NCBI GenBank assembly: GCA_028874365.1
Contig: JAPPJZ010000061.1
Span: 2,352 to 66,351, forward strand
DNA from: Chloroflexota bacterium
GTDB lineage: Bacteria > Chloroflexota > Dehalococcoidia > Bin125
Length of the DNA: 64,000 nucleotides
Reading direction: 5' to 3'
Below the pieces are notes generated by a model. It was not told the DNA's origin. It ran no database searches and worked only from the letters and a program-made list of their open reading frames with translations. The translations under genes and the position numbers were made by a program. Below are positions 1 to 64,000 of the stretch, in pieces. How positions within the stretch are numbered: position 1 is the first letter of the stretch; each line of letters opens with the position of its first letter.

Positions 1-4
1 GGGC

Positions 5-2017
5 TTGCGCAACGCCGGTGACCGCGTCGCCCTGGTTGATCCATACGGAATCCGATACGACGCAGTGAGCTGGGGCGATGTACGGATGCCACAGCATATG
101 GACCCGCCAGATGCTGGAACATCAATCATTCGCACGCCCAGTGGCGGTCAGCGCATCTCGGACGAACCGACGCCGTGGCGTACGCAGGAAGTGATCGGTC
201 CCCGACCGGAACGACAGAGACATCCGCGCCCCGATACCCAGATGCGCATTGTCTCCGCACGGCTAGAGAAGTCGGAAGAGCACCCAGAATCCGTGTCAAT
301 CCGGAACGTGTCGGATCGGCCGCTGTTGACCGTCAACTGGCGGCTGACCGTGGGTTCATCTTCAGTGCGCGTCCCGTCGGTGCGAATCAACCCCGGCGAG
401 CTGTACACGATCACCGAGCCTGATGGCGAAATCGCCAGTGGACTCAGTCGCGAGGGCGGACATTTCGTGCTCCGGGACGCTGAAGGCAACTGGCTCGCGA
501 CAGCAAGTTGGGGCGACGACAAGACGTTTCACGACTTGATCGTGCCGGACGGGGTCGAAGAGGTTCACTTCAATCCGCTGACCCGCCTGCATCCAAGAGT
601 TCCCTGGCACGAACGCTTCTACGACATCAATCGAACGATTGTCAGCGAGCAGCGTCAGCGGCATTCGTTGACCTATCAGATCATCCTGCGAGGCTCGGAG
701 GGCGTCGCACGGTGGAGTCCTGCGCAACAGGAATCGGAGCAGCATGCCGTATGGATTAGCGAGGTCTATCCCGCGGCCGGACAGGGCCGTAACGACGCCG
801 CTTTCGAGTGGTTCGAAGTCAGCAACTCGAGCGAAGTCGCGGTTGACCTCTCGGGTTGGACCATCTCCGACAACCGCTCCTCGGATCCACTCGACAACCT
901 CATCATTCCTCCTCGGTCATCGGTGGTGGTTGCGGGTTCAGCGGATGCTGCGGAAGATGTCTCGTTGGTGATCAACGACGGACGAATCGGCAATGGCCTG
1001 GCCAACGCGGGCGATCGGTTGACACTCATCAACGCGGACGCGGAGATGGTCAGCGCCATTAGCTGGGGCAACGACCGAACGCACACCGATGTGAAAGCGC
1101 CGATACCTGGTCAATCGATCCATCGTTCGCCTGCGACCGCCGCTCCGGCAGTCGCGGACCCATCCCCGGGGAAGGTTGCCGCGGAGGTCCAGCGGCGCGA
1201 TGCGAGCGTCCCCGAGTACCAGGATGATGGCGGCGCTCCTGCCCGAGGGTCAGAGGAGGAATCTCGAGAAGCGTCAGCCGAGCAGTCGAGCGAAGCGTCG
1301 GAATCCACGAGTCTGCCCACCGAGTCGCCCCGCCTGCGCATCACGGAACTGTTGCCCGCTCCGCTACCAGGTGAGGCGGAGTGGGTCGAGATATTCAACC
1401 CATCGGACCACCCAATCGACCTGACCGGGTGGACAATTGGCGATTTGACGCGCCGCACTCCTCTCTCGGGCAGCATTCCGCCGCGGTCCTACTTGGTCGT
1501 GTCCAATCTCGCCGTCGACGCCTCGGCACCGGTACTCGTCGTCGACCGAATCGGCAACAGTTTGAACAATGACGCCGACACCATCGATCTCCGAGATCCG
1601 CAGGGTGAGACACAGTTCAGCATCCGCTACGGCACGACCGACGTACCGGCGCCCGGCCCGGGACTCTCCCTTGCGCTGGAGCCGGAACGCTGGGTCGTGA
1701 CGGCTATTGCTTCTCCCGGCGCAGCGCAGGTGACCCCGTTGCTCGACGATGCCTTCCGCTCGCCGAGCGTCAGGCCATCGACTCCTGAAGGCGAGCGACT
1801 GCCGTTGGTCGCGGAACCACCGAACGAAGGGCTCAACGCCTGGATGATTGTCAGCTTTGCGTTGATTGGCGTAATCCTGACGTTGATTGTGCGCCGCTGG
1901 CAACCCGAGCCTGAGCCTCAGGAGGAGACAGTCGGCCGCGCGACATACTCCGGTCCACCACCAGAACCGTCGGCACCACACGAACCGGAACGAACCAGCG
2001 ACAATCAATCCGAATGA
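5..2017 (+). CDS. Lamin-tail-domain (LTD) repeat protein with C-terminal transmembrane anchor. It is 5'-partial: the reading frame is open to the window edge.
   Basis: At least 3-4 repeats of an ~110-aa unit carry LTD-like motifs (EWFEVSNSS...DLSGWTISD...GDRLTL...VSAISWG, then EWVEIFNPSDHPIDLTGWTIGD...). An Ala/Ser/Glu-rich linker and a single C-terminal TM helix (AWMIVSFALIGVILTLIV) follow. The first repeat starts before position 1. Confidence 0.6.
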   Translation: MRNAGDRVALVDPYGIRYDAVSWGDVRMPQHMDPPDAGTSIIRTPSGGQRISDEPTPWRTQEVIGPRPERQRHPRPDTQMRIVSARLEKSEEHPESVSIRNVSDRPLLTVNWRLTVGSSSVRVPSVRINPGELYTITEPDGEIASGLSREGGHFVLRDAEGNWLATASWGDDKTFHDLIVPDGVEEVHFNPLTRLHPRVPWHERFYDINRTIVSEQRQRHSLTYQIILRGSEGVARWSPAQQESEQHAVWISEVYPAAGQGRNDAAFEWFEVSNSSEVAVDLSGWTISDNRSSDPLDNLIIPPRSSVVVAGSADAAEDVSLVINDGRIGNGLANAGDRLTLINADAEMVSAISWGNDRTHTDVKAPIPGQSIHRSPATAAPAVADPSPGKVAAEVQRRDASVPEYQDDGGAPARGSEEESREASAEQSSEASESTSLPTESPRLRITELLPAPLPGEAEWVEIFNPSDHPIDLTGWTIGDLTRRTPLSGSIPPRSYLVVSNLAVDASAPVLVVDRIGNSLNNDADTIDLRDPQGETQFSIRYGTTDVPAPGPGLSLALEPERWVVTAIASPGAAQVTPLLDDAFRSPSVRPSTPEGERLPLVAEPPNEGLNAWMIVSFALIGVILTLIVRRWQPEPEPQEETVGRATYSGPPPEPSAPHEPERTSDNQSE

Positions 2018-2778
2018 CTGATTCCGATCGCATCCGCATTGCAGTCGCGATCGCAAGAAGCGGGATCGCCTCGCGCCGCGGCGCGGAAGTGTACGTCCGC
2101 AAGCGACGCGTAGCAGTCGACGGGCGCGTCACCACAGATCTGTCGCTCAGGGTCGACCCCGGGTCCCAGCGAATCACGCTGGATGGCGAACCACTTCCCC
2201 GGGCCGAGCCGCTGCGCTACTACGCCCTCAACAAACCGCGCGGTGTGCTCTCGACCGCTCGCGACGACCGCGGACGCCGGACCGTCGTGGATCTTCTGCC
2301 TGGAAACGCTCCGCGCTGTGTCCCCGTAGGACGGCTCGACTTGGATAGCGAAGGTCTGATGCTGTTATCCAACGACGGACCGTTGATCGGTGCTCTGCTG
2401 CATCCCTCGGCCGAGATCCAGCGCGTGTACCTGGCTGAGGTTATAGGTTCGCCTACCGATGACTCGCTCGACGCCATCAACTCAGGCATTGAAGACGAAG
2501 GCGAACACCTGCAGGCGAAACCGGCGCGCTCGCGGCGTCCGGGCAGGCTGTTGCGAGACCGCCGGTCAACCTCGTGGATCACGCTGACGTTGCACACGGG
2601 ACGCAAACGCGAGTTGCGGCGCCTGTGCGCCGCGATCGGCCACCCCGTGGTCACACTCCGTCGAGTTCGATTCGGCCCGCTGATGTTGCGCGACCTGGAG
2701 ATCGGTACGGTACGTCCTCTGAGCCGACGCGAGATCAGGCTGTTGAGGCGCGCCGCCGGGATTTCGGACGAAGCCTGA
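2014..2778 (+). CDS. rluB: rRNA pseudouridine synthase, RsuA/RluB family (N-terminal S4 domain)
   Basis: S4-like N-terminus (RIRIAVAIARSGIASRRGAEVYVRKRRVAVDGRV) and the catalytic block YYALNKPRGVLSTARDDRGRRTVVDLLP...PVGRLDLDSEGLMLLSNDG. The start overlaps the upstream stop by ATGA. Position upstream of cmk is the conserved scpAB-rluB-cmk order. Confidence 0.85.
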   Translation: MTDSDRIRIAVAIARSGIASRRGAEVYVRKRRVAVDGRVTTDLSLRVDPGSQRITLDGEPLPRAEPLRYYALNKPRGVLSTARDDRGRRTVVDLLPGNAPRCVPVGRLDLDSEGLMLLSNDGPLIGALLHPSAEIQRVYLAEVIGSPTDDSLDAINSGIEDEGEHLQAKPARSRRPGRLLRDRRSTSWITLTLHTGRKRELRRLCAAIGHPVVTLRRVRFGPLMLRDLEIGTVRPLSRREIRLLRRAAGISDEA

Positions 2779-2817
2779 CCGTCTGAGCACAGCCCTGTCG
2801 GCCACTACCATGACGCC

Positions 2818-3552
2818 ATGGCAAGTGCGGCAGGCAGAAGTTGCCAACACCTCGTTGTCGCCATCGATGGACCGGTGGCTTCCGGCAAGACGACCGTCGG
2901 CCGCGAACTGGCGAGCAGGTTGGGTTGGAGACTCTTCGACACCGGCATCATGTACCGCGCTGCCACCTGGCAAGCCCAGCGCCGCGGCGTGCACCTGGAC
3001 GAAGAAGAAACCGTTACCGAGCTGATCCGCGACTCGGACTTCACCCTCTTGCCCGCGGCGTCAGGCGACTCGGTGGAGCTGGACGTGTATGTCGATGGCG
3101 ACAACGCCACGTCCCACCTTCGTGACACTGCAGTCGAATCGGGTGTGCCGACGGTCGCCGCCATTGCAGGTGTACGAACGGTGATGGTCGAAATCCAACA
3201 AGCGCAGGCCGCGGAAGGCTGCATGGTCGTCGTCGGCCGCGACATCGGCACCGTTGTTCTGCCCGACGCTCCTGTCAAGATCTTCCTTGACGCCAGCCAG
3301 GAGGTACGCGCCAGGCGACGGGCCGCTGAACAGCACAACGGCGCCGACGAGGCGAGCGTACTCAGGGCGACACAGCGCCGAGACGCTCGCGATAGCGGCA
3401 GACGCACCTCGCCCCTGGTCGTCGCGGCGGACGCGGTCTTCCTCGACACGTCCGAGTTGTCGCTCGATCAGTCTGTCGACGCGGCCGAGGCGATCATCCG
3501 CGAGCGGATGCCCGAACTCGCCCATCACGTAGCTACGTCGGAGGAAGGCTGA
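2818..3552 (+). CDS. cmk: Cytidylate kinase
   Basis: P-loop VVAIDGPVASGKTTVGRELASRLGWRLFDTGIMYRAATW; length 244 aa. Confidence 0.9.
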   Translation: MASAAGRSCQHLVVAIDGPVASGKTTVGRELASRLGWRLFDTGIMYRAATWQAQRRGVHLDEEETVTELIRDSDFTLLPAASGDSVELDVYVDGDNATSHLRDTAVESGVPTVAAIAGVRTVMVEIQQAQAAEGCMVVVGRDIGTVVLPDAPVKIFLDASQEVRARRRAAEQHNGADEASVLRATQRRDARDSGRRTSPLVVAADAVFLDTSELSLDQSVDAAEAIIRERMPELAHHVATSEEG

Positions 3553-3555
3553 CGA

Positions 3556-4371
3556 ATGCGGCGACGAACCTACCGGTGGGTTACGCGTCAGCTGACGCGC
3601 TTGATCTTTGGCGAGTACAAGGCCTTGGCAGACATCGGCATGACCGGCATGCCGAACGCCTCACGGGTCTGGTTCCTCGTGGCCGGCTTCTTCGCGCGCC
3701 TGGCGTTCATGAGAATTGTCCAATGCCAGTGGCTTCACTTCGAACGTATACCCAAGGGCGGCGTGATCATCGCCTCGAACCACGTCTCATCTGCCGATCC
3801 GGCGATGATGGCCTCCGCGATCTATCCGCGCTCCCCCAGATATATGGCAAAGGTCGAGCTGTTCCAGAAAGAACCGGTCCTCGGCTACCTGTTCGCGCTG
3901 TCCGGAGCGTTCCCGGTACGACGCGGAGCAGGCGACCGACTCGCCATTCGCGAGGCGGAGCGCCTATTGCGCGAGGGGGCAGTCGTCGGCATGTTCCCGG
4001 AAGGCCACCGATCCGACACTGGAGGCCTAATGCATGCCCATTCCGGCACGGCGTTGCTGGCGTTGCGCACCGAGGCGCCTGTCGTTGCTGTCGGCATCAC
4101 CGGTTCCGAGAGGATGAGAGCCGGATGGCGGGCACTCGTCGCCCGGACCCAGGTCCGCATGACCGCCTCACAGCCATTCGTAGTTAAGCCCAAAGGTCGT
4201 AGAATCACTCGCGAAGATGTAGAGGAAGCGCACACTGCAATCATGCGTGCCATTGCCGAACAGCTACCCCCCGCCTATCGTGGCGTATATGCACACTTGG
4301 TTGACGATCATGTCGACCGGGGTGATGACTCCGACAGGTCCCTCTCAGACAGACCAGGAGCAGCAGCATGA
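3556..4371 (+). CDS. plsC: 1-acyl-sn-glycerol-3-phosphate acyltransferase (lysophospholipid acyltransferase)
   Basis: HX4D-type motif region IIASNHVSSADPAMM and FPEGHRSDTGGL. The start is 4 bp after the cmk stop. Confidence 0.8.
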   Translation: MRRRTYRWVTRQLTRLIFGEYKALADIGMTGMPNASRVWFLVAGFFARLAFMRIVQCQWLHFERIPKGGVIIASNHVSSADPAMMASAIYPRSPRYMAKVELFQKEPVLGYLFALSGAFPVRRGAGDRLAIREAERLLREGAVVGMFPEGHRSDTGGLMHAHSGTALLALRTEAPVVAVGITGSERMRAGWRALVARTQVRMTASQPFVVKPKGRRITREDVEEAHTAIMRAIAEQLPPAYRGVYAHLVDDHVDRGDDSDRSLSDRPGAAA

Positions 4372-5243
4372 AAATTCACCGCGCGAGCGATATGGGCTTC
4401 TGCTTCGGCGTCCGTCGCGCCGTCGACATGATGAAGGAGGCCGCCGCCAACGGCACGAGGGTGACCACTCTGGGTCAGGTCGTTCACAATCCTCAGGTGG
4501 TCGCCGAACTCGAGCACACCGGGATCATGGTCAAGAACGATCGCACTGCCGACGATGTCGCTACCGACACGGTTGCGATCACCGCGCACGGGGTCGGCGA
4601 GACCGTCGTGCGGGACATCGAGGCCCGCGGGCTACGCGTAATCGACACGACATGCCAGTTCGTCTCCCGCTCGCAGCGCGCCGCCAGGAATCTGGCCGAG
4701 CGCGGCTTCACCGTTGTCATCTTTGGCGACCCGACCCATCCCGAGGTGAAGGGAGTGCTCGGTTGGTGCCGCGGGCGTGGGATCGTGATCAAGGACGAAT
4801 CCCTCGAAGATCTGCCGGACTATCTGCCGGCAAAGATCGGCGTCATCTCGCAGACGACGCACACGCCGGAACGCTTCGCCGCATTCGTTTCCAACCTGAT
4901 GCGAGCGCGGATCGATCAGATCACCGAGATCCGCGTCGTCAATGTGCTCTGCAACGCCACCACCTCGCAACAGGCCGCTACTCGCGACCTGACCGAGGAC
5001 GTCGATTTGATGATCGTCGTGGGCGGGCACAACTCAGCCAACACCCGCCACCTGGCCGAGCTCTCACGTGCTAACGGCATCGAGACATACCACGTCGAGA
5101 CCGCGGACGAGCTCAAGCCGGAGTGGTTCGACGACCATGAGGACATCGGTGTAACCGCGGGCGCGTCGACACCCGATTTCTCGATCGACGCCGTCGTCGC
5201 CCGAATTGAAGAGATCGACCAGCTCGCTTCGGCCGCCGTTTAG
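4368..5243 (+). CDS. ispH: 4-hydroxy-3-methylbut-2-enyl diphosphate reductase (IspH/LytB)
   Basis: N-terminus MKIHRASDMGFCFGVRRAVDMM...LGQVVHNPQVV is the canonical IspH start. ATGA overlap with the plsC stop. Confidence 0.9.
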   Translation: MKIHRASDMGFCFGVRRAVDMMKEAAANGTRVTTLGQVVHNPQVVAELEHTGIMVKNDRTADDVATDTVAITAHGVGETVVRDIEARGLRVIDTTCQFVSRSQRAARNLAERGFTVVIFGDPTHPEVKGVLGWCRGRGIVIKDESLEDLPDYLPAKIGVISQTTHTPERFAAFVSNLMRARIDQITEIRVVNVLCNATTSQQAATRDLTEDVDLMIVVGGHNSANTRHLAELSRANGIETYHVETADELKPEWFDDHEDIGVTAGASTPDFSIDAVVARIEEIDQLASAAV

Positions 5244-5269
5244 CTGATTCCAGCACCGCGCAGCAGCCA

Positions 5270-6691
5270 ATGACACGACCGCGCCGCGCCGCTGTTCCCA
5301 CCGGCGCCATCAGCGCCATCAACCCGGATTCCCTGGCCGAAGAAGCAGGACTGCGCCCCGGCGATCAGGTGCTGGCGGTCAACGGTCAACCGGTTCGCGA
5401 TCCCGTGGACTACCGCTTTCAGACGACGGACAACTTCGTCGAACTCGAAGTGATGCACGACGGCGAGCTTGGTGTAGTCGAGTTCGAGAAGCCAATCGAC
5501 GAACCGCTCGGCATCGAATTCAACGACGACGCGTTCGACGGCACGCGGATCTGTAACAACAAGTGCTTCTTCTGCTTCCTCAAGGGATTGCCAAAGGGGC
5601 TGCGACGGCCGCTGTACGTCAAGGACGACGACTATCGACTGTCCTTCCTGCACGGCAACTTCGTCACCTTGACCAACCTGTCCAACGATGATTGGGATCG
5701 GCTCGAGGAACAGCGGCTCAGTCCGTTGCACGTCAGTGTCCACGCCACCGACCTAAAACTGCGCCGCCAGCTACTCGGCAACCGCAATGCGCCCGACATC
5801 CTGGAACAGCTTCGCCGCCTGGCCGATATGCGGATCGAGGCGCACACCCAGGTGGTGCTCTGTCCCGGCGTCAACGACGGTGACGCGCTCGACCAGACTG
5901 TTAGCGACCTCTTGCGTCAGGACAATGTCACCTCTATCGGCGTCGTGCCCGTCGGCTCGTCGCTCGAAGGGGAACAACGAATCAGCGATGACGGCATGCG
6001 CGCTCACAGTCCGTCGGAGGCCAGACGAGTCGTCAAGCAGCTTCGCCGCTGGCAGCGAATGGCAAGAGCAGCGCGCGGCTCGTCGGTCGTGTTTCCGAGC
6101 GACGAGTTCTATCTCACCGCCAGGGCGCAGATCCCTTCGGCCCGGCGCTACGACGGCTTCCCGCAATGGGAGAACGGGATTGGAATGACGCGCACGCTAA
6201 TCGACGATTGGCGCAAGATGAGAGGCAAGCTACGGGAGGGACGCCTCAAGGTTTCCGCAACCTCGGTAGTGATCGCGTGCGGAACTCTGATCGCGCCGAC
6301 GCTTCGGTCACTCTGCGACGAAGCCGCGGCGCTGACCGGTGTCGAATTCACGATCGTGCCGGTGCAGAACTCCCTGTTCGGTGCGCGAGTCAACGTCAGC
6401 GGGCTAATCCCGGGACAAGACTTCCTTTCGGCGCTTGCTCCGGTGGACCTGCCACAGCAGGTGTTCCTGCCTCGCGCATCGCTCGACTACTTCGGCGCGA
6501 AGTTCCTCGATGATCTGACGCCCGAGGAACTGGAAGTTGCCCTCAATCGGCCGGTTTCGTTCGTTTACACGCTCTCCGAGCTCCTAGAGTTGATCGTTGA
6601 GGGTGTCGACCAGCGGGGCTCCGGGAGCAGGCAGCTCGGACCCAACGCCCGATCGAACGGTCGTAGCTGGACGACGCCGGTGGCGGGGTAG
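5270..6691 (+). CDS. PDZ-domain protein fused to a DUF512-type (radical-SAM-like Cys cluster) domain
   Basis: N-terminal PDZ-like region (GLRPGDQVLAVNGQPV). CxxxCxxC-like cluster CNNKCFFCF, then YVKDDDYRLSFLHGNFVTLTNLS, typical of DUF512 proteins. Confidence 0.65.
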   Translation: MTRPRRAAVPTGAISAINPDSLAEEAGLRPGDQVLAVNGQPVRDPVDYRFQTTDNFVELEVMHDGELGVVEFEKPIDEPLGIEFNDDAFDGTRICNNKCFFCFLKGLPKGLRRPLYVKDDDYRLSFLHGNFVTLTNLSNDDWDRLEEQRLSPLHVSVHATDLKLRRQLLGNRNAPDILEQLRRLADMRIEAHTQVVLCPGVNDGDALDQTVSDLLRQDNVTSIGVVPVGSSLEGEQRISDDGMRAHSPSEARRVVKQLRRWQRMARAARGSSVVFPSDEFYLTARAQIPSARRYDGFPQWENGIGMTRTLIDDWRKMRGKLREGRLKVSATSVVIACGTLIAPTLRSLCDEAAALTGVEFTIVPVQNSLFGARVNVSGLIPGQDFLSALAPVDLPQQVFLPRASLDYFGAKFLDDLTPEELEVALNRPVSFVYTLSELLELIVEGVDQRGSGSRQLGPNARSNGRSWTTPVAG

Positions 6692-6705
6692 ACGCAGGGC
6701 TTCGT

Positions 6706-8562
6706 ATGTGCGGAATCGTCGGCTACGTCGGTCGTCAGTCGGCCGGACCCATTCTGCTGGAAGGACTCCAGCGCCTGGAGTACCGCGGCTACGACTCATC
6801 GGGAATCGCAGTCCTCGATCACGACGGCGCGCTCGCAGTGCTCAAGCGACAGGGCAAACTGCGAGACCTTGAGGCCTCAATCGAGCGCATGCCGTCTGGC
6901 GGCGTCGGGATCGGACACACCCGCTGGGCCACCCACGGCGAACCGTCCGACCGCAATGCACATCCACACGCGTCAGCCAATGGTGACGTGATTGTGGTCC
7001 AGAACGGAATCGTTGAGAACTACCGCGAACTCAAGGGTGAGCTACAAGACGAGATGGAGGTGGCGGGTCGCAACTGGCAGTCCGACACCGACACGGAAGT
7101 CATCCCGGAACTCATCTCCCGGGAGTTGGCGGCGGGTCGATCCTTCGAAGACGCCCTGACGTTGGCACTCAGCCGGTTGCGCGGCGGGAACGCGATTGCC
7201 GCCGTCTCGCGCAGCGACCCGGGTCGAATCTACGCCGCGCGCAAGGGTTCGGCCGGGGGGATCGTGATCGGTTACGGCGAGGGCGAGATGTTCGTCGCCA
7301 GCGATCTGCCGGCCTTGCTCCCTCACACCACCACTGTGTATCACCTCGAAGACGGCGAAATCGCCACGATCGACGCCGACGGAGTGACCATTCAGGACGC
7401 TACGCGAAGGGCATTCCGGCCGACCCCGTTGCAGGTTGACCTCGATCCAGTGGCGATCGCCCGCGGGCCGTATCGGCACTTCATGCTCAAAGAGATTCAC
7501 GAGCAGCCGCGCGCGCTTTCCGACACGATTCGCGGTCGCGCCAGACTGGATCCACCCAGCGCGCTGCTGGACGACCTGAGCCTCGCGGACGAGACGCTGC
7601 GAGGAATCGAGCGCGTGCTGGTGATAGGCATGGGCACGTCCCTTCATGCGGCGATGATCGGTCGTTGGTGGATCGAGCAGATCGCCGGAGTCCCTGCAGA
7701 CTTCGACAACGCGTCGGAGTTCCGCTTCCGTGCACCGCTGCTCGGCCCGTCAACGCTGGTCGTCTCGGTCACCCAGTCCGGAGAGACGATCGACACGCTG
7801 GGCGCCATGAACCAAGTGCGCGAACGTTGGGGCGCCCCACAGATTGCCGTCACCAATGTGGAAGGCTCCGAGGCCACACGCATGGCGGACGCAACGATCC
7901 TGATCCGTTGCGGGCCCGAGGTCGGTGTCGCCTCGACCAAGACGTTCGCAGGTTCGCTCGCAGCGCTGTACTTGCTCGCTTGCCGACTCGGGCGGGCGCG
8001 CGGCAGCTTGACCGAGGCCGATTTCGCCGATGCGTTGGAACAGCTGCTGACAGCACCGTCGTTGGTCGAGCGCGGTATCGGGCAGGCGACGCGTTGTGCG
8101 GAGATCGCACAACAACACAACTCGGCCACCAACTTCCTGGTCCTCGGCCGGGGAATCGAGTACCCGCTGGCGATGGAAGCAGCGTTGAAGTGCAAGGAGA
8201 TCTCCTACGTCCACGCCGAGGGCTACGCCGCCGGAGAGATGAAGCACGGTCCGATCGCACTGCTCGACAGCAGCTTCCCAGTGATCGCACTCGCGCCGCG
8301 CGGGCCGTTGTTCGAGAAGATGATGTCAGCCATCCAGCAGGTCAGGGCGCGCCGAGCGCCGGTGATCGCCATCGGCGACGAGGGAGACGCCGAGTTGGCC
8401 ACGATGGTTGACGCCTTCATCGGCGTCCCACCGGCACCGCCCCTGCTGACGCCGTTCGCGTTGACGCCGGTGATCCAGCTACTCGCCTATCAGATCGCGC
8501 TGGCACGCGGACTCGACATCGACCAACCGCGCAATCTCGCCAAGACAGTTACGGTCGAGTGA
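6706..8562 (+). CDS. glmS: Glutamine--fructose-6-phosphate aminotransferase (isomerising)
   Basis: N-terminal nucleophile MCGIVGYVG, two SIS domains and the C-terminal ...KTVTVE end; 618 aa. Confidence 0.95.
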   Translation: MCGIVGYVGRQSAGPILLEGLQRLEYRGYDSSGIAVLDHDGALAVLKRQGKLRDLEASIERMPSGGVGIGHTRWATHGEPSDRNAHPHASANGDVIVVQNGIVENYRELKGELQDEMEVAGRNWQSDTDTEVIPELISRELAAGRSFEDALTLALSRLRGGNAIAAVSRSDPGRIYAARKGSAGGIVIGYGEGEMFVASDLPALLPHTTTVYHLEDGEIATIDADGVTIQDATRRAFRPTPLQVDLDPVAIARGPYRHFMLKEIHEQPRALSDTIRGRARLDPPSALLDDLSLADETLRGIERVLVIGMGTSLHAAMIGRWWIEQIAGVPADFDNASEFRFRAPLLGPSTLVVSVTQSGETIDTLGAMNQVRERWGAPQIAVTNVEGSEATRMADATILIRCGPEVGVASTKTFAGSLAALYLLACRLGRARGSLTEADFADALEQLLTAPSLVERGIGQATRCAEIAQQHNSATNFLVLGRGIEYPLAMEAALKCKEISYVHAEGYAAGEMKHGPIALLDSSFPVIALAPRGPLFEKMMSAIQQVRARRAPVIAIGDEGDAELATMVDAFIGVPPAPPLLTPFALTPVIQLLAYQIALARGLDIDQPRNLAKTVTVE

Positions 8563-8673
8563 TCTGAGTACGACTGATCAGTTGCGCCTGGCGACCCGCG
8601 CAATTCCTAGGCGCGGTGATATCCTGCGCGCGCGAGCCGTGAACGTCCCAACCAGCACTCGCGGGCTTCCCCT

Positions 8674-10968
8674 ATGACCTCAGACTCCGACCACATCGTC
8701 TGGTTCGCCGAAGTCGGACGGGACGATGTCTCCCTTGTTGGCGGGAAGGGAGCGAACCTGGGCGAACTCACCCAGGCCAACATTCCCGTTCCTCCGGGAT
8801 TTGTGGTGACGACTCGCGCGTATCGACAGTTCATCGATCACAGCGGTCTGAATCACACGCTCCGACGCCTGCTTCGCGGCCTCAACGTGGACGACGACGA
8901 GCAGCTCAACGCCGTCGCCGACGCCGTGCAGCACGCGATCGAGCAGGCCGAGATGCCGGCGGCTATGCAGGAGGAGATCACCGCAGCCTACGGACAACTC
9001 GGGGAAGGACCGGTGGCGGTCCGCAGCTCCGCGACAGCGGAGGATCTGGCCGAGGCATCGTTCGCCGGTCAGCAAGCCACGTTCCTGAACATTGAAGGCG
9101 GAGTAAATGTCGTCGAGGCCGTGCAACGCTGCTGGGCCTCGCTGTTCGAGCCCAGGGCCATCTTCTACCGGGAGCAGGCCGGCTGGGGGCATCTCGACGT
9201 CGATCTGGCCGTCCCCGTGCAGCGCATGGTTCAGAGCCAGTCCTCGGGCGTGATGTTCACTGTCGATCCGATGACCAACGACACCAACCGTGTCGTCATC
9301 GAGGCAGCATTCGGGCTCGGCGAGGCGGTTGTCGGCGGGCTGGTTTCACCGGATCACTTCGAAGTCGACAAGTCCGCCGGGAAGATCCTCGAGCGCCAGA
9401 TATTCATGCAGGACCGAAGACTCGTCCGGTCACCGGACGGACTGATCGACCCGGTGCACGGCCCCAACATCTGGCAGGAGTTGTCCGAGACCGAGGGATC
9501 CGCGCCGAAGCTGGACGACGAACAGGTTGTCGCACTGTGCGCGATCGGCAAACGGATCGAGTCGCACTACGGTTCGCCGCAGGACATCGAGTGGGGATGG
9601 GCGGACGGGCAGTTCTACCTCCTGCAGACGCGTCCAATCACGACCGTCGCGCGTCCGACGAAGACCAACGGAGACAATCCCGCGCCAACCCCGACGGCAG
9701 AGCCAATTCTTGATGGTTCGCCCGCATCGCCTGGTATCGCGACCGGGAAGATTCGGGTGATTCTCGACGCCCGCCAGACCGCCAGCATCGGCGAGGGTGA
9801 TGTCCTGGTCGCGGAAATGACCACGCCCGACTTCGTGCCCGCGATGAAGCGCGCCGCGGCGATCATCACCGAGCGCGGCGGACGAACCTGTCACGCAGCG
9901 ATCATCTCGCGCGAACTCGGCGTGCCATGTGTCGTCGGAGCATCCGGCGCCGCCAAACTGGCAGAGGGTCGCGAGGTTACGGTCGATGGCGCCAACGGGC
10001 TGATCTACGACGGGGTCCTGACTGAACTGCTCGACTGGTGGCACGACCGTGAGGATGAGCTGTACGCCCCGATCGCGACCGAGACCAAGCTGTACGTCAA
10101 TCTCGCCGAACCCGAGATCGCGGACCGGGTCGCTGACCGCGACGTTGACGGCGTTGGCCTGTTGCGGGCCGAGTTCATCATCGCTCGCCTGGGCGAACAC
10201 CCGCGCAACTTCATCAACACCGGTCGACAGGACGAATATGTACGCCGTCTGGCGGAGGGCATGCGTAAGATTGCGTCCGCCTTCGATCCGCGGCCGGTGG
10301 TGTATCGCGCCACCGACTTCAAGACCAACGAATACGCGAACCTGACCGGCGGCGGCATCTACGAACCGGACGAAGAAAACCCGATGATCGGCTATCGCGG
10401 TGCGGCCCGATACATCCGCGAACCAGACTTGTTTGAGTTGGAACTGCGGGCGCTAGAGGAGGTCCGCGAGGACCACCCCAATCTGCACCTGATGATTCCC
10501 TTCGTCCGCACGCCGGACGAGATGGAGCAGGTCGTACAGCAAGTCGACGCGTACGGGCTCGACCGCGCCCCGGATGTTCCAGGTGGATTCCAGCTCTGGA
10601 TGATGGTCGAGGTACCGTCTAACGTCTGGCTGCTCGACGAGTTCATCGACTGCGGTATCGATGGCGTCTCGATCGGCTCGAATGACCTGACGCAGCTCAC
10701 GCTTGGCATCGACCGCGACTCCGAGCGGTTTGCCGATACGTTCGACGAACGCAACCCGGCCGTGCTCAAGGCCATCGAACACGTGATCGCCACCGCCAAG
10801 CGGCGCGGAATCACCGTCTCGGTTTGCGGACAGGGGCCATCGGAACATCCCGACCTCGCGCAGCGTCTAGTTGACTGGGGCATCACTTCGATCTCTGTGA
10901 CCCCTGATGTGATCGAGCAGACACGCCGTCTGGTCGCCAACGCCGAAGCTCAACGTCAACGTCGCTAG
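8674..10968 (+). CDS. ppsA: Phosphoenolpyruvate synthase (pyruvate, water dikinase)
   Basis: N-terminal ATP-grasp signature VWFAEVGRDDVSLVGGKGANLGEL, a central phospho-histidine domain (GGRTCHAAIISRELGVPCVVG) and a C-terminal PEP-utilising TIM barrel. Confidence 0.9.
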   Translation: MTSDSDHIVWFAEVGRDDVSLVGGKGANLGELTQANIPVPPGFVVTTRAYRQFIDHSGLNHTLRRLLRGLNVDDDEQLNAVADAVQHAIEQAEMPAAMQEEITAAYGQLGEGPVAVRSSATAEDLAEASFAGQQATFLNIEGGVNVVEAVQRCWASLFEPRAIFYREQAGWGHLDVDLAVPVQRMVQSQSSGVMFTVDPMTNDTNRVVIEAAFGLGEAVVGGLVSPDHFEVDKSAGKILERQIFMQDRRLVRSPDGLIDPVHGPNIWQELSETEGSAPKLDDEQVVALCAIGKRIESHYGSPQDIEWGWADGQFYLLQTRPITTVARPTKTNGDNPAPTPTAEPILDGSPASPGIATGKIRVILDARQTASIGEGDVLVAEMTTPDFVPAMKRAAAIITERGGRTCHAAIISRELGVPCVVGASGAAKLAEGREVTVDGANGLIYDGVLTELLDWWHDREDELYAPIATETKLYVNLAEPEIADRVADRDVDGVGLLRAEFIIARLGEHPRNFINTGRQDEYVRRLAEGMRKIASAFDPRPVVYRATDFKTNEYANLTGGGIYEPDEENPMIGYRGAARYIREPDLFELELRALEEVREDHPNLHLMIPFVRTPDEMEQVVQQVDAYGLDRAPDVPGGFQLWMMVEVPSNVWLLDEFIDCGIDGVSIGSNDLTQLTLGIDRDSERFADTFDERNPAVLKAIEHVIATAKRRGITVSVCGQGPSEHPDLAQRLVDWGITSISVTPDVIEQTRRLVANAEAQRQRR

Positions 10969-11054
10969 CCTCGGCGCCGCCGCGATATAGAGTGACGGCG
11001 AACCTGTCCGACAGAACTTGGGCGTCGGTCCAATAGGCAGGCGGCTGGAGACGA

Positions 11055-12950
11055 ATGGGCAGTCGGGTCGGTTCCATCGCGATCCTGATGGTCATCGGTG
11101 GCATCGTCGCTGCCGTCGTCATCGTTATCAGCCGACTCGACCTGCTCGATACCGGTGAACCCGACGCGCCGGTCATGGTCCTCTCGATCGACGAGGGCGA
11201 ACTGGTTCTGCTCAACGAGCCCCTCAGTATCACCGTCACCATCTCGTCCGGAAATCCGATCGCGACCCTTGAGTTGTTCGCGGACGAAGTCTCGATCGCT
11301 TCAATCTTGCCCGCCTATTCCGCCGACCGAGGAGCGTTTATCGGCTCCTTCGTCTGGACCCCGGATCGACTCGGATTCGCCGACGTTCGCGTCGTCGCGC
11401 TCGACGACCAGGGTGTGGAGTCATCGCGCACGATCCGGGTCGAGGTAACGGACGATCAGGCACGCGTCGCAGCCGCGCTTCGTGTGCAGGTCCTAGGCAT
11501 CGCCCCTCTTCAGCAGTTCGTCGCGGGCACTGAGATACACATCGCGATCTCGGCGACTGGAAACCAAGAGATCGAGCGATTCGACATGCTGGTCAACGGA
11601 GAGTTCCAAGCCTCTATCACGCCCGTGCGAAATGAGGACGGGCAGTACATTGCTGCATTCTTCTGGACGCATGACAAACCGGGCGAAGTCGAAGTCACCA
11701 TTGTGGCCATTGACGTCAGTGGAAGGCGAGAGGCTAAGACCATTCCCGTGATCCTCATTCCGCAAGACGGCTCGACGCCCGCGACTGAAGCCGATGAGCA
11801 AGTAGACCCGGACTCACAACGGGAGTCGAGCACGCCGGGCGATCAGGCCGACACCGGCATCGGCGTGGCACTGATCGAGTCGCCCGAGGACGGCGAGCGC
11901 TTCACCCTCGATGCTGATTTATCCATCGATGTCAAACTGGCGGCGCGAAACGTCGGCGCCGTCGCCAGCGCTCTGCTCTACATCACCCCGGTCGCGCCAG
12001 ACAACACTCTCGGCAGTTCAGTCCTGATCCACTCGTCTGAAGGGCACGCCCCCGGCGACTACAGCGAACGAATCGCCGATGTCGAGCGCTGGATCACCAG
12101 CTCTGGATCGTACGAGCTGCAACTCGTGGTGTTCACTCCTGACGACGAGCGCTACGACGACCGGATCATGATCCACATCGTCGCAGTAGCCGATCGCGAC
12201 GACGGCAGCAGCGGCGACGCCCAGCAGGACGACGCGCCGCCGGCCAGCGACGAAATCGACCTGGCGATCGTCACCGCCCGACAGGCCGACGATGATCGGC
12301 AACGGCTCAACGTGTCGATCACCAACCAGAGCACGGTCGACATCGAGCGGACCGATGTCGTGATCACCGTGGTCGACGCCCGAGACGGGGCCGAACTGGC
12401 CAGCGCCGCCGTCACACTCGGCATCGAGTCCGATGCGCTGCGAACGATCCCCCTCGACCTTGACCTTGAGCCAGGCGTTGACGTCGAAGCGTTTGTGTTG
12501 CTTGAGGCCCTCGCCGACACCGACACGAGCAACAACCGGTTGTCGATCACGCTGACCGCCCCGCCCGAGGGTCAGCCCGAGCAGGGCGGAGAGCAACAAT
12601 CCGAGCAGCAGGAGTCTCAGGATCGGCCAGATCCGGCCGGTCCAAGTCCTGACCTCACGTTCCTCGACGTCCAGGCCACCAACGACGGCTACATCCTGAT
12701 GACCGTCATCAACAGCGGCGCCGGGACTGCCGAGACGTTCTTCATCGTGATCACCGATCAATCCGGCGAGCAGCTGGAGACGATCTCGCGCCGCGATGGC
12801 GATGCACAGTCGCTTGGCCCTGGGGAAACCCAGATTCTGACGAGTCTGCAGCCCCATTCCGGGACCGTTGACATCACCGTCGTGGTGGGCGGCGACTCGG
12901 TCGAGCAGGAATTGGACAACAACCGAGTCACGTTCCAGATTCCCGGCTAG
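11055..12950 (+). CDS. Membrane-anchored acidic surface protein with repeated Ig-like domains and two C-terminal CARDB-like domains
   Basis: N-terminal TM helix (SIAILMVIGGIVAAVVIVI). At least three ~100-aa beta-rich repeats follow. Two C-terminal domains fit the CARDB pattern (VTLTAP...; LDVQATNDGYILMTVINSGAGTAETFFIVITDQSGEQLETI...GPGETQ...VDITVVVGGDSVEQELDNNRVTFQIP). GC3 is high throughout. Good GGAG RBS 5 nt upstream. Confidence 0.5.
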   Translation: MGSRVGSIAILMVIGGIVAAVVIVISRLDLLDTGEPDAPVMVLSIDEGELVLLNEPLSITVTISSGNPIATLELFADEVSIASILPAYSADRGAFIGSFVWTPDRLGFADVRVVALDDQGVESSRTIRVEVTDDQARVAAALRVQVLGIAPLQQFVAGTEIHIAISATGNQEIERFDMLVNGEFQASITPVRNEDGQYIAAFFWTHDKPGEVEVTIVAIDVSGRREAKTIPVILIPQDGSTPATEADEQVDPDSQRESSTPGDQADTGIGVALIESPEDGERFTLDADLSIDVKLAARNVGAVASALLYITPVAPDNTLGSSVLIHSSEGHAPGDYSERIADVERWITSSGSYELQLVVFTPDDERYDDRIMIHIVAVADRDDGSSGDAQQDDAPPASDEIDLAIVTARQADDDRQRLNVSITNQSTVDIERTDVVITVVDARDGAELASAAVTLGIESDALRTIPLDLDLEPGVDVEAFVLLEALADTDTSNNRLSITLTAPPEGQPEQGGEQQSEQQESQDRPDPAGPSPDLTFLDVQATNDGYILMTVINSGAGTAETFFIVITDQSGEQLETISRRDGDAQSLGPGETQILTSLQPHSGTVDITVVVGGDSVEQELDNNRVTFQIPG

Positions 12951-12960
12951 GACATCCTCT

Positions 12961-13012
12961 TCAATATTTCGTCTTCACGAATATTGATAAAAGTTCCGCA
13001 TCAACGTAAATT
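12961..13012 (+). promoter_or_regulatory. Candidate sigma-A promoter (TTGATA-N17-TAAATT) with an overlapping imperfect palindrome, upstream of dnaG-rpoD
   Basis: 12951-13020 is ~35% GC in a ~66% GC genome. Palindrome TCAATATTTCG-N6-CGAATATTGA lies at 12961-12987. TTGATA is at 12984-12989 and TAAATT at 13007-13012, with 17-bp spacing. Confidence 0.35.
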
Positions 13013-13062
13013 TGGCGTATGCCCTTTTGGCCCTTCGTCGTTTGTCCGCCGGGTTCCCGCGC

Positions 13063-14931
13063 ATGTCGGTAGCCGAGGAGATCAAGGCGAAGGTCGATAT
13101 CGTCGACCTAATCGCCGCCGAGGTCCAGCTCAAGCGGAGCGGCTCCTCCTTCAAAGCTCCCTGTCCCTTCCACGCCGAGAAGACACCATCGTTCATCGTT
13201 AACCCCGACCGCCAGACTTGGCACTGCTTTGGCGCATGCTCCGAAGGCGGCGATGTCTTCAGCTGGGAGATGAAGCGCCACAACGTTGACTTCCGTGAGG
13301 CGCTGCAACGTCTGGCCCAGCGCGCCGGCGTCCAGCTGCGACCGCGAACGCCGGAGCAGACGCAGAAGGACGAACAGCGACAACGTCTGATTCGCGCAAA
13401 CGACGCGGCGCTGCATTTCTGGCGCGCGCAGCTCCAGGATCTGTCGACCGGGCGCGAGGCGCAGGACTATCTGCGCGAACGGGGCATCTCCGCTGAAGCC
13501 GCTCAGCGCTTCAACCTGGGTCTCGCCGGCTCGGCGCCCGACGCCTTGGCACACCACCTCCCCGCCAGGGGCCACCAAACTAGCGATGCCGAGGCGGCTG
13601 GTCTCATCTTGAACACGGAGAATGGCCCGCGCGATCGATTCCGCGACCGACTGATTTTCCCGATCCGCAATGCACGCGGCGAGACCGTCGGGTTCGGCGG
13701 CCGCACACTCATCGACGAGCCGGCCAAGTACGTCAATACGCCCGAATCCGATCTCTTCCGCAAGCGTGATCTGCTCTACGGTCTCGACCTGGCTCGCCCG
13801 GCAATTCGTGAAGCCGGATCGGTGATCATCGTCGAGGGCTACACGGATGTGATTAGCGCCCACGAGTACGGCAGTCCGAACGCCGTCGCCTCCATGGGCA
13901 CGGCGCTGACGGAGGCGCAGATCGGTCTGATCAAGCCACTCGCGACCGATGTCCGCCTCGCGCTCGACCCGGACGCTGCCGGCCAGGCAGCCGCCCGCCG
14001 CGGCATTGACACCGCGAGGCAGGCGATCGGTGCCGAGCAGCGCGTCGCGACCGACTTCCACCGCGTCGGCGCGCTGCAGAATCAGCTCTCCAACGACATC
14101 AGGATCATCCCCTTGCCCGAAGGCCGCGATCCGGATGACCTGATTCGCTCCGAACCCGAACTCTGGCAGCAGCTCGTCGAGAATGCCCCAACGTTCCTCG
14201 ACTGGCTGGTCGATCACGCGAGAGGCCGCCACGATCTCGACAGCCCCCGCGGGCGAGCCGACTTCATCGACTATCTGATGCCCACGATCCGCACGATTGG
14301 ACACGCCGTGATGCGCGAGGAGTATGTCCGCCGCGTCGCTGCCTGGGCGCGAGTGGACCCGACATCGCTGCTGACGCGATACTCCGCCCCCAGTCCGTCC
14401 AAGAACGGCTCCGTGGCGCCGGCGGGGCGTGAAACCGGACGCCAACGAGACCGCCAACAGACGTTCATCGTGCAAGTGGCGCTCAGTCACGTGGCGACGC
14501 GGGATGGCATTGACCACGGTGTCCTCGAACTGATCGATGATTCCGAAGACCGCGCGATCCTCAGCGCCAGGATCAACTCGCCTGAAACGTCCTGGGCTGA
14601 CCACTTGACAGATTCTGCTGGGAGAATCGCGCAACTGCTACGTGACGCGAAGCATCTTCCGCCCTACAGTGACGCGGAAGCCAGCGCGGCCGTGGAAGAT
14701 GCCGCCAATCGCATTCGCAGAAATCGCAGCAAAGAGGGCCTTCGCCTGAAAAACCTTGAGATTGGCGAGCACGAACGCGAACTCGGCGCCGACGAGCTCG
14801 CCCGCGCCGCCGCGCTCCTGGACAACAGCGAGCTTTGCGACCCCGACCTCGCAGAGGCGGCGGGCACGGTCGTACACGCCCGAGACGAAGCCAGGAATCT
14901 ACATCAAGCGTCCCGTTGGGGGGCGGATTGA
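13063..14931 (+). CDS. dnaG: DNA primase
   Basis: CHC2 zinc finger FKAPCPFHAEKTPSFIVNPDRQTWHCFGACSEGGDVFSW, a TOPRIM domain (IIVEGYTDVISAHEYG...LDPDAAGQAA) and a C-terminal helicase-binding region. Start taken at in-frame ATG 13063 (MSVAEEIKAKVDIVDL); the ORF track begins at 13012. Confidence 0.9.
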   Translation: MSVAEEIKAKVDIVDLIAAEVQLKRSGSSFKAPCPFHAEKTPSFIVNPDRQTWHCFGACSEGGDVFSWEMKRHNVDFREALQRLAQRAGVQLRPRTPEQTQKDEQRQRLIRANDAALHFWRAQLQDLSTGREAQDYLRERGISAEAAQRFNLGLAGSAPDALAHHLPARGHQTSDAEAAGLILNTENGPRDRFRDRLIFPIRNARGETVGFGGRTLIDEPAKYVNTPESDLFRKRDLLYGLDLARPAIREAGSVIIVEGYTDVISAHEYGSPNAVASMGTALTEAQIGLIKPLATDVRLALDPDAAGQAAARRGIDTARQAIGAEQRVATDFHRVGALQNQLSNDIRIIPLPEGRDPDDLIRSEPELWQQLVENAPTFLDWLVDHARGRHDLDSPRGRADFIDYLMPTIRTIGHAVMREEYVRRVAAWARVDPTSLLTRYSAPSPSKNGSVAPAGRETGRQRDRQQTFIVQVALSHVATRDGIDHGVLELIDDSEDRAILSARINSPETSWADHLTDSAGRIAQLLRDAKHLPPYSDAEASAAVEDAANRIRRNRSKEGLRLKNLEIGEHERELGADELARAAALLDNSELCDPDLAEAAGTVVHARDEARNLHQASRWGAD

Positions 14932-14983
14932 TGCTGAACACATGCTCCGACGCACGGGGACCAGTTGAGAAGGGACCACAATC

Positions 14984-17092
14984 ATGGTGATCGCTCGAAA
15001 GGCCGCCGCCGGTGCAACAACTGAAGTCGCTCCACCAATAGCTGAGTCTCCAACCGATGGGCCATCGAGTCCAACTGGCAACACTCAGGCCAATGGCGCA
15101 GGAACGGTCATCGGCAAGGCTCCGAGCAGTCGCAAGAAGTCCGCTCCGGTCGCAACTGCGGACGTTCTTGCCGTCCGTGCGCGAGAGGCCGACGTCACCG
15201 CTCACCTCGTCGGCAGCCTCCGGCAACTGGTGCGCGACCAACTCGGCGACCGCCGGGTTACTGCCGAGGCGCCGGGACAGCGGAAGCCTCGAGCGGTCGC
15301 CAAGTCCGAAGAGGAAGCGCGCGTCCGTGCGCTGACTGCTCCGGTCGACGAGTTCTCGATGCCCGCTGGGCGCCGAACGATCAACCTGGCCGAGCAACCG
15401 AAGCGAACCACGAAGAAGTCAACCAAGGCGGCGCCAACGCCGAAGAAGGCGGCCGAACGTCGCAACCAGGCCAAGATGCACGAAGAGCGCCAGATCTCCC
15501 ACGCGTCGGTGGCCAGCTTCACCCTGACCGGCGAAGAGTCCGAGGAAGAGGTCAGCTCCCTGGGCGAGCTGCTGGGCGTACTCGATCGACCGCTGCAGCC
15601 CAAGCCGGAGCCCAAGCCGAAGCAGACTGGTCGCAGAGGCCGGGGCGGGAAGTCGCGCGGGCGTGGGCGAGGCAAAGGCAAGGCCGAGCCCGCCGCGCCG
15701 CAGACGCCTTCGGTTGACCTCTACGGGCGAACCAAGGAAGTCAGCTCGCGCCGGATCATCGAGATGCGCAAAGAAGGCCGCCAGAGCGTCCACGAGGAGG
15801 CGGAAGGCGTCGACGACCCCGTGCGCATGTATCTGCGCGAGATCGGTCGCGTCAACCTGCTCACCGCGCAGGATGAGCGTCACCTCTCACGCCAGATGGA
15901 GGAAGGCAACTGGATCCGCGACTTCGAGGAAGAATGGCGCATCCTCAACGGTCGCTGGCCGACCGCCATTGAGATCACGATCTTCCTGCTGCTGCAGCTG
16001 GAGTCGTTGCTGCCCGAGATCGCCGTCATCGCCGAGGAGATCGGCAAGGCTGAGTTGTCGCTCTTCGACCTGACGAAGGACGCTGACTTCCGAGACCGGG
16101 TCGACCAGGAGATGGATCCGGAACTGCGCGAGGCGCTGATCAACCGGTTCCAGCCGGTAGACGAAGAGTACGACGAAGCGCGGGCAGAAGAGCGACTGGT
16201 TCAGGTCTCGGTCGTGACTCACATCTTCGATCAACGCCATGTCCGCCACCTGCTGCGCACGGCAGGCGGGGTGGACCAGCTGATCCCCTGCCCCTCCGAC
16301 CTGGATTCGAAGCTCGAGCCGATCAGCCTCCGTTGCGAGCGGCACGTCGGTGTGCTGAAGGAGGACGCTTACCTCTCCGAGAAGCGCCTGACCGAGGCCA
16401 ACCTGCGACTGGTCGTCTCCGTTGCCAAGAAGTACATCGGCCGCGGCATGTCGATGCTCGACCTGATCCAGGAAGGCAACATCGGCCTGGTCCGCGCGGT
16501 CGAGAAGTTCGACTACCGCAAGGGCTACAAGTTCTCGACGTATGCCACCTGGTGGATTCGCCAGGCGATTACGCGCGCGATCGCGGATCAGGCCCGCACG
16601 ATCCGCATCCCCGTGCACATGGTCGAGACGATCAACAAACAGGTCCGCGTCTCCCGACGGCTCGTGCAGGAACTGGGTCGCGAGCCGACCTATGAGGAGA
16701 TCGGCCAGGGCATGGGCGTTGATGCGCAGCGCGTGCGAGAGATCATCAAGGTCTCGCAGGAACCGGTTTCGCTGGAGACGCCGATCGGGGAAGAGGACGA
16801 CAGCCACCTCGGCGACTTCGTTGAGGACGAGAAGATGGTCGCGCCGGACGCGGCAGCCGGTCAGCAACTGCTTAAGGAGACTGTTAGCGCGGTACTTGGT
16901 TCACTGTCGCCACGCGAGCGCCAGGTGCTTGAACTGCGTTTCGGGCTCGGCGACGGTCGCGCGCGCACGCTGGAGGAGGTCGGCCGCGACTTCGACGTGA
17001 CGCGCGAGCGCATCCGTCAGATCGAGGCCAAGGCACTACGCCAGCTTCGTCACCCCACCCGCGCCACTCGCCTGCGCGACTACATCGAGTAG
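14984..17092 (+). CDS. rpoD: Primary (group 1) RNA polymerase sigma factor with long low-complexity N-terminal extension
   Basis: Region 1.2 ([21 protein letters not shown]), 2.x ([60 protein letters not shown]), region 3 and region 4.2 ([30 protein letters not shown]). Directly downstream of dnaG. Confidence 0.95.
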
Positions 17093-17110
17093 TCACCACG
17101 GACTTCGATC

Positions 17111-17575
17111 ATGTGGCAAGACGTCGCCAACCTGCTCACCCGCCTCGGCCTCATGAAGCCGATGGAGGACCTGTCGGTCCGATTGACGGGCTATTCAGTC
17201 GCTGCTCGCATGATCACGTGGAACGAGGGCGTTCCCTACATCAACTCATTGATGCTGCGCACGGTCGGGGCGAAGTCGGGCGACCTGCGTGACGCCGTGC
17301 TGTTCTACTTCGCCGACGGAGACAGCTGGGTGATCATCGGCTCGGTCGGCGGTGGTCCGAAGCACCCGGCCTGGGTCCACAACCTGCGCGCCAATCCCCA
17401 CGCCTGGGTGTTCGTCGATCGCAAGCGTCACCCCGTCGAGGCCGAGTTCGTCGAAGGCGACGAGCGGGATCGTCTGTGGTCGGCGGCGGCCGAAGTCTGG
17501 CCACCGTTCCACCAGTACGAAGAGAACGCCCGCCCGCGCCGGATCGAAGTGATCCGGCTGAATCCAAGCGCTTGA
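17111..17575 (+). CDS. Deazaflavin (F420H2)-dependent nitroreductase-family oxidoreductase (DDN-like, split-barrel)
   Basis: GGGPKHPAWVHNLRANPHAWVFVDRKRHPVEAEFVEGDERDRLW matches the conserved core of DUF385/Ddn-family proteins. Confidence 0.8.
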   Translation: MWQDVANLLTRLGLMKPMEDLSVRLTGYSVAARMITWNEGVPYINSLMLRTVGAKSGDLRDAVLFYFADGDSWVIIGSVGGGPKHPAWVHNLRANPHAWVFVDRKRHPVEAEFVEGDERDRLWSAAAEVWPPFHQYEENARPRRIEVIRLNPSA

Positions 17576-18496
17576 TCAGAGCGTCGGCGCCAACGAACCC
17601 AGGAGCTCTTCGGTACGAGAGCGTTGGTCTTCGGTTCCGAAGACGACGCCGACGAAGTCGGTGGTACCGGCGTCCTTGAGCTGACGCAGCTGCGTTTCAA
17701 TCTGTTCCTCGGTCCCGAGCACGGCCACATCCTCGGGATGGGCAGCGCCCTGCTTGTCCAGCATCGAGCGGTACGAGGGCAGGCGCTCGTAGTTGGCGAA
17801 CTGCTCGGCAGCGGTCGCGCGAGCGGCATCGACATCGGAGTTGAGCATGACCGGCAGCCCGACCACGATGCGTGGATGCGGGCGCCCGGCTTCGTCGGCG
17901 GCGGCGTTCATTGTCGGCGCGATGTAGGACTCGACGACGTTTGCGGCCGTCATCCAGAGGATCGTGCCATCGGTGCGCGCGCCGGCCAGGCGGAGCATGG
18001 CCGGACCCATTGCGGCCAACATGCAGGAGACCGGCTTCTCGGCGTCGGGCACGTCCAGGCTGACCTGGCCGCGGTAGTGTTCGCCGTCGGTCTGGACCGG
18101 TTCACCGTTCAGCAGCGGGAGCAGGACATCGAGGTATTCCTTCATGTGGCGGGCGGGCCGGTCGAAGGAGTAGCCGAACATGCCCTCGATCACAATCTTG
18201 TGCGACAGGCCGATACCCATCACGAAGCGCTTGCCGCCGGCGGCGGCCTGGACAGTGAGCGCCTGCTGGGCCATCGCGTGCGGGTGGCGGGGATAGGTCG
18301 GCACGACGGCGGTCATCAGCTCGATTCGCTCGGTCTCCGCCCCGGCGAGCGTGAGTGCGCCCATGGCGTCGTGGGAAAAGATGTTGGCCATACCGAAGGT
18401 TGAGAAGCCAGCCGCTTCGGCGCGCTGGGCCTGCTCGACGATGTTCTGCACGCTCGGAGCCGGTCCGGCGCCGCCGATGAAGATTCCGATCTGCAT
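17576..18496 (-). CDS. LLM-class (luciferase-like) flavin/F420-dependent oxidoreductase
   Basis: TIM-barrel LLM signature MQIGIFIGG..., GFSTFGMANIFSHD, RFVMGIGLSHKIV; 306 aa. Convergent with the DDN-like gene; the stops abut. Confidence 0.8.
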   Translation of the reverse strand: MQIGIFIGGAGPAPSVQNIVEQAQRAEAAGFSTFGMANIFSHDAMGALTLAGAETERIELMTAVVPTYPRHPHAMAQQALTVQAAAGGKRFVMGIGLSHKIVIEGMFGYSFDRPARHMKEYLDVLLPLLNGEPVQTDGEHYRGQVSLDVPDAEKPVSCMLAAMGPAMLRLAGARTDGTILWMTAANVVESYIAPTMNAAADEAGRPHPRIVVGLPVMLNSDVDAARATAAEQFANYERLPSYRSMLDKQGAAHPEDVAVLGTEEQIETQLRQLKDAGTTDFVGVVFGTEDQRSRTEELLGSLAPTL

Positions 18497-18542
18497 ACTC
18501 TGTTCCTGTTCGATTCGCTGCGTCGTCGGATTAGCAGCGGGG

Positions 18543-18582
18543 AACCCTCACCCTAACCCTCTCCCTCAGGGAGAGGGGATCA
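18543..18582. repeat. Copy A of a GC-rich palindromic intergenic repeat family: CCCTCACCCTAACC + hairpin CCCTCTCCC-TCAG-GGAGAGGGG
   Basis: Perfect 9-10 bp stem with 4-nt loop. Lies in the 83-bp gap between two minus-strand genes. The same core recurs at 19803, 19914 and 20880. Confidence 0.85.
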
Positions 18583-19569
18583 ATGGGGCTGCACGAGGAT
18601 GCGGCCGCGGACGCCGCCGGCGAGGATCTTCGCGGCTGCGTCGGGGACGTCTTCGAGTCCTATGCGCGACTCGACGAGGTCGAGGAGGTTGCGGTCGCGG
18701 AAGTCTTGGGCCATGCGCGACCAGAGCCGCGGTCGATCCTCGCTCGGCCAGAAGACGGACTCGATGCCGACCAGGGTGACGCCGCGGAGGATGAAGGGCA
18801 TCACGTTGGTCTCGACGCCTACGCCGCCGGTCAAACCCGACAGGGCCACGACACCGCCGTACTTCGTCTGCCTGAGGATCGAGGCCGTGGTTGAACCGCC
18901 GACCGGGTCGACTCCAGCCGCCCAGCGCTCGCGCTCGATCGGCCGGCGAGATTCGGCCGCCAGTTCTTCACGGTCGAGGATTTCGGTTGCGCCCAAGGCT
19001 CGCAGGAAGTCGTGCTCAGCGGACTTGCCGGTGCTGGCGTGGACTTCGTAGCCGCGCGCCGAGAGCATGGCGACGGCGGTCGAGCCGACGCCTCCAGTTG
19101 CGCCGCTGACGATCACGGGCCCGGCGTCGGGTCCGACGCCGCCCTTCTCGATGACGTCGACCGACATGGCGGCAGTGATTCCGGCCGTGCCCAGCGTCAT
19201 CGCCTCTTCTGAGGTCATCCCATCGGGTAGCGGCGCCAGCCAGTCGGCCGGAACGCGGACTCGCTCGGCGTAGCCACCCGGGTGGGCGGTGCCGAGGTCG
19301 TAGCCGGTCGCGACGACTGAATCGCCCGCCGCGTAGCGCGAATCTGAGGACTCCAGCACCGTGCCGGCGAAATCGATGCCGATCGTCATTGGGTACTTGA
19401 AGACGACGCGGCCATTCGGGGTGCAGGCGAGGCCGTCCTTGTAGTTGAGGTCGGACCATTCGACCGCAACCGTCACGTCGCCCTCGGGCAGCGCGTTCTC
19501 TTCCAGCTCCTGGACAGACGCGGTGAAGTCGTCCTCGTCCTTGTTGACCACAAACGCTCGGTAGCCCAC
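18580..19569 (-). CDS. Zinc-free quinone oxidoreductase / YhdH-AcuI family MDR-superfamily NADPH-dependent reductase
   Basis: N-terminus MGYRAFVVNKDEDDFTASVQELEENALPEGDVTVAVEWSDLNYKDGLA and Rossmann motif VSGATGGVGSTAV are typical of the YhdH/acrylyl-CoA reductase subgroup. Confidence 0.8.
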   Translation of the reverse strand: MGYRAFVVNKDEDDFTASVQELEENALPEGDVTVAVEWSDLNYKDGLACTPNGRVVFKYPMTIGIDFAGTVLESSDSRYAAGDSVVATGYDLGTAHPGGYAERVRVPADWLAPLPDGMTSEEAMTLGTAGITAAMSVDVIEKGGVGPDAGPVIVSGATGGVGSTAVAMLSARGYEVHASTGKSAEHDFLRALGATEILDREELAAESRRPIERERWAAGVDPVGGSTTASILRQTKYGGVVALSGLTGGVGVETNVMPFILRGVTLVGIESVFWPSEDRPRLWSRMAQDFRDRNLLDLVESRIGLEDVPDAAAKILAGGVRGRILVQPH

Positions 19570-19725
19570 GACGCCTCCTGTCTCGATATTGCAGTCAGGC
19601 TAGGTGCGAGTTTAGGTGCGGGGAAGGTTACGGGGGCAGTCGCTTCCCCTAGTGACGGGGGAGCAGGCCGTTGTTGGCGGCCAACGTGTGCGGGACGCTG
19701 AAGCTGCGATCGATGATCACGGTCT

Positions 19726-20003
19726 GGGCCCCGCATCAAGTGCGGGGCATCGGAAGCGGTGCGGGGCATCGGAGTTGGTGCGGGGCATCGGACGCCGGAG
19801 GGCCCTCACCCCAACCCTCTCCCTCGGGGAGAGGGGACCGGAAGTGGAAGGGGCTGGGCCCCGCAACAAGTGCGGGGCATCGGAGTTGGTGCGGGGCATC
19901 GGACGCTGGGGGACCCTCACCCCAACCCTCTCCCTCGGGGAGAGGGGGCCGGAAGGGGAAAGGGCTGGGCCCCGCATCAAGTGCGGGGCATCGGAAGCGG
20001 CGT
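19726..20003. repeat. Nested tandem array of the same repeat family: 2.3 units of 130/111 bp, each with three parts: hairpin GCCCCGCA-TCAAG-TGCGGGGC; 2-3 copies of a 19-nt sub-repeat (G)TGCGGGGCATCGGANNNG; core CCCTCACCCCAACCCTCTCCCTCGGGGAGAGGGG
   Basis: Direct reading. Hairpins are at 19728-19748, 19858-19878 and 19969-19989. Cores are at 19803-19836 and 19914-19947. The unit-length difference equals one 19-nt sub-repeat. Fills the 455-bp gap between two minus-strand genes. Confidence 0.85.
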
Positions 20004-20024
20004 TCGGTGTACGGGGTCGGTGCG

Positions 20025-20720
20025 TTAGCCGGCGGCTTCGGCGTAGATGGGGGGCTCCTGTGCGCTGGGGTCGGTGATCTGGTCGAGGAATTGGAGGATT
20101 TGCTCGGCGGATTGCCCTTTGAGGTGGGGGAAATGCTCGACGGCTTCGGCGATCAGGGCGTCCTGGTCGGGTGGGTCGGGGAGCTGGACCGGTTCTGTGG
20201 GCGTTTTTTCTTCCGGGGCCTGATTGGGGACGATCTCCTGCTCTGGACTGGAGATCGTCGATTCGGGGCGGTTAGTTTGGGCTGATTTTGGGCTGGTTTC
20301 GGACAATTCTTGCGGTCCTTCCTCGTAGAGGCCCGGCTGGTCGGCTCGTTGCTCGGCCCTGAGGTGGATCTGCTGGACGGTGCGGCGGATTTCGCGGGCG
20401 AGAGCGTTGAGCCGCGTCTCCTGGTTCTCGCGGGCGCGGAGGTATTCGACCGGCGTGAGGCGATCGGCGTTGTTGGCGACGTCGTCGTTTTTGACCGCCA
20501 GGGAGAGACGGATCTTCAGCAGCTGGAGCGACTCGAGCAGCAGGTCGTCGGCGGCCGGGCCGGCGATCTGACTCCAGTGGGTTTCGATCAGTTGGAGGTC
20601 GCTGGTTACGGTGGCCTTGGAGATCTTGAGCTGCTCGGCGATCTTGCGCTGCGAGTATCCGCGCTGGGCGAGGTAGTGGACGTGGATGGCTCGGCGTCGG
20701 CGTTTGGGTGGGATGTGCAT
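20025..20720 (-). CDS. Hypothetical DNA-binding protein: N-terminal sigma70-region4/LuxR-like HTH, predicted helical middle, acidic Pro/Glu/Gln-rich disordered C-terminal tail
   Basis: HTH RRRAIHVHYLAQRGYSQRKIAEQLKISKATVTSDLQ. Start taken at ATG 20720 (MHIPPKRRRR) because GAGAGG lies 8 nt upstream; the ORF track's longer version starts at 20852. Tail: SPEQEIVPNQAPEEKTPTEPVQLPDPPDQD. High GC3. Confidence 0.5.
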   Translation of the reverse strand: MHIPPKRRRRAIHVHYLAQRGYSQRKIAEQLKISKATVTSDLQLIETHWSQIAGPAADDLLLESLQLLKIRLSLAVKNDDVANNADRLTPVEYLRARENQETRLNALAREIRRTVQQIHLRAEQRADQPGLYEEGPQELSETSPKSAQTNRPESTISSPEQEIVPNQAPEEKTPTEPVQLPDPPDQDALIAEAVEHFPHLKGQSAEQILQFLDQITDPSAQEPPIYAEAAG

Positions 20721-20851
20721 GGTGGGCCTCTCTGTGCTGGGGTACATATGTTCTGCACAATGTACCGAATGCATGTTCTGTTGGGTGTGTCGTAGTTGGC
20801 GGAAGGAGGCGGCGGTGGACAGGGCGTGCCCCCCTCTGTCTCTACGAGACA

Positions 20852-20965
20852 TCTCCCCCCGCTTGACGCGGGGGGAGAGCCCTCACCCTAACCCTCTCCC
20901 AAAGGGAGAGGGGATCAGAAGGGATCAGAGAGAAAGGGGCTGCCTCCCGATCAAGTCGGGGAACG
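20852..20965. repeat. Copy C of the repeat family. Hairpin CTCCCCCCGC-TTGAC-GCGGGGGGAG (20853-20877), core CCCTCACCCTAACCCTCTCCC-AAA-GGGAGAGGGG (20880-20913), GATCAGAAGG/GATCAGAGAG mini-direct repeat, then degenerate TCAAGT hairpin (20944-20962)
   Basis: Direct reading. Same part order as units in the 19726-20003 array. Lies in the 122-bp gap between two minus-strand genes. Confidence 0.85.
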
Positions 20966-20974
20966 GGAGTGGGG

Positions 20975-21814
20975 TTAGTGCAGGCGGGCGGCGAGCATTT
21001 GGTTGGCGGTCTGGGGATCTGACTCGGCTCCGTCGTGGAGTTCGTGGCGGACGACGACGCCGTCGGCGCTGAAGTCGACGATCGTGGCTCCGCCGGAGTG
21101 GCGCGGGGCGCCGGGATAGTAGGCGGGGACGGTACCGTCGCCGACGCCCTCATGCACATCGATGTGACCGAGCGCGACGTAGTCGGCGCCGAGCGACTGG
21201 ATTTCTGAGGAGTGGATCTGGTAGGAGTAGCGCGACTCTCCGGTGCCGACGTAGTAGCCGTGGGCCATGGCGACGCGCCAGACGTACTGGTCGGAACCAT
21301 TGGCCCAGGCCGGCATTGCCGAGGCGGGGGAGAAGTCGTTGTAGCTCTCGTGGGCCTGACCCCAGAACTGGACGCCGTGCTCTTCGAGCAGGACGAGTTC
21401 GCCTTCGGCCGAGGCGATGATGTGCACGTTGGACGGAAAGGCGTCGGCGAACTTCTGGTAGATGCCGTCGGGCATGTGCGGGTCGTGGTTGCCGGGCAGG
21501 ACAACGACGGGTCGGCCGACGGCCTCCATCAGTTCGCCGGTGACTTCGACGTAGGGAAGCTTGACGCGGACGTGGTCGAAGAAGTCGCCGGCGATGGCGA
21601 CGACATCGACATCGGCCTCGACACCGAGTTCGAGCACGTGCTGGAAGGCCTTGAGCGCCGGTTCGAGCGACTCCGCGCCGTCTCGTTCGGTCTTCCAGGG
21701 CTGCGATGTGTAGGCGCCGAGGTGCACATCGGAAGTGTGCAGCATCCGCAGCGGGCGAATCTCCGTCGATGCATCCGAGAGACCGGCTCGCGGCGGATAG
21801 ACATCAGTACTCAT
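20975..21814 (-). CDS. Metallophosphoesterase (calcineurin-like; SbcD/Mre11-like N-terminal fold)
   Basis: Motifs [25 protein letters not shown], GHxH-like AMAHGYYVG / LGHIDVHEG; 279 aa. Confidence 0.75.
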
Positions 21815-21909
21815 GCAGCGTACACATCCCCGACGCCGCTCCCGCGCGGCGCATTGCTCCCAGAAGAGTAGCAGCAGACTCGCAGCAGGTCGGGTCTACA
21901 CTGAGCTCC

Positions 21910-23412
21910 ATGACCACCGAAAGCGCGCCCGCCACCACGCCCGAGGAGGCCAGCGAGTACGAGACCGTCATAGGCCTCGAGGTCCATTGTCAGCTGCGCA
22001 CGCAGAGCAAGATGTTCTGCCGCTGCCCGGCGGACTACGCCTCGGCCGAGCCGAACACCTATGTCTGCCCGCTGTGCCTGGGGATGCCGGGCACGTTGCC
22101 GGTGATCAACAAAACGGCGGTGGAGTGGACGATCCGTACGGCGCTCGCGCTGAACATGACCATTCCCGAGCTATCGAAGTTCGACAGGAAGAACTATCCG
22201 TATCCCGACCTGATGAAGGGCTACCAGATCTCGCAGTACGACATGCCGCTTTCGGAAGGCGGCTGGATGGACGTCGAGACGGAGGATCTGGGCAAGCGGC
22301 GGATCGGGATCACGCGGGTTCACCTGGAGGAAGACACTGCCCGTCTGCTGCATCGTGAGAACGAGGCCGGGGAGCGCTTCTCGCTGGTCGACGTGAACCG
22401 CTCGGGCGTGCCGTTGATGGAGATCGTCTCGGAGCCCGATATGCGCTCGGCAGACGAGGCGCGCACCTACCTGGTGCAGCTTCGGCAGATCCTGCGCTAC
22501 CTCGGGGTTTCGACCGCCGACATGGAGAAGGGTTCGTTCCGTTGCGACGCCAACCTGTCGCTGCGGCCGGTTGGTTCGACCGAGTTGGGCGCCAAGGTCG
22601 AGATCAAGAACATGAACTCGTTCCGCGGCGTACACAGCGCGCTGGAACATGAGGTCAAGCGGCAGGCGGAGGTGCTGCGCTCGGGTGGCACGATTGACCA
22701 GGAGACTCGCGGCTGGGACGAGGATCGGCAGATCACGCTGTCGCAGCGCTCGAAGGAAGAGGCGCACGATTACCGCTACTTCCCCGAGCCCGACCTGCCG
22801 CCGCTCTCGATCACGAGCGACGAGGTCGAGGAGCTGCGGAGTCAGCTCCCCGAGCTGCCGGAGGAACGTCGGGCCCGCTTCCGGTCCGAGTACGGGCTGG
22901 GCGACTTCGAGGCCAACCTGCTGACCGAAGAACCGTCGCGGGCGGACTACTTCGACCAGACCATTGCGAAGCTCAAGGACCCGGCGAACGCTCGCGAAGC
23001 GGCCAACTGGATCACGGGCGATCTGTTTGCGCAGATCAACAAGGACCCGTCGCATCCCGACGTCGAGGACCAGCGGATTCGGCCGGAGCATGTCGCCGAA
23101 TTGGTGGGGCTGATCGTCGGCGGCGATATCTCGCGCAGCCAGGCGCGGACCGTGTTCGAGTCGATGTATGAAACCGGCGACGACCCCGCCAAGATTGTCG
23201 AGGCCAAGGGTCTTACGCAGATCAGCGGGGAGGACGCGCTGTCGCCGATCATCAACCAGGTGATTGGGGACAATCCAGATGCGGTGAACGACTATCGGTC
23301 GGGCAAAGAGGCGGCGCTGAAGTACCTGGTGGGTCAGGTGATGCGACACTCGCGGGGTCAGGCGAATCCGGCGCAGGCGTCGGAGTTGCTGGTGTCGGCG
23401 CTGAGCGAGTAG
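21910..23412 (+). CDS. gatB: Asp-tRNA(Asn)/Glu-tRNA(Gln) amidotransferase subunit B
   Basis: [52 protein letters not shown] is the canonical GatB N-terminus; C-terminal YqeY-like tail. Start taken at ATG 21910 (MTTESAP); the ORF track extends upstream to 21706 through intergenic sequence. Confidence 0.9.
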
Positions 23413-23420
23413 CAGCGCCC

Positions 23421-24440
23421 CTAGCGGCGCATCGCGGCGACTCGTGGGTTGTGGATGATTTGCGATGTGTTCTGGTAGGTGGGGACTCCGACGTCGTCGA
23501 AGACCTGATTGATCCCGCTGCGGATTTCCTCGGTGAGTTTCCAGTCGGTGGCGGCGACGTTTTCCTCGAGTTCGCGTTCGTTTCTCATCCCGACGAGGGC
23601 GCAGGAGACGCCGGGGTGATCCAGAACCCAGGCGAGCGCGAGTTGGGCGACCGTCTTGCCGTAGCCGTCGGCCAGCTCCGCCAGACGGTTGCAGACTTCC
23701 ACTTCCCGACGGAAGTGCTCGGGCTCGAACAGGGGCAGGTTGAAGGCGATTTGATTGCCGCGCCAGTCGCCCTCTTCGAAGGTGTGGTCGGGCGAAAATG
23801 CGCCGGTCAACAGACCGAACGCGAGCGAGCCGTAGGACATGAAACCGACGCCGTTGTCCATGCACCAGGGCAGGACCCGAGCTTCCATCCGACGATCGAA
23901 CATGTGGTAGCCGATCTGGTTGGCCGTGATGTGTCCGTACTGTTCGCACTGCTGCATCAGGTCGATGTCGTAGTTCGAGACTCCGTAGTGGCGAATCTTG
24001 CCGCTCTGCTTGAGTTCTTCGAGGGCTTCCATCGTTTCCTCGATCGGCGTGTCGAAATCGGGCCAGTGGATCAGGAGCAGATCCAGGTAGTCCGTGTTCA
24101 GACGCCGTAGACAACCTTCGGCGCACTCGATGACGTTCTGCTTGGACGAGTTGAGGCCCGTCATCGTCGGTGTGTCGTCGTAGTCGAAGCCGACCTTCGT
24201 CACGAGGATGATCTCGTTGCGGCGGTCGCCCAGCGCCCTGGCGAGCAGTTCCTCGGACAGGTAGGGGCCGTAGCCCTCGGCGGTGTCGAACAGGGTGATG
24301 CCGCGGTCGATGGCCATGTTGACGGCCCTGGCGGCCTCGTCCACGTCGATGTGGCCGTACATGTTGGTGCTCATCTCCCAGGTGCCGAAGCCGACTGCGG
24401 AGGAGACGAGGTCCGTATTGCCAAATCGTCGCTGTTCCAT
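23421..24440 (-). CDS. Aldo/keto reductase (paralog 1 of 3)
   Basis: MEQRRFGNTDLV...GFGTWEM...IDRGITLFDTAEGYGPY...GKIRHYGVSN; AKR catalytic tetrad context. Confidence 0.85.
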   Translation of the reverse strand: MEQRRFGNTDLVSSAVGFGTWEMSTNMYGHIDVDEAARAVNMAIDRGITLFDTAEGYGPYLSEELLARALGDRRNEIILVTKVGFDYDDTPTMTGLNSSKQNVIECAEGCLRRLNTDYLDLLLIHWPDFDTPIEETMEALEELKQSGKIRHYGVSNYDIDLMQQCEQYGHITANQIGYHMFDRRMEARVLPWCMDNGVGFMSYGSLAFGLLTGAFSPDHTFEEGDWRGNQIAFNLPLFEPEHFRREVEVCNRLAELADGYGKTVAQLALAWVLDHPGVSCALVGMRNERELEENVAATDWKLTEEIRSGINQVFDDVGVPTYQNTSQIIHNPRVAAMRR

Positions 24441-24455
24441 GTTCGAGCCTGCTAC

Positions 24456-25445
24456 TCAGATTGCCTGAGCGGCGTTCTGGTAGGTGGGGGCTCCGACTTC
24501 TTCGAAGATCTCGTTGATTGCGGTGCGGATCTCCTCGTTGAGCTTCCAGTCGGTCGCCGCGACGTTTTCCTCGAGTTCTCGCTCGTTTCTCATGCCGACG
24601 AGGGCGCAGGAGACGGCGGGATGGTCGAGGACCCAGGCGAGCGCGAGCTGGGCGACGGTCTTGTTGTAACCGTCGGCGAGTTCGACCAGTCGGTTGGTGA
24701 CCTCGACTTCCTTGCGGAAATGCTCCTCCTGGAACAGCGGCAGGTTGAAGGCCATGCCGCTGCGTCGCCAGTCGCCCTCTTCGAAAGTGGTGTCGGGCGT
24801 GAAGGCGCCGGTGAGCAGGCCGAAACCGAGCGAGCCGTAGGCCATGTAGCCGACTCCGTTGGCGAGGCACCAGGGCAGGACGCGGGATTCCATGCGGCGG
24901 TCGTACATGTTGTAGCCGACCTGGTTGGCGGCGATGTGTCCGTACTGCTCGCACTCTTCCATCATGTCGATGTTGAAGTTGGAGACGCCGTAGTGTCGGA
25001 TTTTGCCGCTCTGCTTGAGTTCCTCGAGGCCCTCCATGGTTTCCTCAATCGGCGTGTCGTGGTCGGGCCAATGGATCAGCATCAGGTCGACGAAGTCGGT
25101 GTTGAGGCGGCGCAGGCAGTCGTCGGTGTGCTCGATGATGTGGGATTTCTTCGAGTTCCGCCCGATCACCTGAGGCGTGTCGTCATAGTCGAATCCGACT
25201 TTCGTCACGAGCACGATCTCGTTGCGGCGGTTGCCGAGCGCTTTGGCGAGCAGCTCCTCGGAGTGGTAGGGGCCGTAGACCTCGGCCGTGTCGAAGAGGG
25301 TGATGCCACGGTCGATGGCCATGTTGACGGCGCGGGCGGCCTCATCGACATCGATGTGGCCGTACATCGTGGTGCTCATCTCCCAGGTGCCGAAGCCGAC
25401 GGCCGAGGCGACGAGGTCGGTGTTGCCGAAGCGTCGTTGTTCCAT
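24456..25445 (-). CDS. Aldo/keto reductase (paralog 2 of 3)
   Basis: About 80% amino-acid identity to paralog 1 over the full length. 15-bp spacer. Confidence 0.85.
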   Translation of the reverse strand: MEQRRFGNTDLVASAVGFGTWEMSTTMYGHIDVDEAARAVNMAIDRGITLFDTAEVYGPYHSEELLAKALGNRRNEIVLVTKVGFDYDDTPQVIGRNSKKSHIIEHTDDCLRRLNTDFVDLMLIHWPDHDTPIEETMEGLEELKQSGKIRHYGVSNFNIDMMEECEQYGHIAANQVGYNMYDRRMESRVLPWCLANGVGYMAYGSLGFGLLTGAFTPDTTFEEGDWRRSGMAFNLPLFQEEHFRKEVEVTNRLVELADGYNKTVAQLALAWVLDHPAVSCALVGMRNERELEENVAATDWKLNEEIRTAINEIFEEVGAPTYQNAAQAI

Positions 25446-25467
25446 GGTTGTCCTCGCAGTTCGGCGG

Positions 25468-26499
25468 CTAGTCGCGGAGGTTGCGGCGGGCGCCGGTGGC
25501 TCGGGCGACGTGGACGACCTGGTCGAGGTTCTGGTAGGTCGGGACTCCGACTTCGGCGAAGATCTCGTTGATCCCGCTGCGGATTTCCTCGGTCAGTTTC
25601 CAGTCGGTCGCTGCGACGTTCTCTTCGAGCTCGCGCTCGTTGCGCATGCCGACCAGGGCGCAGGTGACGCCGGGGTGGTCGAGCACCCAGGCGATGCCGA
25701 GCTGGGCGCAGGTCTTGCCGTAGCCGTCGGCCAGTTCGGCGAGGCGGTTGGCGATCTCGACCTCCTGGCGGAAGCGCTCGCGCTCGAAGAGCGGCAGGTT
25801 GAAGGCGACGCCGTTGGCGCGCCAGTCGCCTTCGCCGAACTCGTGCTCGGGTCCGAACGCGGCAGTCAGCAAGCCGAAGGCGAGCGATCCGTAGGACATG
25901 AAGCCGACGCCGTTGGCCATGCACCAGGGCAGCACGCGCGATTCCATGCGACGGTCGAACATGTGATAGCCGACCTGGTTGGCGACGATCGTCCCGTGGC
26001 GCTGGCACTCTTCCATCATGTCGATGTTGAAGTTGGAGACGCCGTAGTGGCGGATCTTGCCGCTTTGCTTGAGCGATTCCAGCGCTTCCATGGTCTCGTC
26101 GAACGGGGTGTCATGGTCGGGCCAGTGGATCAACATCAGGTCGACGTAGTCGGTGTTGAGCCGGCGCAGGCAGCCCTCGGTGTGCTCGATGACGTTCTCG
26201 CGCTTCGAGTTCAGACCGATGACCTGCGGCTGTTCGTCGTAGTCGAAGCCGACCTTGGTCACCAGGACCACCTCGTTGCGGCGGTTGCCCAACGCCTTGG
26301 CGAGGAGTTCCTCGGAGTGGTACGGGCCGTAGACCTCGGCCGTGTCGAACAGGGTGATTCCGCGATCGATGGCCATGTTCACGGCCTGCGCCGCTTCGTC
26401 CACGTCGATGTGGCCGTACATCGTCGTGCTCATCTCCCAGGTGCCGAAGCCGACCGCCGAGGTGACCAGGTCGCTGTTTCCGAATCGTCGCTCTTCCAT
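25468..26499 (-). CDS. Aldo/keto reductase (paralog 3 of 3)
   Basis: About 80% identity to paralogs 1 and 2. Start taken at MEERRFGNS (26499) by alignment with the paralogs; the ORF continues to an upstream ATG at 26532. Confidence 0.8.
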   Translation of the reverse strand: MEERRFGNSDLVTSAVGFGTWEMSTTMYGHIDVDEAAQAVNMAIDRGITLFDTAEVYGPYHSEELLAKALGNRRNEVVLVTKVGFDYDEQPQVIGLNSKRENVIEHTEGCLRRLNTDYVDLMLIHWPDHDTPFDETMEALESLKQSGKIRHYGVSNFNIDMMEECQRHGTIVANQVGYHMFDRRMESRVLPWCMANGVGFMSYGSLAFGLLTAAFGPEHEFGEGDWRANGVAFNLPLFERERFRQEVEIANRLAELADGYGKTCAQLGIAWVLDHPGVTCALVGMRNERELEENVAATDWKLTEEIRSGINEIFAEVGVPTYQNLDQVVHVARATGARRNLRD

Positions 26500-26538
26500 G
26501 GCTTGATTCCTGTCTAGTTGGTTGGATGCCAATAGCCT

Positions 26539-28008
26539 GTGGAGTCGATCCCGCAGCGCCTAAGTTACCGCTTTCGCGGGGAGCGGCTCTATAGTGGCGT
26601 TATGTTCCGCCTGCGCCGAGGAGATGGAGACCGGAGAGATACCCCCGGCGGGAACGGCACGCGTCCAGAATGGCATCTACGCAAGTGGCTTGCGCCCGGC
26701 ATCGGGATCAAGCGCTGGTTCGTGTTGCTGTTGTTCGGCATGGCGCTGCTGGGCCTGGGTGTTTCGTTTCTGGCGCGGGAGCTCTACCTGACGGTGACGC
26801 TGCCCGGGGCGTTCTACTACATCACGCTCCAGTTCCTGCCCTACGCGGTGCGCGGTGCGGTGCTGCTTGGCCTCGCGATCCTCTGCGTTGGCATCGGGAT
26901 TGGGAAGTTCACTTCAGGACTGGTCGTCGCCGCACGCTCCTCGGACAGCAGAACGGGCAGCGACGAACCCCTAGTTGACCTACTCCACCGGCAACGCTTC
27001 GCGGGGCGGGGGATCCGCATCGTCTGCATGGGCGGCGGCACGGGACTGTCGGTGCTGCTGAGAGGGCTCAAGGCGTACACGGACAACCTCTCCGCAGTGG
27101 TGAGCGTTGGGGACGACGGGGGCTCGTCGGGACGGTTGAGACGTGATCTGGGGATCATTCCACCGGGCGATCTGCGCAACTGCATTGCCGCGCTTGCGGA
27201 CGCCGAACCGCTGATGACGCGCCTGTTCCAGTACCGATTCCCCGAGGGATCCGGCAACGGCCTCGAGGGGCACTCGTTTGGCAACCTGTTCATCGTCGCG
27301 ATGTCCGACGTGGCGGGGTCGATGGAGGAGGCGATCCACGAGACGGGCCGCGTACTCGCGGTGCGCGGCAAGATCCTGCCCTCGACGCTGGAGAACATCC
27401 GGTTGGCTGCCATGACCGCCGACGGGGAGAAGATCCGGGGCGAATCATCGATCACGGAAGCGGGGCAGCGGATCGCGCAACTCAATCTCGAACCGCTGCA
27501 TCCGCCGGCCTACCCGGAAACACTCAACGCGATCCGCAACGCCGATCTGATTGTGGTCGGTCCGGGCTCGCTGTTCACCTCTGTTCTGCCCAACCTGCTC
27601 GTTCCGGACCTGCGAATCGCGTTCCAGGAGTCGGACGCGATGAAGCTGTACGTCTCGAACGTGGCCACACAACATGGCGAGACGGACCACTTCTCGGTGC
27701 AGGACCACGTCCGGGTGATCGCCGACCACATCGGCGGACTGCCCTTTGACGCCGTGATCGCGAACAGCAACAGCAGGGCGAGGCTGCCGCGCGGCTGGAA
27801 GTCGGAACCGGTGCGAGTCGATGATCGAAGCGACCAGGCTGACCTGGCGAACAGCTTGCGGATCATCGAGGCGGACATCGTCGATACCGGCAACCGCTAC
27901 CGCCACGACAGCAACAAGCTCGCCGATGCGATCATGACCGCATACCATGAGGGTCGCGAGGCCGGCGTCCGACCTCGGCGTCCGCAGCGTGTGACGATTC
28001 CGGAATAA
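26539..28008 (+). CDS. YvcK/CuvA-family (UPF0052, CofD-like fold) protein with an unusual ~130-aa N-terminal membrane extension (2-3 TM helices)
   Basis: Core IRIVCMGGGTGLSVLLRGLKAYTDNLSAVVSVGDDGGSSGRLRRDLGIIPPGDLRNCIAALAD is the YvcK signature, not CofD. N-terminal WFVLLLFGMALLGLGVSFLA / AVLLGLAILCVGIGIG helices show coding-like GC3. An alternative start is 26602. Confidence 0.75.
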   Translation: MESIPQRLSYRFRGERLYSGVMFRLRRGDGDRRDTPGGNGTRPEWHLRKWLAPGIGIKRWFVLLLFGMALLGLGVSFLARELYLTVTLPGAFYYITLQFLPYAVRGAVLLGLAILCVGIGIGKFTSGLVVAARSSDSRTGSDEPLVDLLHRQRFAGRGIRIVCMGGGTGLSVLLRGLKAYTDNLSAVVSVGDDGGSSGRLRRDLGIIPPGDLRNCIAALADAEPLMTRLFQYRFPEGSGNGLEGHSFGNLFIVAMSDVAGSMEEAIHETGRVLAVRGKILPSTLENIRLAAMTADGEKIRGESSITEAGQRIAQLNLEPLHPPAYPETLNAIRNADLIVVGPGSLFTSVLPNLLVPDLRIAFQESDAMKLYVSNVATQHGETDHFSVQDHVRVIADHIGGLPFDAVIANSNSRARLPRGWKSEPVRVDDRSDQADLANSLRIIEADIVDTGNRYRHDSNKLADAIMTAYHEGREAGVRPRRPQRVTIPE

Positions 28009-28041
28009 CCGCATACGAGAGAACTCGGATACAACAGAGTC

Positions 28042-28269
28042 GTGGGCATTTCAGAGGTTCTCAACGTCATCCAGATCCTGGTCGCGCTGACCGTGATCGC
28101 GGCTGTGATCTTGCAGGCCAAGGGCGCAGGATTGGGGAATATCTTCGGCGGTGTTGGGGCCGAGTCCTCGTACCGCACCCGACGCGGCCTCGAACGCTCG
28201 CTGTTTCGCGGGACGATTGTCCTGATGTTGGTGTTCGTCGGACTCAGCATCGCCGCGACGCAGGTCTGA
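28042..28269 (+). CDS. secG: Preprotein translocase subunit SecG
   Basis: 75 aa with two TM helices separated by the Gly-rich loop GAGLGNIFGGVGAESS. Size and topology are typical of SecG. Confidence 0.75.
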   Translation: MGISEVLNVIQILVALTVIAAVILQAKGAGLGNIFGGVGAESSYRTRRGLERSLFRGTIVLMLVFVGLSIAATQV

Positions 28270-28296
28270 TTTTTCCCGACAACTCCCGGCAGTGAC

Positions 28297-29247
28297 ATGT
28301 CCGAATCTCCGCGAGTCCTGTTCTACGGATCGCCAGACTTCGCCGTGCCGACGCTGCAGGCGCTGATCGACAGTCCGTATCGGCCCATCGCCGTCGTCAC
28401 GCAGCCGGACGCTCGTGCCGGACGCGGCCGATCGCTGCGTCCGCCGCCGGTCAAGGAACTCGCTGCGGCGTACGGGATTCCGGCCCTTCAACCCGAGAGG
28501 CTGCGCGACCGCGCCGCGATCGCACAGATTGCCAGTCTGCGTCCAACTCTTCAGATCGTGGCTGCGTACGGGCAGATCATCCCGTTGGAGATCCTCGGTC
28601 TTCCCGCGCAGGGAACACTCAACGTCCATGCGTCGCTCCTGCCTCGGTGGCGCGGCGCTTCGCCGATCTCGGCCGCCATCCTGCATGGCGATGACGAGAC
28701 GGGCGTCACGATCATGCTGGTTGACGAGACCGAAGACACAGGTGACATCCTGCGCCAACGAGCGACGCGCATCGATCCCGTCGAGCACGCCGGACAACTG
28801 AGCGATCGGCTCGCCGATATGGGAGCCGGGCTACTCATGCAGACCATTCCCGACTGGCTGGACGGCAGGATTGGCCCTCAGCCGCAGGACGGCAGCCTTG
28901 CCACGAGGGCAAGGCGCGTGCGGAAGCAGCAGGGTCGGATTGACTGGACCGGCTCGGCAGAGGAGATCGCCCGCCATGTCCGCGCGTACACACCGTGGCC
29001 CGCGGCAGCCACGACTCTCGGTGCCGCCTCGATTCGGATCACACAGGCGTCGAGTGTCGGCAAGGATGTGCGGAGCGAACCGGGCGAAATCGTCGAAGCC
29101 GACGACACGATCCGCGTCGCAACCGGTGATGGCGTGCTGGCGATTGAGCGTTTGCAGCGGGCCGGCAAGAGGGAACTCAGCGCCGAGGAGTTCCTGCGGG
29201 GAGCACGGGATCTCGTCGGCCAGCGATTCGGCGACTCCAATGGCTGA
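28297..29247 (+). CDS. fmt: Methionyl-tRNA formyltransferase
   Basis: VLFYGSPDFAVPTLQAL..., SLLPRWRGASPI (formyltransferase SLLP motif), C-terminal RNA-binding domain. Confidence 0.9.
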   Translation: MSESPRVLFYGSPDFAVPTLQALIDSPYRPIAVVTQPDARAGRGRSLRPPPVKELAAAYGIPALQPERLRDRAAIAQIASLRPTLQIVAAYGQIIPLEILGLPAQGTLNVHASLLPRWRGASPISAAILHGDDETGVTIMLVDETEDTGDILRQRATRIDPVEHAGQLSDRLADMGAGLLMQTIPDWLDGRIGPQPQDGSLATRARRVRKQQGRIDWTGSAEEIARHVRAYTPWPAAATTLGAASIRITQASSVGKDVRSEPGEIVEADDTIRVATGDGVLAIERLQRAGKRELSAEEFLRGARDLVGQRFGDSNG

Positions 29248-30286
29248 TCCGGTGGACCTGTTGGACCTCGACCGCGAGGCTCTCGGCGATCTGATCGAGT
29301 CGCTCGGTCAGCCGGGCTTTCGCGCTCGACAGGTCTGGCGCCAGATGTATCAGCGCGGAAACGTCGATCCGATGCAGATGACCGATCTGCCGAGGGTGCT
29401 TCGCGAAAATCTGACTGAGGTTGCGGCAGCGGAGCGTGAGCCGCTGGAAGTGCAGACATCCGCCGATGGCTCGACCAGCAAGGCGCTGCTACCCCTGTCG
29501 GACGGCGAACCGATTGAGACCGTGCTGATTCGATCGAGGCCTCGAGACACCGTGTGCCTGTCGTCGCAGGCTGGTTGCGCGATGGGTTGCGTGTTTTGCG
29601 CCACCGGCCTGCAAGGGCTTCGACGACAGCTCAGCGTGGGCGAGATCCTGCGCCAGGCCGTACTGGCGCGTCGATGGTCGCGTGACGAGGGTCGGGAGCT
29701 GACACACGTCGTGTTCATGGGGATGGGCGAGCCGCTGGCCAACTACTCGAACGTCAGCGAGGCGATCGTCCGTCTGACGGATCCGGAAGGATTCGGCCTG
29801 TCGCCGAGACGAATCACGGTGTCGACGGTCGGAATTCCCCTGAACATCAGGCGGCTGGCCAGCGATCATCCCACAGTCAACCTGGCGGTCTCGCTGCATG
29901 CGCCCGATCAGGAGCTGCGACGGGAGTTGGTGCCCGTACCCGGCGCGTCCGTCGACGACATCGTGTCAGCCGTTCGCGAGCACAATCGGCGGACGGGCGG
30001 TCGGGTGACGTTCGAGTACGTGCTGCTCAGGGGCGTCAACGACAGCCGGGCTCATGCGCGGCGACTGGCGGACCGGATCCGGGGCATACGCGCCCACGTC
30101 AACCTGATTCCGTTGAACCCATCGCCCGGCGTGGTGGGCACACGTCCATCGCGACGGACGACGCTGGGCTTCCAGCAGGCGCTGCAGGAGCGAGGGGTTC
30201 GGGCGACGGTTCGCGTCGAACAGGGACGAGACATCGCGGCCGCCTGCGGACAACTGCGCGGAGACCGAGTTCGGTCGGGCGCGTAG
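29240..30286 (+). CDS. rlmN: 23S rRNA (A2503-C2)/tRNA methyltransferase, radical SAM
   Basis: LSSQAGCAMGCVFCATG CxxxCxxC cluster and MGMGEPLANY. Start taken at ATG 29240 (MADPVDL), an 8-nt overlap with fmt; the ORF track extends upstream to 28871. Confidence 0.9.
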   Translation: MADPVDLLDLDREALGDLIESLGQPGFRARQVWRQMYQRGNVDPMQMTDLPRVLRENLTEVAAAEREPLEVQTSADGSTSKALLPLSDGEPIETVLIRSRPRDTVCLSSQAGCAMGCVFCATGLQGLRRQLSVGEILRQAVLARRWSRDEGRELTHVVFMGMGEPLANYSNVSEAIVRLTDPEGFGLSPRRITVSTVGIPLNIRRLASDHPTVNLAVSLHAPDQELRRELVPVPGASVDDIVSAVREHNRRTGGRVTFEYVLLRGVNDSRAHARRLADRIRGIRAHVNLIPLNPSPGVVGTRPSRRTTLGFQQALQERGVRATVRVEQGRDIAAACGQLRGDRVRSGA

Positions 30287-30290
30287 CCGA

Positions 30291-30950
30291 CTACTCCTCT
30301 TCGGCCTCTTCTTCCTCTTCTTCGCCCTCGACGCCTTCCTCGTCCAGGAGTTCGTCGATCTCTTCTTCCTCATCTTCCTCTGCGACGCGCGGAGCGAGTG
30401 CCGTTGCAACGGCGACGGCCTCGTCTGTCAGTGCGGTCACCCCCTCGGGAAGCTCGAGATCGCGGACCAACACCGAGTGTCCGAAGTCTTCCAGGACCGA
30501 GATGTCCACTTCTATCACCGACGGCATGTCGGTCGGCAGCGCCTCGAGCATCAGCGCCTCCAGGGACTGGACGACGGTGCCGCCCATGGCGACGGCTTCC
30601 GAGTCGCCGATCAACTCCAGCCGCGCCTCAGAGTGAATCACGCGTGTCAGGTCGACTTGATAGAAATCGAGATGCAGCAGTTGCCGGCTGACGGGGTGAC
30701 GCTGGATGTCGCGCAGGACGACGGGAATCGTGTCGCTGGCGCCGTCGATCGACATCGAGACCACGGCGTTGCGGTCGACCGCGGAGAACACCCGGCGAAT
30801 CTCGTTCATCGAGGCCTGAATCGCCTGGGACTCCTGACCACGTCCGTACAGGTTCGCGGGGACGAGGTCGTCACGGCGCAAGCGCTTGACCTTCTTACCG
30901 AGCACGCTGCGGCTCTCCGCTTGCAGGACCAACTCGGCGGCGTCAGACAT
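30291..30950 (-). CDS. rplY: 50S ribosomal protein L25 / general stress protein Ctc, with acidic C-terminal tail
   Basis: LQAESRSVLGKKVKRLRRDDLVPANLYGRGQES and the Ctc-type C-terminal beta domain. Poly-Glu tail. Confidence 0.85.
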   Translation of the reverse strand: MSDAAELVLQAESRSVLGKKVKRLRRDDLVPANLYGRGQESQAIQASMNEIRRVFSAVDRNAVVSMSIDGASDTIPVVLRDIQRHPVSRQLLHLDFYQVDLTRVIHSEARLELIGDSEAVAMGGTVVQSLEALMLEALPTDMPSVIEVDISVLEDFGHSVLVRDLELPEGVTALTDEAVAVATALAPRVAEEDEEEEIDELLDEEGVEGEEEEEEAEEE

Positions 30951-31066
30951 CGTCTTCCATCCATCTCAGGCGACCACGCGGGGTCTTGAGCGCGTACGGA
31001 ATGACGCTATGACGGCATTCTCAGGCAGTCAAGCAATCCAAACACTCGCCGTACACTGTCGCCACG

Positions 31067-33088
31067 ATGGCGCAATCTCACGACCGCCTGGATGAACGTT
31101 CCCATGACCGTCTGTTGGGCGTCGATGTCGGCGGCACGTTTACGGACTTCGTCTTCCTGCGCGACGGAGAAATTGAGATCGCCAAGCGACCCTCGACGCC
31201 GGACGATCCGGGACGCGCGATCATCAATGGGCTGACAGAGTTCGGTTGGACGCCCGAAGAGGTTGTGCACGGTTCGACGGTCGCAACCAACACCTTGCTG
31301 ACGCGAACAGGCGCTCCTACGGCGCTGATCACTACGGCAGGCTTTCGAGACACCCTCGTCATCGGACGGCAGGCGCGCCCCGATCTGTACGCGCTGCATC
31401 CTCAACGCCACGAACCGCTGGTGCCTCGCCGGCTGCGTTACGAGGTCGACGAGCGGATCGCGGCCGATGGCACGGTCATTGCGCCGCTCGACCTGGCCCA
31501 GCTCGACGCCGTGCTTGATCGGATCGCCCGGACGCGCGCTCGTAGCGTGGCGATCTGCTTTCTGTTCAGCTTCATCAATCCGGAGCACGAACAGTCGGCG
31601 GCCGAGCGCGCCCGATCACGCGGCTTCGATGTCTCGGCCTCGTACGAAGTGCTACCGCAGCACCGCGAGTTCGAGCGGATGAGCACGACGACGGCGAACG
31701 CGTATCTCGCGCCGGTGATGACGCGCTACCTGGACTCCCTGGAATCGAAACTTGAAGATCGCAGTGAAGGCGATGTTCGGCTGCGAATCATGCAGTCGAA
31801 CGGCGGCTCACTCTCGGCCGGCTCGGCCGGTCGCAATGCTGTGCGGACCGTGCTTTCTGGACCTGCCGGCGGGGTCGCCGGTGCGTTCGCGGCGGCCGAG
31901 ACGGACGGGTTTCCGCAGGCGATGACCTTCGACATGGGCGGCACCTCGGCCGATGTTGCGCTTTGCCCGGGTCGGTTGCTCGAGCGCACCGACCTGGTCG
32001 TGGACGATATGCCGATTCGCACACCCGCCGTTAACCTGCACACGGTCGGGGCGGGCGGCGGCTCGATCGCCTGGTTCGATCCGGGCGGCGCGCTGCGTGT
32101 CGGCCCGCAGTCGGCGGGCGCGGACCCGGGTCCGGCAGCGTACGGTCGCGGCACGCTCCCCACGGTGACGGACGCACACACGGTGCTGGGACGCCTGCGC
32201 CCGGAGCAGCAGCTTGGCGGGACCGTCGACCTCGATGTCGAGCGGGCGCGAGAGGCGATCAGCACGATTGCGGAGCCGTTCGGATCGGTCGATGGGGCCG
32301 CGCGGGCGGTGATCGATGTCGTCAACGCCAATATGGCTCGCGCGCTGCGGGTGATTTCGGTCGAGCGGGGCTACGATCCGGCCAACTTCACCCTCGTCGC
32401 GTTCGGCGGCGCCGGACCGCTCCACGCCTGTGATCTGGCGGACGCGCTGGGCATCCCGCAGGTACTGGTCCCGCCTGCGCCCGGCGTCCTCTCGGCAGCG
32501 GGCATGCTGATATCCGACATCACGCGAGACGCCGAGCAGGGACTCCATCTCACTATCGGTCCCGAGGATGCGGGGAGCGTCGGTCGACTCGACGAAGCGT
32601 TCTCGGTGATCTCCGAGCAGGCGCGAGCGGCGATCGGCGAGGACGGCTATGACTCGAACGTGCGGATCGAGTTCGCGGCCGACTTGCGCTACCTCGGACA
32701 GTCACACGAACTCACCGTCTCACTGAACGATGGGCACGATGCTCAATCCGTGAGGAACGCCTTCCACGAGGCGCACGTCGAGCGCTTCGGGTTCTCCAAC
32801 GCCAGCACTCCGGTGGAGGTCGTCACTGCTCGCGCGAAGGCTCGACACGAGGGATACCGGGGCGATCTGGGCGTCGCGTCGGCGTCGGATGGTTCCCAAT
32901 CGCACACCGTAAACGTGAGTTGGGACCGAGAACGAGCAACGAGGGTGATGTCGAGGGGATCGGTGGATGAATCAGTGTCGGGTCCGGCGATCATTACGCA
33001 GGTTGACACGACGGTCACGGTTCCGCCGGGATGGTCGGCGACGCCCTTGTCGACGGGGAGCCTGCTCGTGAAGCGAGACCAGAGGTAG
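31067..33088 (+). CDS. hyuA: Hydantoinase/oxoprolinase family protein, A subunit (HyuA-like, ASKHA ATPase)
   Basis: LLGVDVGGTFTDFVFL N-terminus; 673 aa. Confidence 0.85.
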   Translation: MAQSHDRLDERSHDRLLGVDVGGTFTDFVFLRDGEIEIAKRPSTPDDPGRAIINGLTEFGWTPEEVVHGSTVATNTLLTRTGAPTALITTAGFRDTLVIGRQARPDLYALHPQRHEPLVPRRLRYEVDERIAADGTVIAPLDLAQLDAVLDRIARTRARSVAICFLFSFINPEHEQSAAERARSRGFDVSASYEVLPQHREFERMSTTTANAYLAPVMTRYLDSLESKLEDRSEGDVRLRIMQSNGGSLSAGSAGRNAVRTVLSGPAGGVAGAFAAAETDGFPQAMTFDMGGTSADVALCPGRLLERTDLVVDDMPIRTPAVNLHTVGAGGGSIAWFDPGGALRVGPQSAGADPGPAAYGRGTLPTVTDAHTVLGRLRPEQQLGGTVDLDVERAREAISTIAEPFGSVDGAARAVIDVVNANMARALRVISVERGYDPANFTLVAFGGAGPLHACDLADALGIPQVLVPPAPGVLSAAGMLISDITRDAEQGLHLTIGPEDAGSVGRLDEAFSVISEQARAAIGEDGYDSNVRIEFAADLRYLGQSHELTVSLNDGHDAQSVRNAFHEAHVERFGFSNASTPVEVVTARAKARHEGYRGDLGVASASDGSQSHTVNVSWDRERATRVMSRGSVDESVSGPAIITQVDTTVTVPPGWSATPLSTGSLLVKRDQR

Positions 33089-33096
33089 CCAGAGCC

Positions 33097-34704
33097 ATGA
33101 CCACCCCCGAGATCAATCCCGCACGACTGGCGATCTTCGACTCGTTGGTCAGTTCGATCGCTGAGGAGATGGGCGCCGCGCTGCGGCATACGGCGCTCTC
33201 GCCGAACATCAAGGAGCGGGCCGACTTCTCCTGCGCGGTCTTTGATCACGAGGGTCAGCTATTGGCCCAGGCCGCCCATATTCCCGTGCACCTCGGCGCG
33301 ATGCCGGAATCTGTGCGCGCCGTCGAGCGGCTCGAGCCGTGGCGGCCCGGCGATTTGGCGATCCTCAACGATCCGTTCCTCGGCGGCACCCATTTGCCCG
33401 ACGTGACGATGGTCTCGCCGGTCTTCGCGCACGGCGCTGGCGAGGACGACGCACCGATTGGTTATGTCGCCAGTCGCGCGCATCAGGCGGACATCGGCGG
33501 GATGGCGCCGGGGTCGATGCCGGTTGCTCGCGAGCTGATCCAGGAAGGCCTCGTGATTCCGCCGATCCGTCTCTATCGGAACGGCGAACTCGTCGAAGAG
33601 GCGATGGATCTGATCCTGCGCAACGTGCGCACACCGGACGAGCGGCGCGGCGACTTCAACGCGCAGATCGCCGCACAGCGCCTGGGGGAACGGCGGATCG
33701 CCGACCTGCACAGCGAGTACGGCGACGACGGATACAAGCAGACGACCGAAGCCTTGCTCGACTACGGCGAGCGCCTGACGCGAGCGGCGCTGCGCGAGCT
33801 GCCACACGGCGTCTGGAGCTTCGCGGACTCGCTGGACGACGACGGCCATACAGAGGAACCCGTGCCGATCAGGCTGAGGCTGACGCTGGACGAGGATCGC
33901 GCGCATTTCGACTTCTCGGGCACTGCGCCTCAGCGGGCGGCGTCGATCAATGCGGTCGCGCCGGTGACGCGGTCGGCCTGCTACTACGTGATCCGCTGTT
34001 TGCTGCCGCCCGATACGCCGATGAACTCGGGCCTGTTCCGGCCGATCACGTTCACCTTGCCCGAGCGCTCGATCGTGGCGGCGCAGACGCCGGTCGCGGT
34101 CGCCGCCGGGAACGTCGAGACCTCACAGCGAATCGTCGACACCGTCTGGGGCGCGTTCAATCAGCTCTTGCCGGAGCGAATGCCGGCGGCGTCTTCGGGC
34201 ACGATGAACAACCTCACCGCGGGCGGCATCGATCCGCGCAACGGACAGCCGTGGGCGTACTACGAGACCTCCGGCGGCGGGCTCGGCGGGGGACCGGAGA
34301 GCCCCGGTCTCGACGCGGCCCACTCACACATGACCAACACGCTGAACACCCCAGCCGAAGCGCTCGAGCTTGCCTATCCGCTGCGCGTGGTCGAGAACAG
34401 CATTCGGCCCCGCTCGGGCGGCCGCGGACGCCGTCGGGGCGGCCACGGTCTGGTTCGGCGCACCGAGTTCCTCGGTTCGGCGCAGGTCACGCTGATCACC
34501 GAGCGGCGCAGCCAGCAGGCGTGGGGCGCGCAGGGAGGCGAGGCGGGTTCGTCGGGTCGGAACAGCCTGGAAGTCCGGAGAGCCGACGGCACTCGCTCGA
34601 GGCGCAGGCTGCCGGGCAAGATCACCGTCGACGTCGAGGCCGGCGACATCATTCGCCTGGAAACTCCCGGCGGAGGTGGGTGGGGCGAGGCTCAACCGCG
34701 CTAA
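33097..34704 (+). CDS. hyuB: Hydantoinase B/oxoprolinase family protein (HyuB-like)
   Basis: AIFDSLVSSIAEEMGAALRHTALSPNIKERADFSCAVFDHEGQLLAQAAHIPVHLGAM. Start taken at ATG 33097 (MTTPEIN), 9 bp after the hyuA stop. Confidence 0.85.
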   Translation: MTTPEINPARLAIFDSLVSSIAEEMGAALRHTALSPNIKERADFSCAVFDHEGQLLAQAAHIPVHLGAMPESVRAVERLEPWRPGDLAILNDPFLGGTHLPDVTMVSPVFAHGAGEDDAPIGYVASRAHQADIGGMAPGSMPVARELIQEGLVIPPIRLYRNGELVEEAMDLILRNVRTPDERRGDFNAQIAAQRLGERRIADLHSEYGDDGYKQTTEALLDYGERLTRAALRELPHGVWSFADSLDDDGHTEEPVPIRLRLTLDEDRAHFDFSGTAPQRAASINAVAPVTRSACYYVIRCLLPPDTPMNSGLFRPITFTLPERSIVAAQTPVAVAAGNVETSQRIVDTVWGAFNQLLPERMPAASSGTMNNLTAGGIDPRNGQPWAYYETSGGGLGGGPESPGLDAAHSHMTNTLNTPAEALELAYPLRVVENSIRPRSGGRGRRRGGHGLVRRTEFLGSAQVTLITERRSQQAWGAQGGEAGSSGRNSLEVRRADGTRSRRRLPGKITVDVEAGDIIRLETPGGGGWGEAQPR

Positions 34705-34735
34705 ACTGAGGGCAACGGGCAGCGGAGGAGCGAAC

Positions 34736-35137
34736 ATGTCGGACGGTTCTGACCGGCTCGAACGTGACGTCGAAGAAGTGCTCTCGAACATCGAGGATTT
34801 CGATTGGCGCAGACGCCAGTCGCGGCGACCGGGGCCGATCCGGATTGCCCTGCAGCGCTACGGGTCGGGGCTGGTCAGTCGGGCCGCAGCGCTGACTCCC
34901 AACCATCTGCTACTGCTCGGCGCAGCGCTGCTGATCGTGGGCCTGGTCCTGCGCGGCGGTGGCCTCTGGCTTGCGATCGTCGGCATCGTCGTGTTCTTGA
35001 TCGGACTGTTCTGGACCTCGCGCGGCGGCAACCGGCAGGCCAACCAGCCCCGGGGCGGCTATTGGCGCGACCGCTACATCAGCTACGAACAGAGCGAAAC
35101 GAACCCGCTGCGAAGATTCTTCCGCCGCAACCGGTAA
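34736..35137 (+). CDS. Small membrane protein (2 TM), hypothetical
   Basis: GGAGGA RBS 5 nt before ATG 34736. Helices LLLLGAALLIVGLVL / LWLAIVGIVVFLIGLFW. High GC3. Confidence 0.4.
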   Translation: MSDGSDRLERDVEEVLSNIEDFDWRRRQSRRPGPIRIALQRYGSGLVSRAAALTPNHLLLLGAALLIVGLVLRGGGLWLAIVGIVVFLIGLFWTSRGGNRQANQPRGGYWRDRYISYEQSETNPLRRFFRRNR

Positions 35138-35145
35138 GCCCTGCG

Positions 35146-36654
35146 GTGCGTTGGCTCACCGGCGCCCTGACTCTCTTCTTAGCCCTTGTCTTCGCGTCCT
35201 GTGCGGACTCGGAGCAGGCCCAACCAGCGCGTCCGGCGGTAACTGAGCAACAAGCGCAGGCCCAGAAGGCCGCGCAAGGCGAGGACGAGCCTGGCGTCGC
35301 TCAGGAGGCCGAGGAGGCTCAGCCGCAGCAGGCCGATCGACCGGCAGAGGGAGATCAGCCGGACGACCAGGAGTCGGACCGCGAGGCAGCATCGTCGTCC
35401 GATCAGCAGGGTTCCGAGCAGGACGAAGCTGATTTCGTGATGCCGGACCCCTCGGGACCGGACGCGCCCGCGTTCGACTTCGCGCTGGCGCTCGACTATC
35501 TGACGCGGTTGGTCGAGGAACTCGGTCCGCGTGCGACCGGAACCGATGAAGAACGGGCGGCCGCAGCCTGGATCGCCGAGGAGCTCGAGGGGCTCGGCTA
35601 CGAGGTGGAGATCCAGGAGTTCAGTTATCGAGCCATGGCATCGTTCTCGCGCATAGATCTGGACGAGAATCGCAGCCTCTACGGCTTCCGATTCCCAAAC
35701 TCGGGATCCGGCACGGCGACCGGCACACTCGTCGACGTACCGGGGGTGGGCGAGGAAGCAGACTTCGCGGGTGTCGACGTGGACGGCAAGATCGCCGTCG
35801 TCGATCGCGGCATCGTCGAATTTCGCGTCAAGGCGGCCAATGCGCAGACAGCGGGCGCAGTGGCTCTAATCGTCGTTGATGCCCGGGGCGAACGCGGGTT
35901 CGCCGGAACGTTCGGCGCGTACGTGAGCGACATTCCGGTCCTGCTGATTCGAGTCGAGGACGGAATCCGTCTGCGCGCTCGGCTAGGGCAGTCATTGACC
36001 GTGCCGGAGGCGCAGCCGCTGACGGGCGCTTCGCAAAATGTGATAGCTCGCAAATCCGGCGGCGTTTGCCGGGTCGTGGTCGGCGGACACTACGACACCG
36101 TGCCGGCCGTTGACGGGGCCAACGACAACGCATCGGGAACAGCTCTGACGTTGGCCTTCGCGGAGCTCTGGGCGGGACATCCCGGTTCGTCCGACATCTG
36201 CTTCGTCCTGTTCGGCGCTGAGGAAATGGGCCTCCATGGTTCGGGGGAATATGTCCGTCAATCGATCGCCAGCGGTTCGTTGGAGGAGGTCACGGCGATG
36301 CTGAACCTGGACGCCATCGGCGACGGCCGGCCGCCGTATCGCATTGTCGTCTCCGCCGAATTGAGGGATCTCGCAGACTTGATCGCGAGCGAGGTGCAGA
36401 TTCCAGCGGGTCTAGGACGCTTGCCTATGGAGGTTGGCTCGGATCACGCCAGCTTCGCGTCGGTCGAGATTCCGGTCGTCTTCGTCTTCGCCCCGGGGGC
36501 GATCCTGCATGTCCCCGCGGACAACCTCGACAACTTCAACGAGGGCTTGTACGAGGACATTTCGCGGTTCAACCACGCGATGCTGGCTTGCCTGCTGTTG
36601 CGCGCCGGAAGCTCAATCACCCCGCTCGTTCCCTGTACGGAACGGACCCCGTAG
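35146..36654 (+). CDS. M28-family aminopeptidase lipoprotein with PA (protease-associated) domain
   Basis: Lipobox LFLALVFASC after GTG 35146. PA domain (KIAVVDRGIVEFRVKAANAQTAGAVALIVVD). M28 metal ligands (GGHYDTVPAVDGANDNASGTA...FGAEEMGLHGS). Confidence 0.75.
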   Translation: MRWLTGALTLFLALVFASCADSEQAQPARPAVTEQQAQAQKAAQGEDEPGVAQEAEEAQPQQADRPAEGDQPDDQESDREAASSSDQQGSEQDEADFVMPDPSGPDAPAFDFALALDYLTRLVEELGPRATGTDEERAAAAWIAEELEGLGYEVEIQEFSYRAMASFSRIDLDENRSLYGFRFPNSGSGTATGTLVDVPGVGEEADFAGVDVDGKIAVVDRGIVEFRVKAANAQTAGAVALIVVDARGERGFAGTFGAYVSDIPVLLIRVEDGIRLRARLGQSLTVPEAQPLTGASQNVIARKSGGVCRVVVGGHYDTVPAVDGANDNASGTALTLAFAELWAGHPGSSDICFVLFGAEEMGLHGSGEYVRQSIASGSLEEVTAMLNLDAIGDGRPPYRIVVSAELRDLADLIASEVQIPAGLGRLPMEVGSDHASFASVEIPVVFVFAPGAILHVPADNLDNFNEGLYEDISRFNHAMLACLLLRAGSSITPLVPCTERTP

Positions 36655-36680
36655 TCGGTCCGTCATGCGACACTAACGCT

Positions 36681-37328
36681 GTGAACCGCCTTCGATTCCT
36701 CGTCGCACTTCTGTTGCTGGTGGTGTTGTTCGCCGCTTGCGAGAGCGAAGCGGCTCCGACGGAGATTCCGGAAGCGGTCCGCGAGACGGAACCGAACATG
36801 GTCAGCGAGGACATCCCTGTCGAAGCGCTGCCCGACCCGTTGCCGGCGCCGTACCTGTTCGTCGACGAGGTGACCGAAGAGCGGGCGCCGATCACCGAGA
36901 CGATCTACGTGGTCCAGCCGGGCGACACGCTGGCGAACATCGCCACTCGCTTCTGCCTCACGGTGGAGGAGGTCCAACGGCTGAACAACATCGTCGACGT
37001 GGACGCGCTCGACGTCGGTCAGGAGCTGCGCATCCCGATCCGCGAAGGGGGTTGCGGCGCCGCGGACCCCGAAGCCACGAGTGACGAGGACGTGTCGGAC
37101 GAGCCGCAGCGTTTGCCCGGTGAAATCTACATCGTGCAGGAGGGCGACACGCTGGCCGACATCGCTTTCGCGCACGGATTCACCTGGGTCGACCTGATGA
37201 ACTACAACGGCCTGACCGAGGAGCAGGCGGGCAACCTGCAGATCGGGCAGGCGTTGATCATTCCGCCGCCAGCCGAGGAGGCGGAAGAGGAAGCTGAGCA
37301 GTCCGGTCCGACGGAGCCGCCGGGATAG
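36681..37328 (+). CDS. Lipoprotein with two LysM peptidoglycan-binding domains
   Basis: Signal/lipobox LLLVVLFAAC. LysM 1: YVVQPGDTLANIATRF...LNNI. LysM 2: YIVQEGDTLADIAFAHGFTWVDLMNYNGL. Start taken at GTG 36681. Confidence 0.7.
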   Translation: MNRLRFLVALLLLVVLFAACESEAAPTEIPEAVRETEPNMVSEDIPVEALPDPLPAPYLFVDEVTEERAPITETIYVVQPGDTLANIATRFCLTVEEVQRLNNIVDVDALDVGQELRIPIREGGCGAADPEATSDEDVSDEPQRLPGEIYIVQEGDTLADIAFAHGFTWVDLMNYNGLTEEQAGNLQIGQALIIPPPAEEAEEEAEQSGPTEPPG

Positions 37329-37448
37329 GGCTCGGAGACAGTTCGACCGTGTTCTCGATTGATTGTCCGCGCTATACCCCTGTAGTAGCCTCAACCACTG
37401 CGAGGCGGCGACGAATCGGGTCCGTCTGGACCGGTTGACGGGTGATAC

Positions 37449-39047
37449 ATGGTCTCAGAACCTGCTCAGCAACCTTCGCAGCAACCTGCGCAGAGGGGGA
37501 TTGATTTCCTGCTGCAGGAAGTCGCCGAACGCCGACTGAACGGGAACGCTCAGGAATCCCGCTCCGCCGCACTCGAACGCCAGCACGGCCGCGGCAAGCT
37601 CAGCGCCCGCGAGCGCCTCGACATCCTCTTTGACGCGGGATCCTTCACCGAGATCGATCCATTTGTCAAGCATCGTGGGACCGGGTTCGGTCTTGAGAAC
37701 AACCGACCCGAGGGCGATGCTGTGGTCGTCGGCCACGGCACCGTGGACGGTCGAACGGTCTTTGCCTACGCCCAGGACTTCACGCTCTACGGCGGCTCAG
37801 TCTCGGAAGCAGCGGCCGAGAAGATCGTCAAGATCCAGGACCTTTCGATGAAGGTCGGCGCGCCGATCGTTGCGATCAACGACGGCGGCGGCGCTCGGAT
37901 CCAGGAAGGCGTGACCTCACTGCGCGGCTACGGCGAGATTTTCCTGCGCAACACGCTCTCCTCCGGCCTGGTGCCGCAGATCGCGGTCTGTGCGGGACCG
38001 GCTGCAGGCGGCGGCGTCTATTCGCCGGCGATCATGGACTTCATCTTCATGGTCCAGGGAACGGGCCAGATGTACATCACCGGCCCCGACGTGATCAGGG
38101 CGGTTTCGGGCGAGGAGGTCACCCACGAGGAGCTGGGCGGGGCAATGACCCACGCCACCAAGACCGGTGTCGCCCATTTCTGCATTCCTGGCGAGGAGGC
38201 CACGCTGAACAGCGTGCGCCAACTCCTGACGTTCCTGCCTCAGAACAACATGGAGGACCCGCGCTGGACCGATACCGGGGATTCGCCGGAGCGTAAGCTC
38301 GACAGTCTCGTCGACATCGTGCCCGCCGACTCCACGCGCCCGTACGACATTCGTACCGTGATCCGCGAACTCGTCGACAACGGCCAGTTCATGGAGATCC
38401 AGGCCCAGTGGGCCCGCAACGTGGCGATTGGCTTCGCTCACATGGGCGGGTACGGCGTTGGCATCGTCGCCAACGACCCGGACACGCTCGCCGGCGTGCT
38501 CGACATCGACGCCTCGCGCAAGGCGGCCCGTTTCGTTCGCTTCTGCGACTGCTTCAACATCCCGATCGTCACGCTCGTCGACGTTCCGGGATTTCTGCCG
38601 GGGACTCAACAGGAATACGGCGGGATTATCGCCCACGGCGCCAAGCTGCTGTACGCCTACGCGGAGGCGACGGTGCCCAAGGTCGCTGTCACGCTGCGCA
38701 AGTCAATCGGCGGCGCGTACGTCGTGATGAGCAGCAAGCACCTGCGCTCCGACGTCAACCTCGCCTGGCCCACGGCGCAGATCGCGGTGACCGGCTCCGA
38801 CGGCGCAGTCAACATCATTCATCGCCGCCGAATTGCGGCCGCAGACGACCCGGACGCCGAACGTGCGCTGGCCATCTCCGAGTATGAAGCCGAGTTTTAC
38901 CGGCCGTACCAGGCGGCGGAACTCGGCTTCGTCGACGACATCATTCATCCGCGCGAGACCCGAACAGCCATCTTCCGCGCGCTCGATATGCTCGCAGACA
39001 AGGTCGACACCTCGCCGCCCAAGAAGCATGGGAACATCCCCCTCTGA
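37449..39047 (+). CDS. Acyl-CoA carboxylase carboxyltransferase (beta) subunit, propionyl/methylmalonyl-CoA type
   Basis: RERLDILFDAGSFTEIDPFVKHR, GGSVSEAAAEKIVKIQDLSMKVGAPIVAINDGGGARIQEG; two crotonase-like CT halves. Confidence 0.9.
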   Translation: MVSEPAQQPSQQPAQRGIDFLLQEVAERRLNGNAQESRSAALERQHGRGKLSARERLDILFDAGSFTEIDPFVKHRGTGFGLENNRPEGDAVVVGHGTVDGRTVFAYAQDFTLYGGSVSEAAAEKIVKIQDLSMKVGAPIVAINDGGGARIQEGVTSLRGYGEIFLRNTLSSGLVPQIAVCAGPAAGGGVYSPAIMDFIFMVQGTGQMYITGPDVIRAVSGEEVTHEELGGAMTHATKTGVAHFCIPGEEATLNSVRQLLTFLPQNNMEDPRWTDTGDSPERKLDSLVDIVPADSTRPYDIRTVIRELVDNGQFMEIQAQWARNVAIGFAHMGGYGVGIVANDPDTLAGVLDIDASRKAARFVRFCDCFNIPIVTLVDVPGFLPGTQQEYGGIIAHGAKLLYAYAEATVPKVAVTLRKSIGGAYVVMSSKHLRSDVNLAWPTAQIAVTGSDGAVNIIHRRRIAAADDPDAERALAISEYEAEFYRPYQAAELGFVDDIIHPRETRTAIFRALDMLADKVDTSPPKKHGNIPL

Positions 39048-39101
39048 GCAACGCTTCTCCGGTCCCCACATCCGGTAGTCAGCACCGAACTGGATCCCGC
39101 C

Positions 39102-41369
39102 ATGGCTATTGAACCCGACGCTCTGCAGCGCATCGACGCCGCGTACGCCACGCTCCGCGACGGCATCGCAGTCGGACGGGAACGAATCGACCGCCCGCTC
39201 ACGCTGACCGAGAAGATCCTGTTCGGTCACTTCGTCGACCCCCAGAATCAACCGATCGAGCGCGGTGTCGATCACGCCTCGCTGCAGCCGGACCGGGTCG
39301 CATTGCAGGACGCCACAGCGCAGATGGCGCTGCTCCAGTTCGAACTGGCAGGACTGCAACGAGTCGTCGTGCCGACGACCGTGCACTGCGACCACCTGAT
39401 CCAGGCCCGGGTCGGCGCGGATACCGACCTCCAGGTCGCCGTGACCGAGAACGAAGAGGTCTACGAGTTCTTGCGGAGCGCCGCCGCGCGCTACGGCGCG
39501 GGTTTCTGGAAACCGGGTTCGGGCATCATCCACCAGGTCGTGTTCGAGAACTACGCCTTCCCCGGCGGCATGATGATCGGCACCGACTCGCACACGCCCA
39601 ACGCGGGCGGCATGGGCATGATCGCGATCGGCGTCGGCGGCGCGGATGCGGTCGACGTGATGGCGGGTCTCGGCTGGGGCGTGACGATGCCCAAGCTAAT
39701 CGGCGTCTACCTGACCGGCGAACTCGACGGCTGGACCGCGCCCAAGGACGTCATCCTGCGCGTCGCCGACGAACTCACGGTCAAGGGCGGCACCGGCGCG
39801 ATCGTCGAGTACTTCGGACCTGGTCTCGACTCGATGAGCGCCACCGGTCGCGGCACCGTGACCAACATGGGCGCCGAAATCGGCGCGACGACGTCGCTCT
39901 TCCCCTTCGACGCGCGCACCGCGGACTACCTGCGCAGCACCGGGCGCGCCGAGATCGCAGAGCTGGCGGAGGCCAACGCGGAGCACCTGCGTGCCGACGA
40001 CGGTGTCGCCGAAGCCCGCCACGAAATCTTCGACCGGGTGATCGAAATCAATCTGAGCGAACTCGAACCCGCCTGGGTCGGGCCGCACACGCCCGATCTG
40101 CGCAACACCGTCGCCGAGATTCGCGGATTCATGGAGTCCGAGGCATACCCGCTCAACGTCACCAACGCGCTGATCGGCTCCTGCACCAACTCCTCCTACG
40201 AGGACATGAGTCGCGCCGCCCACATCGCACGCCAGGCAGCGGAGGCCGGCCTCGAGTTGCGCGCGCCGCTGCTCGTCACGCCCGGCTCCGAACAGATCCG
40301 GGCAACCATTCAGCGCGACGGTCAGATCGAAGCCTTCGAGTCCGCCGGCGCGACCGTGCTCGCCAACGCCTGCGGTCCGTGCATCGGACAGTGGAAGCGC
40401 GAGGACATCGAGGGCGACGAGCAGAACACGATCGTCACCTCGTTCAACCGCAACTTCCCCGGCCGCAACGACGCCAATCGCAACACGCTCGCCTTCATCG
40501 GCTCGCCTGAACTGGTCGTCGCCACCGCCTTCGCGGGCGAGATGGGTTTCGACCCCCGCTCCGACGCCATCGCCACGGGCAGCGGTGAGTTCCGCTTCTC
40601 GCCCCCCACCGGCGATGAACTGCCAACGGATGGCTTCGACTCGGGCGACGAAGGATTCATCGCTCCGCCCGAGGATGGCAGCGGCGTCGACGTCATCGTC
40701 AGCCCCGAAAGCGATCGTCTCCAGCGTCTGACGCCGTTCGCCACTTGGGACGGCAACGACTACACCTTCATGTCGCTGCTGCTCAAGACCCAGGGCAAGA
40801 CGACCACCGACCACATCTCGCCTGCAGGATCCTGGTTGCGCTTCCGAGGCCACCTCGAGAACATCTCCGGCAACCTCTTCAGCGGCGGGGTCAACGCCTT
40901 CAGCGGAGACACCGGCACGACGTTGAACCAGATCACCGGTCAGGACGATCAGTCGGTCAGCGAAGTCGCGCGCGCCTACAAGGACGCCGGCATCCGCTGG
41001 GTGGCGGTCGGTGACGAGAACTACGGGGAAGGCTCCAGCCGAGAGCACGCCTCAATGGAAATCCGCTGGAGCGGCGGCTACGTCGTGATCGCCCGCTCCT
41101 TCGCCCGAATCGCCGAGACCAACCTGAAGAAACAGGGCATCCTCGCGCTGACCTTTAGCGACCCGGCGGATTACGACCTCGTTGGACAGCTCGACCGATT
41201 GAGCGTGCTGGGATTGTCCGACTTCGCTCCTGGCCGGCCGCTGACACTGCGCATCGACCACGTGGACGGTTCGTCGGACGAGGTGTCGGTCAACCACAGC
41301 TACACCGACGAGCAAATCACCTGGTTCGAGGCCGGCAGCGCGCTGAACAAGATCGCCGCCTCGCAGTAG
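39102..41369 (+). CDS. acn: Aconitate hydratase (mitochondrial/AcnA-short type, ~755 aa)
   Basis: LTLTEKILFGHF, IHQVVFENYAFPGGMMIGTDSHTPNAGGMG, [4Fe-4S] ligand context SCTNSSYEDM / NACGPCIGQW, C-terminal swivel domain. Confidence 0.9.
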   Translation: MAIEPDALQRIDAAYATLRDGIAVGRERIDRPLTLTEKILFGHFVDPQNQPIERGVDHASLQPDRVALQDATAQMALLQFELAGLQRVVVPTTVHCDHLIQARVGADTDLQVAVTENEEVYEFLRSAAARYGAGFWKPGSGIIHQVVFENYAFPGGMMIGTDSHTPNAGGMGMIAIGVGGADAVDVMAGLGWGVTMPKLIGVYLTGELDGWTAPKDVILRVADELTVKGGTGAIVEYFGPGLDSMSATGRGTVTNMGAEIGATTSLFPFDARTADYLRSTGRAEIAELAEANAEHLRADDGVAEARHEIFDRVIEINLSELEPAWVGPHTPDLRNTVAEIRGFMESEAYPLNVTNALIGSCTNSSYEDMSRAAHIARQAAEAGLELRAPLLVTPGSEQIRATIQRDGQIEAFESAGATVLANACGPCIGQWKREDIEGDEQNTIVTSFNRNFPGRNDANRNTLAFIGSPELVVATAFAGEMGFDPRSDAIATGSGEFRFSPPTGDELPTDGFDSGDEGFIAPPEDGSGVDVIVSPESDRLQRLTPFATWDGNDYTFMSLLLKTQGKTTTDHISPAGSWLRFRGHLENISGNLFSGGVNAFSGDTGTTLNQITGQDDQSVSEVARAYKDAGIRWVAVGDENYGEGSSREHASMEIRWSGGYVVIARSFARIAETNLKKQGILALTFSDPADYDLVGQLDRLSVLGLSDFAPGRPLTLRIDHVDGSSDEVSVNHSYTDEQITWFEAGSALNKIAASQ

Positions 41370-41490
41370 GTTCGCCCGCCGCCTCCGCCATTCACGTGGC
41401 AGACTCAAAGCCTGCCATCGGATAACAATTGATCTGACCCCGACATCGATCCCGCGGGTGTGGCTGCCCGTGTCCTGAAAGGTCCGAATC

Positions 41491-42438
41491 ATGCGAACGA
41501 AGGTGACCGTCATCGGAGCCGGAAACGTCGGCGCGACCACCGCTCAGCGGCTCGCAGAGCGCGGTTACGCCGACATCGTCCTGGTTGACATCGTCGACGG
41601 CCTGCCGCAGGGCAAGGCCCTCGATATGTACGAAGCGTCCCCGGTCATCGGCGTCGATTCCTGCATCACCGGCGCCACCGACTACGGTCCGACCGCCGAC
41701 TCCGACATCATCGTGATCACCTCTGGTGTGGCCCGCAAGCCCGGTATGTCCCGCGACGACCTGCTGCAAATCAACATGGGAATCGTCGATTCGGTGACTC
41801 GCGCCGCGATCGCCGAATCGCCTGACGCCACGATCGTCGTCGTCTCCAACCCGCTCGACGCGATGTGTCACGTCGCCTTCGACGCGGCTGATATTCCCAG
41901 CTCCCGCGTCATCGGTATGGCCGGCATCCTCGACACCGCGCGCTACCGCTCGTTCCTCGCTGAGGCGATCAACGTCTCGGTCGAGGACATCAACGCTTTC
42001 GTCCTCGGCGGCCACGGTGACACCATGGTGCCGCTCGCCTCGTACACCACCGCCGCCGGCATCCCGATCACCAAGCTGCTGCCACAGGACCAGCTCGACC
42101 AGATCATCCAGCGCACTCGCGACGGCGGCGCCGAGATCGTCAACCTGCTCAAGACCGGTTCCGCCTTCTACGCTCCGTCTGCCGCGGTGGCGCAGATGGT
42201 CGACGCGATCGCGCTCGACAAGCGCCGCATCCTACCGTGCGCAGCGCGCCTTGAAGGCGAGTACGGCGTCGACGGCCTGTTCATCGGGGTGCCGGTAATC
42301 CTCGGGCGAAACGGGATTGAGCAGATCCTCGAGATCAACCTCACCGACGATGAACAGGCCCAGCTCAAGTACTCCGCCGACGCCGTCCAGGGACTCGTCG
42401 ACGACATGGCCCGGCTCAGTCAGAACAACGGCGGCTAG
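41491..42438 (+). CDS. mdh: Malate dehydrogenase (LDH-like, NAD-dependent)
   Basis: [31 protein letters not shown]..., [26 protein letters not shown]. Confidence 0.9.
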
Positions 42439-42500
42439 ATTCGTACACATCCGAACAGGACCGAACGCTGAGAGCACCGAGACCCAGCTGAGGACTGAAC

Positions 42501-43889
42501 ATGAGCCAGATCAGAGTCGAATCCGACACGATGGGAACGATCGAGGTTCCCGCTGACCGTTACTGGGGGGCGCAAACGCAGCGATCCCTGGAGAACTTCA
42601 AGATCGGCGGCGAGCGCATGCCGCGTTCGATCCTCCGGGCGATGGGCATCGTTAAGCACGCCTCGGCCAGTGCGAACCAGAAGCTGGGACGGCTGGACGC
42701 GGATCTCGCCGACGCCATCCGCTCCGCCGGCCAGCAAGTGATCGAGGGCGAACTCGACGACCACTTCCCGCTCGTCGTCTGGCAGACCGGTTCCGGCACT
42801 CAGTCGAACATGAACGCCAACGAGGTCATCTCGAACCGCGCGATCGAGATTCTGGGCGGCGAGATCGGCTCCAAGTCGCCGGTCCACCCCAACGACCACG
42901 TCAACATGTCGCAGTCGTCCAACGACGTCTTCCCCGGCGCGATGGCGATCGCCACCGCTGAACAGACCGTTCATCACCTGATTCCCAGCCTGCGCTATCT
43001 GCACGACGCCCTCCAGGCCAAGGCCGAAGAGTGGTCGGAGACCGTCAAGATCGGCCGCACCCACTTCATGGACGCCGTCCCGTTGACCCTCGGTCAGGAG
43101 TTCAGCGGCTACGTCCAGCAAGTCGCCTACGGCATCGCCCGCGCCGAGCAGACGCTGCCGCGCCTGTACGAACTGGCCCTGGGCGGTACCGCCGTCGGCA
43201 CTGGCATCAACTCGCATCCCGACTACGCCGTCAAGGTCGCCGATGAAATCGCCGACTTCACCGGTCTGCCCTTTGTCACCGCGCCGAACAAGTTCGAGGC
43301 GCTTGCGGCGCACGACGCGCAGGTGGAACTCGCCGGCGTGCTCAACACGATCGCCGTCTCGCTGATGAAGATTGCGAACGACGTGCGCATGCTCGGCTCC
43401 GGTCCGCGCGCCGGTCTCGGCGAGCTCGTCTTGCCCGCCAACGAGCCCGGATCTTCAATCATGCCCGGCAAGGTCAACCCGACCCAGTCCGAGGCGCTGA
43501 CGATGGTCTGCGCCCAGGTGATGGGCAACGCGGTCGCAGTCTCGGTCGGCGGCTCCAACGGCCACTTTGAACTGAACGTGTTCAAGCCCGTGATGGCCTT
43601 CAACAACCTGCAGAGCATCAAGCTGCTCGGAGACGCCGCCGTTTCCTTTACGGACAACTGCGTTGTCGGCATCGAGCCGAACTACGGCCGCATCGACGAG
43701 CTGATGCGCTCGTCGCTGATGCTGGTCACGGCGCTCAACCCGCACATCGGCTACGACAACGCCGCCGCGATCGCCAAGAAGGCCCACGCCGACAACGGCA
43801 CCCTGCTCTCCGCGGGCCTCGAACTCGGTCTCCTCACCGAAGACCAGTTCGCCGAGTGGGTCCGGCCCGAGGAAATGACCAGACCGTAG
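42501..43889 (+). CDS. fumC: Fumarate hydratase class II
   Basis: [41 protein letters not shown] and [16 protein letters not shown] signature. Confidence 0.95.
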
Positions 43890-43928
43890 TTAGACTGCCG
43901 ACACCGCCAACCAGGAATCGGAGCACCC

Positions 43929-44408
43929 ATGCCCAGCCGACGCAACATGATCGCCATGACTGACGAGGAAGCCAAGGAGTTCATCGAAACCGGCTGGACC
44001 CTCCAGGTCGCCTCCAACGGCAACAACGGATTCCCGCACCTCGTCGCCATGTGGTACGGCGTGATCGACGACAAGATCCACTTCACCACCTACGCCAAGG
44101 CGCAGAAGGTGCTCAATCTCAAGCGCGACCCACGGATTACGGTGATGCTCGAGTCCGGTGTCGAGTACTCGAAGATCAAGGGGCTCGTGATCGAGGGCGA
44201 AGCCGACGTGATCGAGAACGACCCGCAGCTCGTGATGGCCGTCCAGGACGCCACCGGCGAGAAGCGCAACCCCAACGCCCAGGGCCGATCCTCAACCCCC
44301 ATGGACGACGAACAACGCGTCCGCCAGGCCTCAAAGCGTGCGGTCGTCCGAATCAATCCCACCCGCGTCTACAGCTGGGACCACGAAAAGCTCGGCGGCG
44401 TCTACTGA
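43929..44408 (+). CDS. PPOX-class (pyridoxamine 5'-phosphate oxidase-like split barrel) probable F420-dependent protein
   Basis: GFPHLVAMWYGVIDDKIHFTTYAKAQKVLNLKRDPRITVMLE...IKGLVIEGEADVIEND is the typical PPOX-class F420-dependent core. Confidence 0.7.
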   Translation: MPSRRNMIAMTDEEAKEFIETGWTLQVASNGNNGFPHLVAMWYGVIDDKIHFTTYAKAQKVLNLKRDPRITVMLESGVEYSKIKGLVIEGEADVIENDPQLVMAVQDATGEKRNPNAQGRSSTPMDDEQRVRQASKRAVVRINPTRVYSWDHEKLGGVY

Positions 44409-44600
44409 CGCCGTTGCGCCTGGCTACAATGACCTCACAGTCAGGCGGAGGGATCCGTATGGCAACTGCCAAACCAGCGGACGACCGGCAGACCAATACG
44501 CGCCCGCCAGAGACGGAGCCGGAGCCCCTCCGTCTGTATGGCGTGGAACCGCCTTGGACGCTCTTCTTCATCGCGCGGGACTGGTGGCGAGAGCGGAAAG

Positions 44601-45077
44601 CTAGACAGCAAGAATCGCAGCCACCGCAATAGCAATCGCAGTTGCCCCCGTCAGCAGCAACGCAGCGCCAACGAGCGCCGACTTGACGCGGAGCAGCATC
44701 CTGCTCCGGCGCTCTGCTGCCCATAACTCTCCAGCAGCACCCTGCAACGCACTGGCCTCATCCTCCCCCGCGGTCGCGCGAGACATTGCCGATGGCGAGG
44801 GAATGACGTCAGAGCGACCGATCAGCAACGCGGCCGTTGACACCACGATGTTTGCGATAAACAGGGCCGCTGCCGCCGTCACTGCGGCTACGACTCCGCC
44901 CTGCTCAACCGGCGCAGCAAAGATCAACGCCGACCCCAGCAGGGCAATCATCGCCGCACTCAGAGCGAAGGCACTGCCCAACTTCGAGTCCAACGACCTG
45001 CCATATTCGATTTGCTCCTGCAGACGCCACAGCGCGGTCTCGTAGGTCAACCGCGCCCCCGAAACGTCATCAGCCAT
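44601..45077 (-). CDS. Hypothetical small membrane protein (3 TM), translationally coupled to upstream cupin gene
   Basis: ATG 45077 (MADDVSGARLTYETALW) overlaps the cupin TGA by ATGA. Helices AFALSAAMIALLGSALIFAA / VVAAVTAAAALFIANIVVSTAALLIG / ALVGAALLLTGATAIAIAVAAILAV. The 301-aa ORF in the track is a read-through of this frame across the cupin gene. Confidence 0.5.
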   Translation of the reverse strand: MADDVSGARLTYETALWRLQEQIEYGRSLDSKLGSAFALSAAMIALLGSALIFAAPVEQGGVVAAVTAAAALFIANIVVSTAALLIGRSDVIPSPSAMSRATAGEDEASALQGAAGELWAAERRSRMLLRVKSALVGAALLLTGATAIAIAVAAILAV

Positions 45078-45382
45078 CACCCCACTCCGGCCCCGTGCTC
45101 CCCACCCTCCGGGCCGTAGAAGACCACCCAGACCGCCAGGTCGTCGCTGAAATCCTCGAACCGATGGCGCGCGCCGGCGCCGACGAAGAAGGTGTCCCCC
45201 GGACCGCACTCCATGCGCTCCTCGCCGAGAGCGAAGACGCCGGTGCCCGAGGCGACGATGTACACCTCGTCCTGATCGTGCGGTGACTGCTTGTCCACCT
45301 CTTGCGGTGTGTACAGGCCAACCGACATCGTCCCGTGACGCAGCACTTCCTGGTACTCGCCGACCGTGACCCGCTTCGCCAT
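45077..45382 (-). CDS. Cupin-2 domain protein
   Basis: Small beta-barrel motifs DEVYIVASGTGVFALGEERMECGPGDTFFVGAGARHRF; 101 aa. Confidence 0.7.
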   Translation of the reverse strand: MAKRVTVGEYQEVLRHGTMSVGLYTPQEVDKQSPHDQDEVYIVASGTGVFALGEERMECGPGDTFFVGAGARHRFEDFSDDLAVWVVFYGPEGGEHGAGVG

Positions 45383-45435
45383 GATGGACTCCTCGCCCTG
45401 AGCTCAGGATATGCTCAGCAGGCATCCAGACCAGC

Positions 45436-45978
45436 ATGAGGACCGAGGACATGGCGCTCTCGCAGATTGAAGTGATCCAGGAAGGCCTCGACGGCATGCA
45501 CGCCATGCTCGACCGGGCCGTCCCCGATATGACAGCCGAGCAGTGGAACGCCCGACCTGCCGACGAAGGCGTCAGCGCGTTCTTCTCGCTCTGGCATTAC
45601 GTCCGCACCGAGGACAATATCGTCAACTGGGTCGTGCATCGCCGTCCGACGGTCTGGCTCAACGGCGAGTGGGACCAGCACTTCGGCCTGCACCGCACGT
45701 CTCAGGGAACGGGCATGACCAAAGCGGAAGCCGACGCGGTGCTGCTCAACGACGTCGACGCCTGGCTCTCCTACCAGCAAGGAGTCTGGGTCGTCACGCG
45801 CGAATGGGTTGCAACGTTGACCGAGAGTGACCTCTCCGAGGAGATCATCATCCGTCCGACGCCGCCCATGTCGATCTGGCAAGCGCTGACCGGCATGCTG
45901 CTTTACCACGGTTTCCGACACGTGGGCGAAGTCGAACACGCCCGCGGCCTGCTCGGACTTGGTGGTCTGACCATCTGA
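45436..45978 (+). CDS. DinB/YfiT-like (DinB_2 superfamily, four-helix metal-binding) protein
   Basis: N-terminus (EGLDGMHAMLDRAVPDMTAEQWNARP...SAFFSLWHYVRTEDNI) and the C-terminal HxxxH context resemble DinB_2 / mycothiol-dependent isomerase N-terminal domains. An alternative start is 45451. Confidence 0.6.
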   Translation: MRTEDMALSQIEVIQEGLDGMHAMLDRAVPDMTAEQWNARPADEGVSAFFSLWHYVRTEDNIVNWVVHRRPTVWLNGEWDQHFGLHRTSQGTGMTKAEADAVLLNDVDAWLSYQQGVWVVTREWVATLTESDLSEEIIIRPTPPMSIWQALTGMLLYHGFRHVGEVEHARGLLGLGGLTI

Positions 45979-45982
45979 TTCG

Positions 45983-46918
45983 TTAGAACACGGCGATCGG
46001 ATTGACCGGCGACCCTGTTCCGCCCTGGATGTTCAGCGGCAAAACGCAGAGCAACATCTCGTATCGTCCCTCTTCCGCGCACGCTTCGGCCAGCGGCTGC
46101 AGCAGCGCGTTGTCCAACAGGACGACGCCAAAGCTGTAAATCACCCCGTGCACCGGCCAGGCAAGGCCATACTCGCTCGGACGATGGTCCATCATGTCCC
46201 AGCCCAGCATCGAGACGTCCTTGTCGCGGATGAAGATGCTGCAGGACGCGTGCAATCCGGGCGAAGGCGGACTACCGAAGAAGTCGTCGGGGTGGTCGGC
46301 CTGGTAGGCCTCGCGACCGGAGTAGACAAGCAGCGCGTCGCCCGGCTCGACGGTGACGCCCAGTGCATCAGCAATGTCCTGCAGCTCGGCGCCCATGACC
46401 GGCCGATCGTAGGTGACGTACGGTTCGCCGCGGAACCTGGGCACATCAAGCAGCACGGCCCTGGTGAAGATGCCCTGATTCCAGGCGGTGACGTCGGCGA
46501 ACGTGGCGCCCGTCGAAGAGTCAATCGCCTCGTTGGGATCGCGACCCTGCCAGATTCCGTCTGAGTCCCAAATGTGGCACAGGGCATCCACATGGGTGAA
46601 TGTGTGGCCGTGATAGATGAAGCCGTAGTAGTCGACGACTGCGCCGTCGCCCTCGTCGCCGCGATCAAATGTCCGCATGAAGTGCTGGGCCGGCGTGGGA
46701 TTGAGCGACGACGGATCCTTGGGATAGGGACGTGAGAGCGACACGGTCCTGCCGTTCTGCACCGAAGCCAGCGCACTCAGTCGCTTCTCGACTGTGATCA
46801 GGTTGACTGCGCCGACCGCGTCGTCGTCTCCCCAACGACCCCAGTTGCGACGCTCTTTGAAGTTGTGCATGATCGCGTCGCGGCTGGGCGACGGGTACCG
46901 CTTGCTGTGGTTGGACAT
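45983..46918 (-). CDS. Cyclase-family protein (kynurenine formamidase-like metal hydrolase)
   Basis: HGHTFTHVDALCH (HxGTHxDxPxH-type motif), 311 aa. Confidence 0.8.
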   Translation of the reverse strand: MSNHSKRYPSPSRDAIMHNFKERRNWGRWGDDDAVGAVNLITVEKRLSALASVQNGRTVSLSRPYPKDPSSLNPTPAQHFMRTFDRGDEGDGAVVDYYGFIYHGHTFTHVDALCHIWDSDGIWQGRDPNEAIDSSTGATFADVTAWNQGIFTRAVLLDVPRFRGEPYVTYDRPVMGAELQDIADALGVTVEPGDALLVYSGREAYQADHPDDFFGSPPSPGLHASCSIFIRDKDVSMLGWDMMDHRPSEYGLAWPVHGVIYSFGVVLLDNALLQPLAEACAEEGRYEMLLCVLPLNIQGGTGSPVNPIAVF

Positions 46919-47016
46919 GGTGCTTCCCTCCCAGGATCCTGATCGATCCCAGCGAAGATAGCGTCAGGCGATATCCTCAATCGCGAACCGTTTCAGGCCA
47001 ATGGACAGGACACAGG

Positions 47017-47868
47017 ATGACCGACTTCGGCGTATCGATGTTCCCGACCGATTATGCAGTTCAGCCACCGGAGCTGGCGCGGGAGGTAGAAGCTCGTGGC
47101 TTCGAGTCGCTGTGGTTCCCCGAGCACACGCACATCCCGACTTCGCGGATCTCTCCGTGGCCGGGCGGCGGAGACCTGCCGCAGGAGTACTGGCACACGC
47201 ACGACCCGTTCGTCTCGCTGATGGCGGCGGCGGCGGCCACCGAGACGCTCAAAGTCGGCACAGGCATCCTGCTCGTTCCCGAGCATGACGTGATCGTGGC
47301 GGCCAAGTCCGCCGCCTCGCTCGACATGATCTCCGGCGGCCGCCTGATCCTCGGAATCGGCGCGGGCTGGAACGCTGAGGAGCTGGAGAACCACGGCTGG
47401 AACTTCAAGGACCGCTGGAAGGTCACCCGCGAAATTGTGCTCGCCTGGCGCGAACTCTGGACCCAGGAAGAGCCTGAGTTCCACGGCGAGTTCATCGACT
47501 TCGATCCGGTCTGGAGCTATCCCAAGCCGGTCCAGGAAAACGGCCCCGACATTCTGCTCGGGGCGCAGTCCAAGTGGGCCTTCGACCGCGTCGTCGACTA
47601 CTGCGACGGCTGGCTGCCCATCGCGTTGCGCGGCGACATGCGAGCCGACATGGAACAGCTGAGGGCCGCGGCCGACCGTGCCGACCGTGACTTCGACACC
47701 ATCAACCGAACCGTCTTCGGGGTCGGACCGGACCCAAAGCAGGTCCAGGACCTGATCGACATCGGCTTCCAGCGAATCATCTTCGGTCTGCCGCCGGCCG
47801 ATGCCGGCACCGTGTTCCCGCTGCTCGACCGCTACGCAGAGGTCAAGGCGGAGTTCAACGGCGGCTAG
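47017..47868 (+). CDS. LLM-class F420-dependent oxidoreductase (TIGR03619-like)
   Basis: MTDFGVSMFPTDYAVQPPELAREVEARGFESLWFPEHTHIP..., GGRLILGIGAGWN; 283 aa. Confidence 0.8.
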   Translation: MTDFGVSMFPTDYAVQPPELAREVEARGFESLWFPEHTHIPTSRISPWPGGGDLPQEYWHTHDPFVSLMAAAAATETLKVGTGILLVPEHDVIVAAKSAASLDMISGGRLILGIGAGWNAEELENHGWNFKDRWKVTREIVLAWRELWTQEEPEFHGEFIDFDPVWSYPKPVQENGPDILLGAQSKWAFDRVVDYCDGWLPIALRGDMRADMEQLRAAADRADRDFDTINRTVFGVGPDPKQVQDLIDIGFQRIIFGLPPADAGTVFPLLDRYAEVKAEFNGG

Positions 47869-47893
47869 CTCCGAAGGGCAAACGGCAGGCCAC

Positions 47894-48676
47894 GTGAGCG
47901 ACGAGGATCCAGTCCAGCGACTGACGCGCGCCCGCCTGCGCCAACTGCAGAAGCTCAAGACCGCTCGCGAGCGGCGCGAGCAGGGACAGTTCCTGATCGA
48001 GGGCGAGAAGCTCGTTCACGATGCGATTGCCGCGGAAGCGTCAATCATTGAGTTGCTGACGACGTCTCCAGATCGATGGAGCCAGGCCGACGTTCCGGTG
48101 ACGAAACTCAGTCGAGCGGACGCCGAGCGTCTCTCGGACACACGAACGCCGCAGGGTCACTTTGCGCTCGTTCGCAACGAACTGGGCTCGCCCGGCGCCC
48201 CATCGGGAGCGCAATGGCAGGTCGTGGTGCTCGACGCCGTCCAGGACGCCGGCAATGTAGGCGGGATCATTCGCTCGGCAGCAGCGTTCGAGATCGACCT
48301 GGTCCTGATTGGTCCAGGCACCGCCGATCCGACGCACCCGCGGGTCACGCGGGCAGCGACCGGAGCGTGGTTTCAAGTGCGAATCGCCCGTTCCTCGAAC
48401 CTGGCTGACGACGTCGACACGCTGCGCCGGGGCGGAGCGACGGTGCTGGCAGCGGACAGCTCGGGTGGAAAGCTTGATTCCTGCTCGATCCCGGCGAAGG
48501 TGGCATGGATCGTTGGCAATGAGGGCTCTGGGGTCAGCGCTGACCTTGATCCGCTGGTCGACGCACGGGTCGCGGTACCGATTGCCGAGGGTGTCGATTC
48601 GCTCAACGTCAATGTCGCCGCTGGCATCATCCTTCATCATGCATATGAGAGAGTTCACGAGAGGAGCGCGACGTGA
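47894..48676 (+). CDS. TrmH/SpoU-family RNA 2'-O-methyltransferase
   Basis: SPOUT motifs LVRNELGSPGAP...VVLDAVQDAGNVGGIIRSAAAF, IVGNEGSGVS, SLNVNVAAGIILH. GTG 47894 chosen to avoid overlap with the upstream gene; the ORF track starts at 47801. Confidence 0.7.
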   Translation: MSDEDPVQRLTRARLRQLQKLKTARERREQGQFLIEGEKLVHDAIAAEASIIELLTTSPDRWSQADVPVTKLSRADAERLSDTRTPQGHFALVRNELGSPGAPSGAQWQVVVLDAVQDAGNVGGIIRSAAAFEIDLVLIGPGTADPTHPRVTRAATGAWFQVRIARSSNLADDVDTLRRGGATVLAADSSGGKLDSCSIPAKVAWIVGNEGSGVSADLDPLVDARVAVPIAEGVDSLNVNVAAGIILHHAYERVHERSAT

Positions 48677-49449
48677 AAATCACGACCTGGAACGTGAACT
48701 CGATCCGGGCGCGCGAAGACCGCGTGCTCAACTGGCTTGACCAGCACCAGCCCGACGTGCTCTGTCTTCAGGAGCTCAAGTGCACCGAGGAGCAGTTTCC
48801 GTTCGACGGATTCGACGCGCTCGGCTACAACGTCGTGTTGTATGGCCAGAAGTCGTACAACGGCGTAGCGATCGTCTCGCTCGATTACCCGGATTGGGTC
48901 GAGGAAGCAGTGCCGTGGCCCGAGGACGAGCAATCGCGCGGTATCGCGGCCGAGGTCAACGGCGTGCGCGTCGTCAGTCTCTACTGCCCCAACGGCCGCG
49001 AGGTCGGTCACGAGATGTATCAGTACAAGCTGGAGTGGTTCGACCGCCTGCGATCATGGCTCGACGGACAGGATCAGTCCGGCGATCTCGTGTTGACCGG
49101 CGACTACAACATCACCTTTGACGATCGCGACGTGAACGATCCGGAATTCTGGCACGAGCGGATACTGTGTTCGACGCCCGAGCGGGATCGGCTCAATGCT
49201 CTCGTTGACTGGGGCCTGACGGACGCGCTGCGCCTATTCGACGAATCGGCTGGTGTGTACACCTGGTGGGACTATCGCACCGGCGGAGTGCAGCAGGACA
49301 AGGGATTGCGCATCGACCACCACTTGATCAGCGAACCATTGGTCGAACGTGCGGTGGCGGTCGAGATCGATGTCGAGGAGCGTCAGATGGAGGGCGACGG
49401 CGACAAACCGTCCGATCACGCGCCGGTCACACTTGTGCTAGAGGACTAG
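48673..49449 (+). CDS. xth: Exodeoxyribonuclease III
   Basis: MKITTWNVNSIRAREDRVLNWL...DVLCLQELK, C-terminal DHAPV; GTGA overlap with the upstream stop. Confidence 0.9.
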   Translation: MKITTWNVNSIRAREDRVLNWLDQHQPDVLCLQELKCTEEQFPFDGFDALGYNVVLYGQKSYNGVAIVSLDYPDWVEEAVPWPEDEQSRGIAAEVNGVRVVSLYCPNGREVGHEMYQYKLEWFDRLRSWLDGQDQSGDLVLTGDYNITFDDRDVNDPEFWHERILCSTPERDRLNALVDWGLTDALRLFDESAGVYTWWDYRTGGVQQDKGLRIDHHLISEPLVERAVAVEIDVEERQMEGDGDKPSDHAPVTLVLED

Positions 49450-50842
49450 CGTCGTTGAGACCTGCCTCTTCCAACACGGCCGCGCAGCGGATGACCGTGG
49501 CGTCGTTACCCTCGCGGGCCACGAGCTGTACCGACACGGGAAGGCCGTCAGCGTCCAGGCCGGCCGGCATTGCGATCGCCGGGGCCTGAATCAGGTTGGC
49601 CAGCGGCGTGTAGAGAATCGAGATCGTCCAGGGCGTGACGGACTTGCCCGCAATCTCGTCGATCACCGCGCCGTGTTGGTGGGCCGCGATGGCGCTGGTC
49701 GGAGTCAGCAGCACGTCGAAGTTGTCGAACCACGCGTCCATCGCTCGACTGAGCCGATCGAGCGCCGCATAGGCTTCGGCGACGCGGACGCCGGTCAATG
49801 AGCGTCCCCGTTTCAAACTGCCGAGCGTGTAGTCATTCAGCTCCTCTTCGCGGCCCACGCACATCTCGCCGTAGTTGGCTGCCGCTCCAACGGCAGAGAG
49901 CGTCGGAAAGATCTCATTCGGATCCGAGATCGGCGGTGACGCGGCAGACACTGAAGCGCCGGCTTCGCGCAGCATCGCTGCCGCCACCTCGACACGGCTC
50001 GCGATCAGCGGTTCACACGGCGTCGGCCAGCCCAGCTCGGTCGTGAGTCCGACCTGCAGTCCTTCGAGGCTCCCTGGTCTCGAGACCTCGCTCAACCGGC
50101 CGCTGGCCGCACGAGAGGCCACCGGGTCATCCGGGTGCGGTCCTGCCATCACATCGTGCATCAGCGCGATATCGCCAACTGTTCGCGCCAAGACGCCGTC
50201 GGTGGAAATCTGTGACATGCCCGCGCCGCGGGTTCGGCGTGGAATCCTCCGACCGCTCGGCTTGAATCCGATCACGCCGCAATAGGCGGCGGGCACTCGG
50301 GCTGAGCCGCCACCGTCGGTGCCGTGATGCAGCGGTCCGAAGCCGGCCGCGCACGCCGCTGCGGCTCCGCCGCTCGAACCGCCGGCGGTCCGCTCGAGGT
50401 TCCACGGATTCGCCGTCGGTGGGCCCAACCGATTCGTGGTCTGCGCCGCCAGCCCAAACTCGGACGTATTGGTCTTGCCGAGGAAGAGGGCGCCTGCGTC
50501 CCTCAGCCGTTCGACAAACAACTCGTCGCGCTGTGCCGGCTGGTGGTCAGCGACCAGCGATCCCATCGTTGTTGGAACGCGCTGAACGTCGACAAGATCC
50601 TTGATGGTGATCGGAATGCCAAGCAGAGGCGGTTGGTTCCCATCTCGCAAGCTCCACTGTCGAGCGGCAGCGTGTGCCTGCACGAGCGCAGCATCCCGGG
50701 TCTGACTGATGAACGCATTCAGCGATAGCTCAAGCGCTTCGATGCGCTCGAAGATCGCCTCGACGACCTCCTCCGGCGTAAAGGTTCGAGCCTCGTACCC
50801 GGCTCGCAGCTCTCGGGCCGAGAGTTCGTGAATCTCGGCCAT
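49427..50842 (-). CDS. Amidase (amidase-signature family)
   Basis: Ser-cis-Ser-Lys context GGSSGGAAAACAAGFGPLHHGTDGGGSARVPAAYCG; 471 aa. Confidence 0.85.
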   Translation of the reverse strand: MAEIHELSARELRAGYEARTFTPEEVVEAIFERIEALELSLNAFISQTRDAALVQAHAAARQWSLRDGNQPPLLGIPITIKDLVDVQRVPTTMGSLVADHQPAQRDELFVERLRDAGALFLGKTNTSEFGLAAQTTNRLGPPTANPWNLERTAGGSSGGAAAACAAGFGPLHHGTDGGGSARVPAAYCGVIGFKPSGRRIPRRTRGAGMSQISTDGVLARTVGDIALMHDVMAGPHPDDPVASRAASGRLSEVSRPGSLEGLQVGLTTELGWPTPCEPLIASRVEVAAAMLREAGASVSAASPPISDPNEIFPTLSAVGAAANYGEMCVGREEELNDYTLGSLKRGRSLTGVRVAEAYAALDRLSRAMDAWFDNFDVLLTPTSAIAAHQHGAVIDEIAGKSVTPWTISILYTPLANLIQAPAIAMPAGLDADGLPVSVQLVAREGNDATVIRCAAVLEEAGLNDASPLAQV

Positions 50843-52813
50843 CTACAGGTTCTCGATCTGAACCGGCTCGATATCTCCGGCCGGCGTGAACCCGAAGATG
50901 CGGCCGTAGAAGTCGAGCTCCGCCTCGGCTGCGCGCTGGATGTTGGCGGCCTGCCTGAATCCGTGCTGTTCGCCTTCGAACGCGATATAGGCGACCGGCA
51001 GACCCTTCCTGCGCAGCGCGTCGACCATTCGCTCGGCCTGGTTCGGCGGCACGATCTTGTCCTCCAGTCCCTGGAGGAAGATGATCGGGCAAGAGAGGCG
51101 GTCAACCGCGTGAATCGGAGACCGCTGCTCGTAGAGTTCTGCACGTTCGGGATAGGGGCCAATCAACGAGTCGAGGTATCGAGACTCGAACTTGTGAGTG
51201 TCTTCCGCGAGCGCCGCGACGTCGGAGACTCCGTAGTAGGACGCGCCCGCGGTGAACACATCGCCGAAGGTGAGCGCGCCCAGCGTCGTGTAGCCACCGG
51301 CTGAGCCGCCCCGAATCGCCAATCGCGACGGGTCGACATCGCCGCGCTCGACCAGAAACTTCGCAGCAGCCTCGCAATCTTCGCGATCAACGATGCCCCA
51401 ACGGCCGTTCAAGGCTCGACGGTACTCGGTCCCGTATCCGGTCGAGCCTCGGTAGTCGACATCAACGACGGCAAAGCCCCGCGTAGTCCAGTACTGGATC
51501 GCCAGGTTGAAGCCGGGACTCGTGGCGCTGGTCGGGCCGCCGTGGATGAAGGTGACCAGCGGCGGGAGTTCTCCGTCCGGCGCCCTGAAGTCCGGATTGC
51601 GCGGCGCGTAGTAGTAGGCGTGGGAGGACTTGCCGCCCGTGGTTGGATAGTCGATGGCCTCGGCGCTGGAGAAGTAGTTGGAATCGATATCAGGCGAAGC
51701 CGAGGCGCGAAGTGTCTCGATCTCGCCGTTGTCAACGTTGATCGCGACGATCGCTGCGCCAATGTCCGGCCCGGCCGCCGCGCAGATGACACGCGGTCCG
51801 CACGCCGCCGTGAAGTAGCCGAAGGTGTTGAACGGCGTCTGCAGTTCTCTCAGCACGCCCTCGTCCATGTCGATCACGCCAATCCGCCGCCCATCGGCGT
51901 TGCCGTACTGCGCGACGAGGCAGCAGTCGTCCATCACCGCGTAGGTCGACATCGAGAACTCCCACTGCGGCTGACCGAACTCGGCCTCCAACGGGAGCAC
52001 GGGCACGAGTTGGCTGCCGTCCCAACGCTGGATGTTCCACCAGCCCGACTCGTCGGAAACGCAGTACAGCGTGCCGTCCGGGCCCCACTGGGGTTCGATG
52101 ATTGAGACATCGCCTCGCGCGTCTCCCGCGATTCTTCTCGGCGCCAGCAGGGCGCCGTTCGTCGCGACCTCTGCGAGCCACAGCTCCGTAGCGTCCCAGG
52201 GCATGTTGGGATGGTTCCAACAGATCCAGGCCAGTCGGCGACCGTCCGTGCTCAGTCGGGGCGACGAGCAGAAATCGAAGCCCTCGTGTAGCCGTACGAT
52301 GTCGTCGGCCTCAGCGGCGCTACCGTCGGTGGGGATCGACGCCAGGTAGTTCTCAGCCTCCAGGCCCTCGCGGCGGTGGTCCTCCGCGACGCAGATCAGG
52401 CGTCCGCGCGCGTCGTCAACGGCGGCGTCGGCGTAGCGCACTGGAAGCTCGGGCGTCAATGGCGTCGGTTCCTCCGATCCGTCCACCGGACGCCGGTACA
52501 GGCGCTGGTCAGCAAAGTTGGAGAAGTAACCCACACCGTTTGAAACGGCGAACGAGCCGCCGCCGTACTCGTGAACCAAGGTCCTGGCGCTGTAATCCGT
52601 TGTTGTGACTTCGCTCAGTTCGCCCGACGCGGAGTAGCGCATGGCCGCGTATCGGCCATGCTCGTCCGGGCGCGACTCCACCCAGTAGAGGTCGTCACCG
52701 TCAACGTCGAGCTCGTCGAAGCGCAACGCTCCGGCGGTCAGCAACTCTGTTGCGACCGGCGACTCCCATGAGCCGTATGGCGCGATACGCGGCTCGGTCG
52801 AATCTTGACTCAT
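50843..52813 (-). CDS. S9-family serine peptidase (acylaminoacyl-peptidase/prolyl oligopeptidase-like) with N-terminal beta-propeller
   Basis: C-terminal alpha/beta hydrolase region TFIHGGPTSATSPGFNLAIQYWTTRGFAVVDVDYRGSTGYG and nucleophile elbow GGSAGGYTT; 656 aa. Confidence 0.85.
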   Translation of the reverse strand: MSQDSTEPRIAPYGSWESPVATELLTAGALRFDELDVDGDDLYWVESRPDEHGRYAAMRYSASGELSEVTTTDYSARTLVHEYGGGSFAVSNGVGYFSNFADQRLYRRPVDGSEEPTPLTPELPVRYADAAVDDARGRLICVAEDHRREGLEAENYLASIPTDGSAAEADDIVRLHEGFDFCSSPRLSTDGRRLAWICWNHPNMPWDATELWLAEVATNGALLAPRRIAGDARGDVSIIEPQWGPDGTLYCVSDESGWWNIQRWDGSQLVPVLPLEAEFGQPQWEFSMSTYAVMDDCCLVAQYGNADGRRIGVIDMDEGVLRELQTPFNTFGYFTAACGPRVICAAAGPDIGAAIVAINVDNGEIETLRASASPDIDSNYFSSAEAIDYPTTGGKSSHAYYYAPRNPDFRAPDGELPPLVTFIHGGPTSATSPGFNLAIQYWTTRGFAVVDVDYRGSTGYGTEYRRALNGRWGIVDREDCEAAAKFLVERGDVDPSRLAIRGGSAGGYTTLGALTFGDVFTAGASYYGVSDVAALAEDTHKFESRYLDSLIGPYPERAELYEQRSPIHAVDRLSCPIIFLQGLEDKIVPPNQAERMVDALRRKGLPVAYIAFEGEQHGFRQAANIQRAAEAELDFYGRIFGFTPAGDIEPVQIENL

Positions 52814-52903
52814 CGTTGCCCCTCACTCGCTGCAAACCTGCAATCATCGTATGCGAGCGTCAAGATCCGGGCTTCCGCCAGGGCGGACAACGGAGGAACA
52901 GCG

Positions 52904-55786
52904 TTGGCCGAACACACTCGACCATCGGCGCGCACCACGATTGAAGCGGCTCAACGAGCCAGCAGTGACCGACGTCTGGTCGATGCCCCGCTGGCTGCAG
53001 ACGTGCGCTTGCTGAGCAGCCAACTGGGGAACACGATTCGCCGGGTTGACGGTGACGAAGTCTTCAACGCCGTCGAGGAACTGAGAGGCCTAGCCCAACG
53101 GCGTCGCGGCGTACGGCAGGAGCCCGAACCCCAGCTCACGGCTGAGATCGCCAAGCTGGTGAAAAGCTGGCCGCTGTGGTTGGCTGCCGAGGTCGGCAAT
53201 GCCTTCCTGACCTACTTCCTGCTCACGAACACGGCAGAAGAGACTCACCGCATTCGGCGTCGACGGCTGCGATCTTCAAACTCGCACGCGGCGCCTCGAT
53301 CGATACCAGCGGTCGTGGAGCAGCTACTTTCGCAAGGCGTCAACGAGGAGACCATTCGCGCCCAGGCATCGGGCATACACCTGCAACCGGTCTTCACCGC
53401 CCATCCGACCGAATCCCAGCGACTCACTATGCTTGGCACGCTGCAAGACGTGCATCAGCTGCTGCTGGAGCGTGAACGGGCGATTCCCTCGGAGTTGGAT
53501 GAGATCGATTCAGCCCTGCGCATGCACATTGAGGGGCTCTGGCAGGCGGATCACCTGCGCTACCGGAGGCCGACCGTGCTCGAAGAGTCACGCCTGTTGC
53601 TGCGGACGTTCGAGACCACGCTCTGGGAGGCCGTCCCTGATGTCACCCGTCGCTTCCGCCGAGCCACCGGCGTGCAACCCGAGGACGCACCGGCGCCGAT
53701 CGTGCTTGGTTCGTGGATGGGCGGTGACGCCGACGGCAATCCCAACGTCACGCCGGATTTGACCTGGCAGACCGCACTGACGATGCGGGCAACAGTGCTG
53801 CGATTGCACCTGGGCGCGGTTCGCGCCATGGATTCGATGCTGCCCCACTCCGTACGGCGAGTCGCGGCCTCTTCCCGGCTGGAAGATTCATTGCAACGCG
53901 ACGCCAGGCGGATGCCGCGCGTGCATGACCGTCTCGAGCGCCGCAACGCGGCGGAGCGCTATCGACACAAGATCCGTTACATGGCGGCTCGTCTGCAGGC
54001 GACGCTCGAGGCCGACTATGCGCTGCTCGATACGCGCGCGGCAAGCATCCACGACTCGAGATTGACCACGACGGAGCCGGACGGCGTACCGTACGACTCG
54101 GTCGGCGATTATATCGATGACCTGGACGCGATCGCTGAGAGCCTGCGACTGCACGGCGCAGACTCCGGGGCCGAGACGGTCGTGCAGCCGCTGATCGATC
54201 GGGCGAAGTCATTCGGGTTCCACCTCGCAACGCTCGACATCCGCGACCACGCCGCGCAGTTCCACGCCGCGGCCGATGAGGTGCTGAAGGGGCTCGACAT
54301 TCAGCCGCCCGGCGGCAGCTACCTGGAGCTGAGTCCGGACCAGCAGGAGGAGTTTCTCGCTAGTGAGCTCGATCGGGACTACTTCCCGGTCGGTCACGCG
54401 ATATCGACACACGACGACGACACGCTGCGCCGGTTCCGCACGGCGCGACGCATTCAGCGCATCTGCGGCGCGGACGCCGTCCAGACCTGCATCGTCTCGA
54501 TGGCCTCGACGGCGGCCGACGTCCTCGCGCCGGTGCTGGTCGCCAGACAGGCAGGCCTCAACGACATCGGGCTTCGCGCGCCCGGAGGCGGCATACGTAT
54601 CGCGCCGCTGTTCGAGCGTGTCGCCGACCTCGATCGAGCACCAGCTGTGCTGCGCTCACTGTTCGGACACGGCGCCTATCGACGCCACCTGAAGGCGCAC
54701 GGCGACCTGCAGGAGGTGATGGTCGGGTATTCGGACTCGGCCAAGGACGCCGGTGTGTTGCCCTCGCTCTGGGGCCTGTATCGCGCCCAGGACGCCATGC
54801 ACGAAGTAGCCCGCGAGGCGGGCGTTGACTTGATGTTCTTCCACGGTCGAGGCGGGACGGTCAGCCGCGGCGGTGGACCGTCGCACGACGCGATTCTCGC
54901 GCTGCCCCCGCACACGACAGAAGGCGGAATCAAGTTCACCGAACAGGGCGAGATGATCCAGTTCACCTACGGCATGCCGGGATTGGCGAAGTGGAACCTG
55001 GAGCAGACGGTAGCGGCAACGTTGGTGAAACGGTTCGACCGCGACCACGATGACGCACCCGACGCCGACAGGGGACGCTACCACGAAGCGATGGAGGAAC
55101 TGGCCGAGACGGCCGAGCGAGCGTACCGGTCGGAAGTCGTGGACAATCCGGACCTTCACGCGTACTTCCAGCGCGTGACGCCGATCGGCATGCTGGGCAA
55201 TCTGGCGATCGGCTCGCGTCCGACGTTCCGTCCCGGTACGGACGCCAGCCTGACATCGCTGCGAGCGATTCCCTGGGTATTCGCATGGATGCAGACGCGG
55301 CACGTGATTACGGGCTGGTTGGGTGTGGGCGCCGCGCTCGAGCAGTTCGTCGAGCGTCATGGCGCATCGGGAGAGGCGCTGTTGAAGGACATGCGCTCGC
55401 GCTGGCCATTCTTCACCACGCTGCTCTCGAATGTGGAGATGGTCCTGGCCAAGGCCGACTTCGATGTCGCCGAGCACTATGCCGCCACGCTCGGAGACGG
55501 GGACCACGATTTGCGCACGTTCCGAGGTCTGCGCGATGAGTACCAGCGCACGGTCAGAATGATCAACCGGCTAGCGGAGCAGGACCGGCTGCTGGACAAG
55601 TCGCCGGTGCTGCAACGCTCTATCGCCCTGCGTAACCCCTACGTCGACGCGTTGAGTTTCCTGCAGGTCGAACTGCTGAACCGCATCCGCGATCTGCCAG
55701 AGGACGATCCGGAGTACTCGGAGACGCTGGAGGCGATCCTGCGCAGCGTCAACGGGGTCGCAGCGGGATTGCGCAACACCGGCTAG
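52904..55786 (+). CDS. ppc: Phosphoenolpyruvate carboxylase
   Basis: VFTAHPTE, GSWMGGDADGNPNVT, FHGRGGTVSRGGGP and the C-terminal ...NTG. TTG 52904 chosen (GGAGGA 5 nt upstream; no in-frame ATG for >100 codons); the ORF track starts at 52805 and would overlap the divergent peptidase. Confidence 0.9.
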   Translation: MAEHTRPSARTTIEAAQRASSDRRLVDAPLAADVRLLSSQLGNTIRRVDGDEVFNAVEELRGLAQRRRGVRQEPEPQLTAEIAKLVKSWPLWLAAEVGNAFLTYFLLTNTAEETHRIRRRRLRSSNSHAAPRSIPAVVEQLLSQGVNEETIRAQASGIHLQPVFTAHPTESQRLTMLGTLQDVHQLLLERERAIPSELDEIDSALRMHIEGLWQADHLRYRRPTVLEESRLLLRTFETTLWEAVPDVTRRFRRATGVQPEDAPAPIVLGSWMGGDADGNPNVTPDLTWQTALTMRATVLRLHLGAVRAMDSMLPHSVRRVAASSRLEDSLQRDARRMPRVHDRLERRNAAERYRHKIRYMAARLQATLEADYALLDTRAASIHDSRLTTTEPDGVPYDSVGDYIDDLDAIAESLRLHGADSGAETVVQPLIDRAKSFGFHLATLDIRDHAAQFHAAADEVLKGLDIQPPGGSYLELSPDQQEEFLASELDRDYFPVGHAISTHDDDTLRRFRTARRIQRICGADAVQTCIVSMASTAADVLAPVLVARQAGLNDIGLRAPGGGIRIAPLFERVADLDRAPAVLRSLFGHGAYRRHLKAHGDLQEVMVGYSDSAKDAGVLPSLWGLYRAQDAMHEVAREAGVDLMFFHGRGGTVSRGGGPSHDAILALPPHTTEGGIKFTEQGEMIQFTYGMPGLAKWNLEQTVAATLVKRFDRDHDDAPDADRGRYHEAMEELAETAERAYRSEVVDNPDLHAYFQRVTPIGMLGNLAIGSRPTFRPGTDASLTSLRAIPWVFAWMQTRHVITGWLGVGAALEQFVERHGASGEALLKDMRSRWPFFTTLLSNVEMVLAKADFDVAEHYAATLGDGDHDLRTFRGLRDEYQRTVRMINRLAEQDRLLDKSPVLQRSIALRNPYVDALSFLQVELLNRIRDLPEDDPEYSETLEAILRSVNGVAAGLRNTG

Positions 55787-55796
55787 GCGCCGGGCT

Positions 55797-56255
55797 CTAG
55801 TCGACGACTTCCCAGTGGACGAGGGTGAACGGGTCGATCTCGTCGTTTCCCTCGTGGTCCTCGAAATAGGGCCGAACTTTGGCGCCGATCTCGACCGTCT
55901 GCATCGGGTCGCCGACGAGATTGCCGACCATGCGCACGTTCTCGTGATTGGGCAGCTCGACCAGCACAACCAGGTACGGACAAGAATCTTGCAACGCCGG
56001 ATGCACCGGATGCCAGACGCGCTCCCACGAGTAGATGCGTCCGTTGCCCTCGACCGACTTCCAGCCGAGGTCGAACGAGTGGCAACGGTGGCAATTCCAC
56101 TCGGGACCGAACTGCGGCCGATCGCAGGTGTTGCAGTTCTGGACAAGCAACTCGTGCCGCTTGACCGCTTCCCAGTACTCGGTGTCGAGGCCATCAATCG
56201 CCGGAGCGGGCGCGGGCATGCCCTCGCCCAGGTAGTAGGGTCCGGGATTCGCCAT
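55797..56255 (-). CDS. DUF35-family protein (Zn-ribbon + OB-fold; partner of SCP-x thiolases)
   Basis: CxxC...CxxC ribbon (CNTCDRPQFGPEWNCHRCHS) then OB-fold. ATG 56255 overlaps the thiolase TAA (TAATG). Confidence 0.75.
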   Translation of the reverse strand: MANPGPYYLGEGMPAPAPAIDGLDTEYWEAVKRHELLVQNCNTCDRPQFGPEWNCHRCHSFDLGWKSVEGNGRIYSWERVWHPVHPALQDSCPYLVVLVELPNHENVRMVGNLVGDPMQTVEIGAKVRPYFEDHEGNDEIDPFTLVHWEVVD

Positions 56256-57436
56256 TAGAGCACCGCCTCGGAACCGACGATCATGTCGGACACCGGCGTC
56301 ACCATCGGACCCGACGCGACCAGCGACACATTCACATCGTCGACCTGGTTGCAGGACTCGCCGCGCACCTGGCGCACGGCCTCGATGTTCAGTTCCAGAC
56401 CGTGCATGTAGCACTCGGCGAGGTTGCCGCCGCTGGTGTTGATCGGCATCTTGCCGCTCGGCGCGACCAGGTTGTCGAAGGTGATGAACTCGTTGGCCTC
56501 TTCGTAGGTGGTCAGGCCGTGTTCGATGATGCTCATCACGACCCCGCCAGTGAAGTTCTCGTAGACCTGAGCAACGTCGACCTCCTCCGGCTTGACCTGC
56601 GCCATGTCGTACATGCGCGGCGCAACCGTCTTGAAGTTAGAGGTGGCGTAGTCGGTCGCGTTATGCGAGCCGGAACCGGCGCGGTTGCCCGAGCCGACCG
56701 CGCCGCCGAGGAAGTAGACCGGCGTCTTGGCGTAGTCCTTGGCCCGGTCGGCCGAGACGAAGATCATCGCCGCGGCGCCGTCGTTCTCCTGGCAGCAGTC
56801 GAACAGGTGGAACGGCTCGACGATCCAGCGCGAGGCGTCATAGTCCTCGGGCGTCAGCGGACGACCGTACATCACGGCACGCGGATTGTTCTGTGCGTGG
56901 TGATACGAGGCTAGGGAGCATGCCTTGAGCGTGTCCTGGGTAATGCCGTGGTCCTCGTACAGTCGGTGAATCCGCATGGCAAACGACTGCGCCGGCGACA
57001 TCAGTCCGTATGGCGCCGTGTAGGCCTGGTCGCCGCGCACGTGCGGTACGCGAGCGCCCTGCCCGAAGCGTCCGAACTGTCCCTGCGCCAGACCTCGGAA
57101 GACGACTACGGTGTCGGCGAGGCCAGTGGCCACCGCCGACGCCGCGTGAGCGCAGGCCGCCGAGCCGCCGCCGCCACCGCCGCCCCACTCCATGTTGGAG
57201 AAGCGCAGGTCCTTGATGTCGAGCGCCGCGGCGATCCGCGACGGATCGTTGCGGTCGTTGGAGTACGAGGCAAAGCCATCGATCTCACGCGGGTCGATTC
57301 CCGCATCGGCGCTGGCCTTGAGAATCGCCTCGATCACGAGCTTAAACTCCGGATCCGGAGAGCGACCGCGCTTGTAGTAGGTCGTTTCACCGACGCCGAT
57401 GATCGCCACTTCGCCGCGCATCGTGCGGTTACCCAT
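56255..57436 (-). CDS. Thiolase-like protein, SCP-x / nonspecific lipid-transfer-protein thiolase type
   Basis: GEVAIIGVGETTYYKRGRS..., glycine-rich NMEWGGGGGGGSAACAHAA; 393 aa; no N-terminal CoA-acetyltransferase Cys motif of biosynthetic thiolases. Confidence 0.8.
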   Translation of the reverse strand: MGNRTMRGEVAIIGVGETTYYKRGRSPDPEFKLVIEAILKASADAGIDPREIDGFASYSNDRNDPSRIAAALDIKDLRFSNMEWGGGGGGGSAACAHAASAVATGLADTVVVFRGLAQGQFGRFGQGARVPHVRGDQAYTAPYGLMSPAQSFAMRIHRLYEDHGITQDTLKACSLASYHHAQNNPRAVMYGRPLTPEDYDASRWIVEPFHLFDCCQENDGAAAMIFVSADRAKDYAKTPVYFLGGAVGSGNRAGSGSHNATDYATSNFKTVAPRMYDMAQVKPEEVDVAQVYENFTGGVVMSIIEHGLTTYEEANEFITFDNLVAPSGKMPINTSGGNLAECYMHGLELNIEAVRQVRGESCNQVDDVNVSLVASGPMVTPVSDMIVGSEAVL

Positions 57437-57564
57437 CTGACTGTCCTTCCCTGCGCACCTCTAGCGGATGCGCATCGACTGTTGGACGAACCCGTGATCG
57501 AAACTGCGGGCCTTCGCGCGCAGTTTACTTGATGATCGAACCTCGACCGTACGTCAGCCGCCGG

Positions 57565-60042
57565 TTATTGCAGCGCGCCTGCGACCAGTGCGTCAGCGAT
57601 CTCATCTTCGGGCACCGACAGGATTTCGGAGAGCACGTAGTGAGTGTGCTCGCCAATCGCCGGCGCGGCCCGCCGCAGACGCGCCGTCCCGTCCGAGAAC
57701 CGGGTGACGAGGCCGTCGTACGGCGTCGGCCCCATGACCGAGTGGTCGAGCGTGACGAAGAAATCCCGATGCGTGAGCTGGGGATCCTCGTACAGGTCCG
57801 ACGGCCATTCAACGATCGACGCGGGCACACCGGCAGCGATGAGCACGCCAACGACGGCATCCGCTGTCTGAGGCGCGCACCATTCGGCAACCGCCGCCTC
57901 GATCTCGGCCTTGGCCGCGATCCGCGTTGACAGGTCGTCGTACTCGCTGCCGGACCAGTTCTCAAGGCCCGCCGCGTCGCGAAGGGCGTGCCACTGTTCG
58001 GCCGTTTCTGTCGCGATCGCCACGTAGCGTTCCTCGTCACCGACTCGGAACACGCCGTTGGGCGCCGCGTAGAGCGAGCCATGGCCTGGAGCATCGGCGA
58101 CACGGCCGTTCTCGAAATAGTCGAGCAGCAGCGGCGCGTTGAAGTGGATTCCCGCCTCGGTCTGCGCCAGGTCGATGTATTGCCCTTTGCCCGTCATGTC
58201 TCGATAGCGGATCGCCGCGGCCAGCGTGCCGGATCCGAATCGAGGGTTGATGAAGTCGGTGTACGCGCCCCAGGTGCCGGCTGGCTGTCGGTCCGGCCAT
58301 CCGGTGATCCGGTGCAAGCCGGACAGGCAGGCGCCCTGTAACCCGAATCCTGCATAGCTCGACTCAGGACCCCACTGTCCGCGCAAACAGGTGCTGAGCA
58401 TGATGATCTCAGGACGTTCCTCGCTCAGCGTCGCGTAGTCGAGACCGAAGCGCTTCAGCGTGCCGGGCGTGAATGACTCCACGACCACGTCGGCCCAGTC
58501 GACTAGTTGTCTGGCATAGGACAATCCCTGCTCGGTGTCGAGCCGGAGCGCGACACCGAGTTTGGACGAGTTGAAGTTGGCCATGAACTGAGCACGGTCG
58601 AGCCCTGGTTGGTTGTCCTTGAACGGCGGCGCCAGACGCAGCACGTCGGGACGCGTCGCCGACTCGATATGCACCACCGTCGCACCGTGATCGGCCATCG
58701 ACTTTGAGATCAGCGGGCCAACGCCGACCCAGGCGAAGTCGGCGATCTTGACGCCGGAGAGCGCGCCACCGTCGTGGCCGCGCACGCCGTTGGAGGACGC
58801 TGGCGTCCGTGCGGTTCGCTTCGGTGCGCGCCTGACGTCGGACAGCAGGTGCTGATCTTGTCCCATCGCCGGAGCGGGCCGAGCCAGCTGCAACGGCGTC
58901 TCCGATAGCTTGGCAAATGGGCCGGGATAGCGCTTGCCGTCCAGCTCCACCCAGTAGTCCCGCGCTTCCAGGTGCTTGTCGCGGGCGATGTCCTCGACCG
59001 TGTACAGCGGCGCGAGCATGAAGCCGTCCTTCACGGCTCGCGCATAGCATTCGGCCATCGTCCGCTTGGCTACGAAGTTGTGCAGGACTTCATTGGCGAC
59101 CGCCATCATTCTGCCCGCTTCTGCCGGATCCTCCATCGCAGCGCGACCGAGGGCGGCCGCCCATTCATCGATGTCGGCGCCTTCCAGCTCACCGCTCAAC
59201 TCGCCGCTCTCCCCGATCCACTTCATCACTTTGGTCGAGTGGCGCAGACCCAGTCCGCCGGGCACGATGCTGAACGTGACGTAGCCGTCCGCGCACGGAT
59301 GGATTGGGAACACGGCGGGCCCTTCCAACACACCGACCGCTCGGTCGGCGCAGGTGCCGGGCGGATCTCCGCCCGTGTTGGGTGGGAACCCGGTCGCGTG
59401 CATCAGGGTCCAGACGATCGCCGCCTGCATTGAGACGTCGAGGTGTTGCCCCCTTCCGGACAGGTCACGCTCACGTAGGGCGATCGCGGTATCCGCCGCC
59501 GCCTGCACGCCGGAGTGAATGGCTGCCTGTGGATATCCCACCGGTATCGGCGGTCTGTCGCCTTCGCCCTGCAACCCGACCAGTCCGCCGGCGGACTCGA
59601 TCGTCAACTCCGTCGCCGGACGGTTGGCCCACGGTCCATCCTGCCCATAGGGCGTGACCGAGACGTAAATCAGATCGGGATGCTCTGCCTTGACCTCGTT
59701 GTAGCTCAATCCCCAGTCGGCCATGGTCCCCGGATCGAACGACTCGATCAGGACGTCGGCGGTGCCGAGCAGGGCTCGGAAGTCGGCGCGACCCTGTTCG
59801 TCGTCGAGGTCGATAATCACGCTGCGCTTGCCCAGTCCCATGGCGGCCCAGTAGAGGGAACGCCCTGGATCCTGTTCGCTGAACGGGGGCATCTCACGCG
59901 ACGGCGTTCCCCAGGGCGGCTCAACCTTGATCACCTCGGCGCCCATGTCGGCAAGCACACGGCCGGCCATCTCGGCCCGTGAGGTCGCCAGGTCAATCAC
60001 GCGCACTCCGCCCAGCAGGGTGTTCGACGCCTCACTTGTCAT
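57565..60042 (-). CDS. Fused tandem double family-III CoA-transferase (two CaiB/BaiF-type domains in one 825-aa chain)
   Basis: Domain 1: GVRVIDLATSRAEMAGRVLADMGAEVIKVEPP...ADVLIESFDPGTMADWGL. Domain 2: LSGVKIADFAWVGVGPLISKSMADHGATVVHIES...ADVVVESFTPGTLKRFGL. ATG 60042 chosen because GGAG lies 8 nt upstream. Confidence 0.8.
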   Translation of the reverse strand: MTSEASNTLLGGVRVIDLATSRAEMAGRVLADMGAEVIKVEPPWGTPSREMPPFSEQDPGRSLYWAAMGLGKRSVIIDLDDEQGRADFRALLGTADVLIESFDPGTMADWGLSYNEVKAEHPDLIYVSVTPYGQDGPWANRPATELTIESAGGLVGLQGEGDRPPIPVGYPQAAIHSGVQAAADTAIALRERDLSGRGQHLDVSMQAAIVWTLMHATGFPPNTGGDPPGTCADRAVGVLEGPAVFPIHPCADGYVTFSIVPGGLGLRHSTKVMKWIGESGELSGELEGADIDEWAAALGRAAMEDPAEAGRMMAVANEVLHNFVAKRTMAECYARAVKDGFMLAPLYTVEDIARDKHLEARDYWVELDGKRYPGPFAKLSETPLQLARPAPAMGQDQHLLSDVRRAPKRTARTPASSNGVRGHDGGALSGVKIADFAWVGVGPLISKSMADHGATVVHIESATRPDVLRLAPPFKDNQPGLDRAQFMANFNSSKLGVALRLDTEQGLSYARQLVDWADVVVESFTPGTLKRFGLDYATLSEERPEIIMLSTCLRGQWGPESSYAGFGLQGACLSGLHRITGWPDRQPAGTWGAYTDFINPRFGSGTLAAAIRYRDMTGKGQYIDLAQTEAGIHFNAPLLLDYFENGRVADAPGHGSLYAAPNGVFRVGDEERYVAIATETAEQWHALRDAAGLENWSGSEYDDLSTRIAAKAEIEAAVAEWCAPQTADAVVGVLIAAGVPASIVEWPSDLYEDPQLTHRDFFVTLDHSVMGPTPYDGLVTRFSDGTARLRRAAPAIGEHTHYVLSEILSVPEDEIADALVAGALQ

Positions 60043-60150
60043 TTCGATGCTCCGATCTGGAAACTCTGTCCGATCCGACCGACATGCCAAACTCACCTGC
60101 GCCGTTCGCAGGGATTCCCAGCAAGATACCGAAGGTCGCGGGTTTGCGGT

Positions 60151-60381
60151 CTACAGGACCAGGAACATCCTGATCAGGACCGAGAACACGCCGAAGACCA
60201 GCAGCGCGGCGAGAATCCACCAGAGCAATCGAGGCGCATCCTCGCGCGGCTCGTCCGCCCGATTCTCATGGTCGATCCAGTGAGCATGGCGCTCGGGAGG
60301 TGGTCGACGGCGACGCGCCCCGGGCGAGTCCGGCGCGGGCGGCGGCCAAGCGTCTCCGCCGTTGCGCGGGGCTTCCGCCAT
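60151..60381 (-). CDS. Candidate small tail-anchored membrane protein (76 aa; Pro/Arg-rich N-terminus, single C-terminal TM)
   Basis: GGAG 7 nt upstream of ATG 60381. Strongly coding-like GC3. TM helix LLWWILAALLVFGVFSVLIRMFLVL. No homologs recognised. Confidence 0.35.
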   Translation of the reverse strand: MAEAPRNGGDAWPPPAPDSPGARRRRPPPERHAHWIDHENRADEPREDAPRLLWWILAALLVFGVFSVLIRMFLVL

Positions 60382-60524
60382 CTCAGGCTCCTTGCTCGAG
60401 GCATCCTCGATCGGTGATGCCAGTCTAGTCAGCCCTGTCCCGGCAGGGAGAAGGCTCATTCCTGCGCGTAATCAGAGCTGCGACTAGCCTTTGGTTGAGC
60501 AGAAATCAGGAACCGGAGTCTCCC

Positions 60525-61406
60525 GTGGCCCGCATCCTCGTCACTTCCACGCTCGCCCGAGACGGCAAGTCGGTTGTTGCCGCCGGGCTCGGGGCTGCGC
60601 TGCGAGCAACTGGCGCGACTGTCAGACTCGCGCGAGTGGACGATGGGGATTCCGCCGCATCCGACGCGCGTCAGTTCTCGCGAGTCAACGGCGTTCGCGC
60701 GACGTCTGAGCCGGTCTCTGCTTCCGACATCCCGAATGACACTGACCACGTTGTGATTGAGGCAGCCTCAGCCGAGGGCGTCGACGCCGATCGAACCTTG
60801 CTCGTCGTTCGACACGGCGAAGCCGACGACGACACCGTCGCTCGGGCGCTGTCCGAGACCCAACCCGACGCTGTGGTCGTGAATGGCGTCCCGGAACACG
60901 GCGGACCCGCGGCGATGGCCCGGATTGCCGAACTGGGTGGGACCGACATCGCCGCCGTTCCTCAGGATCGACACCTCGCCGCGCCCACCGTGCGCGATAT
61001 CGCTCCCGCCGTGGAGGGCGAGCTTTCAGGCGATGAAGACCTGTTTGATGAGGCCGCTCGGGACCTTGTGATCGGTCCGGTCAGCGCACACGAGGGCATG
61101 GATTACTTCCGCAAGTACCCGGACAAGACCCTGGTCACGCGCCATGACCGGATCGACATCGCGCTCGGCGCGCTGGACTACGAGTCGCTTTGTCTGATCC
61201 TCGCCGGTGGCGAGCCAACCTTGCCGTACGTTGCGCAGCGCGCCGAACGTGAGTCGTTTGCCCTGATCACCACGTCGCAGAGCACGCTGCAAGCGGTCGA
61301 ATCGATTGGGCCGCTGTACGGCAACTCCGCGTTCGTCGGTGAGCGGAAGCTGGCCACTGCGATCGAAATCGTCTCGGCCAACGTCTCAACTCAGGCGCTC
61401 ACCTAG
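60525..61406 (+). CDS. Stand-alone Pta-N-terminal-like protein (BioD-like P-loop-less domain + DRTGG domain)
   Basis: ARILVTSTLARDGKSVVAAGLGAALRATG resembles the Pta N-terminal domain. C-terminal LVTRHDRIDIALGALDYESLCLILAGG matches the DRTGG-type region. GTG 60525 with GGAG 9 nt upstream; TTG 60495 also possible. Confidence 0.55.
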   Translation: MARILVTSTLARDGKSVVAAGLGAALRATGATVRLARVDDGDSAASDARQFSRVNGVRATSEPVSASDIPNDTDHVVIEAASAEGVDADRTLLVVRHGEADDDTVARALSETQPDAVVVNGVPEHGGPAAMARIAELGGTDIAAVPQDRHLAAPTVRDIAPAVEGELSGDEDLFDEAARDLVIGPVSAHEGMDYFRKYPDKTLVTRHDRIDIALGALDYESLCLILAGGEPTLPYVAQRAERESFALITTSQSTLQAVESIGPLYGNSAFVGERKLATAIEIVSANVSTQALT

Positions 61407-62065
61407 AGCTTCCTCAACAAGGTCAGCCCGTCACCGACCGTCAGTTGGACGGAGTCGACGCGCCGATCATCAGTGACGCGTCGGTTGAACGCATCGATTG
61501 CGCGGGTATCAGGATCGCTGGCGTTGCGATCCACGACCTCTCCGCCCCACAGCGTGTTGTCGACAACGATGAGTCCTCCATCGCGCAGCAACGCCAGCAC
61601 GCCCTCGAAGTAGCTCCAGATCGGTTCCTTGTCGGCGTCGATGAATGCGAAGTCGAAGAGGCCGGCTCCCTCGCGACGCAACTGCGCGAGGGTGTCGAGC
61701 GCCGGACCCAGCCTGAGATCGATCTTGTGACGAACGCCGGCTTCGGACCAGTAGCGGCGCGCAATCGATGTCCACTCATCGCTCAGATCACAGGCGACGA
61801 GCCGACCGTCTTCAGGCAGCGCCTGCGCCACAGCCAGCGCCGATGCACCGGTGAACGTGCCGATCTCCAGGGCGCGACGCGCCCCACTCAGCCGAGCAAG
61901 CCAGCCAAGCAGACGAGCCTGATCGGCACCGATCTGCATTCCGCCGGCGGATAATCTCGATGTCTCTGCGCGGAGTCGGCTCCAGACATCGTCCTCTCTG
62001 GTGGATGCCTCTTCGATGTACTGGGCGAGCTCAGCGGTGACGGATACGGTCCTGATCGAGGTCAT
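61403..62065 (-). CDS. Class I SAM-dependent O-methyltransferase, family 3 (caffeoyl-CoA OMT-like)
   Basis: LEIGTFTGASALAVAQALPEDGRLVACDL, FDFAFIDADKE, GGLIVVDNTLWGG. Confidence 0.85.
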   Translation of the reverse strand: MTSIRTVSVTAELAQYIEEASTREDDVWSRLRAETSRLSAGGMQIGADQARLLGWLARLSGARRALEIGTFTGASALAVAQALPEDGRLVACDLSDEWTSIARRYWSEAGVRHKIDLRLGPALDTLAQLRREGAGLFDFAFIDADKEPIWSYFEGVLALLRDGGLIVVDNTLWGGEVVDRNASDPDTRAIDAFNRRVTDDRRVDSVQLTVGDGLTLLRKL

Positions 62066-62193
62066 GGCTGAACCTTACCTGCATGGGAGAAACGTTCCGG
62101 GGAATCTTGCCCCTTGCGAGATTGCCCATAACACTATGCAAACAGTCGAGAGTGTATGTGGCGACGACCACCAAGCGTGAATCGAGGGGGAAT

Positions 62194-62511
62194 ATGGCAG
62201 ACGCGAAGCCTAAGACGAAGGCGCAGATGGCGAAGGCGATCGAAGCGAAGACGGATATCGCGAGCAGAGATGTGAATGAGGTGCTCGACGCCCTCGCCGA
62301 AGTTGTGTTGGAAGACCTGGCGGTCGGTGGTCCTGGCTCCGTCACTGTCGCAGGGCTGCTCAAAGTCGATATCGTCGCCCAGACGGCCCGCCCGGAGCGC
62401 GAAGGCCGCAATCCCGCTACCGGCGAGACCATCACCATTGCGGCGCGACCCGCACTCGATCGCGGCAAGGTTCGCGTGCGCGCGCTGAAGCGCCTGCGCG
62501 ACGTTCTTTAG
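62194..62511 (+). CDS. hup: HU-family nucleoid-associated protein with short Lys-rich N-terminal extension
   Basis: KAQMAKAIEAKTDIASRDVNEVLDALAEVVLE...RNPATGETITIAARPA (HU arm). GAGGGGG RBS before ATG 62194. Confidence 0.85.
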   Translation: MADAKPKTKAQMAKAIEAKTDIASRDVNEVLDALAEVVLEDLAVGGPGSVTVAGLLKVDIVAQTARPEREGRNPATGETITIAARPALDRGKVRVRALKRLRDVL

Positions 62512-62531
62512 TCCATCTACACGAGCCCACG

Positions 62532-63725
62532 ATGCCGCCGCTTCCGCCAACGCATGAGGCCGGGCGGGAGCTGATCGAGCGGCTGACGCCGCACGCCGAG
62601 TTACTGTCGGAACAGGCAGAGGCGCGCGATCGCGACGCCGGATTCCCATTCGTGTCGTTCGATCTCTTGCGCGAGATCGGCTGGATCGCCGCTCCGATTC
62701 CACGCGAGTACGGCGGCGGCGAGTGTTCGTTGGCCGACCTCGTCGCTGCCCAGACCGCGTTAGCCAAGATCGACATGGCACTCGCCTTCTCCTGCGGCAT
62801 GCACCTGATGTCGGTCGGTTCCGAGCGTTCGAACCGCAACTGGCCCGCACAGATCCGTGAGCGCATTTTTCGCTCCGTCGTCCAGGAAGGCGCACTCTGC
62901 AATCAGGTTGCATCGGAACCGGAGCTCGGCTCGCCGCAGGGCGGCGGACGACCGAAAACGGCATTGACGCCAGACGGACCGGGTCGCTGGCGGATCAATG
63001 GGCGTAAATCGTTCACCACGCTCGCGCCCGACCTGACCTGGTTCCTTACCTATTGCGCGCTTGAGGATGGCTCGGGCATGCTCGCCCGGGTCGCTGTTCA
63101 CCGGGACTCGCCGGGTTTGCGCATTGAGGAGACCTGGGACGTCGTCGGGCTGCGCTCGACGGGCTCGCACGACGTCTGGTACGACAACGTCGCGATCACC
63201 GACGACGAGTTCCTGGTCAAGCAGGATCCGGGCCGGGCCGGGCAACGGCACGGTGACTTCGCCTGGTTCGCGCTGCTCGTTTCAGCGGCATCCCTCGGGG
63301 TTGCCGAGGCAGCACGCGACTACACCGTCCACTTTGCACGCCATCGCCGCCCCGGCGGCGCTCCCGGCGTGATCGGCAGCCTGCCGACCGTACGCGCGCA
63401 GGTCGGGGAGATCGATCTGCGAATCATGACTGCACGCGCCTTACTGCACGAAACCGCGTCGGCCTGGGACACGCTCGACGTCGAGTCAAGGGGCAGTCTT
63501 GGGCCGCGCGTCGCAGCAGCGAAACTGCACACCGGCGACACCGCTGTCGACATCGTCGATCGCTGTATGCGCCTGGTCGGCGGAATCTCGCTGCACCGTT
63601 CCGAGCCGCTGGAGCGCTACTACCGAGATGTCCGGGGACCGCTGCACAACCCGCCGATTACGCCGCGCGGACTCGAAGTGATTGCCTCCGCGGCGCTCGA
63701 TCCGCTGCCCGAATCTACTTCTTGA
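62532..63725 (+). CDS. Acyl-CoA dehydrogenase-family protein
   Basis: Three-domain ACAD layout; C-terminal ...RCMRLVGGISLHRSEPLERYYRDVR. Confidence 0.8.
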   Translation: MPPLPPTHEAGRELIERLTPHAELLSEQAEARDRDAGFPFVSFDLLREIGWIAAPIPREYGGGECSLADLVAAQTALAKIDMALAFSCGMHLMSVGSERSNRNWPAQIRERIFRSVVQEGALCNQVASEPELGSPQGGGRPKTALTPDGPGRWRINGRKSFTTLAPDLTWFLTYCALEDGSGMLARVAVHRDSPGLRIEETWDVVGLRSTGSHDVWYDNVAITDDEFLVKQDPGRAGQRHGDFAWFALLVSAASLGVAEAARDYTVHFARHRRPGGAPGVIGSLPTVRAQVGEIDLRIMTARALLHETASAWDTLDVESRGSLGPRVAAAKLHTGDTAVDIVDRCMRLVGGISLHRSEPLERYYRDVRGPLHNPPITPRGLEVIASAALDPLPESTS

Positions 63726-64000
63726 ACGTCGTTTGGAGCCGTCGCGCGACGGCCACGCGATCGTGATCGACACTCCCCAATCCGAGCTGCAGCCAACGGA
63801 GTTCCCTGGCCCAGCGTTCGAGGGGAAGGTCGGCCGAACCGCCAGCGGCACCGTGCAGCGACATCGCGCGATCGACCACTTCGACGGCCGCGCTCTTCGC
63901 GAACGCGGTCGCCTCCAAGCCAAGCGCTTCGAGCTGATTGGATCCCTCGAGGTAGAGGGCTCGCGACGCGGAGACGGCGATCTCGTTGTCGGCGAGCGCG
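63715..64000 (-). CDS. Acyl-CoA dehydrogenase, C-terminal part (gene continues beyond window end)
   Basis: The frame is open to position 64000. It reads ...ALADNEIAVSASRALYLEGSNQLEALGLEATAFAKSAAVEVVDRAMSLHGAAGGSADLPLERWARELRWLQL, an ACAD C-terminal helical domain. Confidence 0.6.
   Translation of the reverse strand, partial: ALADNEIAVSASRALYLEGSNQLEALGLEATAFAKSAAVEVVDRAMSLHGAAGGSADLPLERWARELRWLQLGLGSVDHDRVAVARRLQTTFKK

Follow-up and report, generated by a model that had tools for sequence, protein, structure and literature searches.

A BIME-like array of BoxC/PIT/TMECO and REP-like hairpin modules at the 3' flank of a multi-copy HTH gene in Chloroflexota

A 455-bp intergenic gap in a Chloroflexota genome was found to carry an array of two GC-rich hairpin modules, which forms the 3' flank of one copy of an HTH gene cassette, and the same modules are the standard flanks of this dispersed, multi-copy cassette in this Chloroflexota lineage. 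Both module types have already been described, and the new element is that hairpin arrays consistently flank a multi-copy HTH gene. The gap is probably a non-coding, BIME-like mosaic of two structured repeats, which marks the 3' boundary of a dispersed and probably mobile HTH cassette and has been amplified by recombination or slippage.

Few short repeats of bacteria are as widespread as BoxC/PIT/TMECO motifs and CGTC-type REPs, and we know of no function, mobilising enzyme or partner protein for either of them; to our knowledge, no role has been established for the BoxC/PIT motif since the 1990s. Here both repeats consistently surround a multi-copy HTH gene, sharing a single orientation and varying in tandem number, which provides a concrete test system for asking whether the hairpin core is bound and whether the cassette moves.

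Architecture of the gap and its neighbourhood

The window, that is, the whole stretch of 64,000 nucleotides that was analysed, contains the gap at 19570..20024 (no strand assigned), which extends, on the basis of the ORF list, the gene map and the sequence, from the stop codon of the HTH gene to the start of a Zn-ADH-type oxidoreductase gene. The latter (18580-19569, minus strand) lies downstream of the array in the direction of transcription, while the HTH gene (20025..20720, minus strand), encoding a protein of 231 aa that starts with MHIPP..., lies upstream of it. A 275-aa ORF extending to 20852 was considered as the HTH gene and rejected as an over-extension in favour of the 231-aa form. 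As the first-pass annotation had remarked, the gap is the largest non-coding tract of the window, the other true gaps measuring 0-128 bp in a gene map built from codon-position GC, a crude map whose larger apparent gaps are genes that it missed.

Read on the minus strand, the modules past the HTH stop codon follow the order H - [TM-h-H] - [TM-h-h-H], where TM denotes the BoxC/PIT/TMECO motif, H a REP-like hairpin and h a 19-nt repeat comprising just the left arm of H. H1 (19965..19995, minus strand, as are all modules of the array) starts 29 nt past the stop codon and reads TCCGAT-GCCCCGCA-cttga-TGCGGGGC-CCAG. It is followed by TM1 (19914..19946), composed of CCCTCTCCC-cga-GGGAGAGGG-ttg-GGGTGAGGG, by the half-hairpin h1 (19889..19903; TCCGATGCCCCGCAC, left arm only), which is placed 19 nt ahead of H2, and by H2 itself (19854..19884), the loop of which is cttgt. 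The second and longer unit comprises TM2 (19803..19835), which equals TM1 exactly, two more 19-nt half-hairpin sub-repeats, h2 and h3 (19759..19792; cores at 19778-19792 and 19759-19773), and H3 (19721..19754), whose 3' flank CCCAGACC is found family-wide and which sets the right-hand limit of the repeat block. Outside the repeat, 19570..19720 on the minus strand is occupied by the unique leader of the ADH gene, with the RBS AGGAGG at 19574-19579, and its 3' part (about 19570-19634) can be aligned with the orthologous loci L246-L249. The earlier statement that the array fills the gap was therefore correct as to the repeats, which are real, but not as to the first ~150 bp (19570-19720), which are unique.

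The tandem structure described at first pass, with 2.3 units measuring 130 and 111 bp and a 19-nt sub-repeat nested in them, is located within 19728-19999 and was recovered concordantly by Tandem Repeats Finder and by a repeat search. The former returned 19759-19995 with a period of 111, 2.1 copies, 94% matches and a score of 425, together with the nested 19-nt repeat at 19740-19792 (2.8 copies), and in the latter the hairpin-bearing copies begin at 19721, 19851 and 19962. Since the spacings are 19+19+92 = 130 and 19+92 = 111, the difference in unit length is explained by one extra 19-nt sub-repeat, as had been proposed. The perfect hairpins were likewise reproduced, the 8-bp stem GCCCCGCA-5 nt-TGCGGGGC at three sites (19728-19748, 19858-19878 and 19969-19989) and the core hairpin CCCTCTCCC-3 nt-GGGAGAGGG at two (19815-19835 and 19926-19946). 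Each module has 3-6 matches in the window where 0.00-0.46 are expected from dinucleotide shuffles of it, and H is confined within the 64-kb window to this one gap. The array is base for base the same in an independent assembly of a related strain, L001 (ENA ERZ25069412), which rules out an assembly artefact.

The BoxC/PIT/TMECO module

The core of the repeat unit and its adjoining hairpin are, judged by sequence, the published BoxC/PIT/TMECO intrastrand-triplex motif, also known as a G-quadruplex-hairpin switch. This long-known identity had escaped the earlier reader. TM1 fits the TMECO pattern 5'-CCCTCNCCC N3-6 GGGNGAGGG N3 GGGNGAGGG-3' (PMC4666352), which is matched by four minus-strand copies in the window (18545-18577, 19803-19835, 19914-19946 and 20880-20912). 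TM copies occupy three consecutive gaps of the window, and all four are intergenic, located between ORFs with a strong third-position GC bias. In addition to the two copies of the array, a solitary one (18545..18577, minus strand) lies 2 nt past the ADH stop codon, and another, TM0 (20880-20912), belongs to the upstream repeat module of the cassette (20855..20912, minus strand), where it is followed by the hairpin CCCCCCGC-gtcaa-GCGGGGGG (20855-20875). Between this module and the HTH gene lies the gene leader (20721..20854, minus strand; …cattcgSTACAKTG…CAGAACA…), which is kept between paralogous loci. A degenerate H-type hairpin, CCCGA-cttga-TCGGG (20946..20960, minus strand), was noticed directly past the stop of a metallophosphoesterase gene, and a similar one occurs upstream of the paralog L257.

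The distribution of the motif reaches far beyond this lineage, so that the first-pass suggestion of a dispersed repeat is borne out by the core in three consecutive window gaps, at paralogous loci and across bacteria. TM of the window has a counterpart in 5409 of 5426 E. coli genomes, at a median of 20 places in each and with 97.4% identity over 38-39 nt; its core is present in about 15 phyla, and at least 120 genome stretches belonging to many phyla contain its exact G-rich half, almost always with the C-arm in front. Across taxa, 21 copies are sense and 24 antisense to the adjacent gene, and because there is no orientation bias, the uniform orientation of the four window copies was put down to local duplication history.

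In the minus-strand reading TM1 joins a 9-bp hairpin to a third G-block and contains four G3 tracts. The 9-bp hairpin was recovered in a Watson-Crick fold, and the single strand can be predicted to adopt this hairpin, an intrastrand triplex or a G-quadruplex. Its organisation, with a 9-nt C-block, a 3-6-nt loop and two 9-nt G-blocks 3 nt apart, is that of the elements described by Bergler (1992), Hoyne & Maher (2000) and Holder et al. (2015, PMC4666352), whose intergenic copies also differ between related strains. In contrast with the E. coli copies, which are solitary or arranged as inverted pairs without an associated gene, TM is here embedded with a REP-like hairpin in a 111/130-bp unit, repeated head-to-tail and tied to a gene cassette. 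The host, a Chloroflexota bacterium, also differs from those of the published surveys, in which TMECO copies came from 262 proteobacterial genomes and related G/C-rich triplex motifs were numerous in Cyanobacteria. The G-rich 21-mer GGGAGAGGGTTAGGGTGAGGG with its 5' complementary C-tract and the four G3 tracts with 3-nt loops between them are shared with the HPGQ "G-quadruplex-hairpin-duplex switch" (Kaplan et al. 2016, PMC5100583), the sole difference being the interpretation of one and the same element, in the present copies a putative G4 or triplex former.

The REP-like hairpin

H, an 8-bp stem closed by a 5-nt loop, bears TCCGAT as its conserved 5' tag and CCA(GACC) as its 3' tail, and resembles the superfamily of CGTC-tagged REPs (Di Nocera et al. 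2013, PMC3733652), which is defined by a stem of 8-9 bp, a loop of 4-5 nt, an unpaired 3' CCA tail and the 5' tag CGTC or its variants TGTC and CCTC, and whose members number tens to thousands in a genome. Its stem and loop fall within these ranges, and the position downstream of a gene, the unpaired CCA tail and the lack of a known dedicated transposase are common to both; CCCAG follows the stem directly in all 26 right arms from HTH loci, one of which is a stray match off the cassette. In contrast, this lineage has CGAT or CGAC as its tag, the H copies around HTH genes are all arranged head-to-tail whereas CGTC-tagged REPs mostly form head-to-head dimers and rarely clusters, and copies of the left arm alone (h) occur. 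Among the matches listed, 112 distinct metagenome copies of the exact H hairpin carry the CGTC tag in 27 cases and the CCA tail in 22.

The H3 copy folds as single-stranded DNA with -11.4 kcal/mol (z -4.3). In 34 left arms and 26 right arms from nine loci, the TCCGAT tag and the CCCAGACC tail are near-invariant, while loops and outer flanks vary. One stem pair shows a double change, from G-C to A-T in five sequences, and this single covarying pair supports a conserved hairpin, although it is too thin to separate an RNA function from a DNA function. A literature search returned no paper matching the hairpin sequence, and no composite of H and TM was encountered elsewhere among the matches listed, which comprised 120 metagenome loci chosen by H and 120 genome loci chosen by TM. 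The Dehalococcoidia MAG L089, which has a longer 5' flank in common, is a partial exception.

As a whole, the arrangement is reminiscent of the BIMEs of enterobacteria, which are likewise intergenic mosaic clusters of short palindromic units and other short motifs in variable copy number; BIMEs, however, alternate the orientation of GTAG-type REPs and set them apart by defined linker motifs, whereas all units here are direct and the partner is BoxC/TM. The former proposal of a REP/MITE-like element holds with respect to its non-coding and REP-like nature. A MITE was rejected, for neither the unit nor the cassette is bordered by terminal inverted repeats, the flanks being direct repeats, and no target-site duplication was identified.

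A repeat-flanked, multi-copy HTH cassette

Several paralogs occur per genome in the HTH family, which numbers at least 209 proteins, and wherever a source is named it is Chloroflexi or Chloroflexota; three paralogs reside on one 3.49-Mb contig. That the array belongs to a repeat-flanked multi-copy cassette had not been noticed at first pass. The comparison covered 64 kb of the source genome and, for each paralog, a few kb of surrounding sequence. Within this scope, the same hairpin modules adjoin the gene at eight of the nine loci examined, in many cases tandemly arrayed in 1-6 copies. Six complete HTH loci carrying TM/H are located in unrelated neighbourhoods with all modules co-oriented with the gene: the upstream modules lie at about -140 to -250, and out to about -700 where tandemly repeated, and the first downstream module lies 13-105 nt past the stop. 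Two partial orthologous loci have TM/H modules downstream as well. In one genome, three paralogous loci possess tandem arrays, including 6 x 102 bp, 2.2 x 103 bp and 2.9 x 220 bp. Between the upstream TM and the stop codon, the window shares 85% identity with the paralog L252, and the similarity resumes at H, while at L257, a distant paralog of 51% identity, other hairpins stand in place of TM/H.

In the protein, a DeoR-DBD-like HTH precedes a long helical hairpin through which it could dimerise. Pfam, NCBIfam and PHROGs gave weak N-terminal HTH matches only, with no catalytic domain, and sequence and fold searches of the PDB likewise matched the HTH domain alone. A transposase, a terminase small subunit and a defence protein were each considered and set aside, as Pfam, PHROGs, NCBIfam and PADLOC yielded weak HTH matches only; so was a phage- or plasmid-borne gene, since no relatives occur in viral contigs or plasmids. 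By exact look-up, neither the 275-aa ORF nor the paralog P0126 is on record.

Variation among relatives

In the relatives L243-245, the metallophosphoesterase and ADH genes are separated by 33 bp, with neither the HTH gene nor the repeats; L246 retains a single degenerate H, and L247 carries TM-H-H*. More distant relatives lack gene and repeats, and closer ones differ in module counts; the indels seen among relatives measure 23 nt or take in whole modules. The solitary TM past the ADH gene is also present, absent or altered depending on the genome: a nested 23-nt hairpin variant occurs in L001, and none in L243-245, L249 and L251. The genomes without the cassette are so diverged (~80% in ADH) that cassette ends at base resolution and an empty target site were not definable among them.

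This variation of module content at the locus fits a site prone to recombination or slippage, as the earlier proposal of a recombination hotspot implied. The accompanying notion of an actively expanding element is not supported: the array of L001 is 100% identical to that of the window, although the ADH genes are 96.3% and a 17.5-kb alignment 99.3% identical, so that instability is visible only at deeper divergence, and the two full units differ from each other by ~6-12%, which indicates that the duplication is not recent.

Interpretation

A boundary mosaic amplified by recombination or slippage is the reading that we favour. The canonical 3' module TM-(h)-H would have been duplicated in tandem via unequal recombination or replication slippage between H copies, and structure-prone DNA may favour such events. 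The repeats would be retained for the most part as cassette boundaries of a selfish or neutral kind, and a host-level effect, if any, would most likely come from stable stem-loops closing the HTH transcript on its 3' side or from replication stalling; the array would presumably not be a canonical terminator, promoter or coding sequence.

By analogy with RAYT genes within their REPs and with IS insertion into REPs, TM and H might instead be the cis-acting ends or the favoured insertion target of a mobile HTH cassette, with the array as a split or duplicated target or end region. Paralogs whose neighbourhoods are unrelated (three share a chromosome), the presence or absence of the whole block among relatives, directly oriented modules on both flanks, and a similarity between paralogous loci that runs from the upstream TM to the downstream H all point in this direction, and REPs have been documented as IS targets and RAYT flanks (PMC1525189, PMC2817692, PMC3733652). 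However, the HTH protein has no recognisable catalytic domain and no PDB fold beyond HTH, neither a target-site duplication nor a clean empty site came to light, some of the insertions (L257 and L260) are old and lie in synteny across genomes, and viral contigs and plasmids contain no relatives. This alternative is regarded as possible, though doubtful.

That the array acts as RNA, whether as a terminator or 3'-end stabiliser of the HTH transcript or as tandem small RNAs, appears unlikely. The first module lies 13-31 nt past the stop in seven of eight TM/H loci (~40 nt in L252 when a TM*-like element seen by eye is counted), both strands of the array fold significantly better than shuffles (RNA z -4.2 and -4.6; local ssDNA hairpins recovered), and CGTC and GTAG REPs are reported to be mostly gene-downstream and are believed to act as RNA (PMC3733652). 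Against this, a consensus scan for promoters and terminators detected no U-tract, intrinsic-terminator-like or sigma-70-like site in the gap and no promoter consensus inside the units, the PIT/TMECO core motif had neither promoter nor terminator activity when tested in E. coli (PMC4666352), the orientation of TM across taxa is balanced, and the same modules also occur upstream of the HTH promoter region. Rfam covariance models gave no match in the 64-kb window at the gathering score, and an E-value scan of 19000-20600 returned only chance-level miRNA matches in the gap (E >0.5). The terminator function once assigned to the array for an "upstream" oxidoreductase gene is contradicted by its position, 5' of ADH and 3' of HTH, since an array 5' of the oxidoreductase gene cannot terminate that gene.

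It is equally improbable that the array supplies iteron-, operator- or centromere-like putative sites for the adjacent HTH protein, recognised through the TCCGATGCCCCGC(AC) core or the H inverted repeat, the copy number of which would tune autoregulation or build a nucleoprotein complex. The six window copies have one and the same 14-nt H/h core but different 5-nt spacers, and the 19-nt period recurs, according to TRF, in the h-H pair of the independent paralog locus L258, which hints at a sequence-specific constraint, e.g., protein binding, rather than plain slippage. The near-invariance of tag and tail in nine loci, the occurrence of H or H* ~30-135 nt from the HTH stop in eight of nine loci examined, and a DeoR-DBD-like domain ahead of a potentially dimerising hairpin agree with such sites. 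Nevertheless, the same 21-nt hairpin is common in unrelated metagenome contigs without an HTH homologue, the upstream module of the window lacks the TCCGAT core, and the loops, including nested-hairpin variants, range from 5 to 28 nt, so that those copies do not fit a dsDNA operator of fixed spacing.

A bolder proposal, to which we give rather little credence, is that the HTH protein might be the cognate partner of the H hairpin, in which case gene and TM/H arrays would make up a self-contained mobile "REPtron-like" cassette without an HUH transposase, the arrays serving as cis sites (ends, iterons or centromere-like seeds). It shares with the REPIN/RAYT "REPtron" a gene flanked on both sides by one hairpin-repeat family; in contrast with the Y1/HUH tyrosine transposases of the latter, the HTH gene product has neither an HUH/Y1 motif nor a catalytic domain, its gene is multi-copy whereas RAYTs are usually single-copy, and the repeats are direct rather than inverted. 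If true, it would provide the first dedicated protein for a CGTC-type REP class and, by association, a genetic handle on the BoxC/PIT motif.

Finally, a repetitive PNPLPxGEG-like peptide within a real gene, suggested by translation of the repeats and by gene callers that ran ORFs through such arrays, is effectively refuted, for the reading frame is lost across both the 130-bp unit and the 19-nt sub-repeat, module indels do not come in multiples of 3, no Pfam family matches the ORFs that span the array, and all 52 aligned HTH homologues stop at ...YAEAAG ahead of the array.

Annotation and assembly of such arrays

Hairpin arrays of this kind are liable to be mis-called as ORFs: a 327-aa gene call passes through the array in L001 after a 1-bp deletion that causes a frameshift, and a 208-aa call in L253 spans its 6 x 102-bp array. 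Several related contigs (L246-L249) stop inside or beside the repeat region, which suggests that the repeats can also break assemblies.

Architecture and setting of the array

The gap at 19570-20024 separates two minus-strand ORFs, and by Pfam its neighbourhood consists of four minus-strand genes, namely a luciferase-like F420 oxidoreductase (LLM, 17576-18496), an enzyme of the Zn-ADH/quinone-oxidoreductase type (ADH, 18580-19569), an ORF with only a weak HTH match (20025-20852) and a metallophosphoesterase (20975-21814). The host genome, a Chloroflexota MAG with NCBI proteins MDE2892767-72 and locus tags OXN86_, has Chloroflexi MAGs as its nearest named relatives. The start of the HTH protein was placed by its homologues at 20720 (MHIPP..., 231 aa), and with the gene strands this puts the array after the HTH gene, on its 3' side, and before the oxidoreductase, on its 5' side; the first-pass annotation had assumed the opposite arrangement. 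Its proposal of a terminator for the oxidoreductase falls with this orientation, and neither a sigma-70-like promoter nor an intrinsic-terminator-like site was found in the gap. Elsewhere in the window, three tandem aldo-keto reductase paralogs (23421-26532, minus strand) share about 82% mutual DNA identity, and the same triplet occurs in the relative L243.

Tandem Repeats Finder detected a 111-bp period at 19759-19995 (2.1 copies, 94% matches, score 425) and a nested 19-nt period at 19740-19792. In a repeat search, copies with the hairpin start at 19721, 19851 and 19962, and their spacings of 19+19+92 and 19+92 define units of 130 and 111 bp, which differ by one additional 19-nt sub-repeat. 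The 8-bp and 9-bp hairpins contain no mismatch, every module lies well over shuffled-sequence expectation, and the whole 455-bp gap is 100% identical in L001, an independent assembly of the closest strain, so that the units, sub-repeat and perfect hairpins are real. The gap also remains the largest non-coding tract in the window, the other true gaps being at most 128 bp in a crude gene map from codon-position GC. The repeats do not fill it entirely, since its first ~150 bp (19570-19720) are unique sequence holding the ADH ribosome-binding site.

The array is non-coding. Its 19- and 130-bp periods break every reading frame, and the ORFs crossing it have no Pfam family. A 327-aa gene call in L001 (4394-5377) is the HTH protein prolonged through the array because of a 1-bp deletion close to the end of the HTH gene. 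At L253, a locus of an HTH paralog, a 208-aa "protein" of the gene caller (4703-5310) is likewise an array of six 102-bp units. No Rfam family, tRNA and riboswitch included, reached the gathering score in the 64-kb window, and the array was without match. RNA folding beats shuffles on both strands (z -4.2 and -4.6), and ssDNA folding recovers the local hairpins.

The TM module

What had been described as a core followed by a hairpin is, judged by its sequence, the BoxC/PIT/TMECO motif (TM), which reads CCCTCTCCC-cga-GGGAGAGGG-ttg-GGGTGAGGG on the minus strand. Sequence matching located four copies in the window, all on that strand and in three consecutive gaps (18545-18577, 19803-19835, 19914-19946 and 20880-20912). 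The TMECO pattern, CCCTCNCCC N3-6 GGGNGAGGG N3 GGGNGAGGG, was equated with BoxC of the 1990s and the PIT elements of Hoyne and Maher by Holder et al. (2015, PMC4666352), who reported 23 intergenic copies without strand bias in E. coli MG1655, neither promoter nor terminator activity in E. coli, triplex formation by the single strand in vitro with none detected in vivo, and its presence in 262 proteobacterial genomes, with many related G/C-rich triplex motifs in Cyanobacteria. In addition, the TM 21-mer has been described as a G-quadruplex-hairpin-duplex switch (Kaplan et al. 2016, PMC5100583).

One of the window copies (18540-18582) shows 97.4% identity to E. coli chromosomes over 38-39 nt, and the match, which is unannotated, occurs in 5409 of 5426 E. 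coli genomes, the median number of places in a genome being 20. When one genome per species was scanned for exact matches, the G-half GGGAGAGGGTTRGGGTGAGGG was found in at least 120 genome stretches; the matches listed cover ~15 phyla, including Parcubacteria, Elusimicrobiota, Atribacterota, Myxococcota and Planctomycetota, and nearly every one is preceded by the C-arm and a 3-6-nt loop. The 33 nt of TM are near-identical across phyla. Among the listed loci, its orientation relative to neighbouring long ORFs was unbiased (21 sense versus 24 antisense within 60 nt of the stop). The Dehalococcoidia MAG OZ219874.1 (L089, 1409-1607) carries two copies 154 nt apart, with no HTH homologue in the surrounding 8 kb; a longer 5' flank, cccttccggtCCCCTCTCCCCGAGGGAGAGGG, is common to these copies and the window, which looks like a TM subfamily specific to Chloroflexota.

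The H module

The second module, H, reads TCCGAT-GCCCCGCA-cttga-TGCGGGGC-CCAG on the minus strand, and the 19-nt sub-repeat (h) is its left arm TCCGATGCCCCGCAC plus five variable bases. In a comparison of 34 left arms with one another and of 26 right arms, there is hardly any change in the tag TCCGAT, the stem or the tail CCCAGACC, the loops and outer flanks are variable, and one stem pair switches from G-C to A-T. Among the metagenome matches listed, exact copies of the 21-nt hairpin GCCCCGCACTTGWTGCGGGGC belong to many unrelated elements of palindromic or MITE-like form, in which they stand at the apex or at the ends; a 5' CGTC tag accompanies 27 and a 3' CCA tail 22 of 112 distinct hairpin copies, and partner hairpins in these elements combine the TCAAG/CTTGA loop with other stems (CCCGGA, CCCGTG, TCCGGA and others). 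A literature search with the 21-nt hairpin sequence found no paper. The suggested REP likeness is borne out by stem, loop and tail, as Di Nocera et al. (2013, PMC3733652) describe a CGTC-tagged REP superfamily in which the stem measures 8-9 bp and the loop 4-5 nt, CCA forms the tail, and a dedicated transposase is lacking. In this lineage, however, H carries CGAT or CGAC instead of CGTC and its units stand head-to-tail; it is therefore CGTC-REP-like and not a clean member.

Nested 23-nt hairpins recur in both modules, as TM with AGCCTGYCCCCGCGAAGGCGGGG in loop 2 (TM*) and as H with CCKGCCCCTGGCTTGAACAGGGG placed after CTTG of the loop (H*). Such sites lie at L001 6534-6590; L252 3781-3840 and 4719-4780; L258 ~2850-2905; L246 566-625; L247 371-430; and L254 2807-2865 and 3740-3800.

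A repeat-flanked HTH-gene cassette

The 231-aa HTH protein has 209 homologues, and all source names given are Chloroflexi or Chloroflexota. Several homologues share their longest contig, one of them being the 59% paralog OXN86_10755 of the same MAG, and three paralogs were confirmed on a single 3.49-Mb contig at 0.16, 1.24 and 1.95 Mb. The paralog neighbourhoods are unrelated (fmt; enoyl-CoA hydratase/cytochrome c; GRDB gene pairs; proB; LLM/halogenase), yet the loci share a non-coding architecture, in which the modules follow the orientation of the HTH gene throughout. Relative to the HTH start and stop, the window has TM at -192 with two degenerate hairpins upstream, and H at +31 followed by TM, h, H, TM, h, h and H downstream. 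The corresponding elements are TM* at -209 and, downstream, a TM*-like module followed by H at +105 in L252; TM at -246, H* at -193, TM at +13 and H* at +65 in L254; and H at -215, TM* at -144, TM at +29, h at +114 and H at +133 in L258. Three further loci carry arrays on both sides: two ~219-bp units with H upstream and six 102-bp units from +28 downstream (TRF score 1055) in L253, 2.9 x 220 bp and 2.2 x 103 bp in L259, and 2.2 x 214 bp and 2.2 x 103 bp in L260. Paralogs also share a conserved leader, which lies between the ATG and the upstream module. Identity between the window and L252 is 85% over the stretch that begins with the upstream TM and runs to the stop codon, and matching resumes at H. 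At L257, a distant paralog (51% identity), other hairpins take the place of TM and H. The array can therefore be identified as the 3' flank, in amplified form, of a single copy of a multi-copy cassette. TM and H themselves are already known; what appears undescribed is their tandem arrangement, in one shared orientation, around an HTH gene that is multi-copy in Chloroflexota.

At L258 (1279-5859), a gene pair (GRDB-domain 159 aa + 275 aa) is tandemly duplicated with the cassette in between, and the cassette or the repeats around it may have brought this duplication about. The HTH paralogs of L257 (283 aa) and L260 (228 aa), from two different genomes of 3.1-3.5 Mb, occupy one syntenic site (BrkB, proB / HTH / alpha/beta hydrolase), and thus some cassette insertions are old and vertically inherited.

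The HTH product is predicted to be a DNA-binding protein without recognisable catalytic domain. In its AlphaFold model (52 homologues; mean pLDDT 74, residues 1-120 above 90), an HTH of three helices is joined by a long helical hairpin at residues 35-124; residues 130-184 form a disordered linker, and two helices make up a small C-terminal domain. Foldseek against the PDB matched the HTH alone (e.g., the DeoR DNA-binding domain, rmsd 0.6 Å over 43 residues) and gave no whole-protein fold match; profile searches returned only weak HTH matches, and searches of viral contigs and plasmids yielded no relatives.

Origin of the array and variation among relatives

In the proposed mechanism, a canonical 3' module, TM-(h)-H, would have been duplicated via unequal recombination or slippage between H copies to give H-[TM-h-H]-[TM-h-h-H]. 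Hairpin-, triplex- or G4-prone DNA would favour such duplications, and the repeats may be kept as boundary or selfish elements. A role that depends on the particular sequence, for instance as a binding site of the HTH protein, is an unlikely alternative explanation, to which two observations nevertheless lend weight as a poor fit to simple slippage: the 14-nt core is unchanged in 6/6 window copies while the spacers vary, and the h-H pair with its 19-nt period recurs in L258. Under duplication of the 3' module, the event was not recent, since the two full units are ~6-12% apart. Active expansion, as first envisaged, is likewise not supported, the array being completely identical in the two closest strains, which otherwise show 99.3% identity across 17.5 kb and 96.3% in the ADH gene.

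Orthologous loci were retrieved by exact-protein look-up of members of the luciferase-like protein's 90% cluster. In L243-L245 (ADH ~80% identical), the order is metallophosphoesterase - 33 bp - ADH - 24 bp - LLM, with neither HTH gene nor repeats at the locus. L246 and L247 (ADH ~86% identical) possess the HTH gene with different gaps. That of L246 holds a single degenerate H; in L247, TM and H are followed by a spacer and then by another H, whose loop encloses a nested 23-nt hairpin. The window, L001, L002, L246-248 and L250 have a TM 3' of the ADH stop, and L249 and L251 lack it. Module content is thus variable at species or genus scale and unchanged in the gap between the two closest strains, which fits the earlier suggestion of a recombination-prone site; E. 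coli TMECO loci are variable too, more so from strain to strain than control sites (Holder et al. 2015, PMC4666352). After the ADH stop, L001 has a 23-nt hairpin nested in loop 2 where the window has plain TM, a difference between close strains that points to gene conversion or to insertion of the hairpin. The contigs of L246, L247, L248 and L249 end inside or beside the HTH gene and repeat region, consistent with repeats breaking short-read assemblies.

Follow-up and report, generated by a model that had tools for sequence, protein, structure and literature searches.

A Cys-less thiolase-fold protein and its DUF35 partner from sponge-associated Chloroflexota as a candidate Ltp2-type retro-aldolase pair

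Introduction

The closest described counterpart of the gene pair analysed here is the Ltp2-ChsH2(DUF35) aldolase of Thermomonospora curvata (PDB entry 6ok1) and M. tuberculosis (Rv3540c/Rv3542c), in which the thiolase-fold subunit has a Gly for the thiolase Cys, two Tyr, and a DCCQE motif, and the DUF35 part has a Cys4 site. In the T. curvata protein, TcLtp2, Tyr294 is the catalytic base and Tyr344 the catalytic acid (PMC12329534). In this system DUF35 forms the C-terminal part of a MaoC hydratase subunit, and the genes sit in an igr-like steroid operon with ChsE1/E2 and ChsH1/H2. The Sal-Shy(DUF35) bile-acid aldolase of Comamonas testosteroni (9myr) likewise has a Cys-less thiolase fold needing DUF35; its motif reads YDCY, with Tyr302 and Cys304, a Gln occupies the place of the second Ltp2 Tyr, and the zinc site of Shy is Cys3His1. 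In actinobacterial oestrogen degradation, AedK is an Ltp2 homologue (43% to Mtb Ltp2) and a proposed retro-aldolase, and its place outside sterol side-chain degradation implies that the enzyme type has been reused for other CoA esters. Its companion AedL has MaoC and DUF35 fused, its gene lies in a cluster for steroid ring degradation, and it is by that description set apart from the DUF35 gene reported below. To our knowledge, all thiolase-fold retro-aldolases with DUF35 characterised to date belong to steroid catabolism: Ltp2, Sal, and (by genetics) AedK.

DUF35 also occurs with thiolase-type enzymes that have their Cys, PhlC-type acyltransferases among them. In anaerobic toluene degradation, BbsAB, whose BbsB subunit is a true thiolase with Cys, combines DUF35 and thiolase-fold subunits beside BbsEF, a CoA-transferase of two different family III modules. 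In the thiolase-HMG-CoA synthase-DUF35 complex, DUF35 binds the thiolase-fold dimer, and a Cys nucleophile and HMG-CoA synthase are both required. Two further proteins bear on the locus. TbSLP is a Cys-less relative for which weak decarboxylation has been reported. PtmU4 joins two CoA_transf_3 domains, of which only the C-terminal carries the catalytic Asp (PMC6006322), and makes thiocarboxylic acids with the PtmA3 ligase and sulfur-carrier proteins.

Results

The pair is encoded on the minus strand of a 64-kb window, i.e., the whole stretch of DNA that was analysed, from a sponge metagenome-assembled genome of a sponge-associated Chloroflexota. The first gene (56255..57436, 393 aa, ATG start) encodes a Cys-less Ltp2-like thiolase-fold protein, a putative aldolase recognised by Pfam Thiolase_C_1 (4.4e-26), residue conservation, and AF2/Foldseek. 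The second (55797..56255, 152 aa, ATG start) is a stand-alone DUF35 gene with Pfam zf-ChsH2 and OB_ChsH2_C domains. At 56253-56257 the plus strand reads CATTA and the minus strand TAATG, in which the TAA stop of the aldolase and the ATG start of DUF35 have base 56255 in common. This overlap, a junction for translational coupling, had been pointed out in a sequence-only reading of the window and is borne out, with GAGG lying 10 nt 5' of the DUF35 ATG and a stop/start overlap kept in at least 67 of 78 related loci (1 base in 26, 4 bases in 41). Searching the 64-kb window found no paralogues of the pair.

Public databases label the 393-aa protein 'acetyl-CoA acetyltransferase', and the sequence-only reading had named it an SCP-x-type thiolase. 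The residue pattern contradicts the first label, and the second is a misnomer because the protein is Cys-less. In the thiolase nucleophile column the protein has Gly88; there the true DUF35-dependent thiolases 6esq and 7yvy have their catalytic Cys, and TcLtp2 and CtSal a Gly. The HDCF motif of true thiolases is replaced by YENF (Tyr292-Glu-Asn-Phe), whose Tyr292 aligns with TcLtp2 Tyr294, and Tyr343 aligns with TcLtp2 Tyr344; each of Gly88, Tyr292, and Tyr343 is invariant in 121/121 family members. Among the catalytic Cys, His, and Tyr that the sequence-only reading singled out for inspection, both Ltp2 Tyr are thus present, the Cys is Gly88, and the His is the Asn of YENF. The DCCQE motif is likewise shared with Ltp2, and the first motif Tyr with Sal, which has Cys304 in its YDCY and a Gln in place of the window protein's second Tyr. 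Judged by these residues, the 393-aa protein is not a thiolase.

It also differs from TcLtp2 itself. YENF, invariant in the clade, stands where TcLtp2 has YDHF, with Asn at the place of the oxyanion-hole His296 and Glu at the place of Asp. YENF is also found in some closer TcLtp2 relatives (P0201, P0207), so the motif alone is not exclusive to the clade. Cys342, beside Tyr343, is invariant in the clade and has no counterpart in TcLtp2. By sequence, the best PDB match is 6ok1_A (1.9e-71), and the bit scores are 244 for Ltp2, 98.8 for Sal, 74.7 for the archaeal thiolase, and 58.6 for BbsB. The AF2 model (pTM 0.84) retrieved only thiolase-fold proteins as best Foldseek matches, 6ok1 first (2.5e-35, TM 0.81-0.83). 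Its pLDDT is <50 at residues 203-216 and 336-344, i.e., at active-site loops, which makes the model unusable for active-site geometry. Identity to TcLtp2 is 37%, and the clade is separate from the TcLtp2 group. With 355.3 bits against NF005892, the curated Ltp2 HMM (cutoff 469; TcLtp2 itself 709.9), the aldolase is placed by its sequence outside that subfamily.

The clade is tight, with 65-72% identity across Chloroflexota, Pseudomonadales, Myxococcota, Alphaproteobacteria, Acidimicrobiia, and Acidobacteriota, and has at least 593 matches in species-representative genomes, spread over many marine and sponge-associated phyla. The aldolase does not group with acetoacetyl-CoA thiolases, a grouping that would have spoken against the sequence-only reading. 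No ChsH1/ChsH2, ChsE, Ksh, KstD, or Hsa genes were found within the surrounding 25 kb or in the distant loci inspected. The spread across phyla without a steroid context indicates that the chemistry serves CoA esters other than steroids. As such, the clade appears to be a new addition to the thiolase-fold retro-aldolase/DUF35 enzymes, outside Ltp2 proper.

The DUF35 protein combines an OB fold with a rubredoxin-like Cys4 zinc ribbon (Cys41, 44, 55, 58), and the four ribbon Cys are invariant in 73/73 DUF35 partners. Its best PDB matches are 9myr_B (1.2e-17), then 6ok1_B (1.8e-16), i.e., it scores slightly better against the DUF35 of Shy than against that of ChsH2, although its Cys4 site contrasts with the Cys3His1 of Shy. 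The gene lies directly downstream of the aldolase gene in 78/79 evaluable loci from at least six phyla and is present in 79/80 loci, a co-conservation that favours the sequence-only pairing. At the genetic level DUF35 is a partner of the aldolase, and physical binding is predicted.

Upstream of the pair, on the same strand, lies a two-domain family III CoA-transferase gene (57565..60096, minus strand), an 843-aa ORF from GTG with two CoA_transf_3 stretches by Pfam; translation probably begins at ATG 60042, which has GGAG 7 nt upstream and would leave 825 aa. The N-half has no catalytic Asp, with Ala192 at that place, where the 20 orthologues have Ala, Ser, or Gly; the C-half has catalytic Asp614, kept in 20/20 orthologues, which is the architecture of PtmU4. 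The C-half matches 9fn0_B best (BbsF, a benzylsuccinate CoA-transferase subunit, 1.1e-64), and the N-half matches 4ed9 and 9fn0_A (BbsE, about 1e-38 to 1e-42 by query). The gene is directly upstream on the same strand in 21/21 close relatives (L001-L021). Only in this close Dehalococcoidia clade does the double CoA-transferase adjoin the pair, and beyond Chloroflexota the association with a CoA-transferase is not a conserved one.

The 128-bp intergenic region between CoA-transferase and aldolase (57437..57564, minus strand) was compared in an alignment of 10 orthologous regions. It holds a conserved TAnAnT box (TAAACT at 57527-57522), with T54, A55, A57, and T59 invariant or nearly so, and, before the aldolase ATG, a Shine-Dalgarno sequence (GGGAAGGA, about 57455-57445), also invariant or nearly so. 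The box suggests that the pair can be transcribed independently, possibly from a promoter of its own in this spacer. A sigma-70 consensus scan of 55400-62600 gave no promoter, one irrelevant terminator-like site, and no terminator between CoA-transferase and aldolase; the scan leaves the operon structure undecided. No Rfam match turned up in 55000-62600, even with a permissive threshold. Further upstream of the CoA-transferase, the ORF at 60456-60749 is probably a shadow of a DRTGG-domain gene, and the ORF at 60151-60459 has no Pfam match and is conserved only in a C-terminal hydrophobic segment.

Two acyl-CoA dehydrogenase (ACAD) genes lie at the end of the window. One (62532..63725, plus strand, 397 aa, ACAD domains by Pfam) has SfnB and FadE16 as best NCBIfam matches, far under the cutoffs, and is syntenic only in close relatives. 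The other (63715..64000, minus strand; tblastn 63999-63715, 65% identity) is a 3' end of 95 codons with its start beyond the window; in the relative L001, a single-domain family III CoA-transferase gene comes before it (Pfam domains of L001:2413-3723 and L001:1329-2543). The two ACADs are on different strands, one is mostly beyond the window, and three unrelated genes (a DRTGG-domain gene, an O-methyltransferase, and an HU-like gene) stand between them and the operon. As such, the ACADs are loosely linked to the pair, as context only, and are not in its operon. Of the module that the sequence-only reading assembled from CoA-transferase and two ACADs, the double CoA-transferase stands, for the close clade only, and the ACADs drop out.

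Elsewhere, the partner genes vary by lineage. A MaoC/MFE-2-type hydratase gene is found within 1 kb of the pair in 21/60 distant loci, MaoC being the partner gene in Pseudomonadales loci, and a PtmU3-like di-metal oxygenase (beta-hydroxylating) adjoins the pair in about 13 distant loci of other phyla. Among other Chloroflexota, L026 has an ACAD-CoA-transferase-aldolase-DUF35-crotonase operon and L024 the CoA-transferase-aldolase-DUF35-crotonase portion only. A family III CoA-transferase stands beside the pair in these two and in L068 (Chloroflexota), in L076 (Acidimicrobiales), and in several Alphaproteobacteria; most distant loci have no CoA-transferase at all, and the pair is often alone, without catabolic neighbours (e.g., L085). 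Because distant Chloroflexota carry such operons, the beta-oxidation-like retro-aldol module of the sequence-only reading holds for the family in general, even though the window's own ACADs are outside the operon. A homologue search of the window for MaoC, crotonase, PtmU3-like oxygenase, FAD oxidase, and Zn-ADH found none, matching solely the CoA-transferase, an ACAD (weakly), and an amidase. Of the MaoC hydratases and ring-cleaving enzymes that the sequence-only reading proposed to look for in the neighbourhood, MaoC occurs in other lineages, and the window has neither a hydratase nor an oxygenase homologue. The recurrent neighbours elsewhere are enzymes producing 3-hydroxyacyl-CoAs, which is consistent with a retro-aldol step.

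Discussion

Loss of the thiolase Cys, retention of both Ltp2 Tyr, and the DUF35 partner together point to retro-aldol cleavage as the most likely activity, not that of a thiolase. We consider it probable, with real room for doubt, that the pair is an Ltp2-type thiolase-fold retro-aldolase with a DUF35 zinc-ribbon/OB-fold partner that splits a 3-hydroxyacyl-CoA. By analogy with Ltp2-ChsH2(DUF35) and Sal-Shy(DUF35), an aldolase dimer would be flanked by two DUF35 subunits, which would stabilise the dimer and shape the substrate cleft, and the stop/start overlap would hold both proteins at equal amounts. With no nucleophilic Cys, no acyl-enzyme is possible. Tyr292 would take the proton from the 3-hydroxyl group of a 3-hydroxyacyl-CoA, upon which the C2-C3 bond would break, the thioester enolate would be stabilised by Asn294 and backbone amides, and Tyr343 would protonate it, giving an aldehyde or ketone and a short acyl-CoA. 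Such a route would be needed where ordinary beta-oxidation cannot proceed, e.g., where a tertiary alcohol, a branched carbon, or a carbon in a ring stands in the way. The substrate would probably be delivered by the adjacent two-domain CoA-transferase through the single active site in its C-half, and this enzyme could take the released acyl-CoA as CoA donor.

Two of the alternatives return the pair to a known pathway. Of the two known systems that the sequence-only reading had offered, the thiolase-HMG-CoA synthase-DUF35 complex is ruled out, since the protein has neither the Cys nucleophile nor HDCF, and HMG-CoA synthase is not encoded nearby (neither it nor a PhlA-type subunit is among the annotated neighbours). 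The Ltp2/ChsH2(DUF35) type, in contrast, fits the 6ok1 matches, Gly88, and both Tyr. That the pair is nevertheless a genuine DUF35-dependent thiolase of BbsAB or archaeal type, with ACADs completing normal beta-oxidation, could draw on the thiolase fold with DUF35 common to both, on the database label, and on the CoA-transferase halves, which best match both subunits of the benzylsuccinate CoA-transferase from the same pathway as BbsAB. We regard this as extremely unlikely, given the Gly in 121/121 nucleophile columns, YENF in place of HDCF, bit scores of 58.6 (BbsB) and 74.7 (archaeal thiolase) versus 244 for Ltp2, and no 3-hydroxyacyl-CoA dehydrogenase gene adjoining the pair. The window's CoA-transferase modules are fused in one chain, unlike BbsEF, and neither the organism nor the gene context is that of an anaerobic toluene degrader. 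Conversely, the protein could be an Ltp2 orthologue with which a sponge symbiont strips host sterols of their C17 propionyl side chain, since Ltp2 is the closest characterised protein, both Tyr are kept, and the genome is from a sponge metagenome. However, it is only 37% identical to TcLtp2, in another clade, and falls short of the NF005892 cutoff (355 bits versus 469), and the DUF35 is a protein of its own and no part of a ChsH2-type MaoC subunit, with none of the steroid genes looked for in the surrounding 25 kb or the distant loci inspected. We therefore hold orthology to be very unlikely, and the substrate is probably not a steroid side chain.

A different CoA-ester reaction of the Cys-less scaffold (decarboxylation, biosynthetic aldol condensation, or isomerisation), or a non-catalytic role, is unlikely to a lesser degree. 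TcLtp2 has neither the Asn and Glu that replace His and Asp in the motif nor the invariant Cys342, the pair is often isolated from catabolic neighbours, as in L085, and TbSLP is a further Cys-less relative, with weak decarboxylation reported; yet 65-72% identity across phyla with invariant active-site columns speaks against a pseudo-enzyme, and the recurrent producers of 3-hydroxyacyl-CoAs fit retro-aldol cleavage. It is possible, if somewhat doubtful, that the pair is functionally unrelated to the upstream CoA-transferase, the latter being PtmU4-like or belonging to another pathway and the adjacency reflecting lineage-specific synteny. Beyond L001-L021 the double CoA-transferase does not adjoin the pair, a CoA-transferase is missing altogether from most distant loci, the 128-bp spacer has its conserved promoter-like box, and PtmU4 is likewise two-domain with a C-terminal Asp. 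Unlike with PtmU4, however, neither a PtmA3-like ligase nor sulfur carriers are encoded nearby, the scan showed no terminator between the two genes, and family III CoA-transferases recur beside the pair (L024, L026, L068, L076, and several Alphaproteobacteria).

If the pair is a retro-aldolase as proposed, we would tentatively suggest, while rating it on balance improbable, that the clade is a general 'last-resort' C-C lyase of marine and sponge-associated heterotrophs for CoA-activated alicyclic, terpenoid, and branched acids with tertiary or quaternary carbons. The 3-hydroxyl may then come from a PtmU3-like oxygenase, from a MaoC/crotonase hydratase, or from a pre-formed 3-hydroxy acid activated by the CoA-transferase. 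Were this so, the clade would supply the missing retro-aldolase of 'hydroxylate-then-retro-aldol' ring opening, e.g., as proposed for Ambrox-type terpenoids, and would be a candidate for the enzyme with which Dehalococcoidia-related Chloroflexota degrade carboxyl-rich alicyclic dissolved organic matter. Concrete, testable substrate guesses follow from the way in which hydratases, PtmU3-like oxygenases, or CoA-transferases accompany the pair according to lineage, and the clade is a possible handle on the cleavage of recalcitrant branched or alicyclic acids.

Gene pair and its overlap

The thiolase-fold ORF (56255..57436, minus strand; 393 aa; Pfam Thiolase_C_1) and the DUF35 ORF (55797..56255, minus strand; 152 aa; Pfam OB_ChsH2_C and zf-ChsH2) are laid out as the sequence-only reading had described them, i.e., bases 56253-56257 read CATTA on the plus strand and TAATG on the coding strand, with base 56255 common to the stop and start codons. 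This overlap is a conserved feature of the pair, measuring 1 base (TAATG or TGATG) in 26 of 78 related loci and 4 bases (ATGA or GTGA) in 41, and the loci outside these groups are mostly artefacts of start-codon calling. The closest genomes are Dehalococcoidia/Chloroflexota MAGs (88-98% identity), and a contig of the sponge-metagenome MAG GCA_026707265.1 carries a gene for an identical thiolase-fold protein. The G+C content of the window is 64.6%.

Identity of the thiolase-fold protein

By far the best PDB sequence match is the Ltp2 steroid side-chain aldolase of Thermomonospora curvata (TcLtp2, 6ok1_A; 1.9e-71, 244 bits), followed by the uncharacterised 4u4e (147 bits), the Comamonas testosteroni Sal aldolase (CtSal, 9myr_A; 99 bits), archaeal thiolases (94 and 75 bits), the benzoylsuccinyl-CoA thiolase subunit BbsB (59 bits), and SCP2 thiolases and PhlC (~52-55 bits). 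The AlphaFold2 model (pLDDT 77.9, pTM 0.84) gave the same ranking by fold, with 6ok1 as the first match (E = 2.5e-35, TM 0.81-0.83).

When 121 family members were aligned with sequences recovered from PDB alignments, Gly88, which sits within an invariant W-G-G-G-G-G-G run, fell in the column where the true thiolases 6esq and 7yvy have their nucleophilic Cys and where TcLtp2 and CtSal likewise have Gly. The position of the thiolase H-D-C-F motif reads Y292-E-N-F here, Y294-D-H-F in TcLtp2 and Y-D-C-Y in CtSal, and Tyr343 is the counterpart of TcLtp2 Tyr344; Gly88, Tyr292, Asn294 and Tyr343 are each invariant (121/121). In TcLtp2, Tyr294 is the catalytic base, Tyr344 is the catalytic acid and His296 contributes to the oxyanion hole, and Gly at the nucleophile position excludes thiolysis (PMC12329534). 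With Gly88, Tyr292 and Tyr343, the protein thus has the catalytic residue pair of Ltp2-type enzymes, and a thiolase function is excluded. Of the catalytic Cys, His and Tyr that the sequence-only reading had singled out, the Tyr residues are present, Gly88 stands for the Cys, and Asn294 occupies the position of TcLtp2 His296. Its interpretation is partly supported, in that the retro-aldolase side is favoured and the thiolase side falls. The database name for the family, 'acetyl-CoA acetyltransferase', is accordingly a wrong annotation.

The window pair has the structural and residue features of the Ltp2-ChsH2(DUF35) enzyme type, and we weighed whether the protein is an Ltp2 in the strict sense. 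The Ltp2 subfamily model NF005892 is its best NCBIfam family at 355.3 bits, well under the cutoff of 469 bits, whereas TcLtp2, to which it is 37% identical globally, scores 709.9. It also differs from Ltp2 sensu stricto in having YENF in place of the YDHF motif and in having a DUF35 partner that is not MaoC-fused in a steroid operon, and we rejected that annotation. Searching 1.84 billion cluster representatives exhaustively, we found that the family comprises two full-length clusters at the 50% level (62-65% identity, 567-587 bits), below which there is a gap until ≤48% identity (386 bits). Nearly all of the nearest ~90 full-length representatives share the Gly of the nucleophile column and both Tyr residues, with H, N, A, C or S at the third motif position, so that these proteins form a large Cys-less 'Ltp2-like' radiation. 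On a neighbour-joining tree rooted with two true thiolases, which is without bootstrap and indicative only, the window and TcLtp2 clades are distinct branches of this radiation, apart from the true thiolases, and Sal and 4u4e are more basal than both. An Ltp2 homologue, AedK, has already been proposed to act outside sterol side-chain cleavage, so the present finding adds a family member and not a new mechanism.

The DUF35 partner

Among solved structures, the DUF35 chains of both aldolase complexes (9myr_B, 1.2e-17; 6ok1_B, 1.8e-16) are better matches to the DUF35 protein than an archaeal DUF35 (6.2e-5). Its zinc-ribbon cysteines 41, 44, 55 and 58, invariant in 73/73 orthologues, form a Cys4 site as in ChsH2, unlike the Cys3His1 site of the CtSal partner Shy. 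Of 80 genome loci that encode a relative of the thiolase-fold protein, 79 also have a DUF35 gene, the sole exception (L004) being a contig that stops at the aldolase stop codon; the DUF35 gene directly adjoins the aldolase gene in 78 loci and lies 4.3 kb downstream in one (L037). Taxonomically, the loci span Dehalococcoidia and other Chloroflexota, Pseudomonadales (Porticoccaceae, Azotimanducaceae), Myxococcota, Alphaproteobacteria, Acidimicrobiales and Acidobacteriota, and across those phyla aldolase identity is still 65-72%. A grouping with biosynthetic thiolases and a DUF35 gene that is not co-conserved, the outcome named beforehand as speaking against the sequence-only reading, clearly does not apply.

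Genomic surroundings in the window

Downstream, the pair converges on a PEP carboxylase gene (plus strand, stop at 55786), and the 10 bp between its stop and that of DUF35 (minus strand, stop at 55797), i.e., 55787-55796, leave no space for separate terminators. Beyond it lie genes for an S9 peptidase, an amidase, a luciferase-like monooxygenase, a cyclase, fumarase, malate dehydrogenase, aconitase and a carboxyltransferase. On the upstream side, a 128-bp spacer separates the pair from a co-directional two-domain family III CoA-transferase ORF (57565-60096, minus strand; 843 aa), and further out are a small ORF, a DRTGG-domain gene (+), an O-methyltransferase (-), an HU-like gene (+) and an acyl-CoA dehydrogenase (ACAD) gene (62532..63725, plus strand). 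The small ORF (60151-60459, minus strand) is without a Pfam match, its conservation in relatives is limited to a C-terminal hydrophobic segment of ~42 residues (LLWWILAALLVFGVFSVLIRMFLVL), and it may encode a small membrane protein. A second ACAD gene (63715-64000, minus strand), with its last 95 codons alone inside the window, converges on the first and overlaps its stop region; in a close relative, L001, its counterpart follows another family III CoA-transferase gene, one with a single domain (the two together at L001:1329-3723). Several CoA-transferase/ACAD paralogues thus occur in this region, and expansions of such paralogues have been reported for SAR202-type Chloroflexota. Given the strands, the intervening unrelated genes and the position of the second ACAD mostly outside the window, we regard the ACADs, which had been counted into the module, as neighbours and not operon members, and their linkage as weak.

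The link with the CoA-transferase is one that we rate as moderate. The two-domain gene is directly upstream of the pair in all 21 close relatives (L001-L021), and a scan found no terminator-like sites between it and the aldolase gene. Searches of the spacer region with a sigma-70 consensus and with Rfam found nothing. Aligning ten orthologous Dehalococcoidia spacers (60-190 bp, otherwise divergent) left two conserved parts, an invariant T-A-n-A-n-T box (TAAACT, 57527-57522, minus strand) and, ahead of the aldolase ATG, a strong Shine-Dalgarno sequence, GGGAAGGA (~57445-57455, minus strand). The box may be the -10 element of a promoter type missed by the sigma-70 scan, and judging from these sequences the pair may have its own promoter besides any read-through, which reduces but does not remove confidence in the functional link.

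The likely start of the CoA-transferase is ATG 60042, with GGAG 7 nt upstream. Its C-terminal half best matches one benzylsuccinate CoA-transferase subunit (9fn0_B, 1.1e-64) and for the N-terminal half the matches are 4ed9 and the second subunit (9fn0_A), so the protein looks like a BbsE-BbsF-type fusion. At the catalytic-Asp column of 4ed9 and YfdE, the N-terminal half has Ala192 (Ala, Ser or Gly in 20 orthologues), and the C-terminal half keeps Asp614 (20/20). Family III CoA-transferases are interlocked dimers, and the simplest view of the fusion is therefore a covalent pseudo-heterodimer that has a single active site. PtmU4, whose architecture has >2,400 reported homologues, is likewise a two-domain type III CoA-transferase with the catalytic Asp in the C-terminal domain only (PMC6006322). 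The best NCBIfam matches, succinate-glutarate and succinyl-CoA:mesaconate CoA-transferases, are sub-threshold and give a weak hint of dicarboxylate substrates.

Recurrent neighbours in other lineages

When the complete ORF sets of the 60 more distant loci were clustered, only the aldolase and DUF35 genes proved universal, the recurrent neighbours being lineage-specific. MaoC hydratases, whose presence had been suggested as worth checking, were represented by a divergently transcribed gene for a 278-aa double hot-dog MaoC/MFE-2-type protein (best PDB matches 3khp and human MFE-2 hydratase 2) in 23/60 loci, mostly from Pseudomonadales and other Gammaproteobacteria, and within ≤1 kb of the pair in 21 of the 23. 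In two gammaproteobacterial loci (L083:8896-9682 and L084:9073-9859), a TacA/GNAT (TacT-like) toxin-antitoxin pair sits between the MaoC and aldolase genes.

In ~13-17 distant loci from Alphaproteobacteria, Myxococcota, Acidimicrobiales and a few Gammaproteobacteria, a ~400-aa PF04909-type protein is encoded directly beside the pair on the same strand; examples of this 'amidohydrolase_2' neighbour are L039:8745-9995, L051:11741-12946 and L047:320-1558, with ~12 further loci. Its best solved relative is PtmU3 (6omp_A, 5.8e-64), then DitZ. The substrate of PtmU3 is reportedly a CoA ester, hydroxylated at the carbon beta to the thioester. According to an Ambrox paper citing Dong et al. 2019, PtmU3 hydroxylates a diterpenoid-acid decalin carbon, preparing A-ring cleavage. 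All 15 copies carry the D-x-P-H-x-D/E signature, a mark of amidohydrolase-related dinuclear oxygenases (PMC13154177), and on the PDB matches and this signature we rejected a hydrolase identity.

The pair in other Chloroflexota sits inside beta-oxidation-like operons. Locus L026 (a TK10 Chloroflexi MAG) holds an ACAD, a family III CoA-transferase, aldolase, DUF35, a crotonase and two weak family I CoA-transferase-like subunits (L026:12493-14168; 290 and 264 aa) that had no NCBIfam match and are reminiscent of ring-opening IpdAB-type enzymes; L024 holds a CoA-transferase, aldolase, DUF35 and crotonase, and L068 a two-domain CoA-transferase, a hydrolase, a TetR regulator, an ACAD, aldolase and DUF35. 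Some loci, e.g., L085, have nothing relevant near the pair. Each recurrent partner makes a 3-hydroxyacyl-CoA or supplies its precursor CoA ester, which matches the need of a retro-aldolase.

An amidase-signature gene lies a few kb from the pair in the Dehalococcoidia clade (window 49427-50842, minus strand) and in ~10 Pseudomonadales loci (L048:971-2365, L052, L056, L059, L060, L062, L067 and L077 among them), where it is accompanied by a GlcD-like FAD oxidase and a Zn-dependent alcohol dehydrogenase. These amidases share 27-32% identity, and their proximity could be chance or a pointer to an amide-containing substrate.

Proposed mechanism and significance

From the observed anatomy, fold, residue pattern and co-conservation, we infer that the pair would work like Ltp2-ChsH2(DUF35), as a retro-aldolase. 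Translational coupling would give equal amounts of both proteins, which would assemble as in 6ok1 and 9myr, with an aldolase dimer between two DUF35 subunits, the architecture of the solved complexes (PMC12329534), and the DUF35 zinc ribbon would shape the substrate cleft. On binding of a 3-hydroxyacyl-CoA, Tyr292 would take the hydroxyl proton and the C2-C3 bond would break, the enolate being stabilised by Asn294 and backbone amides and protonated by Tyr343, to yield a carbonyl compound together with a short acyl-CoA such as acetyl-CoA or propionyl-CoA. In the simplest scheme, the CoA-transferase, the only dedicated partner of the pair in this genome, would charge a free (3-hydroxy) acid with CoA, for which the acyl-CoA released by the aldolase may in turn be the donor; an analogue is the two-subunit family III succinyl-CoA:malate CoA-transferase that acts with malyl-CoA lyase in Chloroflexus. 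Alternatively, hydratase and dehydrogenase steps may instead be encoded elsewhere in the genome.

The interest of the putative retro-aldolase pair is raised somewhat by the breadth and conservation of its clade, its marine/sponge distribution and the recurrent pairing with a PtmU3-like oxygenase. For the related loci, and not the window, we speculate that a PtmU3-like acyl-CoA beta-hydroxylase beside the retro-aldolase forms a 'hydroxylate, then retro-aldol' cassette, which, if true, would serve acids whose alpha-carbon resists desaturation.

Follow-up and report, generated by a model that had tools for sequence, protein, structure and literature searches.

A two-domain family III CoA-transferase and its Ltp2-like and DUF35 neighbours in an uncultured Dehalococcoidia bacterium

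Described relatives of the two-domain protein

Family III CoA-transferases are interlocked dimers whose active sites lie where the subunits meet, and succinyl-CoA or acetyl-CoA usually serves as the acyl-CoA donor. Single polypeptides carrying two such domains have been known since DddD, a DMSP CoA-transferase/lyase, and were catalogued in 2018 together with PtmU4/PtnU4, which act in thioacid formation (Dong et al. 2018, PMC6006322); the architecture as such would not surprise a specialist. The CaiB domains of DddD lie at residues 1-416 and 439-821 (PMC7174347), and Asp430 mutants of PtmU4 are inactive (PMC6006322).

In BbsEF, the succinyl-CoA:(R)-benzylsuccinate CoA-transferase (PDB 9fn0, 9fol and 9fun), an Asp-less and an Asp-bearing subunit are separate polypeptides; the title of entry 9fol names a ‘D178-CoA adduct’. 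The bbs pathway continues with a thiolase-fold enzyme that has a DUF35-type Zn-finger subunit (BbsAB). A Cys-less thiolase fold with a DUF35 partner is also found in the steroid side-chain aldolase Ltp2-ChsH2(DUF35) (6ok1), where the DUF35 part is the C-terminus of a MaoC hydratase. Literature searches returned nothing on the subunit roles of BbsEF, only irrelevant papers on fused family III enzymes in general, and no functional information on Rv1866, which we take to be a possible mycobacterial two-domain protein.

The gene described here lies in a window of 64,000 nucleotides (the whole stretch of DNA that was analysed) from an uncultured Dehalococcoidia/Chloroflexota bacterium. Transferases of this type have expanded into many paralogues there, and for these bacteria the expansion of CaiB/BaiF paralogues has been put forward as the basis on which recalcitrant dissolved organic matter is degraded (PMC5395668). 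The window protein is an uncharacterised member of the two-domain type already described, and the novelty implied by an earlier, sequence-only reading of the window is absent. With DddD and PtmU4, to which it is likened by architecture and not by measured identity, it shares tandem CoA_transf_3 domains in a chain of about 800 aa, a poorly conserved linker and a C-terminal domain whose catalytic Asp is conserved; these are the features (tandem domains, variable linker, C-domain Asp) of the two-domain type of Dong et al. (2018). It differs from them in coming from another phylum and in its gene context, where an Ltp-like aldolase and a DUF35 protein are encoded and genes of the ddd and ptm types are missing. 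This sets a large group of Dehalococcoidia enzymes, nearly all of them uncharacterised, beside the studied systems DddD, PtmU4 and BbsEF.

Gene structure, domains and the active site

An ORF scan revealed a reading frame that is uninterrupted from 60096 to 57565 on the reverse strand. The start of the gene was assigned to the ATG at 60042, which is preceded by GGAG 8 nt upstream and agrees with the N-termini of homologues (Table 1). The product is 100% identical to an entry named ‘CoA transferase [Chloroflexota bacterium]’. Pfam finds CoA_transf_3 (PF02515) twice, with a total score of 546 bits (cut-off 23.3), and the match is full-length, the second stretch (residues 428-800) covering profile positions 1-366 of 366. 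Together with end-to-end alignments, this confirms the two complete CaiB-type domains, fused head-to-tail, that the sequence-only reading had described, and its coordinates were exact. The Rossmann-type motif that it had ascribed to each half is likewise seen in both, as GVRVIDLA..AGRVLADMGAEVIKVE in the N half and GVKIADFA..ISKSMADHGATVVHIE in the C half.

Table 1. Positions in the window of the transferase gene, its parts and the adjoining genes
Feature	Coordinates	Strand	Remarks
DUF35 gene (zinc ribbon + OB fold)	55797..56255	-	152 aa; Pfam zf-ChsH2 + OB_ChsH2_C
Thiolase-fold gene, predicted Ltp2-type retro-aldolase	56255..57436	-	downstream of the transferase gene
Two-domain CoA-transferase gene	57565..60042	-	825 aa; ORF, GGAG-preceded ATG and two CoA_transf_3 stretches
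C-terminal domain, residues ~427-825	57568..58764	-	predicted catalytic; BbsEF chain-B-like
Asp596 codon, predicted catalytic nucleophile	58255..58257	-	aligns with D178 of 9fn0_B
Inter-domain linker, residues ~406-426	58765..58827	-	variable sequence, gaps in close-homologue alignment
N-terminal domain, residues ~1-405	58828..60042	-	complete family III fold without catalytic Asp; BbsEF chain-A-like
Ala174 codon, catalytic-Asp position of family III	59521..59523	-	from alignment
Small conserved ORF	60151..60459	-	102 aa; just upstream of the transferase gene; unit membership uncertain

The catalytic Asp of family III is found in the C domain only, the N domain having Ala174 in its place. Residues 427-817 align with residues 8-401 of 9fn0_B (E 1.1e-64), and the C half matches this chain in Foldseek with TM 0.91 and rmsd 2.3; it shares 37% identity with the Asp-bearing genes of two split pairs, from Aromatoleum aromaticum EbN1 and Rhodococcus sp. 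DMU1. Asp596 also aligns with D177 of 4ed9, is invariant in the close-homologue alignment and is present in 142 of the 143 full-length homologues. Across the same 143 sequences the stretch separating residues 396 and 430 is 14 to 64 residues long, and the linker is modelled with a pLDDT of 50-65.

Residues 13-396 align with residues 8-381 of 9fn0_A (E 6.9e-38 for the N half alone; Foldseek TM 0.80) and also with 4ed9. Here the closest split counterparts are EbN1 gene 1 (36% identity) and Rhodococcus gene 2 (33%), both Asp-less. At the position of Ala174, the alignment shows the Asp in 4ed9 and YfdE and a Tyr in 9fn0_A. The position is A, S or G in the 22 close homologues and never Asp, and among the 143 full-length homologues it is Y, F or W in 82, A or S in 28 and D in three. 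Around this dead site, Q172, H176, Q180 and D184 are invariant in the close clade, and 25 columns of the N half are at least 90% conserved among the 143 homologues; judging by these alignments, the N half is under purifying selection. The possibility, raised by the sequence-only reading itself, that one half is a degenerate duplication holds as far as the missing catalytic Asp goes, but the fold and the Rossmann-type motif are complete and the domain is not a decaying duplicate. Its sequence affinities place it in an old line of partner subunits without the Asp, together with BbsEF chain A, EbN1 gene 1 and Rhodococcus gene 2.

Compared with each other, the halves share 32% identity over about 200 aa (E 9e-25). 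In an identity matrix the Asp-less group (window N half, EbN1 gene 1, Rhodococcus gene 2) shows 30-36% identity and the Asp-bearing group (window C half, EbN1 gene 2, Rhodococcus gene 1) 35-37%, against 21-27% between the groups. A recent internal duplication was rejected, since each half is nearer to a different subunit lineage of the split enzymes than to the other half. The N half of the window protein resembles chain A of BbsEF and the C half chain B, at an identity of only 27-33% and, unlike BbsE and BbsF, in one polypeptide. The best plasmid match, a gene pair on plasmid 2 of EbN1 (35% identity over 94% of the query), keeps the order of the window halves, with the Asp-less gene first and the Asp-bearing gene second; its two genes are not fused, overlap by 4 bp and lie beside UbiD/UbiX decarboxylase genes. 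This pair is probably the succinyl-CoA:phthalate CoA-transferase, as judged from the pathway description in the literature and not from gene identifiers. In Rhodococcus sp. DMU1 the transferase is also split, with the gene order reversed (Asp-bearing first).

Such split relatives, in which the two genes abut or overlap (EbN1 plasmid 2, Rhodococcus DMU1 and Paraburkholderia), could suggest that a frameshift or a lost stop merged two neighbouring CoA-transferase genes in sequencing or assembly, an eventuality that the sequence-only reading had named as fatal to its claim. It is not borne out, and the probability of an artefact is negligible, because the single ORF is conserved. The fusion forms one continuous tblastn match, at 52-94% identity, in all 80 fetched genome loci, which come from independent assemblies and many of which lie on closed long-read MAG chromosomes. 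In the search with the window protein, 113 of the best 120 database clusters have at least 760 aa, 125 of the 150 top-ranking representatives of 50%-identity clusters keep the fusion, and the linker is in frame in every aligned homologue. The sequence-only reading went on to suggest that the two halves are free to diverge in substrate or CoA-donor specificity, which would take two competent active sites per chain. A complete fold with the Rossmann-type N-terminal motif in both halves would suit this, as would the purifying selection on the N half, and the expected catalytic Asp is indeed present in the C half (Asp596). The N half fails in this respect with Ala174, a position that holds Asp in none of the 22 close homologues and hardly any of the 143, and the matching subunits of the split relatives (9fn0_A, EbN1 gene 1, Rhodococcus gene 2) are Asp-less as well, making a second active site very improbable. 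Given an Asp in the C domain of nearly all homologues and at the N position of only three, the window protein is therefore a fused heteromeric CoA-transferase with one active site per chain, that is, a silent and a catalytic subunit hard-wired in one polypeptide rather than two active sites that evolve independently.

For the complete chain AF2 gives a model (pTM 0.89, pLDDT 83) in keeping with the large Rossmann-like and small domains of the family, and dozens of further family III members match it in Foldseek. With a pTM of this order, and with halves that match the BbsEF chains, the intramolecular pseudo-dimer proposed by the sequence-only reading is the most reasonable interpretation, with interlocking suggested by homology and the pTM. 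The two domains would be packed as the subunits of the family's interlocked dimer are, so that each polypeptide has a single active site, with the large domain of the C half (Asp596) as its base and the small domain of the N half as its lid. By homology, the acyl-CoA donor would acylate Asp596 to a mixed anhydride, attack of CoA-S- on this anhydride would give an Asp596-CoA thioester, and the incoming carboxylate would then be converted to its CoA ester without ATP. The invariant residues around the dead site of the N domain count somewhat against this picture. On a speculative and, on balance, unlikely reading, modelled on DddD with its joint transferase and lyase activities, the conserved Asp-less N domain with these residues would have gained a second catalytic or substrate-channelling role.

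The Ltp2-like/DUF35 pair and the proposed pathway

The sequence-only reading placed the gene upstream of a thiolase-DUF35 pair. The pair and its position were confirmed, but the ‘thiolase’ is probably a Cys-less aldolase of the Ltp2 type. The best solved relative of the thiolase-fold protein is TcLtp2 (6ok1_A, E 1.9e-71), far nearer than BbsB (E 5e-15), and in the alignment a run of Gly occupies the place of the nucleophilic Cys of thiolases; on these grounds a true thiolase was rejected. The Tyr residues of ‘VYENF’ and ‘ECYMHG’ are aligned with Y294 and Y344 of Ltp2, the catalytic roles of which are described in PMC12329534, while the His of the Ltp2 motif YDHF is Asn here. The start of the DUF35 gene overlaps the stop of the preceding thiolase-fold gene (TAATG), and the solved relatives of its product are 9myr_B and ChsH2(DUF35) (6ok1_B). 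The absence of the Cys, both Tyr residues and the adjoining DUF35 gene, all features of Ltp2-type aldolases, suggest that the thiolase-fold gene probably encodes a retro-aldolase working with the DUF35 protein as its partner. The arrangement differs from Ltp2-ChsH2 in that the DUF35 protein is free-standing and no steroid catabolic genes occur nearby. It is also akin to the BbsEF-BbsAB succession, but the bbs operon context (BbsG, BbsH, BbsCD, BbsAB) is not reproduced, the window unit having no bbs dehydrogenase, hydratase or alcohol dehydrogenase genes.

We propose with moderate confidence that the product of the transferase feeds the Ltp2-like/DUF35 complex, which would cleave a 3-hydroxyacyl-CoA to a carbonyl compound and acetyl- or propionyl-CoA. 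The unit itself contains no hydratase or dehydrogenase to make the 3-hydroxyacyl-CoA. The transferase and thiolase-fold genes lie on the same strand, 128 nt apart, and a promoter/terminator scan of 55.6-60.7 kb gave nothing above chance. The order transferase, thiolase-fold protein, DUF35 protein is kept in all loci of at least 68% identity except L032, L017 and L036, the latter two being cut short at a contig end, and again in L051, L054 and L066 at 53-55% identity. An independent, split version is found on the Rhodococcus sp. DMU1 plasmid, where one strand-wise block holds the same four functional parts: two CoA-transferases, a lipid-transfer protein that is 38% identical to the window thiolase-fold protein and likewise lacks the nucleophilic Cys, and an OB-fold protein. 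The large catabolic cluster around that module also contains P450, SDRs, ACADs and a second thiolase/OB-fold pair. The repeated pairing of the transferase with an Ltp2-like aldolase and a DUF35 protein offers a concrete and testable two-step pathway.

The one-site two-domain transferase, taken as a whole with its proposed assembly, chemistry and pathway link, is the best explanation of the locus, with a probability of roughly three in four. Its main competitor accepts the one-site enzyme and denies any functional link to the Ltp-like/DUF35 genes, whose adjacency would reflect shared ancestry. Indeed, much of the synteny within the close clade must be ascribed to shared ancestry, because it also takes in unrelated housekeeping genes (PEP carboxylase, S9 peptidase); the pair is absent from L032, insertions separate the transferase from the aldolase gene in L007, L035, L037 and L038, and paralogues occur in many other gene contexts, most of the distant two-domain homologues lying near ACAD, MaoC, ETF, ECH, P450 or transporter genes. 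The thiolase-fold protein is moreover 87-99% conserved across the syntenic clade, against 68-93% for the transferase, which suggests a different selective regime. The close spacing in common order on one strand, the survival of the association down to 53-55% transferase identity and its recurrence, in split form, in a different phylum all speak for a link, so that an unlinked transferase is rather unlikely, though it retains appreciable weight. A DddD orthologue releasing dimethyl sulfide from DMSP is much less probable than that. It would have the same architecture and size and would fit a marine or sponge-associated host: DddD is the best Swiss-Prot match of certain CaiB/BaiF proteins of SAR202 (SAR202 paper), and related MAGs bear marine metagenome-bin isolate labels, from which we infer a sponge origin. 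Against it, the scanned parts of 37.4-64 kb contain no BCCT transporter, alcohol/aldehyde dehydrogenase or LysR gene; the genes found there, besides the Ltp-like/DUF35 pair, encode PEP carboxylase, a DRTGG protein, an O-methyltransferase and ACAD. The halves also match the BbsEF chains and the phthalate-type subunits well, and DddD is an outgroup to the bulk of the two-domain proteins (Dong et al., PMC6006322). A thioacid-forming enzyme of the PtmU4 type, with its identical architecture and essential Asp in the C-terminal domain, is more improbable still, since the scanned stretches of 37.4-64 kb hold no sulfur-carrier (ThiS/MoaD-like), acyl-CoA synthetase or natural-product cluster genes, and the ‘thioacid group’ of PtmU4 homologues comes entirely from Actinobacteria, Betaproteobacteria and Gammaproteobacteria (PMC6006322).

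Extending the linked one-site transferase further, the orthogroup might constitute a compact, ATP-independent C-C cleavage module, in which the transferase activates a 3-hydroxy or alicyclic carboxylic acid, the Ltp2-like/DUF35 complex cleaves the CoA ester, and the acetyl- or propionyl-CoA released re-primes the transferase. This extension is speculative and, on balance, unlikely; if true, it would represent an undescribed self-sustaining cycle acting on recalcitrant organic acids in marine, possibly sponge-associated Dehalococcoidia.

NCBIfam gave only sub-threshold matches to one-domain enzymes, namely succinate-glutarate CoA-transferase for the N half and succinyl-CoA:mesaconate CoA-transferase for the C half, which are insufficient for naming a substrate. 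The ORFs that separate the transferase gene from the aldolase gene in some relatives encode Uma2 endonuclease or have no Pfam match, and were set aside as pathway clues. The Paraburkholderia match H6, considered as a single-piece two-domain proxy for DddD, comes from an unannotated record, the ORFs of which form another split pair. The small ORF preceding the transferase gene has only a sub-threshold Pfam match (DUF6264) and is found at the same place in 42 of the 80 related loci, with 56-86% identity.

Domain architecture and the single catalytic aspartate

The transferase gene encodes a protein of 825 aa, the same as that of the sequence-only reading, and the database entry 'CoA transferase [Chloroflexota bacterium]' is 100% identical to it. 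That two family III (CaiB/BaiF/Frc) CoA-transferase domains are joined in this chain, as that reading had claimed, was confirmed, since a single ORF contains two full-length domains. The Pfam family CoA_transf_3 was found twice, with 546 bits for both stretches together, and the second of them covers the whole profile. Residues 13-396 and 427-817 align end to end with the single-chain family III enzymes 9fn0_A (8-381) and 9fn0_B (8-401), respectively, which are chains of succinyl-CoA:(R)-benzylsuccinate CoA-transferase, BbsEF. A Rossmann-type N-terminal motif is present in both halves, which share 32% identity over the large domain (E 9e-25).

Only one catalytic Asp accompanies the two complete domains. 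This residue, D596, lies in the C half within the motif AYTDFINPRFG and is aligned to D177 of 4ed9 and to D178 of 9fn0_B (a number counted from the alignment); the title of PDB entry 9fol, also of BbsEF, mentions a 'D178-CoA adduct'. The corresponding position of the N half is Ala174, within the motif PQAAIHSG, which is aligned to Asp in 4ed9 and YfdE and to a Tyr of 9fn0_A, the second type of BbsEF chain. Among 22 close homologues the N-domain position is A, S or G, never D, and the C-domain Asp is invariant. In a set of 143 full-length homologues at 31-100% identity the C-domain Asp is kept in 142, while the N-domain position is occupied by Y (34), F (27), W (21), A (15), S (13), H (7), E and T (5 each), D (3) and others (at most 3 each). 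Given Ala174, and Asp at the N-domain position in only 3 of 143 homologues, the earlier idea of two diverging active sites was not borne out.

The N half is nevertheless clearly under constraint, although its conservation falls slightly short of that of the C half: on average it is 36.7% identical to the window protein, versus 41.5% for the C half, and it had the lower value in 127 of 142 comparisons. Around the lost catalytic position, residues Q172, H176, G178, Q180, A181-183 and D184 are invariant in all 22 close homologues; among the 143 distant homologues Q172 is found in 112 and D184 in 24. The sequence pattern points to some conserved role for the N domain's 'dead' site.

An AF2 model built from the 22-sequence alignment has a mean pLDDT of 83 and a pTM of 0.89 over all 825 residues, with low confidence in the linker of ~20 residues between the halves. 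Because the whole-chain pTM is so high, the two halves are predicted to have a confidently fixed mutual arrangement. In Foldseek comparisons the C half matches BbsEF chains B and D (TM 0.91, rmsd 2.3 Å) and the N half matches chain A (TM 0.80). The whole-chain pTM and the matches of the halves to BbsEF chains support the proposal that the fusion forms an intramolecular pseudo-dimer, and family knowledge suggests an interlocked one, in which Asp596 of the C-half large domain would lie opposite the N-half small domain. BbsEF itself is said to have been described by Leutwein and Heider in 2001 in an α2β2 state.

Distribution and origin of the fusion

Before the work of Dong et al. 2018, whose similarity network comprises 2401 two-domain proteins, no member with two domains other than DddD had been characterised (PMC6006322). 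In Endozoicomonas DddD the CaiB domains span residues 1-416 and 439-821 (PMC7174347), and in SAR202 there is a large expansion of CaiB/BaiF paralogues, with DddD as the top hit for some members (PMC5395668). All three architectural features that serve as criteria for the two-domain group are found in the window protein, which is therefore an uncharacterised addition to an already known group; the novelty implied by the sequence-only reading is lost.

A length of at least 760 aa was observed in 113 of the 120 best clusters of a protein cluster search, and among 50%-identity representatives 125 of the best 150 combined this length with end-to-end alignment at 31-50% identity. When one genome per species was scanned with two family-specific peptide patterns, 451 loci matched, and in all of the best 80 of these 451 the fusion is one continuous match at 52-94% identity. 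Most of these 80 loci come from MAGs of Dehalococcoidia/Chloroflexota, many of which are closed chromosomes from long reads; a few come from Myxococcota, Hyphomicrobiales or Tepidiformales. An assembly or frameshift artefact, which would have merged two separate genes, is ruled out by a fusion that is unbroken in the best 80 loci and in most top protein clusters, and its conservation across clusters, loci and representatives indicates that the fusion is old, widespread and diverse.

Split relatives were found on plasmids by tblastn. On plasmid 2 of Aromatoleum aromaticum EbN1 two overlapping CoA-transferase genes adjoin UbiD/UbiX/UbiD genes, an arrangement matching the published anaerobic phthalate pathway, which uses succinyl-CoA:phthalate CoA-transferase and a UbiD/UbiX decarboxylase (PMC9516798). 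A plasmid of Rhodococcus sp. DMU1 carries two CoA-transferase genes that abut, and after them come genes for a 'lipid-transfer protein' and a protein with an OB fold (DUF35). When the split transferase subunits were aligned with the two halves of the window protein, the sequences formed an Asp-less group (window N half, EbN1 gene 1 and Rhodococcus gene 2; 30-36% identity) and an Asp-bearing group (window C half, EbN1 gene 2 and Rhodococcus gene 1; 35-37%), with just 21-27% identity between them. A recent tandem duplication is ruled out by this difference (21-27% between versus 30-37% within groups); therefore, either the window protein is a fusion of two long-diverged heteromer subunit types, or a fusion of that kind came first and was later broken up into the split forms.

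Several two-domain paralogues occur per genome. Two different loci of one MAG (L081 and L084, both GCA_050248655.1) each carry one, beside ACAD/MaoC/ETF genes in one case and ECH genes in the other, and on one metagenome contig (L089) two such genes (254-2554 and 4379-6841) lie either side of a cytochrome P450 gene.

The aldolase-like/DUF35 pair and the proposed reaction

Features of the transferase locus and its surroundings (window positions)
Feature	Position	Strand	Remarks
Central-metabolism run, first part	37449-43889	+	
Luciferase-like flavin monooxygenase	47017-47868	+	
Amidase	49427-50842	-	
S9 prolyl-oligopeptidase-family protein	50843-52813	-	
Central-metabolism run, second part	52805-55786	+	
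DUF35 gene	55797-56255	-	152 aa; ATG 56255 overlaps preceding TAA (TAATG); related to ChsH2(DUF35)
Thiolase-fold gene	56255-57436	-	best solved relative: steroid side-chain aldolase TcLtp2, 6ok1_A, E 1.9e-71
Gap between transferase and thiolase-fold gene	57437-57564		128 nt
Transferase ORF	60096 to 57565	-	reading-frame scan
Transferase start ATG	60042	-	GGAG 8 nt before; matches N-termini of homologues
N-domain site, residues 169-184	59491-59538	-	around lost catalytic position
Small ORF	60151-60459	-	102 aa; directly upstream of transferase
DRTGG-domain protein	60495-61406	+	
Caffeoyl-CoA-type O-methyltransferase	61403-62065	-	PF01596, 218 bits
Acyl-CoA dehydrogenase	62532-63725	+	

The thiolase-fold protein matches the true thiolase BbsB with an E value of just 5e-15, and its alignment shows a glycine run where thiolases carry the nucleophilic Cys. 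One Tyr, in the motif YENF (YDHF in Ltp2), is aligned to Ltp2 Y294 and a second, in CYMHG, to Y344; in Ltp2 these residues serve as catalytic base and acid (PMC12329534). The glycine run, the two Tyr residues, the kinship with Ltp2 and the ChsH2-type DUF35 partner make it more likely that the pair is a retro-aldolase complex than a thiolase. The DUF35 ORF extends to 56414 in a mechanical ORF list; the real start is the overlapping ATG, and this overlap suggests that the two proteins are translationally coupled. Constraint on the thiolase-fold protein is unusually strong: it is 87-99% identical across the syntenic Dehalococcoidia clade (L001-L057), in whose genomes the adjacent CoA-transferase is 68-93% and PEP carboxylase 62-94% identical.

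The order transferase, Ltp-like, DUF35 is kept in every locus of at least 68% identity except three, two of which (L017 and L036) end early at a contig end, while L032 has no Ltp-like/DUF35 pair. It is also present in three loci at 53-55% identity (L051, L054 and L066) and, in split version, in Rhodococcus, whose Ltp-like protein shares 38% identity with that of the window. Counting against a tight link, the housekeeping neighbours PEP carboxylase and S9 peptidase are as syntenic as the pair, and in four loci (L038 8472-11150, L007 8351-9409, L035 and L037) 0.8-2.7 kb of unrelated DNA, with a Uma2-family endonuclease gene and ORFs lacking a Pfam match, separates the transferase from the Ltp-like gene. 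Other two-domain paralogues, which lie beside ACAD, MaoC, ETF, ECH, P450, one-domain CoA-transferase or transporter genes, weigh on the same side. We put the probability of a functional link of the transferase to the Ltp-like/DUF35 pair at roughly 0.5-0.6.

By homology, the two domains would pair as an intramolecular pseudo-heterodimer, in which an acyl-CoA donor would form an anhydride with Asp596 and then an Asp596-CoA thioester, from which CoA would pass to an acceptor carboxylate without ATP. Judging from gene context, the Ltp2-like aldolase/DUF35 complex may act on the acyl-CoA product, or on a hydrated derivative of it, and split it into a carbonyl compound and a short acyl-CoA, and the latter could be the next CoA donor. 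NCBIfam gave no match near cut-off to name the substrate; the N half matched succinate-glutarate CoA-transferase and the C half succinyl-CoA:mesaconate CoA-transferase, in every case far below cut-off. The remaining interest lies in the repeated association of the transferase with a cysteine-less aldolase/DUF35 complex, the conservation around the N-domain dead site, and the compounds on which this expanded family acts in marine Dehalococcoidia.

Neighbouring genes

The small ORF upstream of the transferase occupies the same position in 42 of the best 80 loci (56-86% identity), its sole family match being a sub-threshold one to DUF6264. The DRTGG, O-methyltransferase and acyl-CoA dehydrogenase genes, located just upstream of the transferase unit, are syntenic in the close clade. 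Downstream, PEP carboxylase is convergent with the DUF35 gene, and the central-metabolism run includes a carboxyltransferase (propionyl-/acetyl-CoA carboxylase type), aconitase, malate/lactate dehydrogenase and class II fumarase. The surroundings of the transferase are central metabolism mixed with unrelated functions. The class of enzymes that includes the flavin monooxygenase is expanded in SAR202 (PMC5395668).
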